The notes under the pieces: generated by a model | What the model saw: the letters and a program-made list of their open reading frames with translations, nothing else | What the model was told of the DNA's origin: nothing | The model's database searches: none | Translations under genes and position numbers: made by a program | Assembly (NCBI GenBank): GCA_014894395.1 | Contig: JADBLO010000072.1 | Coordinates: 130,351-194,350, forward strand | DNA from: Thermoplasmata archaeon | Lineage (GTDB): Archaea > Thermoplasmatota > E2 > DHVEG-1 | Length of the DNA: 64,000 nt | Reading direction: 5' to 3' | In this document: one piece after another, positions 1 through 64,000 of the stretch | Layout: the number at the start of each line of letters is the position of its first letter | How positions within the stretch are numbered: position 1 is the stretch's first letter

Positions 1-211
1 TTCCCCATGGATGAGAATCGATAACCACATTCCTATTAAAAGGTATTTCTGCTTTTACAAACAATTTCTTGGAGGTTCTATCCTCTACGATTACGTTTAG
101 ACCAATGGCCATTCCACAGTCATCCCAACAGGTATCATTTGTTCATCCTGAGCAAGTTCATTCGCAGTATCGGTGAGTGCATCGATATATATTGTAGGAG
201 TCCTCTCGCGA

Positions 212-1264
212 TTAACAGATTCGTGGCACGGGATCACCCAATGGTTTATGGATGATTCGTTTGCCACCAACCATGGTCTCCATAACAACACCATGGATCT
301 GGCTTGTTGCTTCTCCTATGATTGTTGCGTGTCTCCCCAGAGGATGTTTTTTCAGAACAGCAAGAACATCATCTGCTTTTTCTTTCACAACACCAAGGAC
401 GACTTTTCCTTCATTTCCGATCTCCAAGGGATCGATTCCGAGCAGGTCACAGGCAGATCGTACACCATCAGGAATGGGAACAGCATCTTCATGGAGAATA
501 ATTCCTACCTTTGATTTCTCGGAAAACTCGTTGACCGTGTTTGCAAGTCCTCCCCGGGTAGGGTCTTTTGCAGAGACAATGCCGCCCTCAACAAGTATCT
601 TTTCCATGAGCCCATTGACCGGCGCGATATCTGACTTGATTGTTGTTTCAAACCCGTATCCCTCACGAAACGACAACAGAGCAATACCGTGTTCACCGAT
701 ATTGCCGGAGAGAATAATCATATCTCCTTTTGAAAGATTGGAATCAAGCAACCATCGTTGTTTGAATGTGCGATGTCGTTTCACAACCTTAATGTTACTT
801 TCAAGATATTTACCTCGTTTCCCGATGCCGCTGGTATTGATCATGAATTCTTGGATCGCACCTTTTTCAACTACCTTTGTGTCTCCGGTGATGATTGGGA
901 CACCTGCTTTGTTTGCGGTTGTTGCCATGCTTCTCACAATGGTTTCGAACGTGTCCATGGAGAAACCTTCTTCGATGATGAACCCTGCAGAAAGAGCAAG
1001 CGGTGTTGCTCCCATGACCGCGACATCGTTAATAGTACCACAGACCGCAAGAGACCCGATGTCACCGCCAGGAAAAATCAATGGTTGCACGGTATGAGAG
1101 TCTGTTGAAAACACAATATCATCAATGACCGCAGCATCATCAAGAGCAGCAAGAGAGACCTCAGCAGTTCCTTGTTTCTTGAAATATTTCAGGATGCTTT
1201 GTTTGATGAGCTGGTCCATGAGTTCGCCGCCAGCTCCTTGCGCGAGTGTGATTTTACTTGCCAT
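212..1264 (-). CDS. hypE: Hydrogenase maturation factor HypE (carbamoyl dehydratase, AIR-synthase fold)
   Basis: 350 aa. N-terminus MASKITLAQGAGGELMDQLIK is typical of HypE. The C-terminus ends in the conserved PRIC motif (the Cys that gets carbamoylated). Confidence 0.8.
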   Translation of the reverse strand: MASKITLAQGAGGELMDQLIKQSILKYFKKQGTAEVSLAALDDAAVIDDIVFSTDSHTVQPLIFPGGDIGSLAVCGTINDVAVMGATPLALSAGFIIEEGFSMDTFETIVRSMATTANKAGVPIITGDTKVVEKGAIQEFMINTSGIGKRGKYLESNIKVVKRHRTFKQRWLLDSNLSKGDMIILSGNIGEHGIALLSFREGYGFETTIKSDIAPVNGLMEKILVEGGIVSAKDPTRGGLANTVNEFSEKSKVGIILHEDAVPIPDGVRSACDLLGIDPLEIGNEGKVVLGVVKEKADDVLAVLKKHPLGRHATIIGEATSQIHGVVMETMVGGKRIIHKPLGDPVPRIC

Positions 1265-1346
1265 TGTTTCTCCAAGAACATTGTTTTTGTATGGTATGCG
1301 ATGGAGAGGATTTATTTATATTCTCTGTTAGCATCACTGAAAATAT

Positions 1347-1607
1347 ATGTGGCAATGGCAGGATCTTGTTCTTACGGTTATCAACTTTGGGTTCATGGTA
1401 ACCGCGATTCCGGCGATTATGCGAAATTATCAACTAAAAGAAGCGAAAAGTCAATCGCTGTCAATGTATCTATCAACTGCGGTTCTGCTGACCGTCATGG
1501 CATATGTTTTTTTCACTCTTGATATGCTGCTCAGTAGTGTGTCTACTGCAGGAACTGGTATCATGTGGTATATCTTGACGTATCAGAAGGTACAATATTC
1601 GGAATGA
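1347..1607 (+). CDS. Small hydrophobic protein (2-3 predicted TM helices), unknown function
   Basis: 86-aa ORF in an otherwise uncovered gap, with a hydrophobic composition. No recognisable motif. Confidence 0.3.
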   Translation: MWQWQDLVLTVINFGFMVTAIPAIMRNYQLKEAKSQSLSMYLSTAVLLTVMAYVFFTLDMLLSSVSTAGTGIMWYILTYQKVQYSE

Positions 1608-1628
1608 AATGGTAGTGAGGGGAGTTCC

Positions 1629-2069
1629 ATGGATTCTCTGATTATGTGTATCGGCAATCGAGACGGCGGCGATGATGGGATCGGGCCGCATATTGCTGAT
1701 ACCCTAAAGATTGATTCCCTTGATTTTGTGGTTCTTGATTGCGGAACGACACCGGAGAATTACACAGCGGTCGTCAAGCGACATAAACCAAAAACACTCG
1801 TTCTTATCGATGCTGCAGATATGGGTCTTGCTGCCGGGGATATACGAATAATTCCTAAAGAAAAACTCGGAAGCATGCATATCAGTACACATGGAATACC
1901 GCTCTCAATTTTAATCCAGTATTTGGAGAAAGAAGTAGAACATGTTATCTTTATAGGGATTCAACCACAAACGATGTTTGGGGAGATAAGTAAACCTGTA
2001 AAAAAGAGCGCAGAACAGCTTATCGAACTCCTGAAAAAGAAGAAAATAGATCAGATAAAAATCCTCTAG
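1629..2069 (+). CDS. Hydrogenase maturation endopeptidase (HycI/HyaD/FrhD family)
   Basis: 146 aa. N-terminal GNRDGGDDGIGPHIADTL matches the GNxxxxDDGxG metal-binding signature of hydrogenase maturation proteases. Size fits. Confidence 0.6.
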   Translation: MDSLIMCIGNRDGGDDGIGPHIADTLKIDSLDFVVLDCGTTPENYTAVVKRHKPKTLVLIDAADMGLAAGDIRIIPKEKLGSMHISTHGIPLSILIQYLEKEVEHVIFIGIQPQTMFGEISKPVKKSAEQLIELLKKKKIDQIKIL

Positions 2070-2998
2070 TAAGGATATTTTTTTCCAAGAGCCTCTGTGG
2101 ATGAAAGCGCAGCGATTGCCCCCTCAGCACACGCTGTGATCACTTGTCGTAATCCACCAGTGATGTCACCAGCGGCATAGACACCTTTGATGTTTGTCCG
2201 TTGCTGTCTATCCACTACGATATACCCGTGATCATTGAGAGTGAGACCGAGTATTTTAGCTAATTCATTTTGTGGTGTATCACCTACAGAAATGAAGACA
2301 CCATCCACCTCAAGAACTGATTTCTTTTGACTTGCAACATCGGTCAGATGAACACTTTCAACAGTATCTTTCCCTGCGATTCTATCTGCTTCTTTGTTCA
2401 ATAAGATTTGGATGTGTTTCTCTCGTGCCTCGGTTTCATATATTTTTTCTGCCCGGAGTTGCTCTCGTCGATGCACCAGCGTAACGTTTTTACACCCTAT
2501 TTGTTTGAGAAAGATTGCTTCCATGAGAGCGGTGTTTCCACCGCCCATTACCGCAACATGTTTCCCTTTGAAGAAAAACCCATCACAGGTGGCGCAATAC
2601 GAAACACCTTTTCCCAGAAATTCTTTTTCCCCAGGGATATCAAGTGTTTTGTGTTCGGTTCCGGTGCAAAGCAGAATCGCACCAACACTGTAGTTTGCTT
2701 TCGTTGTCACAAGCGTGAACGTGTCAGTGGAACGATGGATTGTTTTTACTTCCTCGTAGAGGTGCATCGTGACGTATTTTTCTGCATGGCGTTTCATTTT
2801 CTCCATGAGTTCTGCACCGGGGATTGATTCGAAGCCGGCGTAATTTTCTATTTTTGGCGAGAGTACTGCTCGTCCGCCGCCGTCACCTCTATCAAAAAGA
2901 GCGGTTTTAATACCGGACCGTGCCGCGTAGATTCCTGCGGAGTACCCAGCAGGGCCCGCGCCAATGATTGCTAATTCATAGTCCATATGGGTCCTCAT
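2066..2998 (-). CDS. trxB: Thioredoxin-disulfide reductase
   Basis: 310 aa. FAD-binding AIIGAGPAGYSAG near the N-terminus, redox-active CATCDG motif, second GGGNTA NADPH-binding motif. Confidence 0.8.
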   Translation of the reverse strand: MRTHMDYELAIIGAGPAGYSAGIYAARSGIKTALFDRGDGGGRAVLSPKIENYAGFESIPGAELMEKMKRHAEKYVTMHLYEEVKTIHRSTDTFTLVTTKANYSVGAILLCTGTEHKTLDIPGEKEFLGKGVSYCATCDGFFFKGKHVAVMGGGNTALMEAIFLKQIGCKNVTLVHRREQLRAEKIYETEAREKHIQILLNKEADRIAGKDTVESVHLTDVASQKKSVLEVDGVFISVGDTPQNELAKILGLTLNDHGYIVVDRQQRTNIKGVYAAGDITGGLRQVITACAEGAIAALSSTEALGKKYPY

Positions 2999-3021
2999 TG
3001 AATATGTACTATTTAGTTTTT

Positions 3022-3714
3022 TTAAATGCCTCTCACTGCACAGCGTTTGAAAAATGGTTGTATAGCGGTTAACGTCTCTTCGAGGTAGTTTTTTGGATAC
3101 GGAATAGCATGTTCAAGTGTTGATGAAATCAAAGGAGAAAGGGGTTTGAACTGTTGAAGATAATACAGGTCTGCTCCTTTCAACCATTTTGCAATCTCAA
3201 CGATATCCTCTTTTTTCAACAGATCTGGAACGAACGTGGTCTTAAACTCATACGCAGGTGCCTTATTCTTGATAAGATCGATTGATGCTTCAATCTTCGA
3301 CGTATCGACATCGACACCAGCAAGCTCACGGTATCTCCTCTTCGGTGCCTTCACGTCCATCGCGACGTAATCAACAAGCTGTTGTCCCAGCAATTCACCA
3401 AGTTTTTCTGGAAACGCACCGTTCGTATCAACCTTTACTAAAAATCTCTGTTTTTTTATTTTTTCAATGAAATCAACGATATCTTCCTGTAACAGTGGCT
3501 CTCCACCAGAGATAACCACCCCTTCAAGTTGTCCTTTTCGTTTAGAAAGAAAAGAGAGGATTTCATCCTCAGGGAATAACTCTGCGGTCCCCAGCGCAAG
3601 ATTCTTGTTGTAACAGAACGGGCAGCGGAAATTACATCCGCTAGCCCAGACTATCGCACTAATCCGATCTGGATAGTCAAGCAACGATGTTTTCTGAAAG
3701 CCACCTATTTTCAT
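3022..3714 (-). CDS. nrdG: Anaerobic ribonucleotide reductase activating protein (radical SAM)
   Basis: 230 aa. CNFRCPFC radical-SAM CxxxCxxC motif near the N-terminus. Overlaps the nrdD stop by 4 nt. Confidence 0.8.
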   Translation of the reverse strand: MKIGGFQKTSLLDYPDRISAIVWASGCNFRCPFCYNKNLALGTAELFPEDEILSFLSKRKGQLEGVVISGGEPLLQEDIVDFIEKIKKQRFLVKVDTNGAFPEKLGELLGQQLVDYVAMDVKAPKRRYRELAGVDVDTSKIEASIDLIKNKAPAYEFKTTFVPDLLKKEDIVEIAKWLKGADLYYLQQFKPLSPLISSTLEHAIPYPKNYLEETLTAIQPFFKRCAVRGI

Positions 3715-6700
3715 TGTGTAACAAGAACCTTTTCTCTCATATCAAATGTTTTTCGATCACGGAACTCCTGCTGTTTTCCTTTATTCCATTGGTTCACCGG
3801 TCGGATATATCCTACGACCCGAGAGTAGATTTCGCATTCCGTGGTTTTTTGTTCAGCATGACAGGTCGGGCAGTACTGATGTTCACCAGCGATGTACCCA
3901 TGGTCAGGGCAGACGCTAAACGTCGGTGTGATGGTATAGTACGGGAGCGCGTAGTTCTCTGCAACCTTTCGAACTAAGTTCTTGATAGCAGTCGGCGAGG
4001 GTTCTTCCTCACCAAGGAAGATATGCAGTACCGTGCCACCAGTGTATTTTGTCTGTAAGGAATCCTGCAGATCAAGGGCTTCAAAGACATCCGTTGTAAA
4101 TCCAACAGGCAGTTGCGTGGAGTTGGTGTAGTATGGTTCAACGTCCCGCCCACGGTTTTGAGTGTAGATCTCCTGGTTGTATGTTCGAATGTCAGGGTAT
4201 TGTTTCTTATCGATTCGTGCGAGTCGATAGCTCGTCCCTTCTCCCGGTGTTGCCTCCAGGTTAAAGATGTTTTCGGTTTCTTCCTGGAAATCCGCGATAC
4301 GCGTGCGCATGTAATCAAGGACTTTCTCTGCGAATGCCTTACCCTCGGGATCGGCAATACTCTTATTCATGAAGTTCAGCAGAGCATCGTTCATGCCGAT
4401 GAGACCAATGGTAGAGAAATGGTTCTTCCAGTATTCCCCAAAGGTTTTCTTCACATCGGAGAGATAGAACCGTGAGTAGGGATGCAATCCACTATCGGTG
4501 AGATTTTCGATGAGATCTCGTTTGATTTCCAAGCTTTGTTTTGCAAGCACCATAAGTGCATCCAGTCGTTCAAAGAAATCAGTGTCATCTTTTGCAAGAT
4601 ACCCTATCCGCGGCATATTGAGGGTGACGACCCCTATCGATCCGGTTTTGGGATTCGCACCAAAAAGACCGCCACCTCGTTTTCTGAGTTCACGATTATC
4701 AAGTCTCAATCGACAATTGTGTGTTAGAATACCTGTTGTACCGACAGTGAACACAGGTGTTCCATTTTTTACCTCAAAACAATATGCGGCACTGTTGGAT
4801 ATCGGTGCGATGTCCTTTATCTTTACCCAGAGTTTATTGTTCTTCTTAAACCATATATCACCATAATTTTTTCTGTTTAATTGATATATTAATACTGCGT
4901 AATTAGGTTCTTTTCCCAGTCTTCCTTCGCGTGCATCTTCATAGATACTTGTCGTGGTTCCAAGCGTTGCAGTGAGCATGTTTAACGTTTCAACCATCTG
5001 AGGTGAAGAGGTATAAATTCTATTTCTGTTTCCGCCATCGGTGTCATAATGACCAGTAAGTGCCCCTTTTCTAAACTCCTTGCTCACGGTAAAAATCCTT
5101 GCTGTATATTTTTTATCTCTTTTTATTCCCTCGACATAATCTTTACATAAACCAACTGCTGCCTTTGAATGAACCTTGACTGTTGTTAATTTTGTTTTTT
5201 TATCAGCAGTAATTGTACAATGTGCACCGAAATACTGCTCAGCAATTTTAATGAGTTTTGTGATCACCTTTTTTTTGTAGTGGTTTTCTAAAGAAAACAC
5301 CACTGATGTATCACCATCAAAGGATCCATCTCCTGCATACGCTCCAACAAAATAACCTAAGTCTTTTGTCCCTCCAGATCCCTCATATTCCTGTAAAGAG
5401 TACGGTAGATACATTCCGAGTTTGAGGTCTTGACCTTTTACAACGCTTTCTTTTTTTTCGGAAGAATCATTCATTATATAGTTTAAATGATGGGATGACA
5501 TTTTAATTTCATGACCATTTTCTAATTTGATTTTTATCATTTGTTGGTCGTTCCATTTGTTAAATTTTCCTTTGATAAATTTCCCAGCACTATAGATTTC
5601 ATATTCCCCTTGGTTACTGTTACCTTCATAGATATTTCTAATCATTGAATATTCAACGATTCTTCCTCTTGAAGATTTAATTAGAACTTTTTCATCTCCA
5701 GCTAAAGGGCACATGGATCGTGCATCATCCGGCTTCATGTCGCTGTTAATAAAATTACTGAAGTACGGGATCCCGTATTTCGCGGTCATGTCCCAGAGTG
5801 GTGTCAGTCCATCGTTGTTCCAGTTGAAATCTTTTGTGATGTTATAGGTTGGAATGGGAAATGTAAATGGCCTCCCCTTAGAATCACCGTCATGCATGTT
5901 CTCTGCGAATGCACGGTTGATCATCTCCATCTCACCGGTGTATTCACTATAATTATTGTCAGTAAGATTTCCGCCGATAATCGCTGGTTCCTCAGCAAGG
6001 TATCCAGGTATGGTTAAATCCATTGTACAGTTACTGAAAGGCGATTGGAAGCCAACACGTGTTGGTACATTCATATTGAACAAAAATTTTTGCATCTCTT
6101 GCTTTACACTATCGTACTGGAGTTGGTCTTTTGCAATGAATGGTGCTAATAAAGTATCAAAATTCGAAAGAGCCTGTGCTCCTGCGGCTTCACCCTGTAA
6201 AGTGTACAGATAGTTCACGATATGCATAAGTGCAGTGCTGAAATGTTTCGCTGGTTTGCTTTCGATTTTCCCGGAGACGCCTTTGAAACCGAGGAGTAAT
6301 AAATCTTTTAAGTCCCACCCCACGCAATATGGTCCGAGTGTCCCAAGGTCGTGCAGGTGGTAGTCTCCCTTGGTGTGCGCATCTCCTATCTCAGGCGGAT
6401 AAATCTTATTGAGCCAGTAATGAGAAATAATGCTTTCAGTGGCGTACACATTCAATCCTTGCAAAGAGTATGCCATGTTGCTATTCTCATTGACCTTCCA
6501 GTCCAACATGCTGAGGTAGTCATCAACCACATCAATGTCTTTCAGAAGTCCCCCGATTTCTCGCATGTCCTGGTGTTGTTTCCTGTAGAGGATGAATGCT
6601 TTCGCGGTTTTCGCATGACCATCCTCTATGATGACTTTTTCTACGACGTCCTGGACTTGTTCAACTGTAGGGATTTCACTGCGTTTCAACTCTTTTTCTA

Positions 6701-6848
6701 AGATGGTGATAACTTTGTCTGTCAGCTCTGCTGCTTTCTTGTAGTCTTTTCCACCGACTGCTTGTGCTGCTTTCCAGATTGCTTCTGTGATTCTTACTGG
6801 GTTGAAGTCAACAATTTTCCCGTCTCGTTTCTTAATCTTCCGTATCAT
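3711..6848 (-). CDS. nrdD: Anaerobic (class III) ribonucleoside-triphosphate reductase NrdD, with an in-frame intein
   Basis: 1045 aa. N-terminal ATP-cone (VRITEAIWKAA...). C-terminal glycyl radical motif RVVGYIRPV and a Zn-ribbon CPDHG...CPTC. Removing the 332-aa intein leaves ~713 aa, typical for NrdD. Confidence 0.85.
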   Translation of the reverse strand: MIRKIKKRDGKIVDFNPVRITEAIWKAAQAVGGKDYKKAAELTDKVITILEKELKRSEIPTVEQVQDVVEKVIIEDGHAKTAKAFILYRKQHQDMREIGGLLKDIDVVDDYLSMLDWKVNENSNMAYSLQGLNVYATESIISHYWLNKIYPPEIGDAHTKGDYHLHDLGTLGPYCVGWDLKDLLLLGFKGVSGKIESKPAKHFSTALMHIVNYLYTLQGEAAGAQALSNFDTLLAPFIAKDQLQYDSVKQEMQKFLFNMNVPTRVGFQSPFSNCTMDLTIPGYLAEEPAIIGGNLTDNNYSEYTGEMEMINRAFAENMHDGDSKGRPFTFPIPTYNITKDFNWNNDGLTPLWDMTAKYGIPYFSNFINSDMKPDDARSMCPLAGDEKVLIKSSRGRIVEYSMIRNIYEGNSNQGEYEIYSAGKFIKGKFNKWNDQQMIKIKLENGHEIKMSSHHLNYIMNDSSEKKESVVKGQDLKLGMYLPYSLQEYEGSGGTKDLGYFVGAYAGDGSFDGDTSVVFSLENHYKKKVITKLIKIAEQYFGAHCTITADKKTKLTTVKVHSKAAVGLCKDYVEGIKRDKKYTARIFTVSKEFRKGALTGHYDTDGGNRNRIYTSSPQMVETLNMLTATLGTTTSIYEDAREGRLGKEPNYAVLIYQLNRKNYGDIWFKKNNKLWVKIKDIAPISNSAAYCFEVKNGTPVFTVGTTGILTHNCRLRLDNRELRKRGGGLFGANPKTGSIGVVTLNMPRIGYLAKDDTDFFERLDALMVLAKQSLEIKRDLIENLTDSGLHPYSRFYLSDVKKTFGEYWKNHFSTIGLIGMNDALLNFMNKSIADPEGKAFAEKVLDYMRTRIADFQEETENIFNLEATPGEGTSYRLARIDKKQYPDIRTYNQEIYTQNRGRDVEPYYTNSTQLPVGFTTDVFEALDLQDSLQTKYTGGTVLHIFLGEEEPSPTAIKNLVRKVAENYALPYYTITPTFSVCPDHGYIAGEHQYCPTCHAEQKTTECEIYSRVVGYIRPVNQWNKGKQQEFRDRKTFDMREKVLVTQ
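4716..5711 (-). mobile_element. Intein (332 aa) with LAGLIDADG homing-endonuclease domain inside NrdD
   Basis: Starts with Cys (SM|CPLAGDEKV...) and ends ...GILTHN followed by the extein Cys (CRLRL). LAGLIDADG-like blocks LGYFVGAYAGDGSF and LTGHYDTDGG. Boundaries were counted codon by codon. Confidence 0.75.
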
Positions 6849-6862
6849 GTGGTTCTTTCCTC

Positions 6863-7309
6863 CTATTTCTCTATTAAATTTTTAACCTCTTTTTCGAAGC
6901 TGGTGACGTCAGTGAACTGACGATAGACCGATGCGAACCTGATGTATGCGACATGATCGACTTCTTTTAATGCATCCATGACGTATTCTCCTATGAGGGA
7001 GGTTTCGATTTCTTCTTTTCCGACTCGTCTGATTTTTTCTTCAATTCCATCGATCATTTCTTCGATTTTTTCATGGGTGATTGGACGTTTCTCAAGTGCT
7101 TTTTCCATTCCGTTTCTGATTTTACAGCGGTCGAATCGTTCTCGTCTGCCGTCTTTTTTTATGACGAAAAGTGGTGCCATTTCGATGTATTCGTAGGTCG
7201 TGAATCGCTTGTTGCAGCTGAGGCATTCTCGTCGTCTGCGTATTGATCCTCCCGTATCGCGAGAGTCGGTAACCTTCGTGTCAATATGGTTGCAATAGGG
7301 ACAGTTCAT
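6863..7309 (-). CDS. nrdR: Transcriptional repressor NrdR (Zn-ribbon plus ATP-cone)
   Basis: 148 aa. [19 protein letters not shown]...[17 protein letters not shown] is the canonical NrdR N-terminus. Immediately upstream of nrdD. Confidence 0.8.
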
Positions 7310-7324
7310 CTCACCACACCAGAT

Positions 7325-7371
7325 ACAATATATAGTATAGCAAAAATTTTAAGCTACAAACTGTAGTATAG
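7325..7371 (-). promoter_or_regulatory. Two candidate NrdR boxes / promoter region of the nrdR-nrdD-nrdG operon
   Basis: ACAATATATAGTATAG at 7325-7340 and ACAAACTGTAGTATAG at 7356-7371. They share TAGTATAG exactly 31 bp apart. The second sits in the palindrome CTACAAACTGTAG. They lie 16-62 nt upstream of the nrdR start. Confidence 0.4.
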
Positions 7372-7456
7372 TTGGGTGGTTTTTAAGTCTTTTCATTTTT
7401 TGAAAAAAATGTGGTTTTCTTCCGTCTAATTTATTAACTATTTTGACTGTGAAATG

Positions 7457-8086
7457 TTAGAGTTTGACGTTCGTTGCATGCGTGACTGCGAACTTTACAA
7501 GCTCATCGACATTGATTTTTTGTTCTTCGGTGAGTATCTGCTCAAGACGTGCTCTCGTCGATGGTTTGATCGGGACCGCACCACATCCATCAGCAGGTGA
7601 AATTGATAAATCAAAGGTCCCAATCTTTTTTGCAATCTGAATCGTGTCTTCCTTATCAAACCCGATCAATGGTCGGAGGATCGGGATGCTGACTGCTTGT
7701 TCCACGACACGAATGTTTTGCAGTGTCTGCGATGCAACCTGACCGAGAGAATCACCCATCACAATTGCATCCGCGTGCTCTTTTTTTGCGATTGCTTCTG
7801 CGTACCGCAGCATCATGCGTTTGCAGACGACGCACGTAAATTTGTTGTCACAACTAGTTTTGTAGGACTGAAGCGTCTGTCCATGCGGAATAAGTATTGC
7901 ATTCAGTTTCGATGGCAATTTTTTCTTGAGGTATTTCGCAAGAGTAACAAATTTTTCTATCTCGCGGTCATCGGTAAATGGGCGATTATCGGCATGAACC
8001 AAAATAATCTCATCTGCATTCTTTGAAAGCAGGTACGTCGCGACCGGGGAATCGATACCACTGGAGACCAACGCGACGAATTTCAT
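7457..8086 (-). CDS. PP-loop ATP pyrophosphatase, ThiI-like sulfurtransferase lacking the THUMP domain
   Basis: 209 aa. SSGIDSPVA PP-loop (SGGxDS-like) near the N-terminus. Conserved Cys pairs. Confidence 0.55.
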   Translation of the reverse strand: MKFVALVSSGIDSPVATYLLSKNADEIILVHADNRPFTDDREIEKFVTLAKYLKKKLPSKLNAILIPHGQTLQSYKTSCDNKFTCVVCKRMMLRYAEAIAKKEHADAIVMGDSLGQVASQTLQNIRVVEQAVSIPILRPLIGFDKEDTIQIAKKIGTFDLSISPADGCGAVPIKPSTRARLEQILTEEQKINVDELVKFAVTHATNVKL

Positions 8087-8406
8087 GCGGTCTCCTCTTC
8101 AACATACGCAAGATATTCTTTCAATCCACCGACAGGAGGAAACACGATGATATCCGGGGTTTCATAGGGATGCAATGAACGAATCTTCTGTATTGCTTTC
8201 TCAACATTCCTTTCTGTGGTTTTCGCAATGAGTACACATTCATTGCTTTCCTCGATTTTCCCCTGCCACCGATATATTGACTCAATCTTTGGAATGATAT
8301 TGACACAGGCGACCAGTTTGTCTTTTAACAGCGCGTGAGCAATTCTTCGCGCATCCTCAATGGTACCTGTTGTTGAATAGAGAATCGAAACCATGGCCAT
8401 ACTCAT
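8083..8406 (-). CDS. cutA: Divalent-cation tolerance protein CutA
   Basis: CutA1 fold signature ...VACVNIIP...SIYRWQGKIEE...E...LIAKTT... The ORF is longer in the track (to 8535). The start was moved to the Met before VSILYSTTG because the upstream residues are AT-rich junk. Confidence 0.7.
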   Translation of the reverse strand: MSMAMVSILYSTTGTIEDARRIAHALLKDKLVACVNIIPKIESIYRWQGKIEESNECVLIAKTTERNVEKAIQKIRSLHPYETPDIIVFPPVGGLKEYLAYVEEETA

Positions 8407-8581
8407 AGAATAGATGATTTTAAGAGTTTGCATTAAGCAGATTTTATACAAAAAATAGGGAGGAGTTGTGCGTAAAAAATAATTCTGCTTATAAACTAAA
8501 CATTTGTTCGTATAAATACTGTGTGTAATAAACATTTATATAACACTTCAGCCTATAGAAATGTAGATAAGAGGAAAGAAA

Positions 8582-10444
8582 TTGAATCGGAAAGGGTTGG
8601 CTGTTGGATTAATTCTTCTCTTCATTGTTTCGATAGTTGCTCCAATGGGAATTGGAAATAAAACAAATTCAACAAAGAATTATGAAAAGTACAATCTTAA
8701 TAGTTATCATATTTCTGAAGTATACAACAACGAAAAACAAATTCGTAGGAATCTTGTTCCTGATACTGTTATTTCTGATGTTTCAGTCTCTTATAAGGGA
8801 ACAGCATCTCCATCTAACGTTTTAGGTCCAATGAATTCCTCGTGGCCGATGTACTGCCATGATACGCACCATACTGGAAGAAGTCCTTATAGCACTGCTG
8901 ATAATCCACCAGGACACATGAAATGGCGCTTTGAAAATGATAAGATTGGCTGTCTTTATGGATCATCGGCTATTGATTCCAATGGAATCATTTATTTTGG
9001 AGGTGTAGACTTTTTTGCACTCTATCCCAATGGAACATTGAAATGGCAATATCCGATTGAAGGGTGGAGCGAGTCCTGCCCAGCAATTGACGATAACGGA
9101 ACAATTTATGTCGCCACAGCATATGGAGATCCAAATTATATTTACGCAATATATCCAAATGGCACCCTAAAATGGAGATATTGGATAGGGGGAGCAACAA
9201 ACATATTATCTTCGCCGGTAATAGGACTAGATGGGACAATTTTCTTTGGTTGCGGACAGTCCATAGTTGCACTCTATTCGAACGGAACACTTCGCTGGCA
9301 ACATTCGACAAATCACCTTGTCTATTCATCTCCAGCCATCGGAGATGATGGGACTGTCTATTGCGGCTGTCATGACACTTATTTATACGCTCTTTATCCG
9401 AACAATGGGACCGTAAAATGGATGTTTAAAACAGGGGATTGGATTCGGGTCAGCCCCTGCATCGCTGATGACAGCACCATTTATTGCGTTTCACTTGATT
9501 CTTATCTGTATGCCATAAATCCAAATGGAACGATGAACTGGAAAACAAACGTTGGCGCTGGAACATCACCAACCATAGGACAAGATGGAACCATTTATGC
9601 AGGGTGGAGTAATCTTTACGCAGTTAACCCAGATGGCTCGGTGAAATGGATTTATAGTTCCGCTGGAGGAATCGAAGGTGGTACGCCGTGTACATCTCGG
9701 GAGGGAATTATCTATTTTGGGACATACAATGGTTATCTCATTGCAGTAAATCCAAATGGTACTGAAGCATGGAAAGCACCTATTGGTCAATGCCAGTCAG
9801 CTCCAGCAATAGATGAGGAGGGAAACCTCTACATTGGTGGAATGGATGGCAATTTGGTTGGTTACCTTTATGCCTTTGGCCCAGGAGGAGTATTAAAAGT
9901 AGAAGCAAACGGCCCCTACAATGCAATGTATAATCAATCCGTTCAATTCGCAGGTACTATCTATGGTGGTATACCACCATATAACTGTCACTGGGACTTT
10001 GGAGATGGAAATACCTCAGAAGAACAAAACCCCAAGCATACCTATTGTCAGATTGGATCTTTTAATGCCACATTCAACGTGACCGATTCGGAAGGCAACT
10101 ACAGTTCTGATACAGCAAAAGTTACCATTATTGCTAGATGGCCTTTGGTCACTATTACAAAACCAGTGAATGGCATCTATCTTATGGATAAGAGAATCCT
10201 ACCTTTCTCCAAACCTGTCATCATCGGTAAAATCACAATCCAAGTAGAAGCGACACAGGAACCATTTGGCATTGAACGTGTTGAATTTTATATTGATGAC
10301 ACACTGAAGGCAACCGATACCGAAACTCCCTATCAATGGACATGGAGCACACCAGCCTTCTTCAAACACACCATCACCGCAGTTGCATACGATACCTCTG
10401 GGAAAAGCACGGGAAAATCTATCGAGGTGTCGAAGTTTTTCTAA
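8582..10444 (+). CDS. Secreted PQQ-like beta-propeller repeat protein with PKD-like domain and C-terminal Ig-like domain
   Basis: 620 aa. TTG start with a GAGGA RBS. N-terminal signal/anchor. Repeated ~40-aa units (NGTLKWQY / DGTIYFG / LYALYPNGT) typical of PQQ/WD-like propellers. PKD-like segment WDFGDGNTSEEQNPKHTY. C-terminal Ig-like domain shared with 26420..28303. Confidence 0.6.
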   Translation: MNRKGLAVGLILLFIVSIVAPMGIGNKTNSTKNYEKYNLNSYHISEVYNNEKQIRRNLVPDTVISDVSVSYKGTASPSNVLGPMNSSWPMYCHDTHHTGRSPYSTADNPPGHMKWRFENDKIGCLYGSSAIDSNGIIYFGGVDFFALYPNGTLKWQYPIEGWSESCPAIDDNGTIYVATAYGDPNYIYAIYPNGTLKWRYWIGGATNILSSPVIGLDGTIFFGCGQSIVALYSNGTLRWQHSTNHLVYSSPAIGDDGTVYCGCHDTYLYALYPNNGTVKWMFKTGDWIRVSPCIADDSTIYCVSLDSYLYAINPNGTMNWKTNVGAGTSPTIGQDGTIYAGWSNLYAVNPDGSVKWIYSSAGGIEGGTPCTSREGIIYFGTYNGYLIAVNPNGTEAWKAPIGQCQSAPAIDEEGNLYIGGMDGNLVGYLYAFGPGGVLKVEANGPYNAMYNQSVQFAGTIYGGIPPYNCHWDFGDGNTSEEQNPKHTYCQIGSFNATFNVTDSEGNYSSDTAKVTIIARWPLVTITKPVNGIYLMDKRILPFSKPVIIGKITIQVEATQEPFGIERVEFYIDDTLKATDTETPYQWTWSTPAFFKHTITAVAYDTSGKSTGKSIEVSKFF

Positions 10445-10467
10445 ACAATTAATACTTGTTTAAATTT

Positions 10468-10887
10468 TTAATTTTTTTTACAAATCCTATCGAATGGATA
10501 CAATTCCATCTGAAGAGAAGTTACTACCTTCATAATGCTATCGAAGGAACCAAAGAACAAATGGCTTTTACAGGAACAATCACTGCACCCAAAACCTTGG
10601 ATACTTGCGAAATTTCTTTCTAAGTATTGAGCTATTCTACATTCTTCCCTTCGATTATTTTCTTTATAAAATATTTCAATGATCTCTGTAAAAGGAAGAA
10701 GATAATCAATATGCCAATGGGTCTTTTTGTCTCTCCTGAGATGTCGCTGTATCCGTTGATCCAGTCCATTTAACGCGGAACCTACGTATGCATAGCATCC
10801 TTTTTTAAAATGGAGTATCCCGTGTTTTCCTACCATAACAGAGGTGTCTTTCGGAAGTGTTATAATAAGGAGATAGGCACCTTTCAT
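10468..10887 (-). CDS. GIY-YIG (Uri superfamily) nuclease-like protein, DUF123 family
   Basis: MKGAYLLIITLPKDTSVMVGKHGILHFKKGCYAYVGSA matches the DUF123 N-terminus. The track ORF extends to 11208, but that part is antisense to the 10940..11305 gene. Start moved to Met108. Confidence 0.55.
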   Translation of the reverse strand: MKGAYLLIITLPKDTSVMVGKHGILHFKKGCYAYVGSALNGLDQRIQRHLRRDKKTHWHIDYLLPFTEIIEIFYKENNRREECRIAQYLERNFASIQGFGCSDCSCKSHLFFGSFDSIMKVVTSLQMELYPFDRICKKN

Positions 10888-10939
10888 CAGAAGGATATGT
10901 GCATAGGTTCTTATAAGACCAATTCTGTTTCTTACTCTG

Positions 10940-11305
10940 ATGGCAATGCATAATCCGAAGTTTATTGCGGTGGAGTCACTGAAAGAGGCAAAGAAAGAAA
11001 TAAAGAAAATAGGCAGTGATTCAAAGAGTATCGATATTATGGCTCCTAAAATGATCACAAAGGTCATTAATCTTGAACATGTGGTGTTACAAGATGCTAT
11101 CATTATTAAGCAGGATATGCTTTCTATCGGGGGAGAAGTTGCGATTCCACGGGATGCATTTGAACTCAAACAACGTAACGCTGATATCCTCGTAATAGGG
11201 ACAATCAAACAACTCCAGGAATTAGTAGGAAAACTCCAGCGTCATTATCCCCGCATACAAACAATTTCGAAGGAATTATCTGTTTTATTGAAAGAGATAG
11301 GGTAG
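10940..11305 (+). CDS. Conserved hypothetical protein (121 aa)
   Basis: Clean ORF divergent from the DUF123 gene. No motif I can name with confidence. Confidence 0.4.
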   Translation: MAMHNPKFIAVESLKEAKKEIKKIGSDSKSIDIMAPKMITKVINLEHVVLQDAIIIKQDMLSIGGEVAIPRDAFELKQRNADILVIGTIKQLQELVGKLQRHYPRIQTISKELSVLLKEIG

Positions 11306-11887
11306 GATATTCTTTGTAAACCCTTTGAATCCTACTTGGATATCTAGATACACTGCCGCTGATTCATTTCCATCGGGGACAAATTTCAGGTGGTGAAACC
11401 CTTTCTCCGTATAATAAAACGGATAGAGGGTTACTATCGGATGAATGGGCGGAATTGAAATACCGTTAAGGGTTGCGTAGGATGAGTTATCAGAAAACAT
11501 TTCTACTTTTTCAGGGGGAGTAGAAGAAAATGAGAGTACGTAATAGGTAACTCCAATCTTCGGTCGAATACTAATGTAACTCCCAAAAAACATGAGGGTC
11601 GGATGAGGGAATGGCTTGTCGTTCCAATTTCTCACGAGGCGATAGGGGACGCCGGTGATCTTTGCGATCAATGGGGGGACAATATAGATTAAAGCGGAAC
11701 TGAAATTGCTTAACAGTGATCTATTATCTATAGGAGCTGGAAAACGGGCATATGTTTTAATGAGTGGTTGCATTACAGAATCTGCTTCTTGAATTAATGC
11801 GTTTGCAGGCACTGTCATTAGTAAAAACAATGCTACTGCACAGATGGTTATGCCTTTCTTTAAAAAACCATTACTTCTTTTTTTCAT
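11285..11887 (-). CDS. Secreted hypothetical protein
   Basis: 200 aa. N-terminal signal peptide MKKRSNGFLKKGITICAVALFLLMTVPANA. Confidence 0.4.
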   Translation of the reverse strand: MKKRSNGFLKKGITICAVALFLLMTVPANALIQEADSVMQPLIKTYARFPAPIDNRSLLSNFSSALIYIVPPLIAKITGVPYRLVRNWNDKPFPHPTLMFFGSYISIRPKIGVTYYVLSFSSTPPEKVEMFSDNSSYATLNGISIPPIHPIVTLYPFYYTEKGFHHLKFVPDGNESAAVYLDIQVGFKGFTKNILPYLFQ

Positions 11888-12089
11888 GATACGGACCTCC
11901 CATATATCTATCGTTTTTTTATATTATATATTATTCATATATAAATAGTTTGTTGGAAGGAAAGGACGATGAATGAACAGAGAAAGTAATCTATCGTATT
12001 ACCTATTCGTCTTTTGCAGTGAATCTCGCTCCCTGCAGAAACGCCCAAAAAAGACATTAACTCATAGATGATTCTAGGTCGGAGGCCGT

Positions 12090-13439
12090 ATGGAGAACCC
12101 TGTGTGTCCCCTTGATTTTCGATATGGGAGAAAAGAGATAAAAAAAGTCTTTGGTGAAACAAGTAAACTACAATATCTCTTAGATGTAGAAGCTGCACTG
12201 GCTCGGGCTCATGCGGCAGTTGGTAATATTTCAAAGAAGGCTGCTGATGAGATTTCAAAGAAAGCCTCCGTGAAATACGTCACGGTAAAACGAGTCAATG
12301 AACTCGAGAAAGAAACCAGACATGACATCATGGCAGTCACCAAAGCCTTAAGTGAAATATGCAGTGGTGACGCAGGAAAATACGTTCATCTGGGTGCAAC
12401 CAGCTATGATATTGTTGATACCGCGAATGCGTTGCAATTCGCACAAGCAACAGATCTGATCAAAGCACAAGTCAGGGAACTGCGGGTCACCCTTGTTGGT
12501 CTTGCGAAGGAATATAAGAACACGATCATGGCGGGACGGACCCATGGGCAATATTCCATACCGATTACCTTTGGGTTGAAAATGGCGGTGTACGCGATGG
12601 AGGTCGACCGGCATCTGGAACGACTCCATGAGTGTAAATCACGGTTGCTTGTCGGCAAGATGTCTGGTGCGGTCGGATCCGGTGCTGCGATGGGGAAACA
12701 CGCTTTGAAAATCCAGGAACTGGTCATGGCTGACCTGAAACTCGGGACCGAGGAGGCATCAACCCAGATTGTGGGTCGTGACCGCTATATCGAACTGTTG
12801 TCGGTGCTAGCGAATATCGCAAGTAGCATGGAGAAATTTGCTACCGAGATTCGAAATCTGCAACGCAGTGAGATTGGTGAGGTCTCAGAGGCGTTCGAGG
12901 CGAAAAAACAGGTTGGCTCATCCACAATGCCGCAGAAGCGAAATCCGATTCTTTGCGAGCAAATCTGTGGACTGGCCCGTGTCATACGAAGTTTTATCAT
13001 CCCAGCGTATGAGAACGCAATCCAGTGGCATGAGCGAGATCTCTGTAATTCCTCCTCAGAACGATTCATCCTTCCTCATTCATTGATTATGACGGATTGG
13101 ATTGTATTTCAGATGAACAAGGTGTTTCGGAACCTGCAGGTGTACCCGGAGCGGATGCGGGAGAACCTGGAGAACTCCAAAGGTCTCCCCATGGCTGAAG
13201 CAGTTATGACAAAACTGGTGGAGAAAGGCATGGGTCGGGGTGACGCCCATGAACTGGTCAGAACCTGTTCTCTGAAAGCAGCAAGTGAGAATAAACAGCT
13301 CCTCTCGGCATTACTTGAGAATCCTAAGATTACGAAACAATTAAAGAAGAAAGAACTCGAAGAAGTAATGAACCCGCGGAACTATCTTGGTGTCTCCGAT
13401 AAAATCGTTGATCAGGTGGTAAAGAAACTCACGCGATAA
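12090..13439 (+). CDS. purB: Adenylosuccinate lyase
   Basis: 449 aa. N-terminal PLDFRYG motif. Fumarate-lyase signature GSSTMPQKRNP. Confidence 0.85.
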   Translation: MENPVCPLDFRYGRKEIKKVFGETSKLQYLLDVEAALARAHAAVGNISKKAADEISKKASVKYVTVKRVNELEKETRHDIMAVTKALSEICSGDAGKYVHLGATSYDIVDTANALQFAQATDLIKAQVRELRVTLVGLAKEYKNTIMAGRTHGQYSIPITFGLKMAVYAMEVDRHLERLHECKSRLLVGKMSGAVGSGAAMGKHALKIQELVMADLKLGTEEASTQIVGRDRYIELLSVLANIASSMEKFATEIRNLQRSEIGEVSEAFEAKKQVGSSTMPQKRNPILCEQICGLARVIRSFIIPAYENAIQWHERDLCNSSSERFILPHSLIMTDWIVFQMNKVFRNLQVYPERMRENLENSKGLPMAEAVMTKLVEKGMGRGDAHELVRTCSLKAASENKQLLSALLENPKITKQLKKKELEEVMNPRNYLGVSDKIVDQVVKKLTR

Positions 13440-13456
13440 AGAGAAGGTGCAGAGCC

Positions 13457-14599
13457 ATGGAAAAACTCGAAAGACTTATCGCAAACACGGAAGAAGTCGT
13501 CACGATCGAAGAACTGAAAACGGTGTTGAATAAACCGAACCCAAAAGCATACATCGGGTTTGAGCCATCAGGTGTGGTGCATCTCGGATGGAAGATTTGC
13601 ACCAATAAGATAAAGGATTTCCTCGCCTGTGGTTTTGATTTTACGATTCTTCTTGCAGATTGGCATGCATATATTAATGACAAGCTTGGCGGGGACCTTG
13701 AAAAAATCAAACTCTGTGGTAAATATATGGAGGATTGTTTTGCTGCTATGGGTATTGAAAAGGAAAAGGTGCGGTTTGTCTATGCAAGTGATTATGTGAA
13801 TGACTCTAAGTATTGGGAGCTCGTGTTAAAGACGGCGAAAGCAACCTCGGTTGCCCGAGTAAAACGTGCGATGGATATCATGGGGCGAGCTGAAGATGAA
13901 GCAGAAAAAGATCTCTCAAAATTGTTTTACCCAGCAATGCAGGTTTCTGATATTTTCTATTTAAATTTAGATGTAGCGTACGGAGGTATGGATCAACGTC
14001 ATGCACATATGCTGGCCAGGGATGTTGCAAAGAAGCTCGGATTAAGACCACCTGTTGCTATTCATACACCATTGCTTACTGGTTTACAGGCTGGTTCTCG
14101 AATGAATCCAACTGAATTCAAATCCCCTTTAGATGACTATTCGCTTGGAAGTCAAAGAATCTCTAGTAGTCAACCTCAACTTAACCCTAATTTGGGTAGC
14201 ACAGCATCCCCTTCAGATTTTAAAATGAGTAAGAGCAAACCAGATACCATGATCTCGATTCACGATACACCTGACATAGTGAAAAAGAAAATGAGTAAAG
14301 CATATTGTCCTGAGAAGCAAATCAAGGGAAACCCGGTATTGGAGATTTGTAAGTTCGTCATTTTCCCAGACCTTGACGGAAAATCCTTTTTGATTGAACG
14401 GCCTGAGAGATTTGGGGGAAATCTGGAGTTTTCGACGTATACAGACTTGGAACAGGCTTTTATTGCAGGTCTTCATCCCCTGGATTTGAAGAATGCAACC
14501 GCAAATCACATTAATAAAATCCTTGAACCCGTTCATGTGTTCTTTGAGAAGCACCCTGAGAATTTACAGAAAATGAAAACAGCAGGAATTCTTCTCTAA
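13457..14599 (+). CDS. tyrS: Tyrosyl-tRNA synthetase (archaeal type) with an insertion at the KMSKS loop
   Basis: 380 aa. Aligns closely along its length to M. jannaschii TyrRS (AYIGFEPSG.VHLG, ILLADWHAY, KMSKS). About 45 extra S/P/Q-rich residues sit between LLTGL and KMSKS. Confidence 0.85.
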   Translation: MEKLERLIANTEEVVTIEELKTVLNKPNPKAYIGFEPSGVVHLGWKICTNKIKDFLACGFDFTILLADWHAYINDKLGGDLEKIKLCGKYMEDCFAAMGIEKEKVRFVYASDYVNDSKYWELVLKTAKATSVARVKRAMDIMGRAEDEAEKDLSKLFYPAMQVSDIFYLNLDVAYGGMDQRHAHMLARDVAKKLGLRPPVAIHTPLLTGLQAGSRMNPTEFKSPLDDYSLGSQRISSSQPQLNPNLGSTASPSDFKMSKSKPDTMISIHDTPDIVKKKMSKAYCPEKQIKGNPVLEICKFVIFPDLDGKSFLIERPERFGGNLEFSTYTDLEQAFIAGLHPLDLKNATANHINKILEPVHVFFEKHPENLQKMKTAGILL

Positions 14600-14601
14600 C
14601 A

Positions 14602-15414
14602 TTGTTTCCATTTCAGACTAAAAAAATAGATTTAAATCATATCTTTAGATTAACCTCACCCATGCTACTGCAAAACGGGTTGGTTGTCGGTCTTTTCATG
14701 TTTCTTATTGGCATTGCATTATTTGCTGTAGGTCTCTATTTTTATAAAAAGAAACAGTTGATAGCAGATACGCCTACATCGAAGATTCGGTCAATTGCGA
14801 TGGGATTGGTTGAAATCTTTGGGCAGGTTATACCAATAAAAGAACGGTTGTTTAAAAGTCCGTTTACTGACAAGGAATGTGTGTACTATCAATTTACCAT
14901 AGAGGAATATCGGAGTAGCGGGAAAAATTCTCATTGGGTCACGATTAAGAAAGGGGAGCAGAGATGTCTTTTTTATCTGAAGGACGACACAGGCATGGTA
15001 TTGATTGATCCGACTGGCGCAAAGATTGAAGCAAGAAGGGATTTTGAATACCAATCAAGTCTTGGGAAAGACCCCCCAGAGCAGGTCATTCGATTCCTCG
15101 CCGCAAACAATTTGGCACATGAGGGATTTTTAGGATTGAATAAGACCATGCGTTATCGGGAAACCATTATTGTTCCAGATGAGAACTTATATATCATGGG
15201 GACTGCAGGTGAGAATCCTTTAAAAATAGAGGCGACTGAAAACCACGTCGATTCCATCATGATTCAGAAGGGAAAATATGAGAAGCAATACTATATTTCA
15301 GATAAATCAGAGAAACAAATTTTGAAAAACCTTGCGATACTTACCTATGGAATGTGGGGGTTTGGGATAGCATTAATTATTGTTGGAGCAATATTGTTTT
15401 TCGGACTTATATAG
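14602..15414 (+). CDS. Membrane protein with TM segments at both ends and a central GIDE-like domain
   Basis: 270 aa. An N-terminal TM helix and a C-terminal TM helix flank a ~170-aa soluble domain (CVYYQFTIEEY...FYLKDDTGMVLIDPTG). Architecture resembles prokaryotic GIDE-domain proteins. Immediately upstream of LemA. Confidence 0.45.
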   Translation: MFPFQTKKIDLNHIFRLTSPMLLQNGLVVGLFMFLIGIALFAVGLYFYKKKQLIADTPTSKIRSIAMGLVEIFGQVIPIKERLFKSPFTDKECVYYQFTIEEYRSSGKNSHWVTIKKGEQRCLFYLKDDTGMVLIDPTGAKIEARRDFEYQSSLGKDPPEQVIRFLAANNLAHEGFLGLNKTMRYRETIIVPDENLYIMGTAGENPLKIEATENHVDSIMIQKGKYEKQYYISDKSEKQILKNLAILTYGMWGFGIALIIVGAILFFGLI

Positions 15415-15436
15415 GTGATAAAGGAGAGATGACATA

Positions 15437-16000
15437 ATGGAGCTTTGGGGAATTATTTTTCTCATCATCGGGCTGTTATTCTTTACGTTATCAATCGCAC
15501 TGTTATTGATCTATAATGGCCTTGTACGTCTAAAAAACAATATTAAGAAATCTTGGGCAAACATCGACGTATTATTGAAACAACGATCAGATGAACTCCC
15601 GAACCTCATCGCTAGTGTCAAAGGATACATGGAGCACGAGCGAGCCACCCTTGAGGCATTAACAAAGGCACGTACCGACGTTCTCCAGGCGACGACACTT
15701 TCAAAAAAAGCAGCATCAGATATGCTTATTACCGAGTCGCTGAAAACAATTTTTGCTGTCGCGGAAAACTATCCGAATTTAAAGGCGAATGAGAATTTCC
15801 TCAAACTACAGAACCGAATTACCGCACTTGAAAATGAGCTTGCAGATCGTCGCGAGTTCTATAACGATAGCGTCAACATCTACAATATTCGTATTCATTC
15901 TCTCCCGGATATGATAGTTGCCCGGATGATGAAGTGCATTGATGAACAGTTATTCAAGGCATCAGATGAAGACAAGGCTGTCGTTCGAGTAAAGATGTGA
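15437..16000 (+). CDS. lemA: LemA family protein
   Basis: 187 aa. N-terminal TM, then YNGLVRLKNNIKKSWANIDVLLKQRSDELPNL...ENYPNLKANENF, characteristic of LemA. Confidence 0.75.
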   Translation: MELWGIIFLIIGLLFFTLSIALLLIYNGLVRLKNNIKKSWANIDVLLKQRSDELPNLIASVKGYMEHERATLEALTKARTDVLQATTLSKKAASDMLITESLKTIFAVAENYPNLKANENFLKLQNRITALENELADRREFYNDSVNIYNIRIHSLPDMIVARMMKCIDEQLFKASDEDKAVVRVKM

Positions 16001-16062
16001 GATAAAGAATGGGAAAGACTGTAGTCTAATTTATTAGAAAAAAATAATGAGAGAAGGGGTAA

Positions 16063-19029
16063 TTATTGCCCTTCGTTGCACGGTTCGTATGTGTTTAACG
16101 CCGGATCACCAAAGAGTATGTATTCCTGGAAGCTCACGTATTTTGATTCCATCATTGGACTAAGGCCCTTAGATGCTGTGCTCTTGTATAAATCAGCATA
16201 GTTGTTATTTGCCAATTCAATGTCTAACATTGCGTTTCCAGTGTAAATATTGAGTGGTGGCGACCACCAGAGCTGCCAGGGTGCATCTGCGGGTAAATAG
16301 TTGTTTTTTGCGTTTCTAAGCGCTAATCCTACACTGGTGTTGTATTGTTTCATATCGGCACACACATCTTCATATATCTTCTCCCCAAAGTGTGCATCTG
16401 GGAAGATTCCTTTATTCCATTGACCCTTTGCTCTTATGTATTTTAGATATGTTTGGATTGGTAAATCGTATTTTGTTTTCTTTGGTTCAAGATAACCGCC
16501 ACCAATATTTGACCCAGTAGGTGATGCAATAAGAGAAGCTACTCCTGCATGTAATAACGATTGACCAATATTCGCCCGTCCATACATTCCATCGATTTTT
16601 CCACATATACAGCTTTCCAACCACATAAACGATGGCCCAAGATTCATGTTTGATACTGTTCTTGTATCATAGTCACCTACGGCACTTAAGTCTCCTCCGG
16701 GGCCCATGAAACCACCGCCTATCGGTATAATAGTTTGAATAAGCAATGCTTTCATTAATGGGCCACCAAGTCCTGATGCCACGATATCATTTCCGCCCAC
16801 ACCAAATAGCTGTTGATTACCATGACCGTTTACAAACAAAAAGTTGCTTGACTCAAATATATCTCCGCCTATAACACTACCTTCCCCGACTAGTTTTCTT
16901 ACCTGCCATTTTTCAAAGAAGAGTCTGTTTAAGAGGGTACTCTTTTTAATTTTGTATAGAGTTTCTTCGCTAAGTCCCTTTGCCATACCCTCTTCATATA
17001 AAGCCCCTTGCAAGTTGAATCCTAATGGTTCCACAACCTCAGATGCGGCTCGTTTATATGTCATTTCAGCGTAACCCGTGAAGGCTTTCATAGGTTCTCC
17101 ACGTTTAACTTTTTTAAGTATGTCACCAAAGATTATGTATCTGACTAATGGTTTTTGGAAATCCTGCCCTCCACCAACTAAAAGACCAAAGTTATCCTTC
17201 CATGTCTCCAAGGTGCTCGTAAGTTCATTATAGAACACACTTTTAAGTATCAATGCATCTGCATCCTGAGCATCCCAACCGGTTATACGACCTACAATGT
17301 TTTCTATGAAGGGGTATTTCTCCTCAGTGTCACTGTATACATCATTTGCTAAATTAGACCAGTCATAACGTATTGGGTCAATATTACCGTAGAGAACATC
17401 ACTTGGGGTTCCACCACCGCTATAGTAGGGTGTATCATCAACACCATCTCCATCAAGGTCCCCAATAGGTTCAACATGATTTTGATAGTAGTAATTCGGA
17501 AGAACGGTCCCATCACCAACTAAAGCAATATACACAGGACTTTTTTTATAATGGTCTCTTAAACCTTTGATATCTCGATCATCATTCATTGGAAGACCCG
17601 CAAGTTTTGCAAGTAAGGTATTCAAAGGATCATGTATTTCATCAAAAAAATGTTTATTTGATATAGGTACCAGTTTCGGATTTTTCCCGCCCACGTATAT
17701 ACCAGGGCAGGTTTCTCCGCTATCAGTAATTATATTATCATCAGCTGTAAACGCAAACTCAGGTTTACCAAAAATAATCCCTCCATGGTATGCAGTCAAA
17801 TAAGGTGCAACAGATGAAAGACATTTCATCATTGGATACACTGGATTTTCGAGTTTCTCAACGACAACTCGAGCTGATACTTCACCTTCTTTTTTAACTA
17901 ACCAGCTACCGGAAGCACCAATAGTATACTCAACCCCACCTCGGCCATAAACTACAGTTTCAGAATATATAACATCTTTGGTTATTTTACCACTTGCATC
18001 TCTTTCGGCGATACCACCGGCAGCTGTATCACCTGGATGAGCTTCATAGTTTTGTAAACCGAAGGGCAATTCTTTTAAATTAGGACCCATTGTAAACGAT
18101 GCCGAATCTCCCATATCATCAGAATTTTCAGCATCATGGTTAATACCCTCAAATTTAATCAATGCATACTTGTAATCCGAAGGTATTGTGTAACTCCATG
18201 TGACCGAGCCTTTACCTGTTGCCATACCAAGAAGAGCTCCTACAAGCTGGCTCATAGAGCTTGTTTTTATTTTTTCAGGTCCAAAGTTAAACTCTACACT
18301 ACCTAACACCTCAGGTGGCCAAGCATCTACTGGATTTGTAAGAGTAATATAGTCGACTTTCTGGTTAAGTTTATTTTCAACAATTTCAATAGATGCATTC
18401 ACAATCTCATCAACAGAATCAAATTTTAAAACATCACCGTAACCCTCGATATTTTCACCACAGACAAGGGTTTTTTTCACACCAAGATCGCTAAGAACGC
18501 TGGTCACATCAGAATCCATTTCTTGAGTTACAATGACTGGTATTCTAAGATAAGAAGCTATAGGTGTCGCCACTACACCTAAATTATATCCAGGTTCATC
18601 GTATTCAATAATTAAAGCCGCTTCACTGCTATCCCAGTAGTCTTTAGCAATCCTTAAAGAGGCGTTTTTGGCAGATTCATCATCTTCAATTATTTCACCT
18701 TGTTTACTGCCATCTAATTGAGCTTTCAGTCTTGTAATTGCTGTTGAGGGGGTTGTAAAATTCATTACGTAAAGTGGTATCACTGTTCGTTCACCATTTT
18801 CATCATAATTCACTGCCAACGGTGTCGCTATAAGTGGATAAAATGGACAGCTATCAGAAACAGTAATAGAACCGGGCATATCTTTCAAGTCACCAGTAAC
18901 ACCAATAAATTCGTTTGCTTTCACCGACTCCATTTCTGTTTTTTCTGGAACCCAATAATATATACCAATTGAAGCAAAAATAAGTATAGCTACTCCAAAT
19001 ACTACAATTATTTTATCATTTTTCATCAT
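16063..19029 (-). CDS. Large (988 aa) membrane-anchored surface protein with putative clan CD cysteine peptidase (gingipain/C25-like) domain
   Basis: N-terminal signal anchor. Candidate catalytic dyad in the order VNGHGNQQ ... WLESCICGK, the His-Gly then Cys arrangement of clan CD enzymes. Confidence 0.5.
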   Translation of the reverse strand: MMKNDKIIVVFGVAILIFASIGIYYWVPEKTEMESVKANEFIGVTGDLKDMPGSITVSDSCPFYPLIATPLAVNYDENGERTVIPLYVMNFTTPSTAITRLKAQLDGSKQGEIIEDDESAKNASLRIAKDYWDSSEAALIIEYDEPGYNLGVVATPIASYLRIPVIVTQEMDSDVTSVLSDLGVKKTLVCGENIEGYGDVLKFDSVDEIVNASIEIVENKLNQKVDYITLTNPVDAWPPEVLGSVEFNFGPEKIKTSSMSQLVGALLGMATGKGSVTWSYTIPSDYKYALIKFEGINHDAENSDDMGDSASFTMGPNLKELPFGLQNYEAHPGDTAAGGIAERDASGKITKDVIYSETVVYGRGGVEYTIGASGSWLVKKEGEVSARVVVEKLENPVYPMMKCLSSVAPYLTAYHGGIIFGKPEFAFTADDNIITDSGETCPGIYVGGKNPKLVPISNKHFFDEIHDPLNTLLAKLAGLPMNDDRDIKGLRDHYKKSPVYIALVGDGTVLPNYYYQNHVEPIGDLDGDGVDDTPYYSGGGTPSDVLYGNIDPIRYDWSNLANDVYSDTEEKYPFIENIVGRITGWDAQDADALILKSVFYNELTSTLETWKDNFGLLVGGGQDFQKPLVRYIIFGDILKKVKRGEPMKAFTGYAEMTYKRAASEVVEPLGFNLQGALYEEGMAKGLSEETLYKIKKSTLLNRLFFEKWQVRKLVGEGSVIGGDIFESSNFLFVNGHGNQQLFGVGGNDIVASGLGGPLMKALLIQTIIPIGGGFMGPGGDLSAVGDYDTRTVSNMNLGPSFMWLESCICGKIDGMYGRANIGQSLLHAGVASLIASPTGSNIGGGYLEPKKTKYDLPIQTYLKYIRAKGQWNKGIFPDAHFGEKIYEDVCADMKQYNTSVGLALRNAKNNYLPADAPWQLWWSPPLNIYTGNAMLDIELANNNYADLYKSTASKGLSPMMESKYVSFQEYILFGDPALNTYEPCNEGQ

Positions 19030-19158
19030 TTTTTATCCCCCGTTTAGGATAATAAAATCCACCAGTGTATATTTACACCTTTCTATATAATATTTTCTAT
19101 TATATATATAGATGAGTTTTAAGTATAAAAACCCCTATGCTTATGAATACGTTTAAGA

Positions 19159-19566
19159 ATGAGACGATTATTACCATCAACAAAGGAGAAAAAAGACATG
19201 CCGGGTGACGAAGTATCCCCTCAACTGCAGGATCAAATTAACAGATTGCAGCAAGCACGAGCGCAGCTTCAAATGATTGCACAACAACGCCAACAGGTAG
19301 AGCTTCAACTCAAAGAGACCGAAGAGGCGATAAAGGAGATCGAAGCGGTAACCGAGAAAACCCCGATTTACAAGAGTATCGGTGCATTGCTCATCAAAAC
19401 GAAAGGAAAAAGTGACATTAAAAAAGAGTTAGCATCAACCAAAGAATCTCTTGAACTGCGAAAAACCACGTTGGAGAAGCAAGAGGGGCGAAGCAGAGAG
19501 AAGCTAACTGAGTTACAGAGCAAGGTGGAAAGTTCCTTGAAGTTAGCAGGCGGGCAGGAAGCCTAA
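19159..19566 (+). CDS. pfdB: Prefoldin beta subunit
   Basis: 135 aa, predicted coiled-coil-hairpin-coiled-coil (QLQDQINRLQQARAQLQMIAQQRQQVELQLKE...). Confidence 0.7.
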   Translation: MRRLLPSTKEKKDMPGDEVSPQLQDQINRLQQARAQLQMIAQQRQQVELQLKETEEAIKEIEAVTEKTPIYKSIGALLIKTKGKSDIKKELASTKESLELRKTTLEKQEGRSREKLTELQSKVESSLKLAGGQEA

Positions 19567-19866
19567 ATGGTTAAAAAACATCTTTTTTCAGCGCATAATG
19601 ATTTGAAGACCGGTTTTTTCTGTAAATTCTTTCTGACTCTGGGATGTATCCTCTTCGTTGTCTACCTTGTTGAAACACTGCTGCATCCTGTTGGACTGGG
19701 CGATGGTGTTACCGGAACTATTCTCGCATTCGCGATTCTCAGTTTAGGTTTTGGGTTAATCTTGTATTTTTTTTCGTGTCAATTTGCAAAGCTATCAAAG
19801 ATCGCCGAAGAAATTGAAAATGACGAATCTCTTCTAGACAAAGAAGAGACAAAAGAACAACCGTAA
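19567..19866 (+). CDS. Small membrane protein (2 TM helices)
   Basis: 99 aa, two hydrophobic helices and an acidic tail. Abuts the prefoldin stop. Confidence 0.35.
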   Translation: MVKKHLFSAHNDLKTGFFCKFFLTLGCILFVVYLVETLLHPVGLGDGVTGTILAFAILSLGFGLILYFFSCQFAKLSKIAEEIENDESLLDKEETKEQP

Positions 19867-19874
19867 CCAGTGTT

Positions 19875-20627
19875 TTATTTCCCGAAACGTCGTTTTCTAT
19901 GCTGATAGGTGCGGATTGCCTGTAAGAAGTCGCGTTTTTGGAGCGCAGGCCAGTATACATCAGAGAAATAGAGTTCTGAATAGGCGAGCTGCCACAGTAA
20001 GAAGTTAGATATTCGTTCTTCTCCTGAGGTTCGAAGGATGAGATCTGGGTCAGGTAAACCCTTCGTATAAAGATAGGATGAGACGGTTTTTTGAGAGATA
20101 TCCTTGACTTTGAGTTTTCCTTTTTTTATATCCCTTGCCATATGTTGGATGGCTTGGATGATTTCCTCTCGACCACCATATGCGAGGGCAATGTTCAAAT
20201 GATAGGTTTTGTATGTTTTGGTCATATCCATAATGAACTGTGCTGACTGTTGGATGTCTTTTGGCAAGGATTCAAGGTGACCAAGAATTCGTATCCTTAC
20301 TTTGTTCTTATGAATGCGGGAGTCGCCTTTTGCTTGATCCAATTCTTCTTTAAACAACATCATGAGTATCTTGACTTCTTCTTCGCTTCGTTTAAAATTC
20401 TCTGTGGAGAACGCGTAAATAGTCAGAACATGAACGCCGAGGTCAAAACACCAGTCCAGGACTTCTTCAATTTTTTCTTTTCCAAATATATGGCCAGCTT
20501 CCCATGACAATCCAAGTTCATTCGCAAATCGGCGGTTTCCATCCATGATAATCGCAATATGTTTCGGGAGAGAATACTGTTTAATCTCCTCAATCAGCTT
20601 GTAATCGCGAAACTCGTTGATTTTCAT
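19875..20627 (-). CDS. uppS: Undecaprenyl/tritrans,polycis-prenyl diphosphate synthase (cis-prenyltransferase)
   Basis: HIAIIMDGNRRFA motif. The track ORF is 364 aa from 20969, but that N-terminal part runs through a 15-nt homopolymer (encoding FFFFF). Start moved to MKINEFRDY. Confidence 0.8.
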   Translation of the reverse strand: MKINEFRDYKLIEEIKQYSLPKHIAIIMDGNRRFANELGLSWEAGHIFGKEKIEEVLDWCFDLGVHVLTIYAFSTENFKRSEEEVKILMMLFKEELDQAKGDSRIHKNKVRIRILGHLESLPKDIQQSAQFIMDMTKTYKTYHLNIALAYGGREEIIQAIQHMARDIKKGKLKVKDISQKTVSSYLYTKGLPDPDLILRTSGEERISNFLLWQLAYSELYFSDVYWPALQKRDFLQAIRTYQHRKRRFGK

Positions 20628-20831
20628 TGAGAAAAAACTGTAGAGAGAAGAACGGTAGAACGCTGCGAGTATCCTTTTTCCGATTGGGCTACGAATTACA
20701 TATTTCTCCCATTCCTCGATTTTTTTCCCGGCGAGGGTTCTAAGTGATGGTTTCTGAGGACTGATGTTGTTCCCTCCAGATAGTTCAATACTGTTGCTAT
20801 TATATAGATTTAGTGATATTCTTTTGAAGAT

Positions 20832-20846
20832 AAAAAAAAAAAAAAA
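20832..20846 (-). terminator. Oligo-T tract (A15 on plus strand), likely archaeal intrinsic terminator for the upstream minus-strand gene
   Basis: 15 consecutive A on the plus strand, T15 on the coding strand, ~60 nt downstream of the 20905..21621 gene stop and ~200 nt upstream of the uppS start. Confidence 0.4.
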
Positions 20847-20904
20847 TAACAGACAAGTATGGAGATGCTGAATTTCTATAACATTTTTGATTTTTTTTAA
20901 TTCC

Positions 20905-21621
20905 TTACAAATCAACCTTCCGGGTAGCCTCAGAAAGCTCTTTCGCGGTTTCTTGAATTTTCTTTTCATAGCTAACCGGGTCCTCTAGTGCTCTGATGGT
21001 ATCCTCGAGTTCTCGTTTTTCTGTTCCGGTAATGACCTTCACGTCTAGAACCTGCTTTAACAAAGGAATTGCATCTTGTCGCCCCTGTTTCACAAAATTA
21101 TATGTAAAATCCTCAATGTGGAACCATCCTTTATAACGCCATGGTTTACTTATAAAATCTTTAGTGATTTTTACCATGAAATCATATGGTGCTGGCCCGA
21201 TAATCCCGGTTAATGCACCTATCAAATAGGAGTTATATTTTTTGTTGTCAAACGCCTCCTCAAGATCTTCGATGAGGGGGATAATGGAAGGATCTCCGAT
21301 ATCCTGTAGTGCAAACATTGCTTCTTCATTTGCCATGGAATCATCAGATTCTTTTTTTAAAAAAGAGATAATTGCGGGAACCGCTTGCGGATCTTTTGTT
21401 TCACGAAAAATCGTTAATGCAAAAAAACAACTCCATGTAAATTCGGTATGAAGTAATTCTATAAGTTCGTTGGTTGCATGAGTACCTAATTGAATAAACT
21501 CTTGGATAGTATTATGGGCATACCTACGCACATCATCTTCGTCTTTATTATAAAACTCCTCTATATCAAGTGATTTTAAGAAATCAATATGTTTATTCAG
21601 CATCTCTATCTGATCTTGCAT
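20905..21621 (-). CDS. Alpha-helical repeat (HEAT/PBS-lyase-like) hypothetical protein
   Basis: 238 aa, helical repeats. No catalytic motif. Confidence 0.4.
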   Translation of the reverse strand: MQDQIEMLNKHIDFLKSLDIEEFYNKDEDDVRRYAHNTIQEFIQLGTHATNELIELLHTEFTWSCFFALTIFRETKDPQAVPAIISFLKKESDDSMANEEAMFALQDIGDPSIIPLIEDLEEAFDNKKYNSYLIGALTGIIGPAPYDFMVKITKDFISKPWRYKGWFHIEDFTYNFVKQGRQDAIPLLKQVLDVKVITGTEKRELEDTIRALEDPVSYEKKIQETAKELSEATRKVDL

Positions 21622-21688
21622 AGGTACCCCTCAACTACGTAAAGTGATTCTCGTTACTTAAAGATATGTTCACAAGAAAAAGACCCTT

Positions 21689-22569
21689 CTATTGTTCGCA
21701 GAAATAGTGATTGAAGTGTCGGAAAAAACCCTTGGTTTTACTGGAAATATAGGCGTCTTTAATCGCAGGATTGTCCACTATTGCCTGAATTTCATACCAC
21801 GGTGATATGACAAAGAATTTTAAGAAACGAGGAGAAATAGCATTTACTGGACATCCGTAAATACACCGCATGCAAAGGTACATTTCGAATGAAATCTAAT
21901 GTGTCCTTTTTGTTTGGTTATATTATTAGTAGGACAATTGCTGATGCAGATGCCGCAGAGATTACAGGAGTCAGAAACATAAAGATTTTCCCCAAAGAAT
22001 CGGGCTCCAAAATTTTCCATACTGCTAAACGCAGCGGTTAAAAAGGTAGAGAAAAATGTGTTTTTTTGAAGCTTTGTTGTTTCTGAGAGTATCTCCTTGA
22101 CCATTGTTTTTGCTCGTTGTACTGCGGTGTTGTAGAGTTGTTTAATAAGTTGATCCTGGTATCGCACAAGGACGTTGGCTGGCATGACAAACAATCGTTC
22201 ATGGATAACATTGTATCCTTTCTTTTGTAATGTCTTTCGCACCAGTGTTGTTGATCCACCCTGCATGAACGGGTCGCCAGCGGATTTAAATATGAATGTG
22301 TTTTTCTTTTTACCATCTTGTAGTTGTTCGATGAATTCAAAAAAGATACGAGGAGCATTGAACGCGTGAACTGGATATCCAAATCCGATAATATCGTATT
22401 TCTCAACCTCAGGTGTTTTGTTGGTTTTCAACAGCTCATCAATCGCGATAACATCAACAACACGTACATTTCGATTGAATTCCGTGGCAAGCAGCTTCGC
22501 AATCATTTTTGTATTACCGGTACCTGAAAAGTAAAAAATACCTATCGTGCGGGGTTGTTGGTTCACCAC
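21689..22569 (-). pseudogene. Flavodoxin-like / 2x[4Fe-4S] ferredoxin fusion (EFR1-like), interrupted by a 1-nt frameshift
   Basis: Frame A (21844..22569) has a flavodoxin N-terminus (IGIFYFSGTGNTKMIA) and the first cluster motif CNLCGICISNCP. Frame B (21689..21883) carries CMRCIYGCP. Joining A at its Cys codon (21880-82) to B at 21878 restores a perfect CYLCMRCIYGCP motif. Confidence 0.45.
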
Positions 22570-22576
22570 AAAGCCT

Positions 22577-22951
22577 CTATTTTTTGCTTACAAGAGCACC
22601 AATACCGATAGGGATCATGAGGATGATGAGGTAGGTAAGGCCGATATCCATCATGTAATCGCTAAAACTCATCTGCATTGGACTTGCTGGTAAAAACAAC
22701 ATAAGGTCAATGACAAGACTAAGAACAAACCAGAGAACCCCGGCAATTACGCCTTCTTTCAACGACTCCTTTTCTATTTTTTTGAAATACAGAACAGAGA
22801 TGATCATTACTGTAAGCACTAGAATAATCGGCATGATCGATTCAAACAAGGGTCGATTTGCGTCCCTCAGTGGAAAAATCACAAACGACACCAGGAACGG
22901 TATCAGCCAGATGAGAAATCCAAATCCAACGAGTTTCACATATTTATTCAT
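22577..22951 (-). CDS. Small integral membrane protein (4 TM), unknown
   Basis: 124 aa, hydrophobic throughout. Confidence 0.4.
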   Translation of the reverse strand: MNKYVKLVGFGFLIWLIPFLVSFVIFPLRDANRPLFESIMPIILVLTVMIISVLYFKKIEKESLKEGVIAGVLWFVLSLVIDLMLFLPASPMQMSFSDYMMDIGLTYLIILMIPIGIGALVSKK

Positions 22952-23024
22952 ACGGTTCTCCTTACAGCCTCATATCAATTATTTATTGATAATGATTCGT
23001 ATACTGCTGCATTTATTCAGAAGA

Positions 23025-24218
23025 TTATTTCGAGTGTTTCGTATTTTTCACAAAGGAAAACATGAGGAGAGAACATATTGCAAGACCCAAGGCAAAGAGA
23101 AACGTGGCCTGCGGAGAGAACTTGTCCCAAAGAAGTCCTGCTATAAATCCAGCAGGTAACGCAATCAAACCGGTTGCTGCATGGAAGGTCCCCAGCGCAG
23201 TCCCTTTGAGATCGGAGGGTGCTAAATCAACAACGAAGGCGCGCTGTACTCCATCAATAATCCCGAAGAAAATCCCATAGAGAATAAAGACGAATATCAG
23301 CATGTAAAGCTGTGAGGTGAAAAGGAGGCAGACTGCGGTTGCTGCAAATAGCACATATCCTGCAATAAGAACTGGTTTCCTGCCGATTTTGTCAGAGAGC
23401 ATTCCAGCAGGGATCGTAAAAAAAGTATACACAATATAGAATAATGCGTAGAGAAGGAGTGCGGTATTGTCAGAGAGTCCGATGTTTTTTGCTTTTAATA
23501 TGAGGAATGCGTACCCGAAATTTGCACAAGCAAACACGGTGGAAACGATGATGAATATCTGGAGGTTACGAGGGAGTCTTTTCATGCTTACGCGAAACGG
23601 TGCTGACGAACGTTTCACTGGTATGTTTTGTCCCCGTTTTTCTTTGATAAGCAGGATGAACAGGACCGCGATGATTCCTGGGAAGAACGCAATGAGAAAG
23701 AGGTCTCGATACCCAAACAACGGTAAGAGAATAACTGCGATAATTGCGCCGGAAAATGAACCGATGCCGTCCATCGCCCGTTGGAACCCGTATGCTTTTC
23801 CCCTCACGGAGACGTCTACTGATTCTGCGATAATCGCATCTCGTGGCGCATCTCTAATTCCTTTTCCAACGCGTTCAACAACCCGGAAAAAAAGGACAAA
23901 CGGCCAGGCCTGTGCAAACGCAAATAAAGGTTTTGTTATAGCAGAAAGACTGTACCCAGCAAAGACAAATGGTTTGCGTCGTTTGATTTTATCAGACCAA
24001 TATCCGGAAAAGACTTTGAGCAAGGAAGCGGTTGTTTCAGCTGCTCCTTCGACAAGCCCTACCACCCATGCGCTCGCACCAAGTGATAGTAAAAATAAGG
24101 GAACGACAGGGAACACCATTTGACTGGAAAGATCGGTAAACAAACTGACAAAACCAACAATAATTATGTTCCGTACTAGTCCGTTGAAAAACGATTGTTT
24201 GTTCATCGAACACCTCAT
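23025..24218 (-). CDS. MFS transporter
   Basis: 397 aa, ~12 TM. MFS-like motif GKGIRDAPRDAII, twofold repeat. Confidence 0.7.
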   Translation of the reverse strand: MRCSMNKQSFFNGLVRNIIIVGFVSLFTDLSSQMVFPVVPLFLLSLGASAWVVGLVEGAAETTASLLKVFSGYWSDKIKRRKPFVFAGYSLSAITKPLFAFAQAWPFVLFFRVVERVGKGIRDAPRDAIIAESVDVSVRGKAYGFQRAMDGIGSFSGAIIAVILLPLFGYRDLFLIAFFPGIIAVLFILLIKEKRGQNIPVKRSSAPFRVSMKRLPRNLQIFIIVSTVFACANFGYAFLILKAKNIGLSDNTALLLYALFYIVYTFFTIPAGMLSDKIGRKPVLIAGYVLFAATAVCLLFTSQLYMLIFVFILYGIFFGIIDGVQRAFVVDLAPSDLKGTALGTFHAATGLIALPAGFIAGLLWDKFSPQATFLFALGLAICSLLMFSFVKNTKHSK

Positions 24219-24327
24219 GGTAGAGTCGGTTATTTTGTTGTTCTAATACGTTTTCTTCGTTTCAGTGTTTCGGTTTGTAGAAGAGAATACCTTAAAAAGA
24301 AAAAAACAATACAGTGGAGCGGGGAAT

Positions 24328-25044
24328 ATGGCAGCAGTTGAAGTGAAGAATTTAGTGAAGAAATACGGGTCAATGGACGCAGTGAAAGGTATCTCGTTCT
24401 CTATAAATGAGGGAGAAATCTTTGGGCTTATTGGCCCGAATGGCGCAGGCAAGACCACGACATTGCGGGTGCTATCTACCTTATTGTCTATTAACAGTGG
24501 AACAGTCACGATATTAGGCCATGACCTAAGTAAACAATCGGGGGAGATCAGAAAGCTTATCAGTTATCTTCCAGAGGATGCCGGGGCTTATAAGAACCTG
24601 ACTGGGAGAGCGTATCTTCAGTTTATCGCAAATTTCTTTGACCAGAAAGAAGTGCCAACAATAGTGAAAAAAGGAATCGAGATCGCTGACCTTGGAGCAC
24701 GTATTGATGATCGGGTTGATACCTACAGCAAAGGTATGATGCGGCGACTCCTTGTTGGGAGGGCATTAATGACAAATCCGAAACTCGCTATCCTTGATGA
24801 GCCGACCTCAGGGCTTGATGTAATCAACGCGCAGGAGATCAGAAAGCTGGTAAAGTCTACGGCTCAAAAAGGGACGACGGTTCTTCTCTCATCTCACAAT
24901 ATGCTTGAGGTAGAGTACCTCTGTGACCGAATCGCTCTGATATCCGATGGAAAAATAGTCGAAGAGGGCAAACCAAAGGCTTTAATGGAGAAATATAAGG
25001 CGCGTAACATCGAAGAAGTGTTCATACGGACGGTGCATGAATGA
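24328..25044 (+). CDS. ABC transporter ATP-binding protein
   Basis: Walker A GPNGAGKTT, signature LSGGMMRR-like (SKGMMRRL), Walker B ILDEPTSGLD. Start set at MAAVEVKNL, which has an upstream GGAG RBS. Confidence 0.8.
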   Translation: MAAVEVKNLVKKYGSMDAVKGISFSINEGEIFGLIGPNGAGKTTTLRVLSTLLSINSGTVTILGHDLSKQSGEIRKLISYLPEDAGAYKNLTGRAYLQFIANFFDQKEVPTIVKKGIEIADLGARIDDRVDTYSKGMMRRLLVGRALMTNPKLAILDEPTSGLDVINAQEIRKLVKSTAQKGTTVLLSSHNMLEVEYLCDRIALISDGKIVEEGKPKALMEKYKARNIEEVFIRTVHE

Positions 25045-26327
25045 GCGGACTGGGAAACATCACGAGAAAAGAAATACGAGAGCTACTCACCCCAGCGACC
25101 TTTGTGCCCATCATCCTTGTCGCATTGATTTTTGCTACCATGGGAAACAGCATCCAGGGGATCCAAGAACAATCACAAGCACCACCTACCATTGGTGTTA
25201 TTAACGAGGATAACAGTACATTAGGCGCAATCGCTTCCACGATTCTGCATGAACGTGCAAAGGTTGTATATAACTCGACATCACGTTCAGACAAACAAGT
25301 TGGGTTGGAAACACTCAAAGAAAAAAATGGGGTCGCCCTAATCATAATTCCTCAGAATTTTACGGAACGGATCCGACATGAACAACCGGGGAACATCGAG
25401 GTCTACTGGATCATGAAAGGTGCGGGGCTTATGGATACCCTCTCCTCAAGTATCTTTGAGTCCTTAATTGCATACATTAACACAAACATCTCCAAGGAAT
25501 TGATTCAAGAAAATACCTCGATTCACAACGCCTCGTTTGTTCTTTCACCAACAAAAAGATTGGAAACCACGTATTTCAAAAACCGGGAGTTCCAAGGGCT
25601 GTCACCAAACACTATTTCCGGTATGCTGTCGTCTCAGTCGTTGCTGATCCCGATTGTGATGATGATGATTATCATAATGGCAGGAAGCATCGTGATCACC
25701 TCGATGGCTCTGGAAAAGGAGAATAAAACCCTTGAAACACTGTTGACGTTACCAGTGAAGCGAACCAGCATTGTCACCGGGAAAATTGTTGCTGCTGCTG
25801 TCATCGGACTTCTTCTTGCTATTATCTATATGATTGGTATGCAGTTTTATTTCTCAGGATTCCAGTTTTCTGCTGGATTGAACCTTGCCTCTTACGGTCT
25901 TGTAATCACCTCGATGGATTTCATTTGGATTGGTGTCTCACTCTTCATCACCCTCATTGCAGGACTCTCGCTGTGCATGCTCATGGGGACCTTTGCGAAG
26001 AACTACAAAAGCGCACAAACGCTCACCTTCCCGATCACAATGCTGGCAATGATCCCAATGTTCATTACCATGTTTGCTGATTTTGATACACTTCCCTTAG
26101 CACTTAAAATTTTCACGTTTGCGATTCCGTTTTCTCATCCGATGATGGCGCCTCGGGCATTACTCTTCCATGACTATACACTAGTTATCGGGGGCATTGT
26201 GTACGTCGCCATTTTTGCTATTGTGACCATTAGTATTGTCGTCTGGGTGTTTAAAACTGATCGGCTCCTGGTAGGAACAACAAAATTCAAGTGGCTCAAA
26301 GGATTAACACGTCGTCGGCGATTCTAA
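25041..26327 (+). CDS. ABC-2 type transporter permease
   Basis: 428 aa. N-terminal TM, large extracytoplasmic loop, then 5 C-terminal TM helices. Overlaps the ATPase stop by 4 nt. Confidence 0.65.
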   Translation: MSGLGNITRKEIRELLTPATFVPIILVALIFATMGNSIQGIQEQSQAPPTIGVINEDNSTLGAIASTILHERAKVVYNSTSRSDKQVGLETLKEKNGVALIIIPQNFTERIRHEQPGNIEVYWIMKGAGLMDTLSSSIFESLIAYINTNISKELIQENTSIHNASFVLSPTKRLETTYFKNREFQGLSPNTISGMLSSQSLLIPIVMMMIIIMAGSIVITSMALEKENKTLETLLTLPVKRTSIVTGKIVAAAVIGLLLAIIYMIGMQFYFSGFQFSAGLNLASYGLVITSMDFIWIGVSLFITLIAGLSLCMLMGTFAKNYKSAQTLTFPITMLAMIPMFITMFADFDTLPLALKIFTFAIPFSHPMMAPRALLFHDYTLVIGGIVYVAIFAIVTISIVVWVFKTDRLLVGTTKFKWLKGLTRRRRF

Positions 26328-26419
26328 AACGAAATCTCCGCTGATTCCTCCTTTCTTTTTTATAGTGATAGGAAAACTTTTTATAGCAAAGAAGCTACTC
26401 TTTTCATAAGGGGATAGTT

Positions 26420-28303
26420 ATGAAGAATCATGCTCATCATAAGAAATCGACAATCTGGCAGAAAATGACAAGCTGGAAAGGTATCTGGTTTCATGTCGCA
26501 GGCATTATTGCAATCATTTGGTTTCTCATTCGAGTAGCCCCTAACCCTCAACGAGCCCGCTATCCTTGTCAACAGGTTGCTTTATCCATTTCATTTGGAT
26601 ACATCGCATTCTGGGGTATTCTGTTTACAGGTCTTGTTGTGTGGCTGCGTACCGTGAAAACACGGTGGGCGAAAACGATACCAACGCTCGCCGCTGCCTT
26701 TGTTGTTCTTTTTACAATCACTGGAGCTGTGTTTGCTTCGAATTATTTCCAGGGAAACGGTACCATGGCATCTGCATGGGACCCTATCCCGAAACAACCT
26801 ATGGGCATAGGAACTGGTGTGAATCCTGGTCGAGTTGTGTGGGTGTGGAATCCGAATGCGACAGAGAAAAACCTTAATGGATATTGGTGGGAACAAGAGA
26901 ACAATAACCAAGATGTCATTGACCACATGTTTTCTGTCGGTGTACAACAGCTCACAGGAACATCAAGTGATTCTGTTGCTTGGAATTCCGTATTTTGCTA
27001 TTTTAATGAAGTCCATGAGAATGGAAACGTGGGCTATCAACCTGGAGAAAAGATTGCAATCAAACTAAATTTCAATAACGCGTTAGTTGGTGTTGGTGAT
27101 CCATATGTCAAAGAAGATAACGATCGAGACGCAAGCCCGTATGTGGTGAAAGCATTATTACGTCAGCTTGTTAATGTCGTCGGTGTAGCCCAAGAAGATA
27201 TTACTCTTTTTGACGCGTCACGACCAATACCGAACTGTTTCTACAACCGTGTGTATTATGAGATCTATCCTGCTGATCCATTGGTAGAGGAATTTTCACA
27301 CATTCATTATGTTGATTCAATCGGTGGAGCAACAGGTCGTGAGCAGGTGGCTCCCAGCTCTACGAAAATGTATTTTTCCGATGGTACGATTCGAACGCTT
27401 CCAACGTGTGTTGTCGATGCGAAGTATATCATCAACATGCCAATACTGAAGAGACATCCAATAAACATGGGTGTGACCTTATCAGGGAAGAACTTTTTCG
27501 GATCGTTCATCGAACCGGTGTCAGATATCCACGCGTATCATATATCAGGTTTGACCATGGGGAACGCTGCACCGCAGGTGGATTTGTTTGCTTATGAACA
27601 TCTTGGAGGAAAAACACTCCTGTTTCTTGGTGATGGGACCTTTGGGACCAAGGTGGATCATAAAACGATTGCGAAATTCTTAATGTACCCGTTTAATGAT
27701 GATTGGACGAACAGTTTGTTCTTCTCCCAAGACCCGGTTGCCATTGATTCAGTCATGTATGATTTCTTGCTAACAGAAGGAACTAATCCAATTGAAGGGT
27801 CACAGAACTATCTGCATCAAGCCGCAGTTCCCGCTCCGAATGTCTATGATCCTGAACATGATGGAATGTACCTATCAACGAGTCTTGGTGTTCATGAACA
27901 TTGGGACCGGACTGTGAATATCTTCTCAGTGGACCGGTACTCTGGTCTTACGGGGAACGGGATTGATTACCGTACTTCTGGTGAAGAATATGTACGTCCT
28001 GGTGTTGTGTTCACCACGCCTTTGGAAAAACATCTGTATCTGTTTGGAACAGACAAAGGAGCGTTCCCATTCACGATGATCCTTGGGAAAATCGATGTTG
28101 AAGCACAAGTCAACGGTGATGCTGGGACCGTTCAAAAAATTGAGTTTTACAAGGACAACATATTACAATTCACAGATACCGAAGCACCGTATATTTGGAC
28201 GTGGAACAAACTATCGTTCTTTAGACATACGATAAAAATTATCGCGTACTATGATTCGGTCAATAGTACGAGCAACCAAATAACTGTCTGGAAATTATTT
28301 TAA
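26420..28303 (+). CDS. Membrane-anchored protein with DUF362-like domain and C-terminal Ig-like domain
   Basis: 627 aa. 3-4 N-terminal TM helices. Central region with KIAIKLNFNN and ILKRHPINMGVTLSGKNFFG, reminiscent of the DUF362 motifs (KPN...KTH...G.T...KN.FG). Last ~70 aa are homologous to the C-terminus of 8582..10444. Confidence 0.5.
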   Translation: MKNHAHHKKSTIWQKMTSWKGIWFHVAGIIAIIWFLIRVAPNPQRARYPCQQVALSISFGYIAFWGILFTGLVVWLRTVKTRWAKTIPTLAAAFVVLFTITGAVFASNYFQGNGTMASAWDPIPKQPMGIGTGVNPGRVVWVWNPNATEKNLNGYWWEQENNNQDVIDHMFSVGVQQLTGTSSDSVAWNSVFCYFNEVHENGNVGYQPGEKIAIKLNFNNALVGVGDPYVKEDNDRDASPYVVKALLRQLVNVVGVAQEDITLFDASRPIPNCFYNRVYYEIYPADPLVEEFSHIHYVDSIGGATGREQVAPSSTKMYFSDGTIRTLPTCVVDAKYIINMPILKRHPINMGVTLSGKNFFGSFIEPVSDIHAYHISGLTMGNAAPQVDLFAYEHLGGKTLLFLGDGTFGTKVDHKTIAKFLMYPFNDDWTNSLFFSQDPVAIDSVMYDFLLTEGTNPIEGSQNYLHQAAVPAPNVYDPEHDGMYLSTSLGVHEHWDRTVNIFSVDRYSGLTGNGIDYRTSGEEYVRPGVVFTTPLEKHLYLFGTDKGAFPFTMILGKIDVEAQVNGDAGTVQKIEFYKDNILQFTDTEAPYIWTWNKLSFFRHTIKIIAYYDSVNSTSNQITVWKLF

Positions 28304-28314
28304 TAAAAAAGGAG

Positions 28315-28389
28315 CGGACGTGGCGGGATTCGAACCCGCGGTTACCGACTTAGAAGGCCGGTGCCTTATCCAGGCTAGGCCACACGCCC
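28315..28389 (-). tRNA. tRNA-Arg (anticodon TCT)
   Basis: Folded by hand. 7-bp acceptor stem with one G-U pair. Anticodon stem CCGGC/GTCGG, loop CTTCTAA. TPsiC GGTTCGAATCC. Confidence 0.8.
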
Positions 28390-28400
28390 AAATAGAGTAG

Positions 28401-28488
28401 CGCTGAGGGGGAGATTCGAACTCCCGCTCCCCTTGCGGAGAACCGGCTCTCAAGGCCGGCGCGGTAAACCGAGCTTTGCTACCTCAGC
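28401..28488 (-). tRNA. tRNA-Ser (anticodon TGA)
   Basis: 88 nt. Acceptor GCTGAGG/CCTCAGC. Anticodon loop CTTGAGA. Long variable arm typical of tRNA-Ser. TPsiC GGTTCGAATCC-like. Confidence 0.8.
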
Positions 28489-28543
28489 AGTGTATCAAAT
28501 AATGCAGAGGTATAAGATATCCTTATAAAAAAGGGTTGTTCTT

Positions 28544-28858
28544 TTAAGATTTCAAAACAATTTCGATATGAACGCCGTCAGGGACCTGGATCCTCATAAG
28601 TTGCCGCAACGCACGATCACTCGCATCGAGATCAATGAGTCGTTTGTGAATCCGCATTTCCCAATGATCAATGGTTTCTGTTCCTTCACCATCGGGGGAT
28701 TTTCGACAGGGGACTCGTAATCGTTTCGTTGGCATTGGCACCGGTCCTCGCAGTGCGACACCGGTTTTTTCTGCAATCATCTTAATTTGCGTACACACTT
28801 CCTCAAGCTTTGTTGATTCCGTGCTGGTGAGTGATATTCGTGCTTTCTGCGCTGACAT
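28544..28858 (-). CDS. rps10: 30S ribosomal protein S10
   Basis: 104 aa. ARISLTS...[10 protein letters not shown]...IHKRLIDL is canonical uS10. Confidence 0.85.
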
Positions 28859-28907
28859 ACTCGGGTGCCCCTATTATATTAAAATATAAAAAAGAAGAGA
28901 GGAGGAT

Positions 28908-30191
28908 CTATTTTACCGCCTCGACTTCTAAACAGATACCGGCTGCAACCGTCTGCCCCATATCTCGAATGGCGAACCGCCCAAGTTGTGGAAACTTTTT
29001 GGATGGTTCAATAACCATCGGACGGGTCGGGACGATTTTTACTATCGCAGCGTCACCTGTTTTAATGAAGTCCGGGTTCTCTTCTTTGACTTCCCCGGTT
29101 TTTGGATCAAGTTTCTTTTGGATTTCTTCGAATCTGCACGCAACTTGTGCAGTGTAACAGTGGAAGACGGGCGTGTACCCTTTAGTAATGACGGAGGGGT
29201 GGTTCAACACCATGATTTGTGCGATGAATGACTTGGCAACGGTTGGCGGGTCATTCGCTGGTCCTGCGACATCTCCTCTCCTGATATCTCCTTTGTTGAG
29301 ACCACGGACGTTCACACCAATGTTGTCACCAGGCACTGCCTGACTAATCATTTCATGGTGCATTTCAATGGTTTTTACTTCTCCAGAGACTCCGCCAGGT
29401 TTCATACTGGGTTTAAAGACCAGTGTTTGTCCAGGTTTCATGATACCGCATTCGACCTTTCCGACAGGAACAGTACCGACACCTTTAATGGTGTAGACAT
29501 CTTGGATTGGCCATCGGAGTGGTAGGTTCACTGGTTTTTCAGGAAGGGTAAATTTGTCAATAGCTTTCAAAATAGTGTCACCAGTCCACCAGGTGATTCC
29601 TTTTTTCTCTTTTATGTTGTCTCCTTCGAAAGCAGAGACAGGGACGAACTGAAGTTGCTCATCTTTGTAACCGACACTTTTTGCTAACGCATGTACATCA
29701 GCTTTAACCTGTTCATAACGGGCTTTGTCGTATGGTGGCGTGGTTGCATCCATTTGGTTAATGGCGACGATCATTTGTTTAACACCCAGTGTTCGAGCAA
29801 GGAACATGTGTTCTTTTGTCTGTGCCATAACACCATGTTGTGCAGCGACCACAAGGATTGCTGCATCTGCTTGGGACGTACCCGTGATCATGTTTTTAAC
29901 GAAATCTCGGTGACCAGGAGCATCAATGATTGTAATATAATATTTATCAGTATCAAATCGTTTGTGCGCAACATCAATAGTGACTCCTCGCTCCCGCTCT
30001 TCTTTTAGCTGATCGAAGATCCATGCCAGAGCGAAACTTTCCTTTCCTTTTGCTTTTGCTTCTACTCTGAATTTCTCTACCATGTGTGCGGGGAACTGTC
30101 CGGTATCAAGTAAGATTCTTCCGACGAGTGTGGACTTTCCGTGATCGACGTGACCAATAATTACCAAATTTAGGTGTGGTTTTTCAGCCAT
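28908..30191 (-). CDS. tuf: Translation elongation factor EF-1 alpha
   Basis: 427 aa. [17 protein letters not shown] and NKMD-like NQMD motifs. Closely resembles Thermoplasma EF-1alpha. Confidence 0.95.
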
Positions 30192-30342
30192 AATTTTACC
30201 TCCATGAGTCTACATTTCAATTCAGTATTTATCTTTTCCTATTCCTTTCTTTCCTTTGAAGGTTTGATAGCGTATAGCCTTCTTATTTATAAGTTTTACC
30301 TAGATGACAGGAGAACGTGACAACCTCAGAAAAAATGAATTT

Positions 30343-31725
30343 CTACACGTGTTGAAGAAAAGATTCGACAAGGTTTTTGTAGGTTGTCACTAACTGTTCG
30401 GCACGTTGTTTTTCTTTTGCTTCTACAAAGAGTCGGAATATCGGCTCTGTCCCTGATGGACGCATCAGCACCCAGCCGCCTTTCACGTAGAGTTTAACTC
30501 CGTCGGTTCTATCGATGTTTGTTACGTCTTTGTTGCCCTTCACCTGTTCCACTACTAGGTCCATGACACGTTCTTTTTTATCATTTGGACATGCTATCTT
30601 TGTTTTATACATCTCATAGGACGGTATCTCTGCGATAAGTTCAGAAAGCGACCTTTTTTCTTTTGCAAGGATTTCTAGTATTTTTGCCAGAGACATTGCT
30701 GAATCACGACAGTACTGGAATTCAGGAAAGATGAGACCGCCGTTCTCTTCGCCGCCAAACACCGCATTTTTTTCTTTCATGACCCGGGCGACAACCGGGG
30801 AGCCTACTTTGGTGTAGATGACGCTCCCGCCGTTCTCTCGTATCACGTCTTCGAAACACGTAGAGGTAGTTACTGGTGTGACCACAACGCCTCCTTTCTT
30901 TTTCCCAGTGATATATTTTCCTACAAGCGAGAGTGATTTGTCACCCCAGATGTATGTTCCGTTTTCATCAACGAAGATAGCGCGGTCAGCGTCCCCATCC
31001 TGGGCGATACCGAATGATGCGCCAGCCTCGTGTACTGTTTTAAGCAGAGTAGTAAGGTTTTCAGGGATTGGCTCTGAATTATGCCCAGGGAACCGGCCAT
31101 CAGGTTCGCAGTATAATTCCGTAACCTCGCATCCGAGTTTTCTGAGAAGGATTGGTGCAACGAGGCTTCCAGCACCGTTACCACAGTCAAGAACCACGTG
31201 GAATTTCTGTTTTTTAATGAGTGTGACGTCCACTGTTGAGAGGATTCCTTTTATATAGGAATCTATTGCACCATCCCAGCTGGAATAGGTTCCGACATCC
31301 CTCCAGGTTGCAAGGGAGTATTGTCGTGAGAAATATATTTTTTCGATTGCTTCTTCAACGTCTTTAGAAAACTCGGTTCCGTCGCTTGCCGCCCCTTTGA
31401 TACCGTTAAACTGCGGTGGATTATGCGACGCGGTGATGATGACACCGGAATCAAATTTTTTCTCCTTAATAGTGTATTGTAATGTTGGTGTGGGTACAAG
31501 TCCCACGTCGATAACGTCACATCCTGTGGATAGCAGTCCTGCAGTAATTGCGTATTTAAGCATGCTGTTAGAAAGTCGTGCGTCGGTTCCAATAGCAAGC
31601 TTTGGTCGTGTAATTGTTTGTTTCAGATAGGTGCCCCAGGCTTTCCCGATACCCAAGGCAAGTTCATTGTTCATCTCTTGGTTGACGATGCCTCTGATGC
31701 CGTTGGTGCCAAAAAGTCGTGTCAT
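30343..31725 (-). CDS. Phosphoglucosamine mutase / phosphomannomutase (alpha-D-phosphohexomutase family)
   Basis: 460 aa. Active-site serine loop TASHNP. GxGDGDADR-like metal loop DGDADR. Confidence 0.75.
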   Translation of the reverse strand: MTRLFGTNGIRGIVNQEMNNELALGIGKAWGTYLKQTITRPKLAIGTDARLSNSMLKYAITAGLLSTGCDVIDVGLVPTPTLQYTIKEKKFDSGVIITASHNPPQFNGIKGAASDGTEFSKDVEEAIEKIYFSRQYSLATWRDVGTYSSWDGAIDSYIKGILSTVDVTLIKKQKFHVVLDCGNGAGSLVAPILLRKLGCEVTELYCEPDGRFPGHNSEPIPENLTTLLKTVHEAGASFGIAQDGDADRAIFVDENGTYIWGDKSLSLVGKYITGKKKGGVVVTPVTTSTCFEDVIRENGGSVIYTKVGSPVVARVMKEKNAVFGGEENGGLIFPEFQYCRDSAMSLAKILEILAKEKRSLSELIAEIPSYEMYKTKIACPNDKKERVMDLVVEQVKGNKDVTNIDRTDGVKLYVKGGWVLMRPSGTEPIFRLFVEAKEKQRAEQLVTTYKNLVESFLQHV

Positions 31726-31739
31726 GTTCTTTCGTACCT

Positions 31740-33128
31740 TTACGGGGTTGTTGCCTTCATGTGTTCAATAATCTCATGTGTTCTTGCCAGAAATTGGGTT
31801 GTCAGGTCCTGGAGAATGGTTTCGTTGTCTGCTTCAGTGGTTAATCGGATGATCGGGCTGGTGTTTGAGGCCCGGATTAGAATCCAGCCGTCTGGGAGGT
31901 CAACGCGTACACCATCCATGGTGTTCACGTGCTCAAATTCTTTAGTGAGTTTTTGTTTGAGTTGTTGGACTACATCGAATTTTATCTCATCAGCGCATTC
32001 TATTTCTTCTTTTTTCGTTGGATACATTGGTATCTCGGTGACAAGTTCGTGTAAGGGTTTTTTAACGTGTTCAAGAATTTCTGCGATCTTCAACGGAACG
32101 ACCAGTGCATCATCAAATAAGAAATATTCAGGCAGGATAAGATGCCCTGATGATTCAATCCCGAGAGGCGCGTGCTCTTGTTTTGCCTCTAGTGTTAAAA
32201 AGGTATGGCCGACCGGTATCTGTTTGATGGTAAATCCAAGTGGCTCGAGTTGTTCTTTGACCGATTTGGAGCATTCGACGTTAACGATGATCGTTCCTTT
32301 TTTTTCTTTAATACCGTATTTTCCAAGGATAATCCCTGTTTGATCCGCGGAAAGGATCTTCCCTGTGTTATCAACAATGACTGCTCTGTCCCCATCACCG
32401 TCGAAGGCGACACCAAAATCACATCGTTGTTGTTTCACCGTTTCAACAAGTGTCGTCAGGTTCTTTGGTTTTGGATCAGACGGACGTTGTGAGAATGTTG
32501 GGTCAGGATCACAGTACACCGGTACCGTATGGAGTCCAAGAGTGGTAAAAATCTCTGGTGCAGAAAGTGTCATACTTGCGCCACCACAGTCAAGTGCGAC
32601 TTTGAGCTTTTTCTTAAATTTGAAATGGGAGAAAAAGAAGTTTTTATATCCTGCTTTCGCGTCAACAGATTGTACTTGTCCTATTTTATCCCAGCTCACA
32701 ACCTCAAAGAAATCTCGGAGAACCAAGTCTCTGATAGCCATGAGTTTGTCTTCGGGCAACCCGACGCCGTCACCGTAATAGAATTTAATCCCGTTCCATT
32801 CTGGTGGGAGGTGACTTGCAGTGACAAACGCGATCAGATCTGCATGCAGCTCTCCTCCGGTGAAAAGGGTTTGACCAAATGACGTTGTCCCTGTATATTT
32901 AATGTGCACTCCAGTTGCAGTGACGCCTGCGATAAACGCATGTGTGAGTGGAGGGCTGGATTGACGGATGTCGCTACCAATCACAATTTGTGATCCTTTC
33001 ATCATTTGTTTTACATAGGTTCCTGCAGCAAGTCCGATTTTGTAAAACACGTCAGGGGAAATATCTTTGTTGTAAAGTCCTCTGATATCATAAGCCCTGA
33101 AGATTTGTTTGGATATAGGTTGACTCAT
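31740..33128 (-). CDS. Phosphomannomutase / phosphoglucomutase paralog
   Basis: 462 aa. TASHLPPEWNG serine loop, DGDGDR metal loop. Tandem paralog of the upstream gene. Confidence 0.75.
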   Translation of the reverse strand: MSQPISKQIFRAYDIRGLYNKDISPDVFYKIGLAAGTYVKQMMKGSQIVIGSDIRQSSPPLTHAFIAGVTATGVHIKYTGTTSFGQTLFTGGELHADLIAFVTASHLPPEWNGIKFYYGDGVGLPEDKLMAIRDLVLRDFFEVVSWDKIGQVQSVDAKAGYKNFFFSHFKFKKKLKVALDCGGASMTLSAPEIFTTLGLHTVPVYCDPDPTFSQRPSDPKPKNLTTLVETVKQQRCDFGVAFDGDGDRAVIVDNTGKILSADQTGIILGKYGIKEKKGTIIVNVECSKSVKEQLEPLGFTIKQIPVGHTFLTLEAKQEHAPLGIESSGHLILPEYFLFDDALVVPLKIAEILEHVKKPLHELVTEIPMYPTKKEEIECADEIKFDVVQQLKQKLTKEFEHVNTMDGVRVDLPDGWILIRASNTSPIIRLTTEADNETILQDLTTQFLARTHEIIEHMKATTP

Positions 33129-33181
33129 TACAAGGCAAATGAGCAGCCGGTTATAAAAATCTGATTGCTGAAACCCCTAGT

Positions 33182-34210
33182 TTATTCTCCAATCACATTC
33201 CCAATTTGTTTGTTTGGATATCCTTGTGGGATCGGCTGATTCCACACAACAGCATTGTCAAGTTTTGTGTGTTTCTCAATTATTTCGTTGTCACCAATCG
33301 CGACATTCCTCAGAACTGATCCATCGCCTATCTCACAGTGTTCACCAATCACGCAATGATCCAAGGAAACGTTGTCTCCAACAGTGACCTGATCAAACAG
33401 AATACTGGATTCGACAGTTGTATTCTTTCCGATACGGACCATGTTTCCAGCACATGATGATTTTAGTGTTCCTTGGATTGTACACTGTTCTCCAGTGGCA
33501 AAAGTTTTCTTTTGCTTTTCTAAGAGGAGCGCATGGACGCTGATGTAGCTGCTGATTCTACCGACATCAATCCAGTGCCCCTGGAACTTGTAGCCAAAAA
33601 AACGTCCCGTGTTATTGATGATTTGTGGGAAGATTTGTTTTTCCATGGAAACTAGTTTGCCTGGTTCGATATAATTGAGCACCTGTGGTTCGAGGAGGTA
33701 CGCCCCAGCGTTAATAAGGTCAGAGGGAGCATCCTCTGCTTTTGGTTTTTCTACAAATTTTGTGATATTTCCATCTTTTTTGATGTCAACCACACCAAAC
33801 TCTGAGACGTTCTCGATCGGCCAGAGCGAGATTGTGGCAGTTGCTTTTTTCTTTTCATGAAATCGGAGCATCTCTGCAAGATTTAAGGAACATATAATAT
33901 CAGCATTTAGCGTAAAAAAAGGTCCGGTGATATATTGATCAGCATACTTGACAGCTCCACCAGTTCCAAGCGGCTCTGGTTCTTCGTTGACAATGATGGT
34001 TTTCCCGAAATCGTGCTTGTTGAAATATTCTTCGATTTGTTCTCTGCGGTAGTTCACCGCGAGAATAACAGTATCGACTTTTTTCGGCAGTGTCCTAATT
34101 AAATGGGAGATCATTGGTTCGTTTAGTATAGGTAAGAGCGATTTTGCTCTGGTAAAGGTGAACGGTCGAAGTCTGGTTCCAAAGCCTCCTGCAAGGATTA
34201 TCGCCTCCAT
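33182..34210 (-). CDS. Sugar-1-phosphate nucleotidyltransferase with C-terminal left-handed beta-helix
   Basis: 342 aa. N-terminal ILAGGFGTRLRP (NTP-transferase G-rich loop). C-terminal hexapeptide repeats. Confidence 0.75.
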   Translation of the reverse strand: MEAIILAGGFGTRLRPFTFTRAKSLLPILNEPMISHLIRTLPKKVDTVILAVNYRREQIEEYFNKHDFGKTIIVNEEPEPLGTGGAVKYADQYITGPFFTLNADIICSLNLAEMLRFHEKKKATATISLWPIENVSEFGVVDIKKDGNITKFVEKPKAEDAPSDLINAGAYLLEPQVLNYIEPGKLVSMEKQIFPQIINNTGRFFGYKFQGHWIDVGRISSYISVHALLLEKQKKTFATGEQCTIQGTLKSSCAGNMVRIGKNTTVESSILFDQVTVGDNVSLDHCVIGEHCEIGDGSVLRNVAIGDNEIIEKHTKLDNAVVWNQPIPQGYPNKQIGNVIGE

Positions 34211-34348
34211 AATGTTCTCCTAAGATCCTGTATGACCCTGAACTAGTTGTTGCGTATTAAATCATTTGTTTTTCTCTTGTTTTAAAAAGAAGCGAAAAGA
34301 ATTTATATGATTATATTATTATAATTACTATAAATCAGAGGAAACACC

Positions 34349-35284
34349 ATGAAAAGAAAAATGAAATGGACCTTAATTATCATATCATTTATCTGTGTTG
34401 TATTACTTGTTTCTCCTGCGTGTACCGCTGGATTAAGTTCTCTAAGTCTGAAAAAGAAAAACACACAGACTCAAGAAACAACACAATCTCGATACTGGGC
34501 ATTATTATTCGCCGTGGGAGTCTATGAAAATGCTCCCGATGCAGACCGCCCAGAGATGCTGCAAGCCTGTGATGACCTCTATAATGTTCTTATTGATTCA
34601 CCACAGTTCTGGCAACCGAGTAATATCCATACGGTTAAAGGGAGTCAAGCGATTCTTCAGAACCTCATTAAAGAGTTACTCTGGCTGAGAAAAAATGCGA
34701 AGAGTGAGGATTATGTTCTTGTGTATATCACTACACATGGCAATCAGCTGAAGGATGCACATGGTCTGCCATGGGATCTACCCCCAAAAGATGAGGCAGA
34801 TGGATCAGACGAAATTCTTGTGATGTATAACGGGTTTAATAAATGGTATGGCATCATCTGGGATGACATGTTAAACTTCTTCTTAAGTATCATCAAATGT
34901 AAAGGACTGTGTCTTATTGTCGATAGCTGTTACAGCGGTGGATTCAACGACCCATCATACAATGATATCAACCCGGGAGCTTTCACCGCGGAATCTTTTA
35001 CCGCAGGTTTTGTGAAAGATGTGTCAGCTGCAAATCGAATTGTATTAATGTCAACCCAGGAAAATACTGTTTCATACGGCACTTATTTCTCGAATTTTTT
35101 AATTGAGGGATTTTCCGGGGTGGCAGATTCCGAAGGAAACAACGATGGAGTAAATTCTGCAGAAGAAGCTTTTTATTTTGCAGATGATTGGACATATTGG
35201 TGGGTGCTCTTCAATACCGGATATGAACAATATCCAACAATCAGTGATATGTATCCAGGGGAGTTCCCTGTCACGACCTCTTAG
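34349..35284 (+). CDS. Secreted clan CD cysteine peptidase-like protein (legumain/caspase-like)
   Basis: 311 aa. Signal peptide. YVLVYITTHGNQ (His-Gly) followed ~55 aa later by LIVDSCYSGGF (Cys), the catalytic dyad spacing of C13/C14 enzymes. Confidence 0.5.
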   Translation: MKRKMKWTLIIISFICVVLLVSPACTAGLSSLSLKKKNTQTQETTQSRYWALLFAVGVYENAPDADRPEMLQACDDLYNVLIDSPQFWQPSNIHTVKGSQAILQNLIKELLWLRKNAKSEDYVLVYITTHGNQLKDAHGLPWDLPPKDEADGSDEILVMYNGFNKWYGIIWDDMLNFFLSIIKCKGLCLIVDSCYSGGFNDPSYNDINPGAFTAESFTAGFVKDVSAANRIVLMSTQENTVSYGTYFSNFLIEGFSGVADSEGNNDGVNSAEEAFYFADDWTYWWVLFNTGYEQYPTISDMYPGEFPVTTS

Positions 35285-35359
35285 GAAGAGACACTGAAAC
35301 ATTTAAAAAGTAATAGAAATTCTGGTTGCACTACATACAGTGATAATGATTTTAGTATT

Positions 35360-35433
35360 GGGCTCGTGGTCTAGTTGGTTATGACGTTTCCCTGACACGG
35401 AGAAGGTCTTGAGTTCGAATCTCAACGAGCCCA
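35360..35433 (+). tRNA. tRNA-Val (anticodon GAC)
   Basis: Acceptor GGGCTCG/CGAGCCC. Anticodon stem TTTCC/GGAGA (one G-U), loop CTGACAC. TPsiC GGTTCGAATCC-like GAGTTCGAATCTC. Confidence 0.8.
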
Positions 35434-35611
35434 CTCCTATCATTTTGTACTTTCTGTGACTTACTTACTGCATCGATGAATGTGAAATGTTCTCGGAGTT
35501 TATTCTCCTAAAACCTGCTAATAATCAAACCTTGTTCTCTAGCTTTTGATATTATAAATATAACGAGGGATCACTGCAAAAAGTATGTTGAAAAAAGTTA
35601 CTTCTTAAAAC

Positions 35612-35929
35612 TTACTTAGATGTCTTTTTCAAAAATGGCCAGACATCATCAGCAGTTTTCGCACTATTCACCAGGCTTTGTTTCTCTTTCCACCACTCGG
35701 TGTTCTGGATGTCCTCACGACATTTCGCTAGTTTTTCTTCCACATGGTTAATCTCAACTATCTTCTGCATTGAATGAAGCGTATATTCCATATACACAAT
35801 CACATCACAAAGAACATCCATATCCTGCGCAAGCTCAGGGTTAATCATACTACGTATCTCTTCACCAACAAACTCAAGGGAAAACGCAGGAAACTTCCTA
35901 TTCAGTAGACCCATTCTTACAACCTCCAA
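35612..35929 (-). CDS. Hypothetical protein (105 aa)
   Basis: ORF only. Downstream of tRNA-Val. Confidence 0.3.
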   Translation of the reverse strand: MEVVRMGLLNRKFPAFSLEFVGEEIRSMINPELAQDMDVLCDVIVYMEYTLHSMQKIVEINHVEEKLAKCREDIQNTEWWKEKQSLVNSAKTADDVWPFLKKTSK

Positions 35930-35952
35930 TGACCACCTAATAATCGTGTGCT

Positions 35953-37461
35953 ATGAAAGTTCATATCGATTATTTCTTTATAAGTTCTCCCTTCATTTCG
36001 TTATCACAAAATAGAAATAGCGATGGTTCTTTCCACGGGCCCGTGAACGACAAAGCACTAGAGGAAACAAGCGATTCTTCTGATTCTTCTGAAACACAAA
36101 CGAAAGGCGTGAAAGCGTTGCTTGGTGACCCGAAGAAAGCGATTCTTACATTATCTCTTCCCATGATTGTTGCAATGGTCGTACAAACATTATACAATCT
36201 TATTAATCGTATCTGGGTCTCCGGCCTTGGTACAGATGCAGCAGCCGCAGTTGGATTTGCATTCCCGCTTCTGTTCATGGGAACCGCGATTGCCACAGGG
36301 CTTGGTGTAGGTGGCGGCTCAGCAATCTCCAGAAAAATTGGTGCAAAGGATAAGAAAGGTGGAGATACCGCAGCGGTCCATACGCTTATCCTCATGGTCG
36401 TTGTGGCTCTTGCCTATACCATTCCATTGTTCGTGTTCGCAGAGGATATTTTTCGCATGATAGGAGCTGCACAAGCAACAGCAACCGCAGCACTCTACGC
36501 ACGCATCATATATTCTGCAGCCATCGTTTCGTTTTTCACTTCGATCGCAACAGCTCTGCTTCGATCCGAAGGCGATGCAAAACGATCCATGCTTGCGATG
36601 GTAGTGGGGGGAATTTTGAATGCGGTCCTTGATCCGATCTTTATCTACGTTTTCGGATGGGGCGTTCCTGGTGCCGCGATTGCAACGGTTGTTTCGATGT
36701 GCGTTTCAGCAATATTATTGTTCTACTGGTTATTCCTGAAAAAAAATACCTTTCTTTCATTTCCCTTCCGCAGGTTTCATTTCGACAAAAGCGTCATTAA
36801 GGATATTCTTGCTGTTGGTTTTCCTGCATCATTATTGCAGTTGTCCATGGGAATTATGTTGTTTATCATGAACATTATCGTCGAACGAATCAGTGGTACA
36901 GATGGCGTTGCAGTGTTTTCCGCAGGGTGGGCGGTCGCAATGACAGCATCAATGCCGCTTCTTGGTATGGCAACCGCAGTTGTTTCAGTGACTGGTGCGG
37001 CGTATGGTGCCCATGAATATAAAAAACTTGATATTGCCCATATCTATGCACTGAAAATCGGGATTATCATCGAGACGGCGATTGCAATTGTGACTTTTAT
37101 TTTTGCACCAGTTATCACCCTTGCATTCACGGTATCTTCTGATATGGCTCATCTCGGAAACGATATTACCACGTTCCTAAGAATTATTTGCATCTATTAT
37201 CCTGCAACTGCATTTGGTATGTTGTCGTCATCGCTCTTCCAAGGGGTTGGAAAGGGGCTCTATTCTCTCATTGTCACTATTCTTCGTACTATTATCTTGA
37301 TAATACCACTCGCCTGGATATTTGGTGTCATCTTAGGGTGGGGTCTTGTCGGTGCCTGGTGGGGACTTGTCGTTGCCAATATTATTGGATCAGCCATCAC
37401 ATTTATCTGGGCAAAACTGTATGTCAATAGTCTGCTCAAATCATCTCCCCTTGCATCATAA
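35953..37461 (+). CDS. MATE family efflux transporter
   Basis: 12 TM. The MATE core begins around KALLGDPKKAILTLSLPMIV. The first ~50 aa (S/D-rich) may not be translated, and an in-frame GTG at 36109 is an alternative start. Confidence 0.75.
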   Translation: MKVHIDYFFISSPFISLSQNRNSDGSFHGPVNDKALEETSDSSDSSETQTKGVKALLGDPKKAILTLSLPMIVAMVVQTLYNLINRIWVSGLGTDAAAAVGFAFPLLFMGTAIATGLGVGGGSAISRKIGAKDKKGGDTAAVHTLILMVVVALAYTIPLFVFAEDIFRMIGAAQATATAALYARIIYSAAIVSFFTSIATALLRSEGDAKRSMLAMVVGGILNAVLDPIFIYVFGWGVPGAAIATVVSMCVSAILLFYWLFLKKNTFLSFPFRRFHFDKSVIKDILAVGFPASLLQLSMGIMLFIMNIIVERISGTDGVAVFSAGWAVAMTASMPLLGMATAVVSVTGAAYGAHEYKKLDIAHIYALKIGIIIETAIAIVTFIFAPVITLAFTVSSDMAHLGNDITTFLRIICIYYPATAFGMLSSSLFQGVGKGLYSLIVTILRTIILIIPLAWIFGVILGWGLVGAWWGLVVANIIGSAITFIWAKLYVNSLLKSSPLAS

Positions 37462-37570
37462 CAACTCTTAAATGGCTGTAACAGAATTCTCCTTTTAGTG
37501 ATGAACGAACCTTTGCTGAGCCAATCTGGCGATGATGAAGATCTTGAGTACTGAAAAAAAAATCAATTTC

Positions 37571-38017
37571 TCAGATATGCTGACGGAGCATATCTGCAAT
37601 TTTTTCTAAAAACAGCTCATCAGTCTTGTTAAACGCAGCAGAAACATCAGAATCGATATCGATTTCACCGATCACTCTATTTTTCTTTTTAATCGGGACG
37701 ACAATCTCTGATCGGGTTGAACGAAAGCAGGAAAGATACCGACTGTCTTTTGATACATCAGCGACTACCTCTATTTTTCCGCTTCGTGCAGCAGATCCAC
37801 AGACACCTTTCCCAATCGGAATCTTTGTGTGTTCTGTCGCTTGTTTCCCTTTCCATGGACCAAGTACGAGAACGTCTCCTTTCACTCGATAAATACCCAC
37901 CCAGCTGTATTTCTCAAAGCTTTCATGGAGAACATCGACGACATCCTGCAGAATCGTTGTTGATTTGCTTTTTGTAAGAATTCCTTTGATTTTTTGTTCG
38001 GCAATCCTGTAATTCAA
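37571..38017 (-). CDS. GAF domain protein (free methionine-R-sulfoxide reductase-like)
   Basis: 148 aa. ...VLGPWKGKQATEHTKIPIGKGVCGSAARSGKIEVVADV... matches the small GAF/fRMsr family. Confidence 0.65.
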   Translation of the reverse strand: MNYRIAEQKIKGILTKSKSTTILQDVVDVLHESFEKYSWVGIYRVKGDVLVLGPWKGKQATEHTKIPIGKGVCGSAARSGKIEVVADVSKDSRYLSCFRSTRSEIVVPIKKKNRVIGEIDIDSDVSAAFNKTDELFLEKIADMLRQHI

Positions 38018-38033
38018 AAAAAATCACCGTTCC

Positions 38034-39263
38034 TCAATAATCAAGCAGACTGGTTTGTGAGTTTTTCGGGCCGAGAGAAACAGGAATGATCTGCTCTTCT
38101 GTAGGAAGTTCAATGGTGCCGTATTTTCCTCCACCGCCAGGGATGATAATCACTTTATGGTCCCGAAACGCCTGGATTGCCTCGACAATCGCCGGGATCG
38201 TCACTTTTACGACTTCATGGATGTCAGCATCCAAAAGCACCGCGATCTCACTACCAAAAGCAGCGATGAGTTCTTCCCAATGTTTGGTAACACTCTGAGT
38301 GAAAGGTGTATGTTGTCCGAGTGCTTTCGCGATAATTTCTGAGAGAGGAATAAGATAAATATACGGTGGTCGATGATCGGGGTGACGGGGTTCTTTGAAG
38401 GTAGCTATTTCTTTGATACGATCTCTTACGCCTTTTTTGATTCGTTTACCACAGCTACATTTCCATCGTCGTTTGATCGCCTCATCAAGAGTATAATGGG
38501 TAAAGCACGAGATGCATGCGGTCTCGTTGTATTTTCCTTCCTGCGGCGGTAAACCAACGTTCAACACCGGTTTATTACCGCCGATGCGAAGTATCGCTTT
38601 CTTAATCTCTTGAAATGTTGTATCGTGTACCTCAAAACGGGTGAACTCCCTGGCAAGTCGTACCGGATGTGGGCTATGGCAATCGGAGTTCGTAAGAAAT
38701 GTGAGTCGATGGAGCTCCTGGATTGTATCCGCATAATCAGAGTCAGCGCTTAACCCAAGCTCGACAAAGGAGATGTATGATGCAAGATCACCATAGCAAT
38801 CCTCCAGAGAAGAATGATACGCGTACATCGCAGTCCATGGAGTGAACGCATGGGCAGGACCGATAAGACAATCAACGTCTTTTGCAAGTGTTGCTAGTTC
38901 CATACCGTTCATATCGACGTTTGGTCGTCCGTCTGTCTCAATGTTTTTTGATTTCGACTTGATCTTTTCTTTGAAGGTTTCTACGGCAGAAAAACTAGGA
39001 AAATAGAGGAGATGATGAACCCGATGGTTATCCTCAACTTCAGCGCTGAGAATAAATCGTGTACCATTCATTTCAAATGTTCCGTCATCGATGACGGTGC
39101 AGGTCTTGATTTCTTTTTGCCATCCTCCATGCAGACAGTCCCCAGTTGCCAGGACATTGATTCCTTTTCGAGGTGCCTCTACAGAAAGAGAGGCTATCGT
39201 CATTTTATCGCTAGTTGCACCAGAATATCTGGAATGTATATGCAAGTCAGCATTAATCAGCAT
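38034..39263 (-). CDS. PHP-domain protein with C-terminal Zn-ribbon, EndoQ-like (TIGR00375 family)
   Basis: 409 aa. MLINADLHIHSRYSGA PHP N-terminus. CISCF...CSCGKR four-Cys cluster. Architecture matches archaeal endonuclease Q. Confidence 0.5.
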   Translation of the reverse strand: MLINADLHIHSRYSGATSDKMTIASLSVEAPRKGINVLATGDCLHGGWQKEIKTCTVIDDGTFEMNGTRFILSAEVEDNHRVHHLLYFPSFSAVETFKEKIKSKSKNIETDGRPNVDMNGMELATLAKDVDCLIGPAHAFTPWTAMYAYHSSLEDCYGDLASYISFVELGLSADSDYADTIQELHRLTFLTNSDCHSPHPVRLAREFTRFEVHDTTFQEIKKAILRIGGNKPVLNVGLPPQEGKYNETACISCFTHYTLDEAIKRRWKCSCGKRIKKGVRDRIKEIATFKEPRHPDHRPPYIYLIPLSEIIAKALGQHTPFTQSVTKHWEELIAAFGSEIAVLLDADIHEVVKVTIPAIVEAIQAFRDHKVIIIPGGGGKYGTIELPTEEQIIPVSLGPKNSQTSLLDY

Positions 39264-39287
39264 GTGCGTTCCCTGTTTTCAATCAGA

Positions 39288-41033
39288 TTATTTTTCCTTC
39301 TTCGCTTCATTGACTTCTTCTTGTTTCTTCTGTTTTTCTTTCAGAATGGGAAATGTTTCTTTTTCTTCAAAGAATTTCGCGTGCGCTGAAATTTCGATAA
39401 GACCTGCCATGATCAGGAGAATACCGGCAAACATCAGCAGATAGACTCCTATCCCGAAACCCCATTGCAGATGTACAGATCCTCCTCCATCAACCCCGGA
39501 GAGTTGGACAGTGTATTGACCATTGAATGGAGCTGCAGACACCGCATTCATCGCACTGAACACATCGGTATTTCCTTTGATATTGACAGGAGCAAACTGA
39601 GGAATAACAGATCCGAGCGCCAGGACAAAAATAAATATCAGGATGAAGGGCACTAGGAGTCGGATCCCGCGGAGAATATATTTTTTACCGAGTTTTTTAC
39701 TCTGTGAAATTCCAATCGTTGAAAGGACAAGGAACACAAGTCCAATACCTAGAATGAGGTAGAAGGGAAGAGCAAACGTTCCAAGAGGAACCGGCCCACT
39801 TCTGTCAGGAAGCCGTATTTGTATTCCATTGATGCCATCAATCGAGACTGCATTGAACGTGCCTGTTTCCTGGTACGATGGTATGGAGACATTTGCCGTA
39901 ACGGTGTACCACGGAAGGAATAAACCGATGATCGCAACGATGATCGCAACAATACAAAGGATGTTCCCGATGCTTTTTGCGTTTACGCCATCAATGTAGA
40001 AGAGCGAGAGTTTTCTGGGTCCGAGACCATGTTTCTTATGGCGTCGGTAGATGAAAAAGCCAAGGAGAAGAAGAGACAGCAAGGTAACAAGGAAAAACAA
40101 CATGACGAAGTTATAGACGAACCATTCGAGGATGAAGACCGTATCGTTTGCTGGTTGGAGGCTACCCGCCCAGGAAAGAGGCTGCCACATGGTACCATCT
40201 TCTCTAAACATAGGTCCATTTGGTCCTGCTTCCCCCAGGATCGCTGCTTCAGCTGCCGCTGATTGGTTTGCTCCAGCCCAGCCCCAGCGTCCAGCAAAGG
40301 CTAACCAAGGTTGATCTGCTAGAACCTCGATAGTGTAATCTGTTGGTCGTAACACCTTTCCATTGTCACCAACAGTATCACTTGCTAAGCCGATTTTTCC
40401 AGAATACGGTTTGATGTAGTTGGCATGGCTTCCTCGTGCCACATAGACTTTCACGTGATTTCCTTCTTTTTCTACCTGGCTCCAGGTTGCTGTTTGGCCT
40501 GCGTAATGCTGGCTGAACATCACTTGGGTTGGTTGTTCCCCGGAGAGAACAACTTGGATCATCTCCCAGTCGCTTTCATGGTGATTCAGATCACCACCGT
40601 TGAACGCGTAGAAAAACCAGTATTGAATGATGTTGCTTGTTGTATCAACATGAGCGTAGACTTTGTACCCAAGCGTCGCCATCTTACTCTGATAGTCATT
40701 CTCGATACCATTATCGTCTACTTGCACAGTCCCCTGTGTATTATCAAGGTAATAGGTATCTAAGGTGTCCTTTGTCAGTTGAGAGGCATTGATTGGCGAT
40801 GTTAAGCGCGGGGTCGGGTTCCCAATCTCGTATAATTCACAGGTTTGAAAAGCATAGGAGACATTAACAGGATAACATTTCTCTCCATTGACAAAATAGA
40901 GGATAGGAGCATATTTTTCTGCAAGATCCTGATCTGCGGCAGATACGGTTCCTATGTAACTACTTCCAATGACAAGTAGGCCTATCACTAGCGTTATTAT
41001 GATTATTTTTTTGTTCATAAACCTCCACCGCAT
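39288..41033 (-). CDS. Membrane protein: N-terminal extracytoplasmic domain with NPP1/Vps62-like HxxxDWE motif, then a multi-TM region and a K/E-rich tail
   Basis: 581 aa. Signal anchor. YAPILYF and GGDLNHHESDWEMIQVV motifs. Then ~6 TM helices. C-terminal KEKQKKQEEVNEAKKEK. Confidence 0.45.
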   Translation of the reverse strand: MRWRFMNKKIIIITLVIGLLVIGSSYIGTVSAADQDLAEKYAPILYFVNGEKCYPVNVSYAFQTCELYEIGNPTPRLTSPINASQLTKDTLDTYYLDNTQGTVQVDDNGIENDYQSKMATLGYKVYAHVDTTSNIIQYWFFYAFNGGDLNHHESDWEMIQVVLSGEQPTQVMFSQHYAGQTATWSQVEKEGNHVKVYVARGSHANYIKPYSGKIGLASDTVGDNGKVLRPTDYTIEVLADQPWLAFAGRWGWAGANQSAAAEAAILGEAGPNGPMFREDGTMWQPLSWAGSLQPANDTVFILEWFVYNFVMLFFLVTLLSLLLLGFFIYRRHKKHGLGPRKLSLFYIDGVNAKSIGNILCIVAIIVAIIGLFLPWYTVTANVSIPSYQETGTFNAVSIDGINGIQIRLPDRSGPVPLGTFALPFYLILGIGLVFLVLSTIGISQSKKLGKKYILRGIRLLVPFILIFIFVLALGSVIPQFAPVNIKGNTDVFSAMNAVSAAPFNGQYTVQLSGVDGGGSVHLQWGFGIGVYLLMFAGILLIMAGLIEISAHAKFFEEKETFPILKEKQKKQEEVNEAKKEK

Positions 41034-41308
41034 GGGAGATACCTTGCTGCTTATTTAATTCTTCTTAAAAAGATGAAAAAAAGAGAGGTTATAAGAAGAA
41101 GTATAAATACCCATTTATGTACTCACAAATGTTAAGTACTTTGCTAAACTTTATAATATGTTAAGATTTCCTTAGGAAAGAGATGATTTGAAATTATTAA
41201 GGTCCACCCGATAGTAACCTTTATTAGGCTTTACTCCATATGAGTCTCCTGTAAATCTACCCTAGGAAAATGGGAAAAAACTCTAACTAAAAAGACAACC
41301 AGAACTAG

Positions 41309-43249
<1,941 letters not shown>

Positions 43250-43260
43250 GGTGATGAAAG

Positions 43261-46200
43261 ATGGCTGAGATTAACAAGAAAAACGATCAACCACGTGATA
43301 TTAACGAGGAAATGAAACGTGCTTTTATTGATTATTCCATGAGTGTGATTATGAGCAGGGCCCTCCCGGACATTCGTGATGGGTTAAAACCGGTTCATCG
43401 AAGAATTTTACATGCAATGAATGAAATGGGAATGGGGTATGAGAAATCGTATAAGAAATCTGCTCGAGTGGTCGGAGAGTGCTTTGTTAAAGATACATTG
43501 GTTCTTACAGAACAAGGACTCATACCGATACAAGATGTAAAAAAGGGAGATGCAGTCTATACTCAAGATGGCTTAGAGAATGTCAAAGAGCTATACATAA
43601 TGCCCAAGCGAGATCTTGTTAAAATTATCTTAGAAAATGGACTAGATGCTATTGTTACAAAATCACAAAAATTTAAGGTACTTACACCAGATTGGAAATT
43701 TATCTGGAAAGAAGTTAGGGAGCTTACCGAAAATGATTACATTGTTATAAAATCCGATTATCCTGACATTAAAAATCAGGTAAGAATTGGAGAAAAATTA
43801 TTAAATAAAAATATCGCGTATCTCCTTGGTCAATTAATTTCCGATGGATGGGTTGAAAAAAGCCAGAGACTCGGCTTTTATTCGAATAGTTTATCTATAA
43901 TAAAAAGAATTGAAGGAATTTTACAAGAAGAATTTGAATATTTTCCTACTGTTGAACAAATAGAATACGAATATGAAACTTCTAATGGGTTAGTTTTGCT
44001 CAATAAGGGTTTCCAAATACGTATCAATAGTAAAACAATAAATCAATATTTAATCCAAGAGTATCATCTCTTGGGTATTAAAGCTGAAAATAAAAAAATA
44101 CCTCAACAAATTTTCCAAAGTCCTAAGGATGTCATTTTTTCATTTATCAGCGGTTTGATTGATGGCGATGGTAGCATTCATAAAGAAAGGAATGTCATTC
44201 ATTATGGTACTGTTTCAAAAGAACTGGCAAATCAACTGATAATACTCCTGCATCATTTCGATATCCATGGAGTTAAATATCTTGAAAAAACTAAAACAGG
44301 TGGTATTGTCTGTGGGAGAAATATTGCACGTACACTTCCATTTTTTTCTTTAGAGTTTAGAGGTGAATGTGCACAAAAATTAGGGATCGAGTTGAATCTC
44401 GCTGAAGAAGAAAAATTACAAAAATTAAAAGAATTATTAAGCTATAAAGTAGGAAAATCAAATTTCGAAATTTTACCATATGGCAGTAAAAAAATCTTTA
44501 GCGAATTAAGCGATTGCCATTTAGGTGGTGGATGGTATCAAGATATAGAGGGAAAAAAAATTAGATCGGGAATAAAATATCCCTCGGGGACAAAGATACG
44601 ATACTCTAAAGAATTGCATGATAAACCCTTACGAATTTCTCAAATAATCGAATGGGGGATACAAAACAAAATAAAAAAAATCGGTTCTGATTTATATGAA
44701 TTTATCGAGAGAATTATCACTGAAAAAATATACTTTTTAAAAGTGAGTGGTATTGAGGAAGGCGGAAGAGAAGAAACTTATGATCTTCAGGTCGAAAACA
44801 AACACGAATTTATTGCCAATGGCATGCTTGCACATAATTGTCTTGGTAAGTATCATCCTCATGGAGATCAAGCTGTATATGATTCATTGGTACGAATGGC
44901 TCAGGATTTCTCGTTGCGTTATCCGTTAATCGCTGGTCAAGGTAATTTTGGTTCTGTCGATGGGGATTCCCAGGCTGCGATGCGATACACAGAAGTAAAA
45001 ATGGCCAAGATCACAAAGCTTATGCTGCAGGATATCGAGAAAGAAACAGTTGAATGGCGTGACAATTTTGATGGCACCTTAAAAGAACCTGAGGTTCTTC
45101 CAGCGATTTTACCGAATCTTCTGGTGAACGGATCGTCTGGTATCGCGGTTGGTATGGCCACGAACATGGCGCCTCATAACATCTGTGAGGTGATCGATGG
45201 TACTATCCGGATGATTGACGCTCCTGAGACATCGACTGCGGAGTTAATGGAGATTATTAAAGGACCTGATTTTCCGACAGGCGGTATTATCTTTGGTCGT
45301 GGTGGTATCCTTTCTGCGTATTCCACGGGACGCGGTTCACTTGTTGTCCGTGCGAAAACCTCCATTGAAGAAGGTGAACAAAAAAATAAAATCATTGTTC
45401 ATGAGCTGCCGTACCAGGTGAATAAATCTGTTCTTCTGCAAACAATCGCTGAGCTTGTCAAAGAGAAGAAAATTGAGGGCATCTCTGATCTTCGCGATGA
45501 AAGTGATCGAAAAGGCATGCGCATTGTCATTGAGTTGAAACGTGACGCTATCGATGATGTTGTATTGAATCAATTGTTTGAACATACTGAGTTACAATCT
45601 TCATTTGGTGTGCTGAATCTTGCGATTGTCAAAGGCGAGCCAAAGGTTCTGATGCTGAAAGAAATTCTTCAGCATTACATTGAATATAGAATAGAAATTA
45701 TTACGCGACGTACCACCTATGATCTGAAGAAAGCGAAAGAAAAAATACACATCCTTGAAGGCCTCATGATTGCGCTGCGGAACATCGATGAAGTCATTAA
45801 GATCATCCGACAGAGCAAAGAAGTTGAGGAAGCCAAAAATCGACTGATAACGCGCTTTAAACTTTCTGAGATTCAAGCAAAAGCCATCCTTGACATGAGG
45901 CTGCAGAAACTCACTGGTATGGAAATCGAGGCTGTTGAAAAAGACTACAAAGAAACCAAACAACTGATTGAACAACTCGAAGCCATCCTTGCAGACAAGC
46001 AAAAGATCCTTGCTGAAATCAAACGAGAGTTGCTCGAGATTAAAGAAAAATTTGGGGACGCGCGACGCACCCAGATCGTGGAAGGAGACGCAGGCATCGA
46101 TATAGAAGACCTCATACCTGTCCAGGAAGTCGTTGTAACCATTACAAAAGACGGTTATATTAAACGTATTCCGACGGAAACCTATCATACACAACATCGT

Positions 46201-47487
46201 GGCGGGAAAGGACTTATTGGTGTACGGCCAAAACAAGAAGATTTCGTAGTTGATTCGTTTATCACCAGCACCCATGATTATCTGATGTTTTTCACGAATC
46301 ACGGGCGGGTTTACTGGATGAAAGGCTATAAGATCCCTGAAGGAGACCGCCATGCAAAAGGAAAAGCCATCATCAACTTACTCCCACGACTTGAAGAAGG
46401 AGAAAAAATTGAAACCGCGGTTCCTATCCATGAGTTTGATGATAAACATTTCTTGATTTTTGCAACAAAACAAGGCACGATTAAAAAGACGGTGTTGTCT
46501 GCGTATGGTAATATCCGGGTGAATGGGATCATTGCCATAAAACTTGAGGAAGGCGATGAGCTCATGGGCGTGGAACTCTCCGATGGAACCAAGACCGTGA
46601 TGATCGCAACCGCTGGTGGTCAGGCCTGCAGGTTTAATGAAAAGGAACTCAGGCCGATGGGACGGGCAACCAGGGGCGTGATTGGTATCCGGCTTAAGAA
46701 CAAGAATGATGCGGTGGTCGCTTTGACCGTGGTGGATATCACAGGTTCGTTGTTTACGATTACAGAAAACGGTTTTGGGAAACGATCCCCGATTGATGAA
46801 TACCGGATGACTCATCGGGGAAGCAAAGGAGTACGAACAATTGTTACCAATGAGCGAAACGGAAACGTGGTGTTCGTTAGTCAGGTCACTGATGAAAACG
46901 AGCTGATTATTACAACTGAGCATGGAATGACCGTACGAATACCGGTACGGGACATCAGGGAACAAGGTCGGAACACGATGGGTGTGCGAATCATGCGTTT
47001 GAACGAGGGCGACAAGGTTGTTTCTGTCACTATTACAAAAATGTTGTCCGAAAACGGAGTGAAATGCGAGGTTGCATCAGCAGAACAGATGCCAATCGGT
47101 ATGATTGCTGAACAGCCCCAGAAAGAAGAACCAGCAGCACCAGTTGAAGAGGCTGAGGAATTACCAAAAGAAGTCAAAGAATCCTTTCCGGTTGTTAAAC
47201 CAGCGGAACCCGAAAAAACAGTAACGAAGCCTGAGGAATCAAGAAAAATCGAGAAGCAAAAGAAAGAAAAAGTAAAGATAGTACCGCTAATAAAAGGCAA
47301 AGGAAAACCACTGAAAATAAAAAAAGCAGCTCCAGCGAAAAAGAAACCAGTTCAAAAGAAGAAGGAAAAACCAGTGAAAAAACTAAAAGCAGTAAAACCA
47401 AAGAAGGTTAAAACAAAACCGGTGAAAAAACTAAAGAAACCTCAGAAGAAAAAAATCTCTGAAAAGAAAAAACCAAAGCGAAAATGA
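43261..47487 (+). CDS. gyrA: DNA gyrase subunit A, containing an intein and a C-terminal K/P-rich tail
   Basis: 1408 aa. GKYHPHGD, AAMRYTE (active-site Tyr). C-terminal beta-pinwheel repeats. 453-aa in-frame insertion. Last ~125 aa are Lys/Pro/Ala-rich. Confidence 0.9.
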   Translation: MAEINKKNDQPRDINEEMKRAFIDYSMSVIMSRALPDIRDGLKPVHRRILHAMNEMGMGYEKSYKKSARVVGECFVKDTLVLTEQGLIPIQDVKKGDAVYTQDGLENVKELYIMPKRDLVKIILENGLDAIVTKSQKFKVLTPDWKFIWKEVRELTENDYIVIKSDYPDIKNQVRIGEKLLNKNIAYLLGQLISDGWVEKSQRLGFYSNSLSIIKRIEGILQEEFEYFPTVEQIEYEYETSNGLVLLNKGFQIRINSKTINQYLIQEYHLLGIKAENKKIPQQIFQSPKDVIFSFISGLIDGDGSIHKERNVIHYGTVSKELANQLIILLHHFDIHGVKYLEKTKTGGIVCGRNIARTLPFFSLEFRGECAQKLGIELNLAEEEKLQKLKELLSYKVGKSNFEILPYGSKKIFSELSDCHLGGGWYQDIEGKKIRSGIKYPSGTKIRYSKELHDKPLRISQIIEWGIQNKIKKIGSDLYEFIERIITEKIYFLKVSGIEEGGREETYDLQVENKHEFIANGMLAHNCLGKYHPHGDQAVYDSLVRMAQDFSLRYPLIAGQGNFGSVDGDSQAAMRYTEVKMAKITKLMLQDIEKETVEWRDNFDGTLKEPEVLPAILPNLLVNGSSGIAVGMATNMAPHNICEVIDGTIRMIDAPETSTAELMEIIKGPDFPTGGIIFGRGGILSAYSTGRGSLVVRAKTSIEEGEQKNKIIVHELPYQVNKSVLLQTIAELVKEKKIEGISDLRDESDRKGMRIVIELKRDAIDDVVLNQLFEHTELQSSFGVLNLAIVKGEPKVLMLKEILQHYIEYRIEIITRRTTYDLKKAKEKIHILEGLMIALRNIDEVIKIIRQSKEVEEAKNRLITRFKLSEIQAKAILDMRLQKLTGMEIEAVEKDYKETKQLIEQLEAILADKQKILAEIKRELLEIKEKFGDARRTQIVEGDAGIDIEDLIPVQEVVVTITKDGYIKRIPTETYHTQHRGGKGLIGVRPKQEDFVVDSFITSTHDYLMFFTNHGRVYWMKGYKIPEGDRHAKGKAIINLLPRLEEGEKIETAVPIHEFDDKHFLIFATKQGTIKKTVLSAYGNIRVNGIIAIKLEEGDELMGVELSDGTKTVMIATAGGQACRFNEKELRPMGRATRGVIGIRLKNKNDAVVALTVVDITGSLFTITENGFGKRSPIDEYRMTHRGSKGVRTIVTNERNGNVVFVSQVTDENELIITTEHGMTVRIPVRDIREQGRNTMGVRIMRLNEGDKVVSVTITKMLSENGVKCEVASAEQMPIGMIAEQPQKEEPAAPVEEAEELPKEVKESFPVVKPAEPEKTVTKPEESRKIEKQKKEKVKIVPLIKGKGKPLKIKKAAPAKKKPVQKKKEKPVKKLKAVKPKKVKTKPVKKLKKPQKKKISEKKKPKRK
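43480..44838 (+). mobile_element. Intein (453 aa) with LAGLIDADG homing endonuclease inside GyrA
   Basis: ARVVGE|CFVKDTLVL ... FIANGMLAHN|CLGKYHPHGD. Starts with Cys, ends His-Asn, +1 Cys. LAGLIDADG blocks YLLGQLISDGW and FISGLIDGDGS. Extein junction aligns with E. coli ARVVGDVIGKYHPHGD. Confidence 0.8.
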
Positions 47488-47491
47488 TACA

Positions 47492-49531
47492 TTAGGCTGA
47501 TGGAACAGGTTGTTTTTCTGTTTCCTTTTTCTTTTTCTTCGGACATTCAGAGTTAATACAGAGTTCCCATGTCGGTCGTCCTTTCATTTTCACTTTAACA
47601 ATGGGAGTGTTACAGGCGTCACACAGTTTCGTCGTCATCGTCAGGCCGCCTTGTTGAGGTAGTGAATACGTGTTCGTACACTCCGGGTACCCGGTGCAGC
47701 CGACAAACCGTTTCGCTTTCTTAGACACCCGGACCACTAGTGGTTTACCGCATTTCGGACATGTTCCAATCGTATTTTGCTCTCTGACAGCGTTGGTGAT
47801 ATTTGTTTTAATCTTCTCTTTCTCAGGCTCAAGTTCCTGCATTACTTTCGTGAGCATCTCCCGTGATTCCTTTACGGTTGCGTCCAGTGTCTTTTTTCCT
47901 TCTGCGATTTCATTCATGTCTGATTCTAGCTCAGCGGTCATTTTTGGTTTTACCACATCACAGTTTATCAACGCATCAACAACCGCGATCGCAGTTGACG
48001 TCGGAATAGGAGTCGCTCCGGTGACATACTTTCGACTGTATAATTTACTGATAATCTCATGACGAGTAGATTTCGTCCCTAGTGAAAGCTGCTCCATCTT
48101 CCCGATCAATGCTCCTTGGGTGTACCGCTGTGGTGGTTTTGTCGTGTCTTGCTTGACAAAGATCTGGACGATGTCAAGTTTCTCCCCCTCAATCAGTTCC
48201 GGTAGTGTTTTCTTTTTGTCTTTGATGTAGGGATAGAGATTTTTCCAGTGTGGTTCCACAAGCCGGTACCCGCTGGTGATAAATTTCTCCCCGGAGATAT
48301 CGAACCATACATCGGTTGTCTCTGAGATTGCGTCTTTTGCTAGTGTCGCAAAAAACCTCCGGCAGATAAGCTCATAGATTGCTGCTTGGTCAGCGCTGAG
48401 TTTTTTAGACGGCGCATCAACAGGGTGAATCGGGGGGTGATCGGTTGTTTGTTGTTTCCCTCGTGTTGGGTGGCTCCTTCCGTTCGTTTGTACTTCTTGG
48501 ACTTCTTTAGAAAACTGAGCAGCTGAGAGTTTCTGTAAAATACCGCTAATGTTCAATGACGGGGGATAGACAGTGTTGTCTGTTCGTGGGTACGACGTCA
48601 ACCCCGTCATATAGAGTTCTTCTGCGATGCTCATTGCCTTTGCCGCGGAAAAACCAAGGTACGAGGCTGCTTGTATAAACGTAGTGGTGTTGAATGGAGT
48701 TGGTGGAAGCTCGTTGTTCACGATTTTCTTTACTTCCTTTACCAATGCTTCTTTGCTTTCCTTGATTTTCGTATAGATCTCTTGAGCGAGGTGTTCTTCT
48801 CGGAATATGCCGTGTTCATGATTGGTATCCAAGGGTTTGTCTTTTTTGAGTCGAGCGATAATCTGCCAATATGGTTTTGGTACAAAGTTTTTGATCTCTT
48901 TTTCTCGTTCGACAAGTAAAGCAAGGGTTGGTGATTGTACCCGTCCGATTGAAAGGAAATCTCGCCCAAGTCGACGAGACGTCAAGGAAATAAATCGCGT
49001 GAGTACCGCCCCCCATACCAAATCAATGAATTGTCGTGCTTCACCAGCACTGGAAAGGTTATAGTCCACCTCGGTGAGGTTGTCAAATGCGGTGTTGATC
49101 TCAAAAGGGGTAATAGCGCTGTATCTGGCTCGTTTTATTTGTGTAATGTTTTGGTTGTAGCTTTTCAGAAGGTTGACAACTTCGACACCGATGAGTTCAC
49201 CTTCTCGGTCAAAATCAGTCGCAACAATGAGGGAGGGGGTGTTTTCAACTAGGGTTTTTAACGCTAAGGCGATCCCTTTTTCACTAACGTTTTTTAAGGG
49301 CTCTACGTTAATCAGTTCGTGAGGAGCGATCTTGTTCCATTGGTTAAAATCACTGGGGTAATCCAGGTTGATGATGTGCCCTTTTAATCCGATGACGCTC
49401 CATGGTTCATTGTCTTTTGTGAAATCGTACACCGGTATTTTTCCGAGATACGTGCTTTTTGTTTTTCCCCCGGAAAGAATGTACGCGATTCGTCTCGCCG
49501 CAATGTTTTTTTCACAAATGATGAGCTTCAT
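47492..49531 (-). CDS. topA: DNA topoisomerase I (type IA) with C-terminal Zn-ribbons
   Basis: 679 aa. Toprim N-terminus MKLIICEKNIAARRIA. Active-site region GLTSYPRTDN. Two C-terminal CxxC...CxxC zinc ribbons. Confidence 0.85.
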   Translation of the reverse strand: MKLIICEKNIAARRIAYILSGGKTKSTYLGKIPVYDFTKDNEPWSVIGLKGHIINLDYPSDFNQWNKIAPHELINVEPLKNVSEKGIALALKTLVENTPSLIVATDFDREGELIGVEVVNLLKSYNQNITQIKRARYSAITPFEINTAFDNLTEVDYNLSSAGEARQFIDLVWGAVLTRFISLTSRRLGRDFLSIGRVQSPTLALLVEREKEIKNFVPKPYWQIIARLKKDKPLDTNHEHGIFREEHLAQEIYTKIKESKEALVKEVKKIVNNELPPTPFNTTTFIQAASYLGFSAAKAMSIAEELYMTGLTSYPRTDNTVYPPSLNISGILQKLSAAQFSKEVQEVQTNGRSHPTRGKQQTTDHPPIHPVDAPSKKLSADQAAIYELICRRFFATLAKDAISETTDVWFDISGEKFITSGYRLVEPHWKNLYPYIKDKKKTLPELIEGEKLDIVQIFVKQDTTKPPQRYTQGALIGKMEQLSLGTKSTRHEIISKLYSRKYVTGATPIPTSTAIAVVDALINCDVVKPKMTAELESDMNEIAEGKKTLDATVKESREMLTKVMQELEPEKEKIKTNITNAVREQNTIGTCPKCGKPLVVRVSKKAKRFVGCTGYPECTNTYSLPQQGGLTMTTKLCDACNTPIVKVKMKGRPTWELCINSECPKKKKKETEKQPVPSA

Positions 49532-49644
49532 GGTTGGTCCTAGCTTGAAAAGTCAACATAAAGATTAGATATAATTAGTTTACGATAGGCAAAAAGGTAG
49601 GTTGAAACTATTTATATGGTCATGGTATTTCCTGATGTGAGACT

Positions 49645-50091
49645 ATGAAAATCCAAATAATCATGGGGTCGTCTTCTGATATGCCGGTTGCTGAAAAAGC
49701 AAAAACAATTTTTGAGGAATTTGGAGTTGATTACAATATCAAGGTTGCATCTGCGCATCGAACACCGGATGTACTTAAAAAGCTCGTAGAGAAAAGCAAT
49801 GCTGATGTGTTTATAGGTATCGCTGGGTTTTCCGCAGCGTTACCAGGAACCATTGCTGCTCATACCATTAAACCAGTAATTGGTGTGCCGGTGAGTGGAA
49901 AGGTAAATCTTGATGCGATTCTTTCCATCATTCAAATGCCACCAGGGATTCCCGTGGGAGCAGTGGGCCTTGACCGGGGTGAGAACGCGGCGTTGCTTGC
50001 TGTTGAAATCCTTGCAGTTAGTGATAAAAAATTAACAAAGAAATTGGAAAATTACCGGAAAAAGATGCGGGAGAAGGCACTGTCGAAATAG
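49645..50091 (+). CDS. purE: N5-carboxyaminoimidazole ribonucleotide mutase / AIR carboxylase catalytic subunit
   Basis: 148 aa. IIMGSSSD...SAHRTP...[11 protein letters not shown] is the PurE signature. Confidence 0.8.
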
Positions 50092-50102
50092 AGGTTTATC
50101 AG

Positions 50103-51050
50103 ATGTTTAACGCGGAGAAATTCATCGAAAAAACAATTCCAAATCTTCAGAAAGATATTCAGAGAAAAGCACTTATTGCATTCTCCGGTGGTGTTGATAG
50201 TACTGTGTGCGCGGCATTAGTGAATAAAGCGATTGGTGACCGGTTGATTGCTGTACATGTGAACACGGGGTATATGCGGAAGAATGAGCCTGAACAGGTT
50301 AAACAGATGATGGAAGATCTGTCGTTGAACTATCGTTTCGTTGATGCAAGTAAAGAGTATTATGCTGCTTTGAAAGGTGTGGAAGACCCTGAGAAGAAAC
50401 GAAAGATCATCGGGGAAAAGTTCATCAGAATATTTGAAAAAGTTGCCAGAGAAGAAAAAGTCGATTACTTAGTGCAGGGGACGATTGCGCCTGACTGGAT
50501 TGAATCTGGTGGGGGCTTGCGTGATACCATTAAATCGCATCATAATGTCGGTGGATTGCCCAAGGATATGAAGTTGAAACTAGCTGAGCCGCTCCGTGAT
50601 TTGTATAAAGATGAGGTGCGGAAAGTCGCCCGCGTTCTCCATTTGAAGGTTTCAGAACGACAGCCGTTTCCTGGCCCAGGGCTCGCAATTCGGATCATCG
50701 GTGAGCCAACACCAGAACGCACCGAACTTGTACGAGAAGCATGTGATATCGTTGAAAAGGAAATCGAGCGTGCATCTGAACAAGGACTCATGGAACGCCC
50801 GTGGCAGTATTTTGCGGTACTTATCCCGATAAAAACCGTTGGAGTTCATGGTGATAAACGAGCCTATGGGAATACAATCGCGATCCGTGCGGTGCAGAGT
50901 GTCGATGCGATGACCTGTCATTATAGCACGATTCCTCATGAGGTGCTTGATACGATTTCTACGAAAATAACGAATACGATGAAGGAGAAAGTAAACCGCA
51001 TTGTCTATGATGTGACGAATAAGCCTCCGGGGACTGTCGAATGGGAATAA
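50103..51050 (+). CDS. guaAB: GMP synthase, ATP pyrophosphatase subunit (subunit B)
   Basis: 315 aa. PP-loop AFSGGVDSTV. C-terminal dimerisation domain. Archaeal split guaA. Confidence 0.85.
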   Translation: MFNAEKFIEKTIPNLQKDIQRKALIAFSGGVDSTVCAALVNKAIGDRLIAVHVNTGYMRKNEPEQVKQMMEDLSLNYRFVDASKEYYAALKGVEDPEKKRKIIGEKFIRIFEKVAREEKVDYLVQGTIAPDWIESGGGLRDTIKSHHNVGGLPKDMKLKLAEPLRDLYKDEVRKVARVLHLKVSERQPFPGPGLAIRIIGEPTPERTELVREACDIVEKEIERASEQGLMERPWQYFAVLIPIKTVGVHGDKRAYGNTIAIRAVQSVDAMTCHYSTIPHEVLDTISTKITNTMKEKVNRIVYDVTNKPPGTVEWE

Positions 51051-51054
51051 ACGT

Positions 51055-51630
51055 ATGGTGCGAATCTTCGTAATTGATAACGGCGGGCAATGGACGCATC
51101 GCGAATGGCGTACTCTACGGGACCTTGAGGTTCAGACAAAAATTGTACCGAACACGACAATTTTTGAGGATTTACAAAAAGAGAAAATACAAGGGCTGGT
51201 TCTCTCCGGTGGGGCACCACGAATAGGGCTTGATGGTAGCCTAGGGAACTGCGCTGAGTATTTAGAGAAGGCAGACTTTCCGATCCTTGGGATATGCGCT
51301 GGGCATCAATTCATGGCTCGTTTTTTCGGTGGTGAAGTGAAACCATCGAAGATACCGGAGTTTGGGCAGGTTGAAATGACGTTAATTAAAGATGATGATG
51401 CATTATTTGAAGGTGTGTTAAAAAAGTCGATTGTGTGGGAATCGCACAACGACGAGGTGACTGTTTTACCCAAGGATTTTGTTAGAATTGCAGAAAGTGA
51501 AAATTGTAAGATCCAGGCGATGCAACATAAGAAAAAACAATTTTATGGCCTGCAGTTTCATCCAGAAGTGGAGCATACTGAATACGGAGAGCATATCTTT
51601 AAGAATTTTATACAACTGTGCGAAGAGTAA
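51055..51630 (+). CDS. guaAA: GMP synthase, glutamine amidotransferase subunit (subunit A)
   Basis: 191 aa. Class I GATase GICAGHQ catalytic Cys. HPE near the C-terminus (QFHPEVEH). Confidence 0.8.
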   Translation: MVRIFVIDNGGQWTHREWRTLRDLEVQTKIVPNTTIFEDLQKEKIQGLVLSGGAPRIGLDGSLGNCAEYLEKADFPILGICAGHQFMARFFGGEVKPSKIPEFGQVEMTLIKDDDALFEGVLKKSIVWESHNDEVTVLPKDFVRIAESENCKIQAMQHKKKQFYGLQFHPEVEHTEYGEHIFKNFIQLCEE

Positions 51631-51681
51631 TTAGTTTTCATAACACGACTGAAAGACACGTCGTGACGAACAATTGGACAG

Positions 51682-52239
51682 TTAATTATTTTTTTTCCTG
51701 ACTCGTACACTTCGGTATATCGTTTCGACGAGTACGATCAGGAGAAAGAAAAAAATCAACACACCCACAAAACTACCTATTACATAGAGTACGATTGTAA
51801 GGAGATCATCATCGGAGAAAAGAACATTATTGACTCCGAAGTAACTGCTGCCCAGCAGAGCAATAAAAAACATAATGGAGAGAACTACTGCCAGGACAAA
51901 TTCCAAAAAATAGTTTTTCTTTTTAGGACTTTTAGGAGCATCTTCTGTTTCGTCCAAAAATTCTAATACCTCTTTCTTTTCTTTTGTCAGGTCGACAGAT
52001 TTTTCTGCGTTTTCTTCTTTGATTTCTTCTTTTCGCTCTACGGTTTGTTTTTTCTCATTTGAAAGCGCGTCTATGAATTTCTTATATTCAATCTCAGAAT
52101 CAAAGAGAAGAGATGCTCCTTGGTACCCGCAGTCCTTACATACTTCTTTCCACGAGGATAATCCAGATATTATGCCGTCGCCGAGTGTTCCAATACCGAT
52201 ATTTTTACTTCCACAATTCGGACATGCGGTAATTTCCAT
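51682..52239 (-). CDS. Zn-ribbon membrane protein, hypothetical
   Basis: 185 aa. N-terminal CPNCGS...CKDCG ribbon, acidic/lysine-rich linker, two C-terminal TM helices. Confidence 0.4.
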   Translation of the reverse strand: MEITACPNCGSKNIGIGTLGDGIISGLSSWKEVCKDCGYQGASLLFDSEIEYKKFIDALSNEKKQTVERKEEIKEENAEKSVDLTKEKKEVLEFLDETEDAPKSPKKKNYFLEFVLAVVLSIMFFIALLGSSYFGVNNVLFSDDDLLTIVLYVIGSFVGVLIFFFLLIVLVETIYRSVRVRKKNN

Positions 52240-52254
52240 CGTTCACACCATCGA

Positions 52255-52806
52255 TTATTTCCATCGTTTGAACAGAGAATGTTGGATGCCAAGTTGATCA
52301 AAGACTTTTCCAACAATAAAATCAACTAACTCTTCAATATTTTTGGGTTGATGATAAAATGCAGGCATCGCAGGTAAGATGATCGCTCCGCTTTCTTTTG
52401 CAGCTAGCATGTTTCTAATCCCTGGTACATCAAGTGGTGTTTCACGAACAACAAGAACGAGTTTTCTCCCTTCCTTTAAACAACAGCTCGCTGCTCGTGA
52501 CGTCAACGAATCTCCGTATCCATTGGCGATCGCAGAGAGCGTTTTCATACTACAAGGAATAACAATCATGCCATCGAGAGGGAATGAACCGCTTGCTGGA
52601 TCAGCATATAAATCATCGTTGTCGTAGACGACGGCTGCTTTTTTCTTGATAGCATTATAGGTGTACCTGGTTTCGTGGTTGATGATCTTTTTTGCTGCTT
52701 CAGAGATAACAAGATGTACCTCATGTCCCGCTTTGTTCAACTCTTGTAGTAATCGGATTCCATAAATACTGCCCGATGCTCCCCCGATGCTAACAAAATA
52801 TTTCAT
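52255..52806 (-). CDS. ubiX: Flavin prenyltransferase UbiX/Pad1 family
   Basis: 183 aa. MKYFVSIGGASGSIYGIRLL flavoprotein N-terminus. PCSMKTLSAIA motif. Confidence 0.8.
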   Translation of the reverse strand: MKYFVSIGGASGSIYGIRLLQELNKAGHEVHLVISEAAKKIINHETRYTYNAIKKKAAVVYDNDDLYADPASGSFPLDGMIVIPCSMKTLSAIANGYGDSLTSRAASCCLKEGRKLVLVVRETPLDVPGIRNMLAAKESGAIILPAMPAFYHQPKNIEELVDFIVGKVFDQLGIQHSLFKRWK

Positions 52807-52809
52807 ATC

Positions 52810-53550
52810 TTACATGCCTTCTATAGCGTTAACAATATCGGTGAGTGTTGTTTTAAAATGCTTGTCTTTTTCAATCGCAGTACCAGTAATGATGATGTCT
52901 GCTCCTGCACGTACTTTTTCTTTGGCCGTTTTGGAATCTCGGATACCACCACCGACGATGACAGGGATAGAGGTGTTTTTCTTCACCGCCTGGATCATCT
53001 CATTTGGAACCGGTGTTGGAGCCCCGGAGCCAGCCTCAATATAGAAAAACTTCATGCCAAGGTATTCTGCAGCAAGGGCATATCCCACCGCGGTTTGAGG
53101 ATCGTCTCTTTTGATTAACTCAGCTTCTCCGACACGACCAGCCATCATTCCTGGTTCTACAATCACATATCCCATGGAAATCGGCTCAAGCCCTGAGTAT
53201 TTGACAAATGGCGCTCCTTTGACATGCTCCCTGATCACGTAATCCAGATTATTTGAGTTGAGGAGACTCATGAAAAAGACTGCGTCAGCGTATTTACTCA
53301 GGAATTTCGCGCTAGAGGGAAACAGGATGACAGGCAGATCTGAATTTTTTTTGATGGCTTGAACGGTTTCATCTACCTGTTTCTGCGACAGGAGGGTAGA
53401 CCCACCAACCATGATCGCGCTACTTCCGGCGTCAGAAACTGTCTGTGCAATGTGTCCAGCAACACTTGGTTTTTGTTTATCCGGGTCGAGGAGCGCGAAA
53501 TGAAGTCTCTTTTTCCGTGCTAGTTCAACAATCGTATCTGCGATAGTCAT
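52810..53550 (-). CDS. Geranylgeranylglyceryl phosphate synthase (PcrB family)
   Basis: 246 aa TIM-barrel. HFALLDPDK near the N-terminus and GGGIR near the C-terminus, typical of GGGPS. Confidence 0.8.
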   Translation of the reverse strand: MTIADTIVELARKKRLHFALLDPDKQKPSVAGHIAQTVSDAGSSAIMVGGSTLLSQKQVDETVQAIKKNSDLPVILFPSSAKFLSKYADAVFFMSLLNSNNLDYVIREHVKGAPFVKYSGLEPISMGYVIVEPGMMAGRVGEAELIKRDDPQTAVGYALAAEYLGMKFFYIEAGSGAPTPVPNEMIQAVKKNTSIPVIVGGGIRDSKTAKEKVRAGADIIITGTAIEKDKHFKTTLTDIVNAIEGM

Positions 53551-53583
53551 TAGGGGTTAAAGAACACCGGATGTATTTATGTT

Positions 53584-54369
53584 TTATGCCTTGGGGAGAA
53601 GGTCACAGATTAACTTTTCTGAACATGCGGCAAGAACACTGGTTCTCTCCACTAAATTAAAATTCATATCCAGGTCGTCGCCGGAGATGGTTTTGACAAA
53701 ACCCCCTGCCTCCCGAACAATCAGGGTGGACGCGGCAATATCAATGACTCGAATAATGTCCTTTCCCACGAAATAATAATCAAGGGCGCCGATTGCGACC
53801 ATGCACATCTCAAGGGATGCTGAACCCAATGACCGAACGTTCCCTTTTTTTGATAAAAAACCGGCTCTTGAGGTATAGTTCTTCCCCAGGGAAATCGATG
53901 AAAGCAGCTCAGGAGAAGGCACCTCACAGACCCGGATTGGTGTATTGTTGAGAAACGCACCATGATGTTTCTCTGCGGTGAACACATCGCCCGTTGGGAT
54001 GTTTTTCACAACACCATATTCGATATCACTGATCTTCGATGTACCTATCGCTAAGGAGACAGAGTAGAACGGGATGCCCCGATACGCGTTCCGTGTTCCA
54101 TCCACCGGGTCTAACACGAACACGTACTTCCCACCAAAATCAACAAACCCTATCTCTTCACTGAGTAAATTTATCTTCATCTCAGATTTTTTTAATAGTT
54201 TGAGCGCAACATCCTCAGCGACTTTATCAATATAGGAGGTGGATGTTCCATCAGCCCCAAGGCCAATGGTTTTCCCAAGTTTATAGAAATTATTCTTAGC
54301 TTCCTTTTTTACTTCTTTGCTGATTTTTTCTACAATCTGATGAGCAAGATGTTTTAGTTTTTCATCCAT
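53584..54369 (-). CDS. Inositol monophosphatase / fructose-1,6-bisphosphatase family (SuhB-like)
   Basis: 261 aa. DPVDGT and metal-binding motifs WVLDPIDGT-like (FVLDPVDGTRN). Confidence 0.75.
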   Translation of the reverse strand: MDEKLKHLAHQIVEKISKEVKKEAKNNFYKLGKTIGLGADGTSTSYIDKVAEDVALKLLKKSEMKINLLSEEIGFVDFGGKYVFVLDPVDGTRNAYRGIPFYSVSLAIGTSKISDIEYGVVKNIPTGDVFTAEKHHGAFLNNTPIRVCEVPSPELLSSISLGKNYTSRAGFLSKKGNVRSLGSASLEMCMVAIGALDYYFVGKDIIRVIDIAASTLIVREAGGFVKTISGDDLDMNFNLVERTSVLAACSEKLICDLLPKA

Positions 54370-54372
54370 GTG

Positions 54373-54867
54373 TTATCCCTTGATGTTGATACCAAGATAG
54401 GTGAGCATCCAACTGATGTAAAGGGTGAGTATAATCATAATCACTGCAGCAAGAATTAGTCCAATGAAGATAGCAAGAAGAGATTTGGAGAATTTTAAAT
54501 CAAAAAGATACGCGATCAATGCACCTGTCCATGCACCAGTGAAGGGAACAGGTAATGCAACAAATGCAAATAAGCCAAGATACTGATACTTTCTGATTCT
54601 ACCATCTGCTTTCTTTCGTGTTCGTGCAAACAACCAATCCATAATCTTTGCCCAAAATGCGTACTTTCGAAGGAATTTTTCAACGTAGCGAAAAAACAGA
54701 AGGATAAACGGGATCGGCAACATATTCCCTGCAATAGCAAGAGGAAACGCTTGCCACCACTCCCATCCATACTGCAGCATCGAAAATGGTATCACATACC
54801 GTGCTTCGAGCCAGGGCACCATGGAGAAAAAAAATATTTGAAACCATTGCGGTAAAAAGTCAAGCAT
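54373..54867 (-). CDS. Small multidrug-export-like membrane protein (COG2426)
   Basis: 164 aa, 4 TM. ARYVIPFSM...GNMLPIPF... pattern of the Sm_multidrug_ex family. Confidence 0.55.
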   Translation of the reverse strand: MLDFLPQWFQIFFFSMVPWLEARYVIPFSMLQYGWEWWQAFPLAIAGNMLPIPFILLFFRYVEKFLRKYAFWAKIMDWLFARTRKKADGRIRKYQYLGLFAFVALPVPFTGAWTGALIAYLFDLKFSKSLLAIFIGLILAAVIMIILTLYISWMLTYLGINIKG

Positions 54868-54870
54868 GTA

Positions 54871-56154
54871 TTATACTCCAACGAACTTGCCAAATCCTTG
54901 TTTCACGAACATCTGATGATCGTCTATAACTTTTTCGCCCCTGATGAAAATCATGGAGGGGAAGATCGCAGGGAATCCTTCGAACGGTGTCCACCCGCAT
55001 TTTGAATGAAGCTTTTCTGCTGTTATCGTCTCTGTTTTTTTCAAATCAACAACAATGAAATCGGCATCCCGCCCAACCTCCATTTTCCCTTTTGGGAGGT
55101 TCAGGAGCTGCGCAGGTCGTTCACAGAGGAGAGTCAAGAGAGTGCTAAGTTTGATTTGCTCTTTTTTCATAGCGGTAAGCAAGAGAGGATACATGGTTTC
55201 AACTCCGGGTAGGCCTGAGGGAGCATCATCAAACTCAACGTTTTTTTCTTCTCCAGTATGCGGTGCGTGATCTGATTCAAAGATATCGATGAGCTTGTTG
55301 TTCACGCCGTACCAGAGTGTATCGCGATCAAAACTTGATCGGATCGGTGGGTTTACTTTATATAACGTCTGTTTAGTGTTAAGGGAATGCACATCAAAGA
55401 AAAGATGATGAGGGGTGACTCCAACGCTTACCTGGTTTGGTTTTTTGCGTAGCATCTCAAACCCTTCACAGGAAGAAAGATGGCAGATGTGAATCGGTGA
55501 AGAAAGACCAGGGGAGTTGTTGATGATGGTTCTGATAGCGGTTTCCTCGCATTCCGCGGATCGACATCGAAGATGATCAACAAGATTGTTCTCTAGGTCT
55601 TCGTGTGTTTTAAGACAGTGTTCGTCTTCTGCATGAATCAATGTTATTTTCTTTGTTCGATTGGTTTCAAGCAATGCGACTCGAAGATTTTTGGTGCTGA
55701 GTTGGAGAGAATGGGTACTGCCTCCTAAGAAGATTTTAAAACCACTGCAAAACGGGGAGATTTCTGCGAGCCGCCCGATATTCTCATCACTCACCGCTGC
55801 ATAAAGCCCGAAATCCACATAGCTTTTTTCTGAAGCAATCTGTGTCTTTTCTTTGAGTGTCTGTTTGCTTGTGGTTTGAGGCTGAGTGTTCGGCATGTCA
55901 AAGACACAGGAGACACCTCCGAATGCTGCTGCCTGTGAACCAGTTGAGAAATCCTCCTTGTGAGTAAAACCAGGGTCACGGAAATGAACATGAAGGTCGA
56001 TGCCGGCTGGGAGGATCAGGTTGTTGCCGACGTTGATATGATTGTCTGTTTTTAGGCTTTTTTTTATTGCGACGATTTTTCCTTGTTCGATGCCAAGGCA
56101 GCCTTGCTCGAATGTTCCGTTATAATAGAGTTTTCCTTCAATTGTCAGATCCAT
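54871..56154 (-). CDS. pyrC: Dihydroorotase (cyclic amidohydrolase)
   Basis: GIDLHVHFRDPG metal-binding motif. Amidohydrolase fold. Start placed at MDLTIEGKLYY. The track ORF extends to 56241 and would overlap the AMMECR1 gene by 104 nt. Confidence 0.75.
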   Translation of the reverse strand: MDLTIEGKLYYNGTFEQGCLGIEQGKIVAIKKSLKTDNHINVGNNLILPAGIDLHVHFRDPGFTHKEDFSTGSQAAAFGGVSCVFDMPNTQPQTTSKQTLKEKTQIASEKSYVDFGLYAAVSDENIGRLAEISPFCSGFKIFLGGSTHSLQLSTKNLRVALLETNRTKKITLIHAEDEHCLKTHEDLENNLVDHLRCRSAECEETAIRTIINNSPGLSSPIHICHLSSCEGFEMLRKKPNQVSVGVTPHHLFFDVHSLNTKQTLYKVNPPIRSSFDRDTLWYGVNNKLIDIFESDHAPHTGEEKNVEFDDAPSGLPGVETMYPLLLTAMKKEQIKLSTLLTLLCERPAQLLNLPKGKMEVGRDADFIVVDLKKTETITAEKLHSKCGWTPFEGFPAIFPSMIFIRGEKVIDDHQMFVKQGFGKFVGV

Positions 56155-56770
56155 CAAGGTGTGTCTCCTTAATTGGTCCATGTGGTTTTGTTTCGGTAAA
56201 GATTTGCCCTTGAAACTTCGAGATTTTTGTGGTTTTTTCAAACCACGCGTCAGGGGGCAAGCCCGCTTTCATGCAGGTATGCGAAAGATACTCTTCTTTA
56301 TTCCATTCTTGTTCTACAGGCACCTGAGGAAGTAACAAGCCTTTGTAAAAGCTTTGTTCAACAATTAACCCGTCTCGTCCAATGTCTATGTGTGCAGGAT
56401 AGTCTTGAGGTTGTTTTACTTTAATGAGTTCTGGTTTTGTAAGCACGGTGATTTCTACAATGATCGTATCAAGTTCCGTTTCTGCCAATGGCAGAAATCT
56501 AGGGTCTCTAGTGACTGATTGTGCTGATTCGATAATCGCTTCTTGCAATGACATGACAGGTAGGGGGATGCCGATACATCCTCGTAACTCGTGATCTGGG
56601 AAGGTGTGAAGGGTGACAAAAACTCCTTGTTTTTCATGAAAAGAATTTCCAAGATTTGGGGATGAATTCTTCTCGTGTTTGACATATTCTTGAATTATCT
56701 GCCGTGCGAACTGAACAGCTTTTGTCCCCTCTACAAGACTCAACATGGCAGAAAGTATAAGGAAAAGCAT
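56138..56770 (-). CDS. AMMECR1 domain protein
   Basis: 210 aa. GVFVTLH...LRGCIG motif characteristic of AMMECR1. Confidence 0.75.
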   Translation of the reverse strand: MLFLILSAMLSLVEGTKAVQFARQIIQEYVKHEKNSSPNLGNSFHEKQGVFVTLHTFPDHELRGCIGIPLPVMSLQEAIIESAQSVTRDPRFLPLAETELDTIIVEITVLTKPELIKVKQPQDYPAHIDIGRDGLIVEQSFYKGLLLPQVPVEQEWNKEEYLSHTCMKAGLPPDAWFEKTTKISKFQGQIFTETKPHGPIKETHLDGSDN

Positions 56771-56810
56771 TAAATAAAACTTGGTGAGGGGAAAAAACCC
56801 TCTCCCTTTT

Positions 56811-59800
56811 TTATGGTGACTGTTCTCGTGTCAGGAGAATATTCAGGTCTTTTGGTGTATCACCAATAGTGAGTGTGATTTGTCCGGTGCCGGTATATGT
56901 TATATTTTGACCGCTTTCATTGACAAGTTCTTCAACACTTGCGTTATATGAGCCTGGCGCCAGTTCGGTGGTGTAATTTCCATTGCTGTCGGTTATCACG
57001 CTTTTTGCTACTGCAGTATTTTCCGCAATTCGTAAATCCTCTGAGAAGAGAATGGTCATGTTTGCTTTCCCTACACCATTGTATTTTGTAGTTCCGCTGA
57101 CAGTAACAGATACTTTGGTAGCGGCGATGTTGTAAGATGCAGTTCCTTCTCCGACGGAAACAGTTAGTTTGTCTGTAAAGGTGTATACCGTGGTTGCTGC
57201 CTCTGTTTTTTTGACGGTAACATTGTATGTTCCTGGTGTGAGTTTAGCTACGTAGAGTCCCTGAGCATCAGATGTCGCAGAAATTTGTTTTGTTGCGGTG
57301 TTGTTTTGTATTGATTTGTCAGGGGCGAATGTAACTGGGATGCTGCCAAGATTGACTGTAGCATAAGTTGTATATCCGCTGACAATGACTGGAGCATAGG
57401 TAAGGGAGATGTTAACCCAGGATGTTTTGTTTGCGGTAAGGGTAACTGTTTGTTCGGTGACGTAGTCAAGGTTTCCTGTGCTGGTATTTTGTTTTGTCGC
57501 ATTCAAGGTGTATACTCCCGGAATTAATGAGGGAAAAGAATAGGTTCCTGCGGTACCTGTAGTTATAGTGGTGACTGATTTTTGGGTGTCATCGAGTTTG
57601 GTGTAGGTGAGTTGAATTTGCACGTCGCTTGCTTCCTCACCAGTAGTGTATTTCTTATCAACATTACTATCGGTATAGACAACTCCTTTTACTTCAGCTA
57701 ATTTTGGTTTTGAGATGTTGTACGAGTTATTGCCAGGTTCAATATTGATAGGTTCTCTGTTAAGGAGGGTGTATTCATTTTCAACTGCAGAGATATTGTA
57801 TTTACTTGGGTATAAATTACTGAAAACGTAGTGTCCTTGTAGGTCTGTTGTCACCGGTTGGACCGGCCTTCCGAAATAATAATCGTTTAATTCGATGGTA
57901 ATCCCAGATAATGGGGTATCACTGGCTTGTTCGTAGGAACCGTTGTTGTTGTTATCCTGATAGACAAAACCTTCCAGGGTTGAAAGGCTCACATTGATGT
58001 TGAAGTTACGTGAATATTTCGAACCGTTGAGACGCATGGCTTCTGCGTCCGTCACTGGAGAATATAACATATTATTGGTGTTGTTAAACGTGATTTTTTT
58101 CAGGAGCACTTCGTTGGCGTAGGTGAAAAGCAGAGTGATATTGCCACCAGGTGCAAGGAGGTTGAAACTACCGTTTGCATCAGTCGCCATGTTATCGTGT
58201 GGGAACCCGTAGTCATCAAGGATTGCGACCGTTACATAGGGAAGTGTGGTGTTGTTGCAGCTGATGGAACCGTTGAAGAACGCGCCTTCATAGTACTTCG
58301 CGATGACCACTGCGCTTCTGCCTTGCCCGTAGTAGGGGTAGGGTGAAACATAGACCGGGATGAAATGCCTCATAGCATAGCAGGGGATTTGTTGATTTGG
58401 TGTTTGATAGTATCCACTCTGATCTTGTTGCGGGGGGGTACCAATGTAGGTTCGATAGAACATGGTGTTGAAATAATCTTGTTTGTTAATGGTTGTAGTT
58501 CCTGTGACGGCGATACGGTTTCGCTGCTCCTGGAGCATATCGTTGAGTTCTTTTGCCGTCCATTGACCATCAGGGCCCTGGGATCCATCTGTATTTACCG
58601 AATAACCCGTGTATATGACCTGGATGAAATCGTCCTCGGGGTTGTGGAACTGTTTTCCTGCGGTTCGAAGCGCGGTTAAAACGTTGCTTTTATCGCCAAG
58701 GAACGCGAAGATGTTGAAAATCTGCTCGTCATATCCTTCCACCCCGTAGTACCGAATGCTGTAGCCAGTGGCTTGCTGGATATCATGGTATAACCATGTG
58801 ATTTGTTCATCGGTTAAGGTATCGTTTAAAAGTTTTTCGATATCGTGATAATAAGCGTTTTCAGGATATTGCGCTCCCACGAGCAGGGTCTTGCTCAGAT
58901 TAACGTCATATTCTGCTCCGATTGCCTTCTTCTGCGAGGGAGAAAGCGCGGGATTAAGCATCCAGGATGTAATTTTGGTTGTATTGTTATTCCCAAGATG
59001 TTTCTGAAGTGCAGTAATGACTGAATCAGAGAAGGCTATGTCGTCGTTATCTTTTCGATTCCCTTCTAATAATCGGACAATCCAGACTGCGATCCCTTGT
59101 TTTTCACTTTTTGCGGTATGGAAATTAGCTGCAGGTGAAATTCCGTCTTGGAAGTTATCAGCGACGGTCGGATGCGCTCCAACCGCAACTTCGTAGAACC
59201 CGTAGTCCCACCAGGAGATAAAACCAGGTCGTTTTGATGGATCCGCGATGTTTGTGTCTTGTTTGTTTAGCCAAGCATAGGCGGCGACCCAGTATTGCTC
59301 CTTGTAAGAGCTAGAGCCGAACGCAGAGGAATGATTTTCTCCGAAGAAATCATATTTCAAATTACTCGTACCGTTTTTTGATGCAGCCGATGGTACCGCC
59401 GCATCGAGTGCGAGGTACCCATTAGGGATGAGAATAAGGAGAGCGACAAAGAGAACCCCGAAAACGTGGTAGATTCTCACGCCTTTTCGTATGCCTCGGA
59501 TACCACCGCCTGCGTTCCTTATGTTTCGTGCCATTTGTTTGTAGTCGATCTTACTAATCAAAAACCAAATAATCCATCCCGCAAGGAGGGCGATGAGGGG
59601 TACCATGTCGTTAAGGAAACGACCAGCGGTTGATGTCAGCCAGATGTTGATGACGAATAATGAAAGGATGAAGAGGTAGTCACGTCGTCCTTTCTGTTTC
59701 ACATATTGGTAGATAAGAAACGCAAAGCCAGCCCAGGCAAGCCAGTACAATACAGGGCCGTACGACATCACGGTTCTGCTCATATTATATGTTCCTGCCT

Positions 59801-60980
59801 CTGCGATCGTAAGGGATACCTTTGACCCATAAATCCCAGCACCATAGATGAGTTCTGCGATTTTCCCTAACGGCGAGAATATTGTCAATGTTTTAGGATA
59901 TGCATAGACGACGTAGAGAAATGCTGTTACGGCTCCTGCAATAACACCAATCAATGGGAGTGAAACGACCCAGGGGATTTTCTTCCGTTTGAAAAGAATA
60001 CAGAGGCCACCGAAGATTAAAACCCCTATTGCTAGATAGAAAGGAAGGTTTAAGATGACACCTCGTGCGGCGGTGACCGGCCATGAAACAAGAACTCCAG
60101 TGAATAATGCAAGGAAGATGTTGATAACAAATCGTTCTTCGAGCTTATTCATGAAAATATCTATTAAAAGTTGTACAACTGCATAAACGGTGATAATTGT
60201 GTAGAGGTATTGTGCTTCTACCCAAACCATAGAAAGAGCTGCAAGCGGGATTCCTGCGAGGAGCGCGTAGAGAATTGAGCGTTTCATATCTTTTTCCTTG
60301 ATGCTTTTAATTAAAAAGAGGAAGGTGAGGAAATATAAGAGCAGGTTGAACGAGTCGTGGTCAAACAGACCATATGCGGAACCATGTCCTGAGCTAATAT
60401 GAATAGGTATGATCGCGATGAGGAGCGCGGCGACGAGCCCGGCTTTCTTCCCGAATAATATTTTCCCGATGAAGTACACGGGGAAGACGAGCAAAGCACC
60501 AAATAACGCAGGGATAAACTCCATTGCGTACCCGATTGCATCTGCTTCACTCATAAAAGGGACAAGGAGTTTACTGAAACCGATCGCAGACATGACGAGC
60601 AACGGAGCACGACCTCCTGATTTCCCAAATGGATAGGCGAGCAGGGGATCGTTGGAAGAGAAAAAGGGAAAACGCCCGGTCTGTACTGTATTATCAACAA
60701 GCCGCATGTTATAGTACGGGTCAGGACCAGATAAATAGAACGTATCGGTCATGGTTGTTCCTGATGGGTTCATATTCACGTTTGATACGATGTTGAAATA
60801 GGAGTTCATGAATAAAACTAAGAAGAAAATTGCTATCAATGATACTCCAATCCACCAGTTTTTCTTGAATCGAAATCGCTTTCGTTCCGGGGCGTTTGCT
60901 ACGCCTACGGGTTGTGGAGTTGGAGCTGTTACTGATTGCGTTGGCGTTTTAAATTGTGCTCGTTTCCGCATACGTTTCAC
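56811..60980 (-). CDS. aglB: Oligosaccharyltransferase AglB (STT3 family) with ~500-aa C-terminal extension of four beta-sandwich (CarboxypepD_reg/Cna-B-like) domains
   Basis: 1389 aa. 13-TM N-terminal domain with GPDPYY acidic loop. Hallmark WWDYGFY motif. C-terminus has four repeats of ...TD..G.Y.F..L.PG.Y.V... Confidence 0.85.
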   Translation of the reverse strand: MKRMRKRAQFKTPTQSVTAPTPQPVGVANAPERKRFRFKKNWWIGVSLIAIFFLVLFMNSYFNIVSNVNMNPSGTTMTDTFYLSGPDPYYNMRLVDNTVQTGRFPFFSSNDPLLAYPFGKSGGRAPLLVMSAIGFSKLLVPFMSEADAIGYAMEFIPALFGALLVFPVYFIGKILFGKKAGLVAALLIAIIPIHISSGHGSAYGLFDHDSFNLLLYFLTFLFLIKSIKEKDMKRSILYALLAGIPLAALSMVWVEAQYLYTIITVYAVVQLLIDIFMNKLEERFVINIFLALFTGVLVSWPVTAARGVILNLPFYLAIGVLIFGGLCILFKRKKIPWVVSLPLIGVIAGAVTAFLYVVYAYPKTLTIFSPLGKIAELIYGAGIYGSKVSLTIAEAGTYNMSRTVMSYGPVLYWLAWAGFAFLIYQYVKQKGRRDYLFILSLFVINIWLTSTAGRFLNDMVPLIALLAGWIIWFLISKIDYKQMARNIRNAGGGIRGIRKGVRIYHVFGVLFVALLILIPNGYLALDAAVPSAASKNGTSNLKYDFFGENHSSAFGSSSYKEQYWVAAYAWLNKQDTNIADPSKRPGFISWWDYGFYEVAVGAHPTVADNFQDGISPAANFHTAKSEKQGIAVWIVRLLEGNRKDNDDIAFSDSVITALQKHLGNNNTTKITSWMLNPALSPSQKKAIGAEYDVNLSKTLLVGAQYPENAYYHDIEKLLNDTLTDEQITWLYHDIQQATGYSIRYYGVEGYDEQIFNIFAFLGDKSNVLTALRTAGKQFHNPEDDFIQVIYTGYSVNTDGSQGPDGQWTAKELNDMLQEQRNRIAVTGTTTINKQDYFNTMFYRTYIGTPPQQDQSGYYQTPNQQIPCYAMRHFIPVYVSPYPYYGQGRSAVVIAKYYEGAFFNGSISCNNTTLPYVTVAILDDYGFPHDNMATDANGSFNLLAPGGNITLLFTYANEVLLKKITFNNTNNMLYSPVTDAEAMRLNGSKYSRNFNINVSLSTLEGFVYQDNNNNGSYEQASDTPLSGITIELNDYYFGRPVQPVTTDLQGHYVFSNLYPSKYNISAVENEYTLLNREPINIEPGNNSYNISKPKLAEVKGVVYTDSNVDKKYTTGEEASDVQIQLTYTKLDDTQKSVTTITTGTAGTYSFPSLIPGVYTLNATKQNTSTGNLDYVTEQTVTLTANKTSWVNISLTYAPVIVSGYTTYATVNLGSIPVTFAPDKSIQNNTATKQISATSDAQGLYVAKLTPGTYNVTVKKTEAATTVYTFTDKLTVSVGEGTASYNIAATKVSVTVSGTTKYNGVGKANMTILFSEDLRIAENTAVAKSVITDSNGNYTTELAPGSYNASVEELVNESGQNITYTGTGQITLTIGDTPKDLNILLTREQSP

Positions 60981-61043
60981 CCTAGGATGATTACAACCGT
61001 AAATCCATGGTCTTATAAATAACTTATCTCCAAAAGAATCTCC

Positions 61044-61919
61044 TTAATTTTTGATGTGCGGGAGCGTTTTTAAGAGGAGTTCTGCGATGCAATCTGCGGC
61101 GCTGACCTTGCTGAACTCAGTTTCTATCGTGTCCGTTGAAATAATTTCATCGCAATCTGCAGACAGGAGTTTTTCTTTCGCACCACCGACAAATAATCCA
61201 TGGGTACATGCAACCGAGACTGTTTTAGCACCTTGCTTTTTCAACTCTTTAATAGAATTGGCCATAGTGCCGCCAGTGGAGATAATGTCATCGATGATAG
61301 CGACGTGTTTACCTCGGGCATCAAGTTTCTTTGGTGTTATCTTAACGGTAGTTCCATCGATACGTGTTTTCTCCAGGTAATCGTACTCGCAGTTGATGAG
61401 AGTCGCTGCTTCTTTGGCTCGGTCTTTAGCCCCCTTATCTGGTGCAAGGATAAAATCAATGTTTTTTTCTTTGAGATACTGGGCGATGGTTGAGACCGCG
61501 GAACAGCTATATGCAGGAACTGAAAAGAATTTCAGAATATGCTCCTTATGCGGATCAACAGTGATAACACAGTCAGCATGCATGCTGATGTGCTGTGCGA
61601 CAGCTCTTGAACTGATTGCTTCGCCCTCCTCGAATTTTTTATCTTGTCTGCTGTACCCAAAGTAAGGAAGGACGACCGTGATTTTCTTTGCGCCTGCATC
61701 ATGAACCGCGTCCTGCATGAGCAGGAGTTCAACAATTTTTGGATCAGGATATGCTGTTTGAACAATCAGGACGTCCTCACCTGCAATATCGTCTAACACG
61801 CGGACGTAAAATTCATCGTCAGGAAACCGTTTGTATGTTGCCTGTAGAAGCGGCTGCTGAATTTTGTTCGCAAGATTTTGTGCAACGTTTTTTGCTGATG
61901 TTCCCCCAAGTATGTACAT
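61044..61919 (-). CDS. prs: Ribose-phosphate pyrophosphokinase
   Basis: 291 aa. PRPP-binding loop IIDDIISTGGT. N-terminal PRPP synthetase domain. Confidence 0.85.
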   Translation of the reverse strand: MYILGGTSAKNVAQNLANKIQQPLLQATYKRFPDDEFYVRVLDDIAGEDVLIVQTAYPDPKIVELLLMQDAVHDAGAKKITVVLPYFGYSRQDKKFEEGEAISSRAVAQHISMHADCVITVDPHKEHILKFFSVPAYSCSAVSTIAQYLKEKNIDFILAPDKGAKDRAKEAATLINCEYDYLEKTRIDGTTVKITPKKLDARGKHVAIIDDIISTGGTMANSIKELKKQGAKTVSVACTHGLFVGGAKEKLLSADCDEIISTDTIETEFSKVSAADCIAELLLKTLPHIKN

Positions 61920-62015
61920 AATGCGACATCGTAAATGGTCGATGTCTTTTTAGTGATTTCGTAAGAAAGTTTTTATAAGAGTTTTTGCTTAATTCCTTAG
62001 AAGTGAGTGGATGAG

Positions 62016-64000
62016 ATGCGGCGACATCTATTGATACAGCCCATAGCGGTTATTCTCTTATTGATATCTGTCGTTTTTATTTACACGGCACCTGCGAGGG
62101 CCACAGCAGATAGCAACGTAGAGGCAACTATCACGTGTAGGTTTGAAACAGGGGCGCAGCTGATCGTCCGGTCGCAAATGATTGTCAATAGCATCAACGT
62201 ATTTGATACGACGTATGACAGACAAGCTATTGAGAATATGGCTACGACCAATCCGTATATCATGGGGGCAATCATGCTTCGCCTTCATGAATCAGTAAAA
62301 ACCCAGGTCGAATCAGCGTTTACCAATGCAGAGGTAGACACCATTAATGCGATGCCTTTGTATGAGAAACCATTTTTCATCGATGATTTTCGGGTGAATC
62401 TCACTGCAGCGTTTTTCCGTTACAATGGTTCCATGAATTTTACGAATTTCATTAGCGGCGTGCTCGACATGGGTGCGACAGCCACCTATCATTTTAATTT
62501 ACAAGCAGAGCATGGATGGAACACGACGTACATGTATGTGCTCCCAAGCACAATGACGCTAGCGTTCGCAAATACGCCAGATACAAATCCTGATACCAAT
62601 AAGGTCACCTGGGTGGTACGGAATTGGGATGGAAACGATACAGGAAAAGACGCAACGTTATCCATGAAATCGAAAAACCCGACAACACCGGCTTCAGAGA
62701 TCGAAGATATCGCCCTTGAATTTACCTTAGACACCAGAACAGTAGACGATATCAGTTTTACCGATTCCATTGTTGTCAAAAAAATGAACATCCACAGTTA
62801 CAATGTGTTGCCTGAGTTTATCACCGGATTAGGCATTATACCAGCGGATGGAGTACGATTATGTATCGATAGCGGACTGTTTTCCTGGACAGACCTGTTT
62901 GAAAAAACAATTCGGCCGATCGAACAACAGACCACTCCGATAATCGAGAATTCCTCTTTTCAACAAACCCTGAATTTTTCATTTACCTGGGATGCTGAAA
63001 GCACCACCAACTGTTCAACCCCGTACAACATTACCCATATGGATGACTCACCAGCGATACGCGCTGACTTCAAAGACCCTGACGTCCATCTGCAGATTTG
63101 CCAGATGCCAGCGAGAGCGTTCTTTGGATTGATGAATGCAGGGGCAACCGCGCCGATCTCATCAGCGGATGTAACCTTTGGCTCAGGGCTTGACGGAATC
63201 ATATACCCCTATGCGATCATGTTGCGTCTTCCCACAAACATCTCTCTGAACGGAGACAATGCGTATACCTGGAATAAAACAACACCTATCACCGGAACAT
63301 TCCGCTCAGGACTTCAACCAACACCCGCTTACACAGATGAATATATTGAGACGCGCGTTGAAATCGAGCTGTTGAAGATGGACTTGAACATCCCGAGTGT
63401 TTTTACTGGAAAAACCGAGTTAACGGCATCTACTAAGATGAAAGAAGATGATCGACTCTACGTGATCCGCCGGGATGGCGAACTTTCCTTTTCCCCGAAA
63501 ATAAATATGACATTTTTGAATTCAGATTCTTTCCGCCTTTGTACCGAAGAAAACGTCTTTAGCGAAAGTCAGATAAGCTCGTTTCTCTCACAGAAAACAG
63601 AGATGTTTCAACAGCGGCTGTCCGAGATCTTCCATGGACTGCGTGTGAAGGGTATAATCGACAGAAAAATTTTTTCCAATTCACTTGTGTGGGATGGAGA
63701 TATCTCTGCGATGGATAATGTTGTACCGGTCGTGGTTTCCAATTATGCAAATGAGGTATACGCAGTCGGATTCAATGTTTCGTTATGGCCTGCGGAGCTT
63801 ACGCTTGCACCGCAACGGTTTACCTTCCAGGGCGTGGAAAACCAGACCGTGACGTACCGGATTATCTTCCCACGAGGTATTACAGTCAACGCGAGTGATA
63901 GTGCGGGAAAGCCGCTTATCACAGGGAAAACAAATGATGGGCGAGATTATGTTGAGCTTTCTTTTGATGCGGAGTCAGCAACGGAATCAACCGTCCTTAC
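62016..64000 (+). CDS. Secreted, sequon-rich surface protein (partial, continues beyond window), candidate S-layer/cell-surface glycoprotein
   Basis: I translated this frame by hand from ATG 62016. It stays open to the window end (>660 aa). N-terminal signal peptide MRRHLLIQPIAVILLLISVVFIYTAPARA. At least 14 N-x-S/T sequons. Confidence 0.5.
   Translation, partial: MRRHLLIQPIAVILLLISVVFIYTAPARATADSNVEATITCRFETGAQLIVRSQMIVNSINVFDTTYDRQAIENMATTNPYIMGAIMLRLHESVKTQVESAFTNAEVDTINAMPLYEKPFFIDDFRVNLTAAFFRYNGSMNFTNFISGVLDMGATATYHFNLQAEHGWNTTYMYVLPSTMTLAFANTPDTNPDTNKVTWVVRNWDGNDTGKDATLSMKSKNPTTPASEIEDIALEFTLDTRTVDDISFTDSIVVKKMNIHSYNVLPEFITGLGIIPADGVRLCIDSGLFSWTDLFEKTIRPIEQQTTPIIENSSFQQTLNFSFTWDAESTTNCSTPYNITHMDDSPAIRADFKDPDVHLQICQMPARAFFGLMNAGATAPISSADVTFGSGLDGIIYPYAIMLRLPTNISLNGDNAYTWNKTTPITGTFRSGLQPTPAYTDEYIETRVEIELLKMDLNIPSVFTGKTELTASTKMKEDDRLYVIRRDGELSFSPKINMTFLNSDSFRLCTEENVFSESQISSFLSQKTEMFQQRLSEIFHGLRVKGIIDRKIFSNSLVWDGDISAMDNVVPVVVSNYANEVYAVGFNVSLWPAELTLAPQRFTFQGVENQTVTYRIIFPRGITVNASDSAGKPLITGKTNDGRDYVELSFDAESATESTVL

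Follow-up and report, generated by a model that had tools for sequence, protein, structure and literature searches.

Introduction

The closest described counterparts of the candidate surface protein analysed here are SlaB, the stalk protein of the Sulfolobales, the DUF1608 S-layer protein of Methanosarcina and the outer layer of the Thermoplasmatales. Our candidate resembles them in its predicted Sec signal peptide, its acidic ectodomain of repeated domains, its many sequons, its single C-terminal transmembrane anchor and the presence of nearly always a single gene per genome. It differs from them in that no sequence or fold relationship was detectable, that its module is of the alpha/beta type instead of a plain Ig-like sandwich, and that its cytoplasmic tail is conserved. 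Cryo-ET of cultured Thermoplasmatales showed no paracrystalline S-layer but a dense, unordered and probably glycoprotein layer, the components of which were not revealed by RNA-seq (PMC12448462). Because these cultured relatives have no paracrystalline S-layer, we use the terms major surface glycoprotein or membrane-anchored coat glycoprotein, which are safer than S-layer protein.

A second system that invites comparison is Ost1 (RPN1, ribophorin I), the non-catalytic subunit 1 of the eukaryotic oligosaccharyltransferase (OST), which has two similar beta-rich lumenal domains, whereas our candidate has three modules. Prokaryotic Ost1 homologues have been placed only in Asgard archaea (PMC10307638) or in Asgard and TACK archaea only (PMC11417166).

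Here, we analysed a long ORF that is cut by the end of a 64,000-nucleotide stretch of DNA from a Thermoplasmata archaeon, referred to below as the window. An initial annotation had proposed that it encodes an S-layer or major surface glycoprotein. We consider, with moderate confidence, a structural component of the envelope glycoprotein coat to be the most likely role of its product. The family is a concrete envelope-protein candidate for uncultured Thermoplasmatota of the Thermoprofundales/MBG-D type, a sediment lineage that is globally abundant. It is conserved, restricted to the phylum, encoded nearly always at a single locus, and composed of a predicted repeat module without a close solved structure, and it offers a practical target in metaproteomics and archaeal glycoproteomics as well as in work with antibodies or cryo-ET on enrichments.

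Results and Discussion

A conserved gene family of uncultured Thermoplasmatota

The ORF starts with an ATG at positions 62016-62018 of the forward strand and continues for 661 sense codons without a stop up to base 64000 (62016..64000, +; aa 1-661 of ~739), which agrees with the start and with the truncated reading frame of >660 aa that had been assigned to it. Its orthologue P0001 has 739 aa and shares 98% identity with the part encoded in the window; the window is thus short of only ~78 residues. Full-length homologues range from 716 to 753 aa.

A homologue search returned 163 proteins, none of which carries a Pfam domain, and when 1.84 billion representative proteins were searched exhaustively with a profile, just 245 clusters reached E-values of 1e-3 or lower. 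Searches against Pfam (with the window fragment and 64 members), NCBIfam and PDB profiles gave no match beyond noise from the helix and tail (TMEM154, Syndecan). All named members are hypothetical proteins from uncultured Thermoplasmatota/Thermoplasmata and, among them, the family is unannotated and restricted to uncultured Thermoplasmatota. The genome hits at the species level include SM1-50 and M11B2D, which we take to be MBG-D/Thermoprofundales MAGs. Nearly all genomes that have the gene carry it at one locus.

In comparisons with four orthologous loci, the dN/dS of the ORF was 0.11-0.17, indistinguishable from that of AglB (0.09-0.17), while that of prs was lower (0.05-0.14). The ORF is under purifying selection, and it is a real and conserved gene. 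A chance ORF or pseudogene, in favour of which only the lack of a stop in the window could be named, is excluded with near certainty by the 163 homologues, the low dN/dS, a confident AF2 model and a conserved promoter.

This promoter lies in the 96 bp that separate prs from the ORF, within a conserved intergenic block (61946..62003, +). The core of the block, TTTCGTAAGAAAGTTTTTATAAG (61957-61979, 23 nt), was invariant in nine orthologous loci; synonymous sites were saturated at the orthologous loci compared (dS above 1.2), yet the 23-nt core was unchanged. By comparison with the archaeal promoter consensus, we take TTTCGTAAGAAAGTTTTTATAAG to be an A-rich BRE-like element and a near-consensus TATA box located ~37-46 nt upstream of the ATG. 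The block is central between the divergent genes and may be used in both directions.

Predicted export, membrane anchor and cytoplasmic tail

Together, the features described in this and the following sections make it very probable that the ORF product is exported, membrane-anchored and N-glycosylated. Its architecture consists of a signal peptide, three tandem modules of ~200 aa, one C-terminal transmembrane helix and a basic cytoplasmic tail of ~40 aa. Basic residues flank both hydrophobic segments, and sequons are enriched between the two.

The initial annotation had assigned a signal peptide, and the N-terminus, MRRHLLIQPIAVILLLISVVFIYTAPARA|TADS, indeed resembles a Sec signal peptide (predicted for aa 1-29; 62016..62102, +). 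According to hydropathy (Kyte-Doolittle, 19-residue windows, maximum 2.7), a basic MRRH n-region is followed by a hydrophobic core at aa 3-25 and then by TAPARA/TAD. The putative cleavage site, ARA|T, has Ala at -3 and -1, and this small-x-small motif is compatible with signal peptidase I, by which the product would be cleaved. In the AF2 model, the signal region forms a helix (2-20) and a low-confidence linker (22-30).

The sequence downstream of the window, which we obtained through orthologues, does contain a C-terminal anchor, one of the features by which a surface protein was to be recognised. It is a single transmembrane helix that follows the ectodomain (aa 669-701 in orthologues; P0001 sequence and AF2 model). 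In the orthologue, the end that lies beyond the window reads ...SPVYVLGLFLPCILVFILLVVLVVIIYLIRKKRGGLRRGKGKLFEPEDNEPSDYGGQDYYVPPPPPSTKKKK and comprises the transmembrane helix, a basic cluster and the tail; in short form, it runs ...GLFLPCILVF...RKKRGG, and some 35 further conserved residues come after this cluster. PGF-CTERM had been named as another form that the anchor could take, and the sequence speaks against it, with no PGF motif and ~40 conserved residues after the helix. A substrate of archaeosortase A was likewise ruled out by the missing PGF motif and by a helix that is not at the extreme C-terminus.

The predicted cytoplasmic tail peptide, RKKRGGLRRGKGKLFEPEDNEPSDYGGQDYYVPPPPPSTKKKK, ends in YYVPPPPS-KKKK. 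Across 41 aligned sequences, YYVPPPP is invariant or nearly so, with Y727, P729, P731 and P732 strictly invariant, and the same holds for F676, P678 and C679, which form an F-x-P-C motif at the outer edge of the helix. When used as a search pattern, the tail motif found matches across 44 species. A passive coat protein would not need a conserved cytoplasmic tail, which hints at an intracellular partner. The tail and the invariant F-x-P-C are left unexplained by a passive coat role, and they leave room for a function in docking or reception, to which we assign a low probability.

In such a case, the protein would be a surface receptor or adhesin, the ectodomain of which binds a ligand, a partner cell or a substrate, and the YYVPPPPS-KKKK tail of which recruits a partner inside the cell. 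The near-invariance of the tail motif across the core family, the invariant residues at the helix edge and the single-pass type-I topology, which is typical for receptors, are all consistent with this reading. We nevertheless regard it as unlikely: Pfam and NCBIfam searches found no known ligand-binding or signalling domain, distant relatives have unrelated charged tails in place of the motif, and the presence of one locus in nearly all genomes, at a housekeeping position, suits a constitutive envelope component. A partner that binds proline motifs is also not known from Thermoplasmatota, which we count against a receptor or adhesin.

Three homologous alpha/beta modules

The ectodomain is divided into module A (aa 31-228; 62106..62699, +), delimited by hhalign and secondary structure, module B (aa 229-440; 62700..63335, +), which contains DGVRL and G(L/M)(M/I)NAGA motifs and the conserved pair C333/C362, and module C, which was delimited by hhalign and spans aa 441-667 in orthologues (63336..64000, +; the window ends at aa 661). 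Self-BLAST detected no internal repeats in the ORF product or in its longer relatives, and profile-profile comparison was needed to see them. Using a 64-sequence alignment, hhalign related A to B with a probability of 96.8% (E 3e-10), A to C with 95.4% (E 2e-8) and B to C with 99.2% (E 1e-19). Judged by these profiles, the three modules are homologous to one another.

The AF2 model of the full-length protein, which was based on the 41-sequence alignment, had a pLDDT of 84.1 and a pTM of 0.69 and shows a beta-rich ectodomain with recurring helices; for module B alone, the values were 85.8 and 0.82. One pattern recurs three times in the model, namely a long beta-hairpin, a short DG(I/V)RL helix, a long helix and a sheet with a G-x-(L/M)-(D/N)-(M/A)-G-A helix.

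In the fold search with a single module, PIG-T, a subunit of the GPI transamidase, ranked first. PIG-T, the N-terminal domains of M1 aminopeptidases and periplasmic beta-sandwich proteins of the PA4063/ZrgA type all had marginal scores and 3-10% identity to the module, which, unlike these comparators, has neither a metal-binding His cluster nor an attached catalytic domain. The fold hits included no solved surface protein such as fusexin or SlaB.

Neighbourhood of aglB and comparison with Ost1

The divergent neighbour of the ORF is prs, which encodes a ribose-phosphate pyrophosphokinase (61044-61919, -; Pribosyltran_N, 1e-30). Beyond it lies aglB (56811-60980, -), encoding an archaeal oligosaccharyltransferase of 1389 aa (STT3, 1e-22), the C-terminal extension of which is rich in sequons and built of beta-sandwich repeats; against TIGR04154, this AglB scored 199 bits, under the cutoff of 450. 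The starts of aglB and the ORF are 1035 bp apart, in accordance with the earlier statement that aglB lies 1 kb away on the other side of prs. At L001, the contig of P0001, a convergent geranylgeranyl reductase gene (GGR) follows, and only 2 nt separate its stop codon from the end of the family gene.

The order AMMECR1-aglB-prs-gene-GGR is kept in the close clade, and unrelated housekeeping genes further out (NucS, Cdc6, CDC48) are conserved as well. The gene adjoins prs-aglB in most informative orthologous loci. Upstream of the gene, aglB is missing at L042, which is a complete chromosome, and at L011 and L040, and it was not found near distant homologues at the loci examined. The convergent GGR is retained at L049 and L054, which carry distant homologues, and is a more persistent neighbour than aglB. 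Because the conserved block is long and made up of housekeeping genes, and because the adjacency to aglB is lost at some loci, synteny is not decisive on function.

An accessory partner of AglB that is similar to Ost1/ribophorin I could be read from this neighbourhood. The beta-rich tandem domains would then be placed next to the catalytic subunit and deal with chains that are nascent or have just been glycosylated, with the basic tail contacting the ribosome or translocon. In Ost1 as in our candidate, a signal peptide is followed by similar beta-rich domains in tandem, then by one transmembrane helix and lastly by a charged tail in the cytosol. The gene adjoins prs-aglB at most informative loci across the invariant promoter block, and the protein that ranked first for the single module, PIG-T, is an analogous subunit of the GPI transamidase. 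A collinear pattern ahead of the helix (hhhP-x-G-h ... D-x-GR ... TM) is also shared, at a level that is statistically insignificant.

The sequence comparisons speak against this reading. The Pfam family Ribophorin_I (PF04597) was matched by 0/64 diverse members at E up to 10, and hhalign against RPN1 and yeast Ost1 gave probabilities no higher than 1.6%, whether the whole family or a single module was compared, with a profile that is shallow, comprising 17 vertebrate sequences and yeast Ost1 from a PDB alignment. The human RPN1 query was confirmed to be identical to 6s7o_E, and its homologue search listed vertebrates only. Foldseek TM-scores were 0.14-0.22, so that the similarity is one of architecture.

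Adjacency to aglB is gone at the three loci named above and in distant homologues, whereas adjacency to GGR persists. After removal of shared divergence, evolutionary rates covaried between the target and AglB with r 0.48, which is not above GGR (0.46) or prs (0.36) to a degree that would single out AglB; the rate covariation with AglB is not specific.

We consider an Ost1-like accessory partner of AglB improbable, and it is slightly more doubtful still that Thermoplasmatota have, in this gene placed beside aglB across a shared promoter, a divergent AglB partner of the Ost1/ribophorin-I type. As a demonstrated Ost1 homologue, the protein was rejected on the results for PF04597 and hhalign with its shallow profile. 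Were the Ost1-like reading true, OST accessory subunits would no longer be confined to Asgard/TACK archaea and eukaryotes, and a multi-subunit oligosaccharyltransferase, or at least a subunit-1 scaffold, would exist outside these groups.

Sequons are conserved in position and common to exported proteins

The ORF contains 15 N-x(not P)-S/T sequons compared with 7.2 +/- 2.4 expected from composition-preserving shuffles, 4/2000 of which reached this number. All 14 sequon types that had been listed when the ORF was first described as sequon-rich were recovered, and NLT has to be added to them, for a total of 15. Thr is the commonest residue of the ORF (10.6%), with Ser at 7.6% and Asn at 6.4%. Their sum of 24.5% is the highest among the 44 ORFs of the window (median 16.2%), which bears out the Thr/Ser/Asn-heavy composition that had been noted. 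The ectodomain is acidic (D+E 77 vs K+R 47), and His accounts for 1.2% of the protein.

Per 100 aa, we counted 2.27 sequons in the ORF, 2.42 in a PQQ/PKD protein encoded at 8582-10444 (sequon enrichment z 3.9), 4.7 in the C-terminal extension of AglB and about 0-0.9 in the cytoplasmic proteins of the window. Sequon enrichment is therefore general to the exported proteins of the window and not special to this ORF. Because sequons are dense in exported and sparse in cytoplasmic proteins, N-glycosylation appears to shape the exported proteins; because exported proteins are generally sequon-rich, the high density points to a protein that is outside and probably glycosylated, and not to an S-layer.

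In the 41-sequence alignment, at least 12 sequons are conserved in position, among them 11 in at least 33/41 sequences (P0001 numbering: N128, N169, N312, N332, N338, N408, N420, N497, N587, N609 and N625) and N141 in 31/41. This positional conservation argues that the sequons are used and that the glycans matter, and the ORF product is probably N-glycosylated.

A membrane-anchored coat glycoprotein as the preferred reading

According to the model that we favour, the N-terminal signal peptide would route the chain through the Sec translocon, and ~640 residues would be exposed outside the cell in the form of three homologous tandem alpha/beta modules. Glycans would be attached to this exposed part by AglB, the presumed enzyme, at no fewer than a dozen conserved Asn-x-Ser/Thr sites. 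The single C-terminal transmembrane helix would hold the protein in the membrane, and the short basic, proline-rich tail (YYVPPPPS-KKKK) would face the cytoplasm. Anchored in this way, the protein would be a lineage-specific type-I membrane glycoprotein of the envelope. As such, it would be a structural component of the surface glycoprotein coat of these Thermoplasmatota, which are wall-less or of uncertain S-layer status; this coat could be an ordered S-layer or an unordered layer as in cultured Thermoplasmatales.

Of the original proposal of an S-layer or major surface glycoprotein, the exported, anchored and probably glycosylated protein stands; the S-layer itself found no counterpart in a family or fold match, and the sequon density is ordinary for an exported protein. 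The comparison with known S-layer proteins that had been suggested matched neither a family nor a solved structure, as Pfam, NCBIfam, PDB profile and fold searches gave no sequence or fold similarity to described S-layer families or solved S-layer structures. Codon bias, used as a proxy for expression, gave no sign of exceptional expression: the ENC of the ORF was 54.6, which is mid-range for the window (47-61) in a genome with weak codon bias. At close range, AglB, GGR and our protein diverge at similarly slow rates. Such slow divergence is below what we would expect for an exposed major antigen and counts against the coat role.

The coat reading can also be viewed against the distant relatives, which have 700-1469 aa and keep the same plan of signal peptide, module motifs, one transmembrane helix and charged tail. 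Judged by eye, the longer relatives contain more copies of the DG(I/V)R(L/M)...NGL and GA-helix motifs, which suggests that they carry extra copies of the module. Extra module copies are a frequent trait of structural surface proteins, whereas an apparently variable number of modules is ill-suited to a fixed enzyme subunit of the Ost1 kind.

Conserved neighbourhood of the glycoprotein gene

A convergent geranylgeranyl reductase-like gene directly adjoins the glycoprotein gene at its 3′ end, the two stop codons being 2-4 nt apart or overlapping. The reductase-like gene lies at 12223-13416 of L001, the locus that encodes the full-length 739-aa orthologue P0001, and it is also found at the orthologous or homologous loci L002, L003, L004, L049 and L054. 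This arrangement recurs in nearly all loci, including those of two homologues of ~20% identity. The reductase-like gene is a more persistent neighbour than aglB. Genes for PcrB (GGGP synthase) and inositol monophosphatase belong to the same block. In orthologous loci (L002 14281-16265; L003 16330-18313), NucS and a Cdc6/Orc1 gene follow downstream in the block, so that a replication origin is probably located no more than a few kb from the glycoprotein gene.

On the upstream side, a block between prs and the glycoprotein ORF (window 61946-62003) is invariant in 9 loci, although synonymous divergence is saturated. Its single near-consensus TATA box, with A/T-rich elements on either side, could serve as a bidirectional promoter and so couple prs-aglB to the glycoprotein gene.

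Membrane edge and cytoplasmic tail of the glycoprotein

The cytoplasmic tail falls past the window end and was located in the orthologue (P0001 aa 702-739; L001 12104-12220). Its motif, (D/E)YYVPPPP(S/P)xKKKK, shows little or no variation across the core family, the place of this tail being taken in distant relatives by long Lys/Glu-rich tails. The transmembrane helix carries an invariant F676-x-P678-C679 at its outer edge.

C-terminal extension of AglB

The C-terminal ~490 aa of AglB (aa 901-1389; window 56814-58280, minus strand) consist of beta-sandwich repeats of the CarboxypepD_reg, SdrD_B or prealbumin-like type and carry 23 sequons (4.7 per 100 aa), the highest density in the window. 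A long glycosylated stalk appears to be part of the oligosaccharyltransferase itself. AglB matched TIGR04154, the archaeosortase-A-associated STT3 model, only below the cutoff.

Other proteins and inteins

An exported protein with PQQ-like beta-propeller, PKD and Big_7 domains (8582-10444, plus strand) has 15 sequons (z 3.9), an enrichment equal to that of the glycoprotein; the insertion sites of its paralogues differ between orthologous loci (L003, L011). A protein-degrading lifestyle has been proposed for MBG-D archaea, and a 988-aa protein with a signal-like N-terminus and a gingipain-like Peptidase_C25 domain (16063-19029, minus strand) fits this proposal. Its GC3 (0.29) and ENC (46.9) are both the window minima, possible signs of a foreign origin or of distinct expression. 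A 581-aa protein with ~6 hydrophobic segments (39288-41033, minus strand) weakly matches the eukaryotic Vps62 family (PF06101, E 1e-7).

Inteins occur in the anaerobic ribonucleotide reductase NrdD (3711-6848, minus strand) and in the gyrase subunit GyrA (43261-47487, plus strand), the GyrA intein having a LAGLIDADG endonuclease domain. CDC48 contains an intein at the orthologous locus L003.
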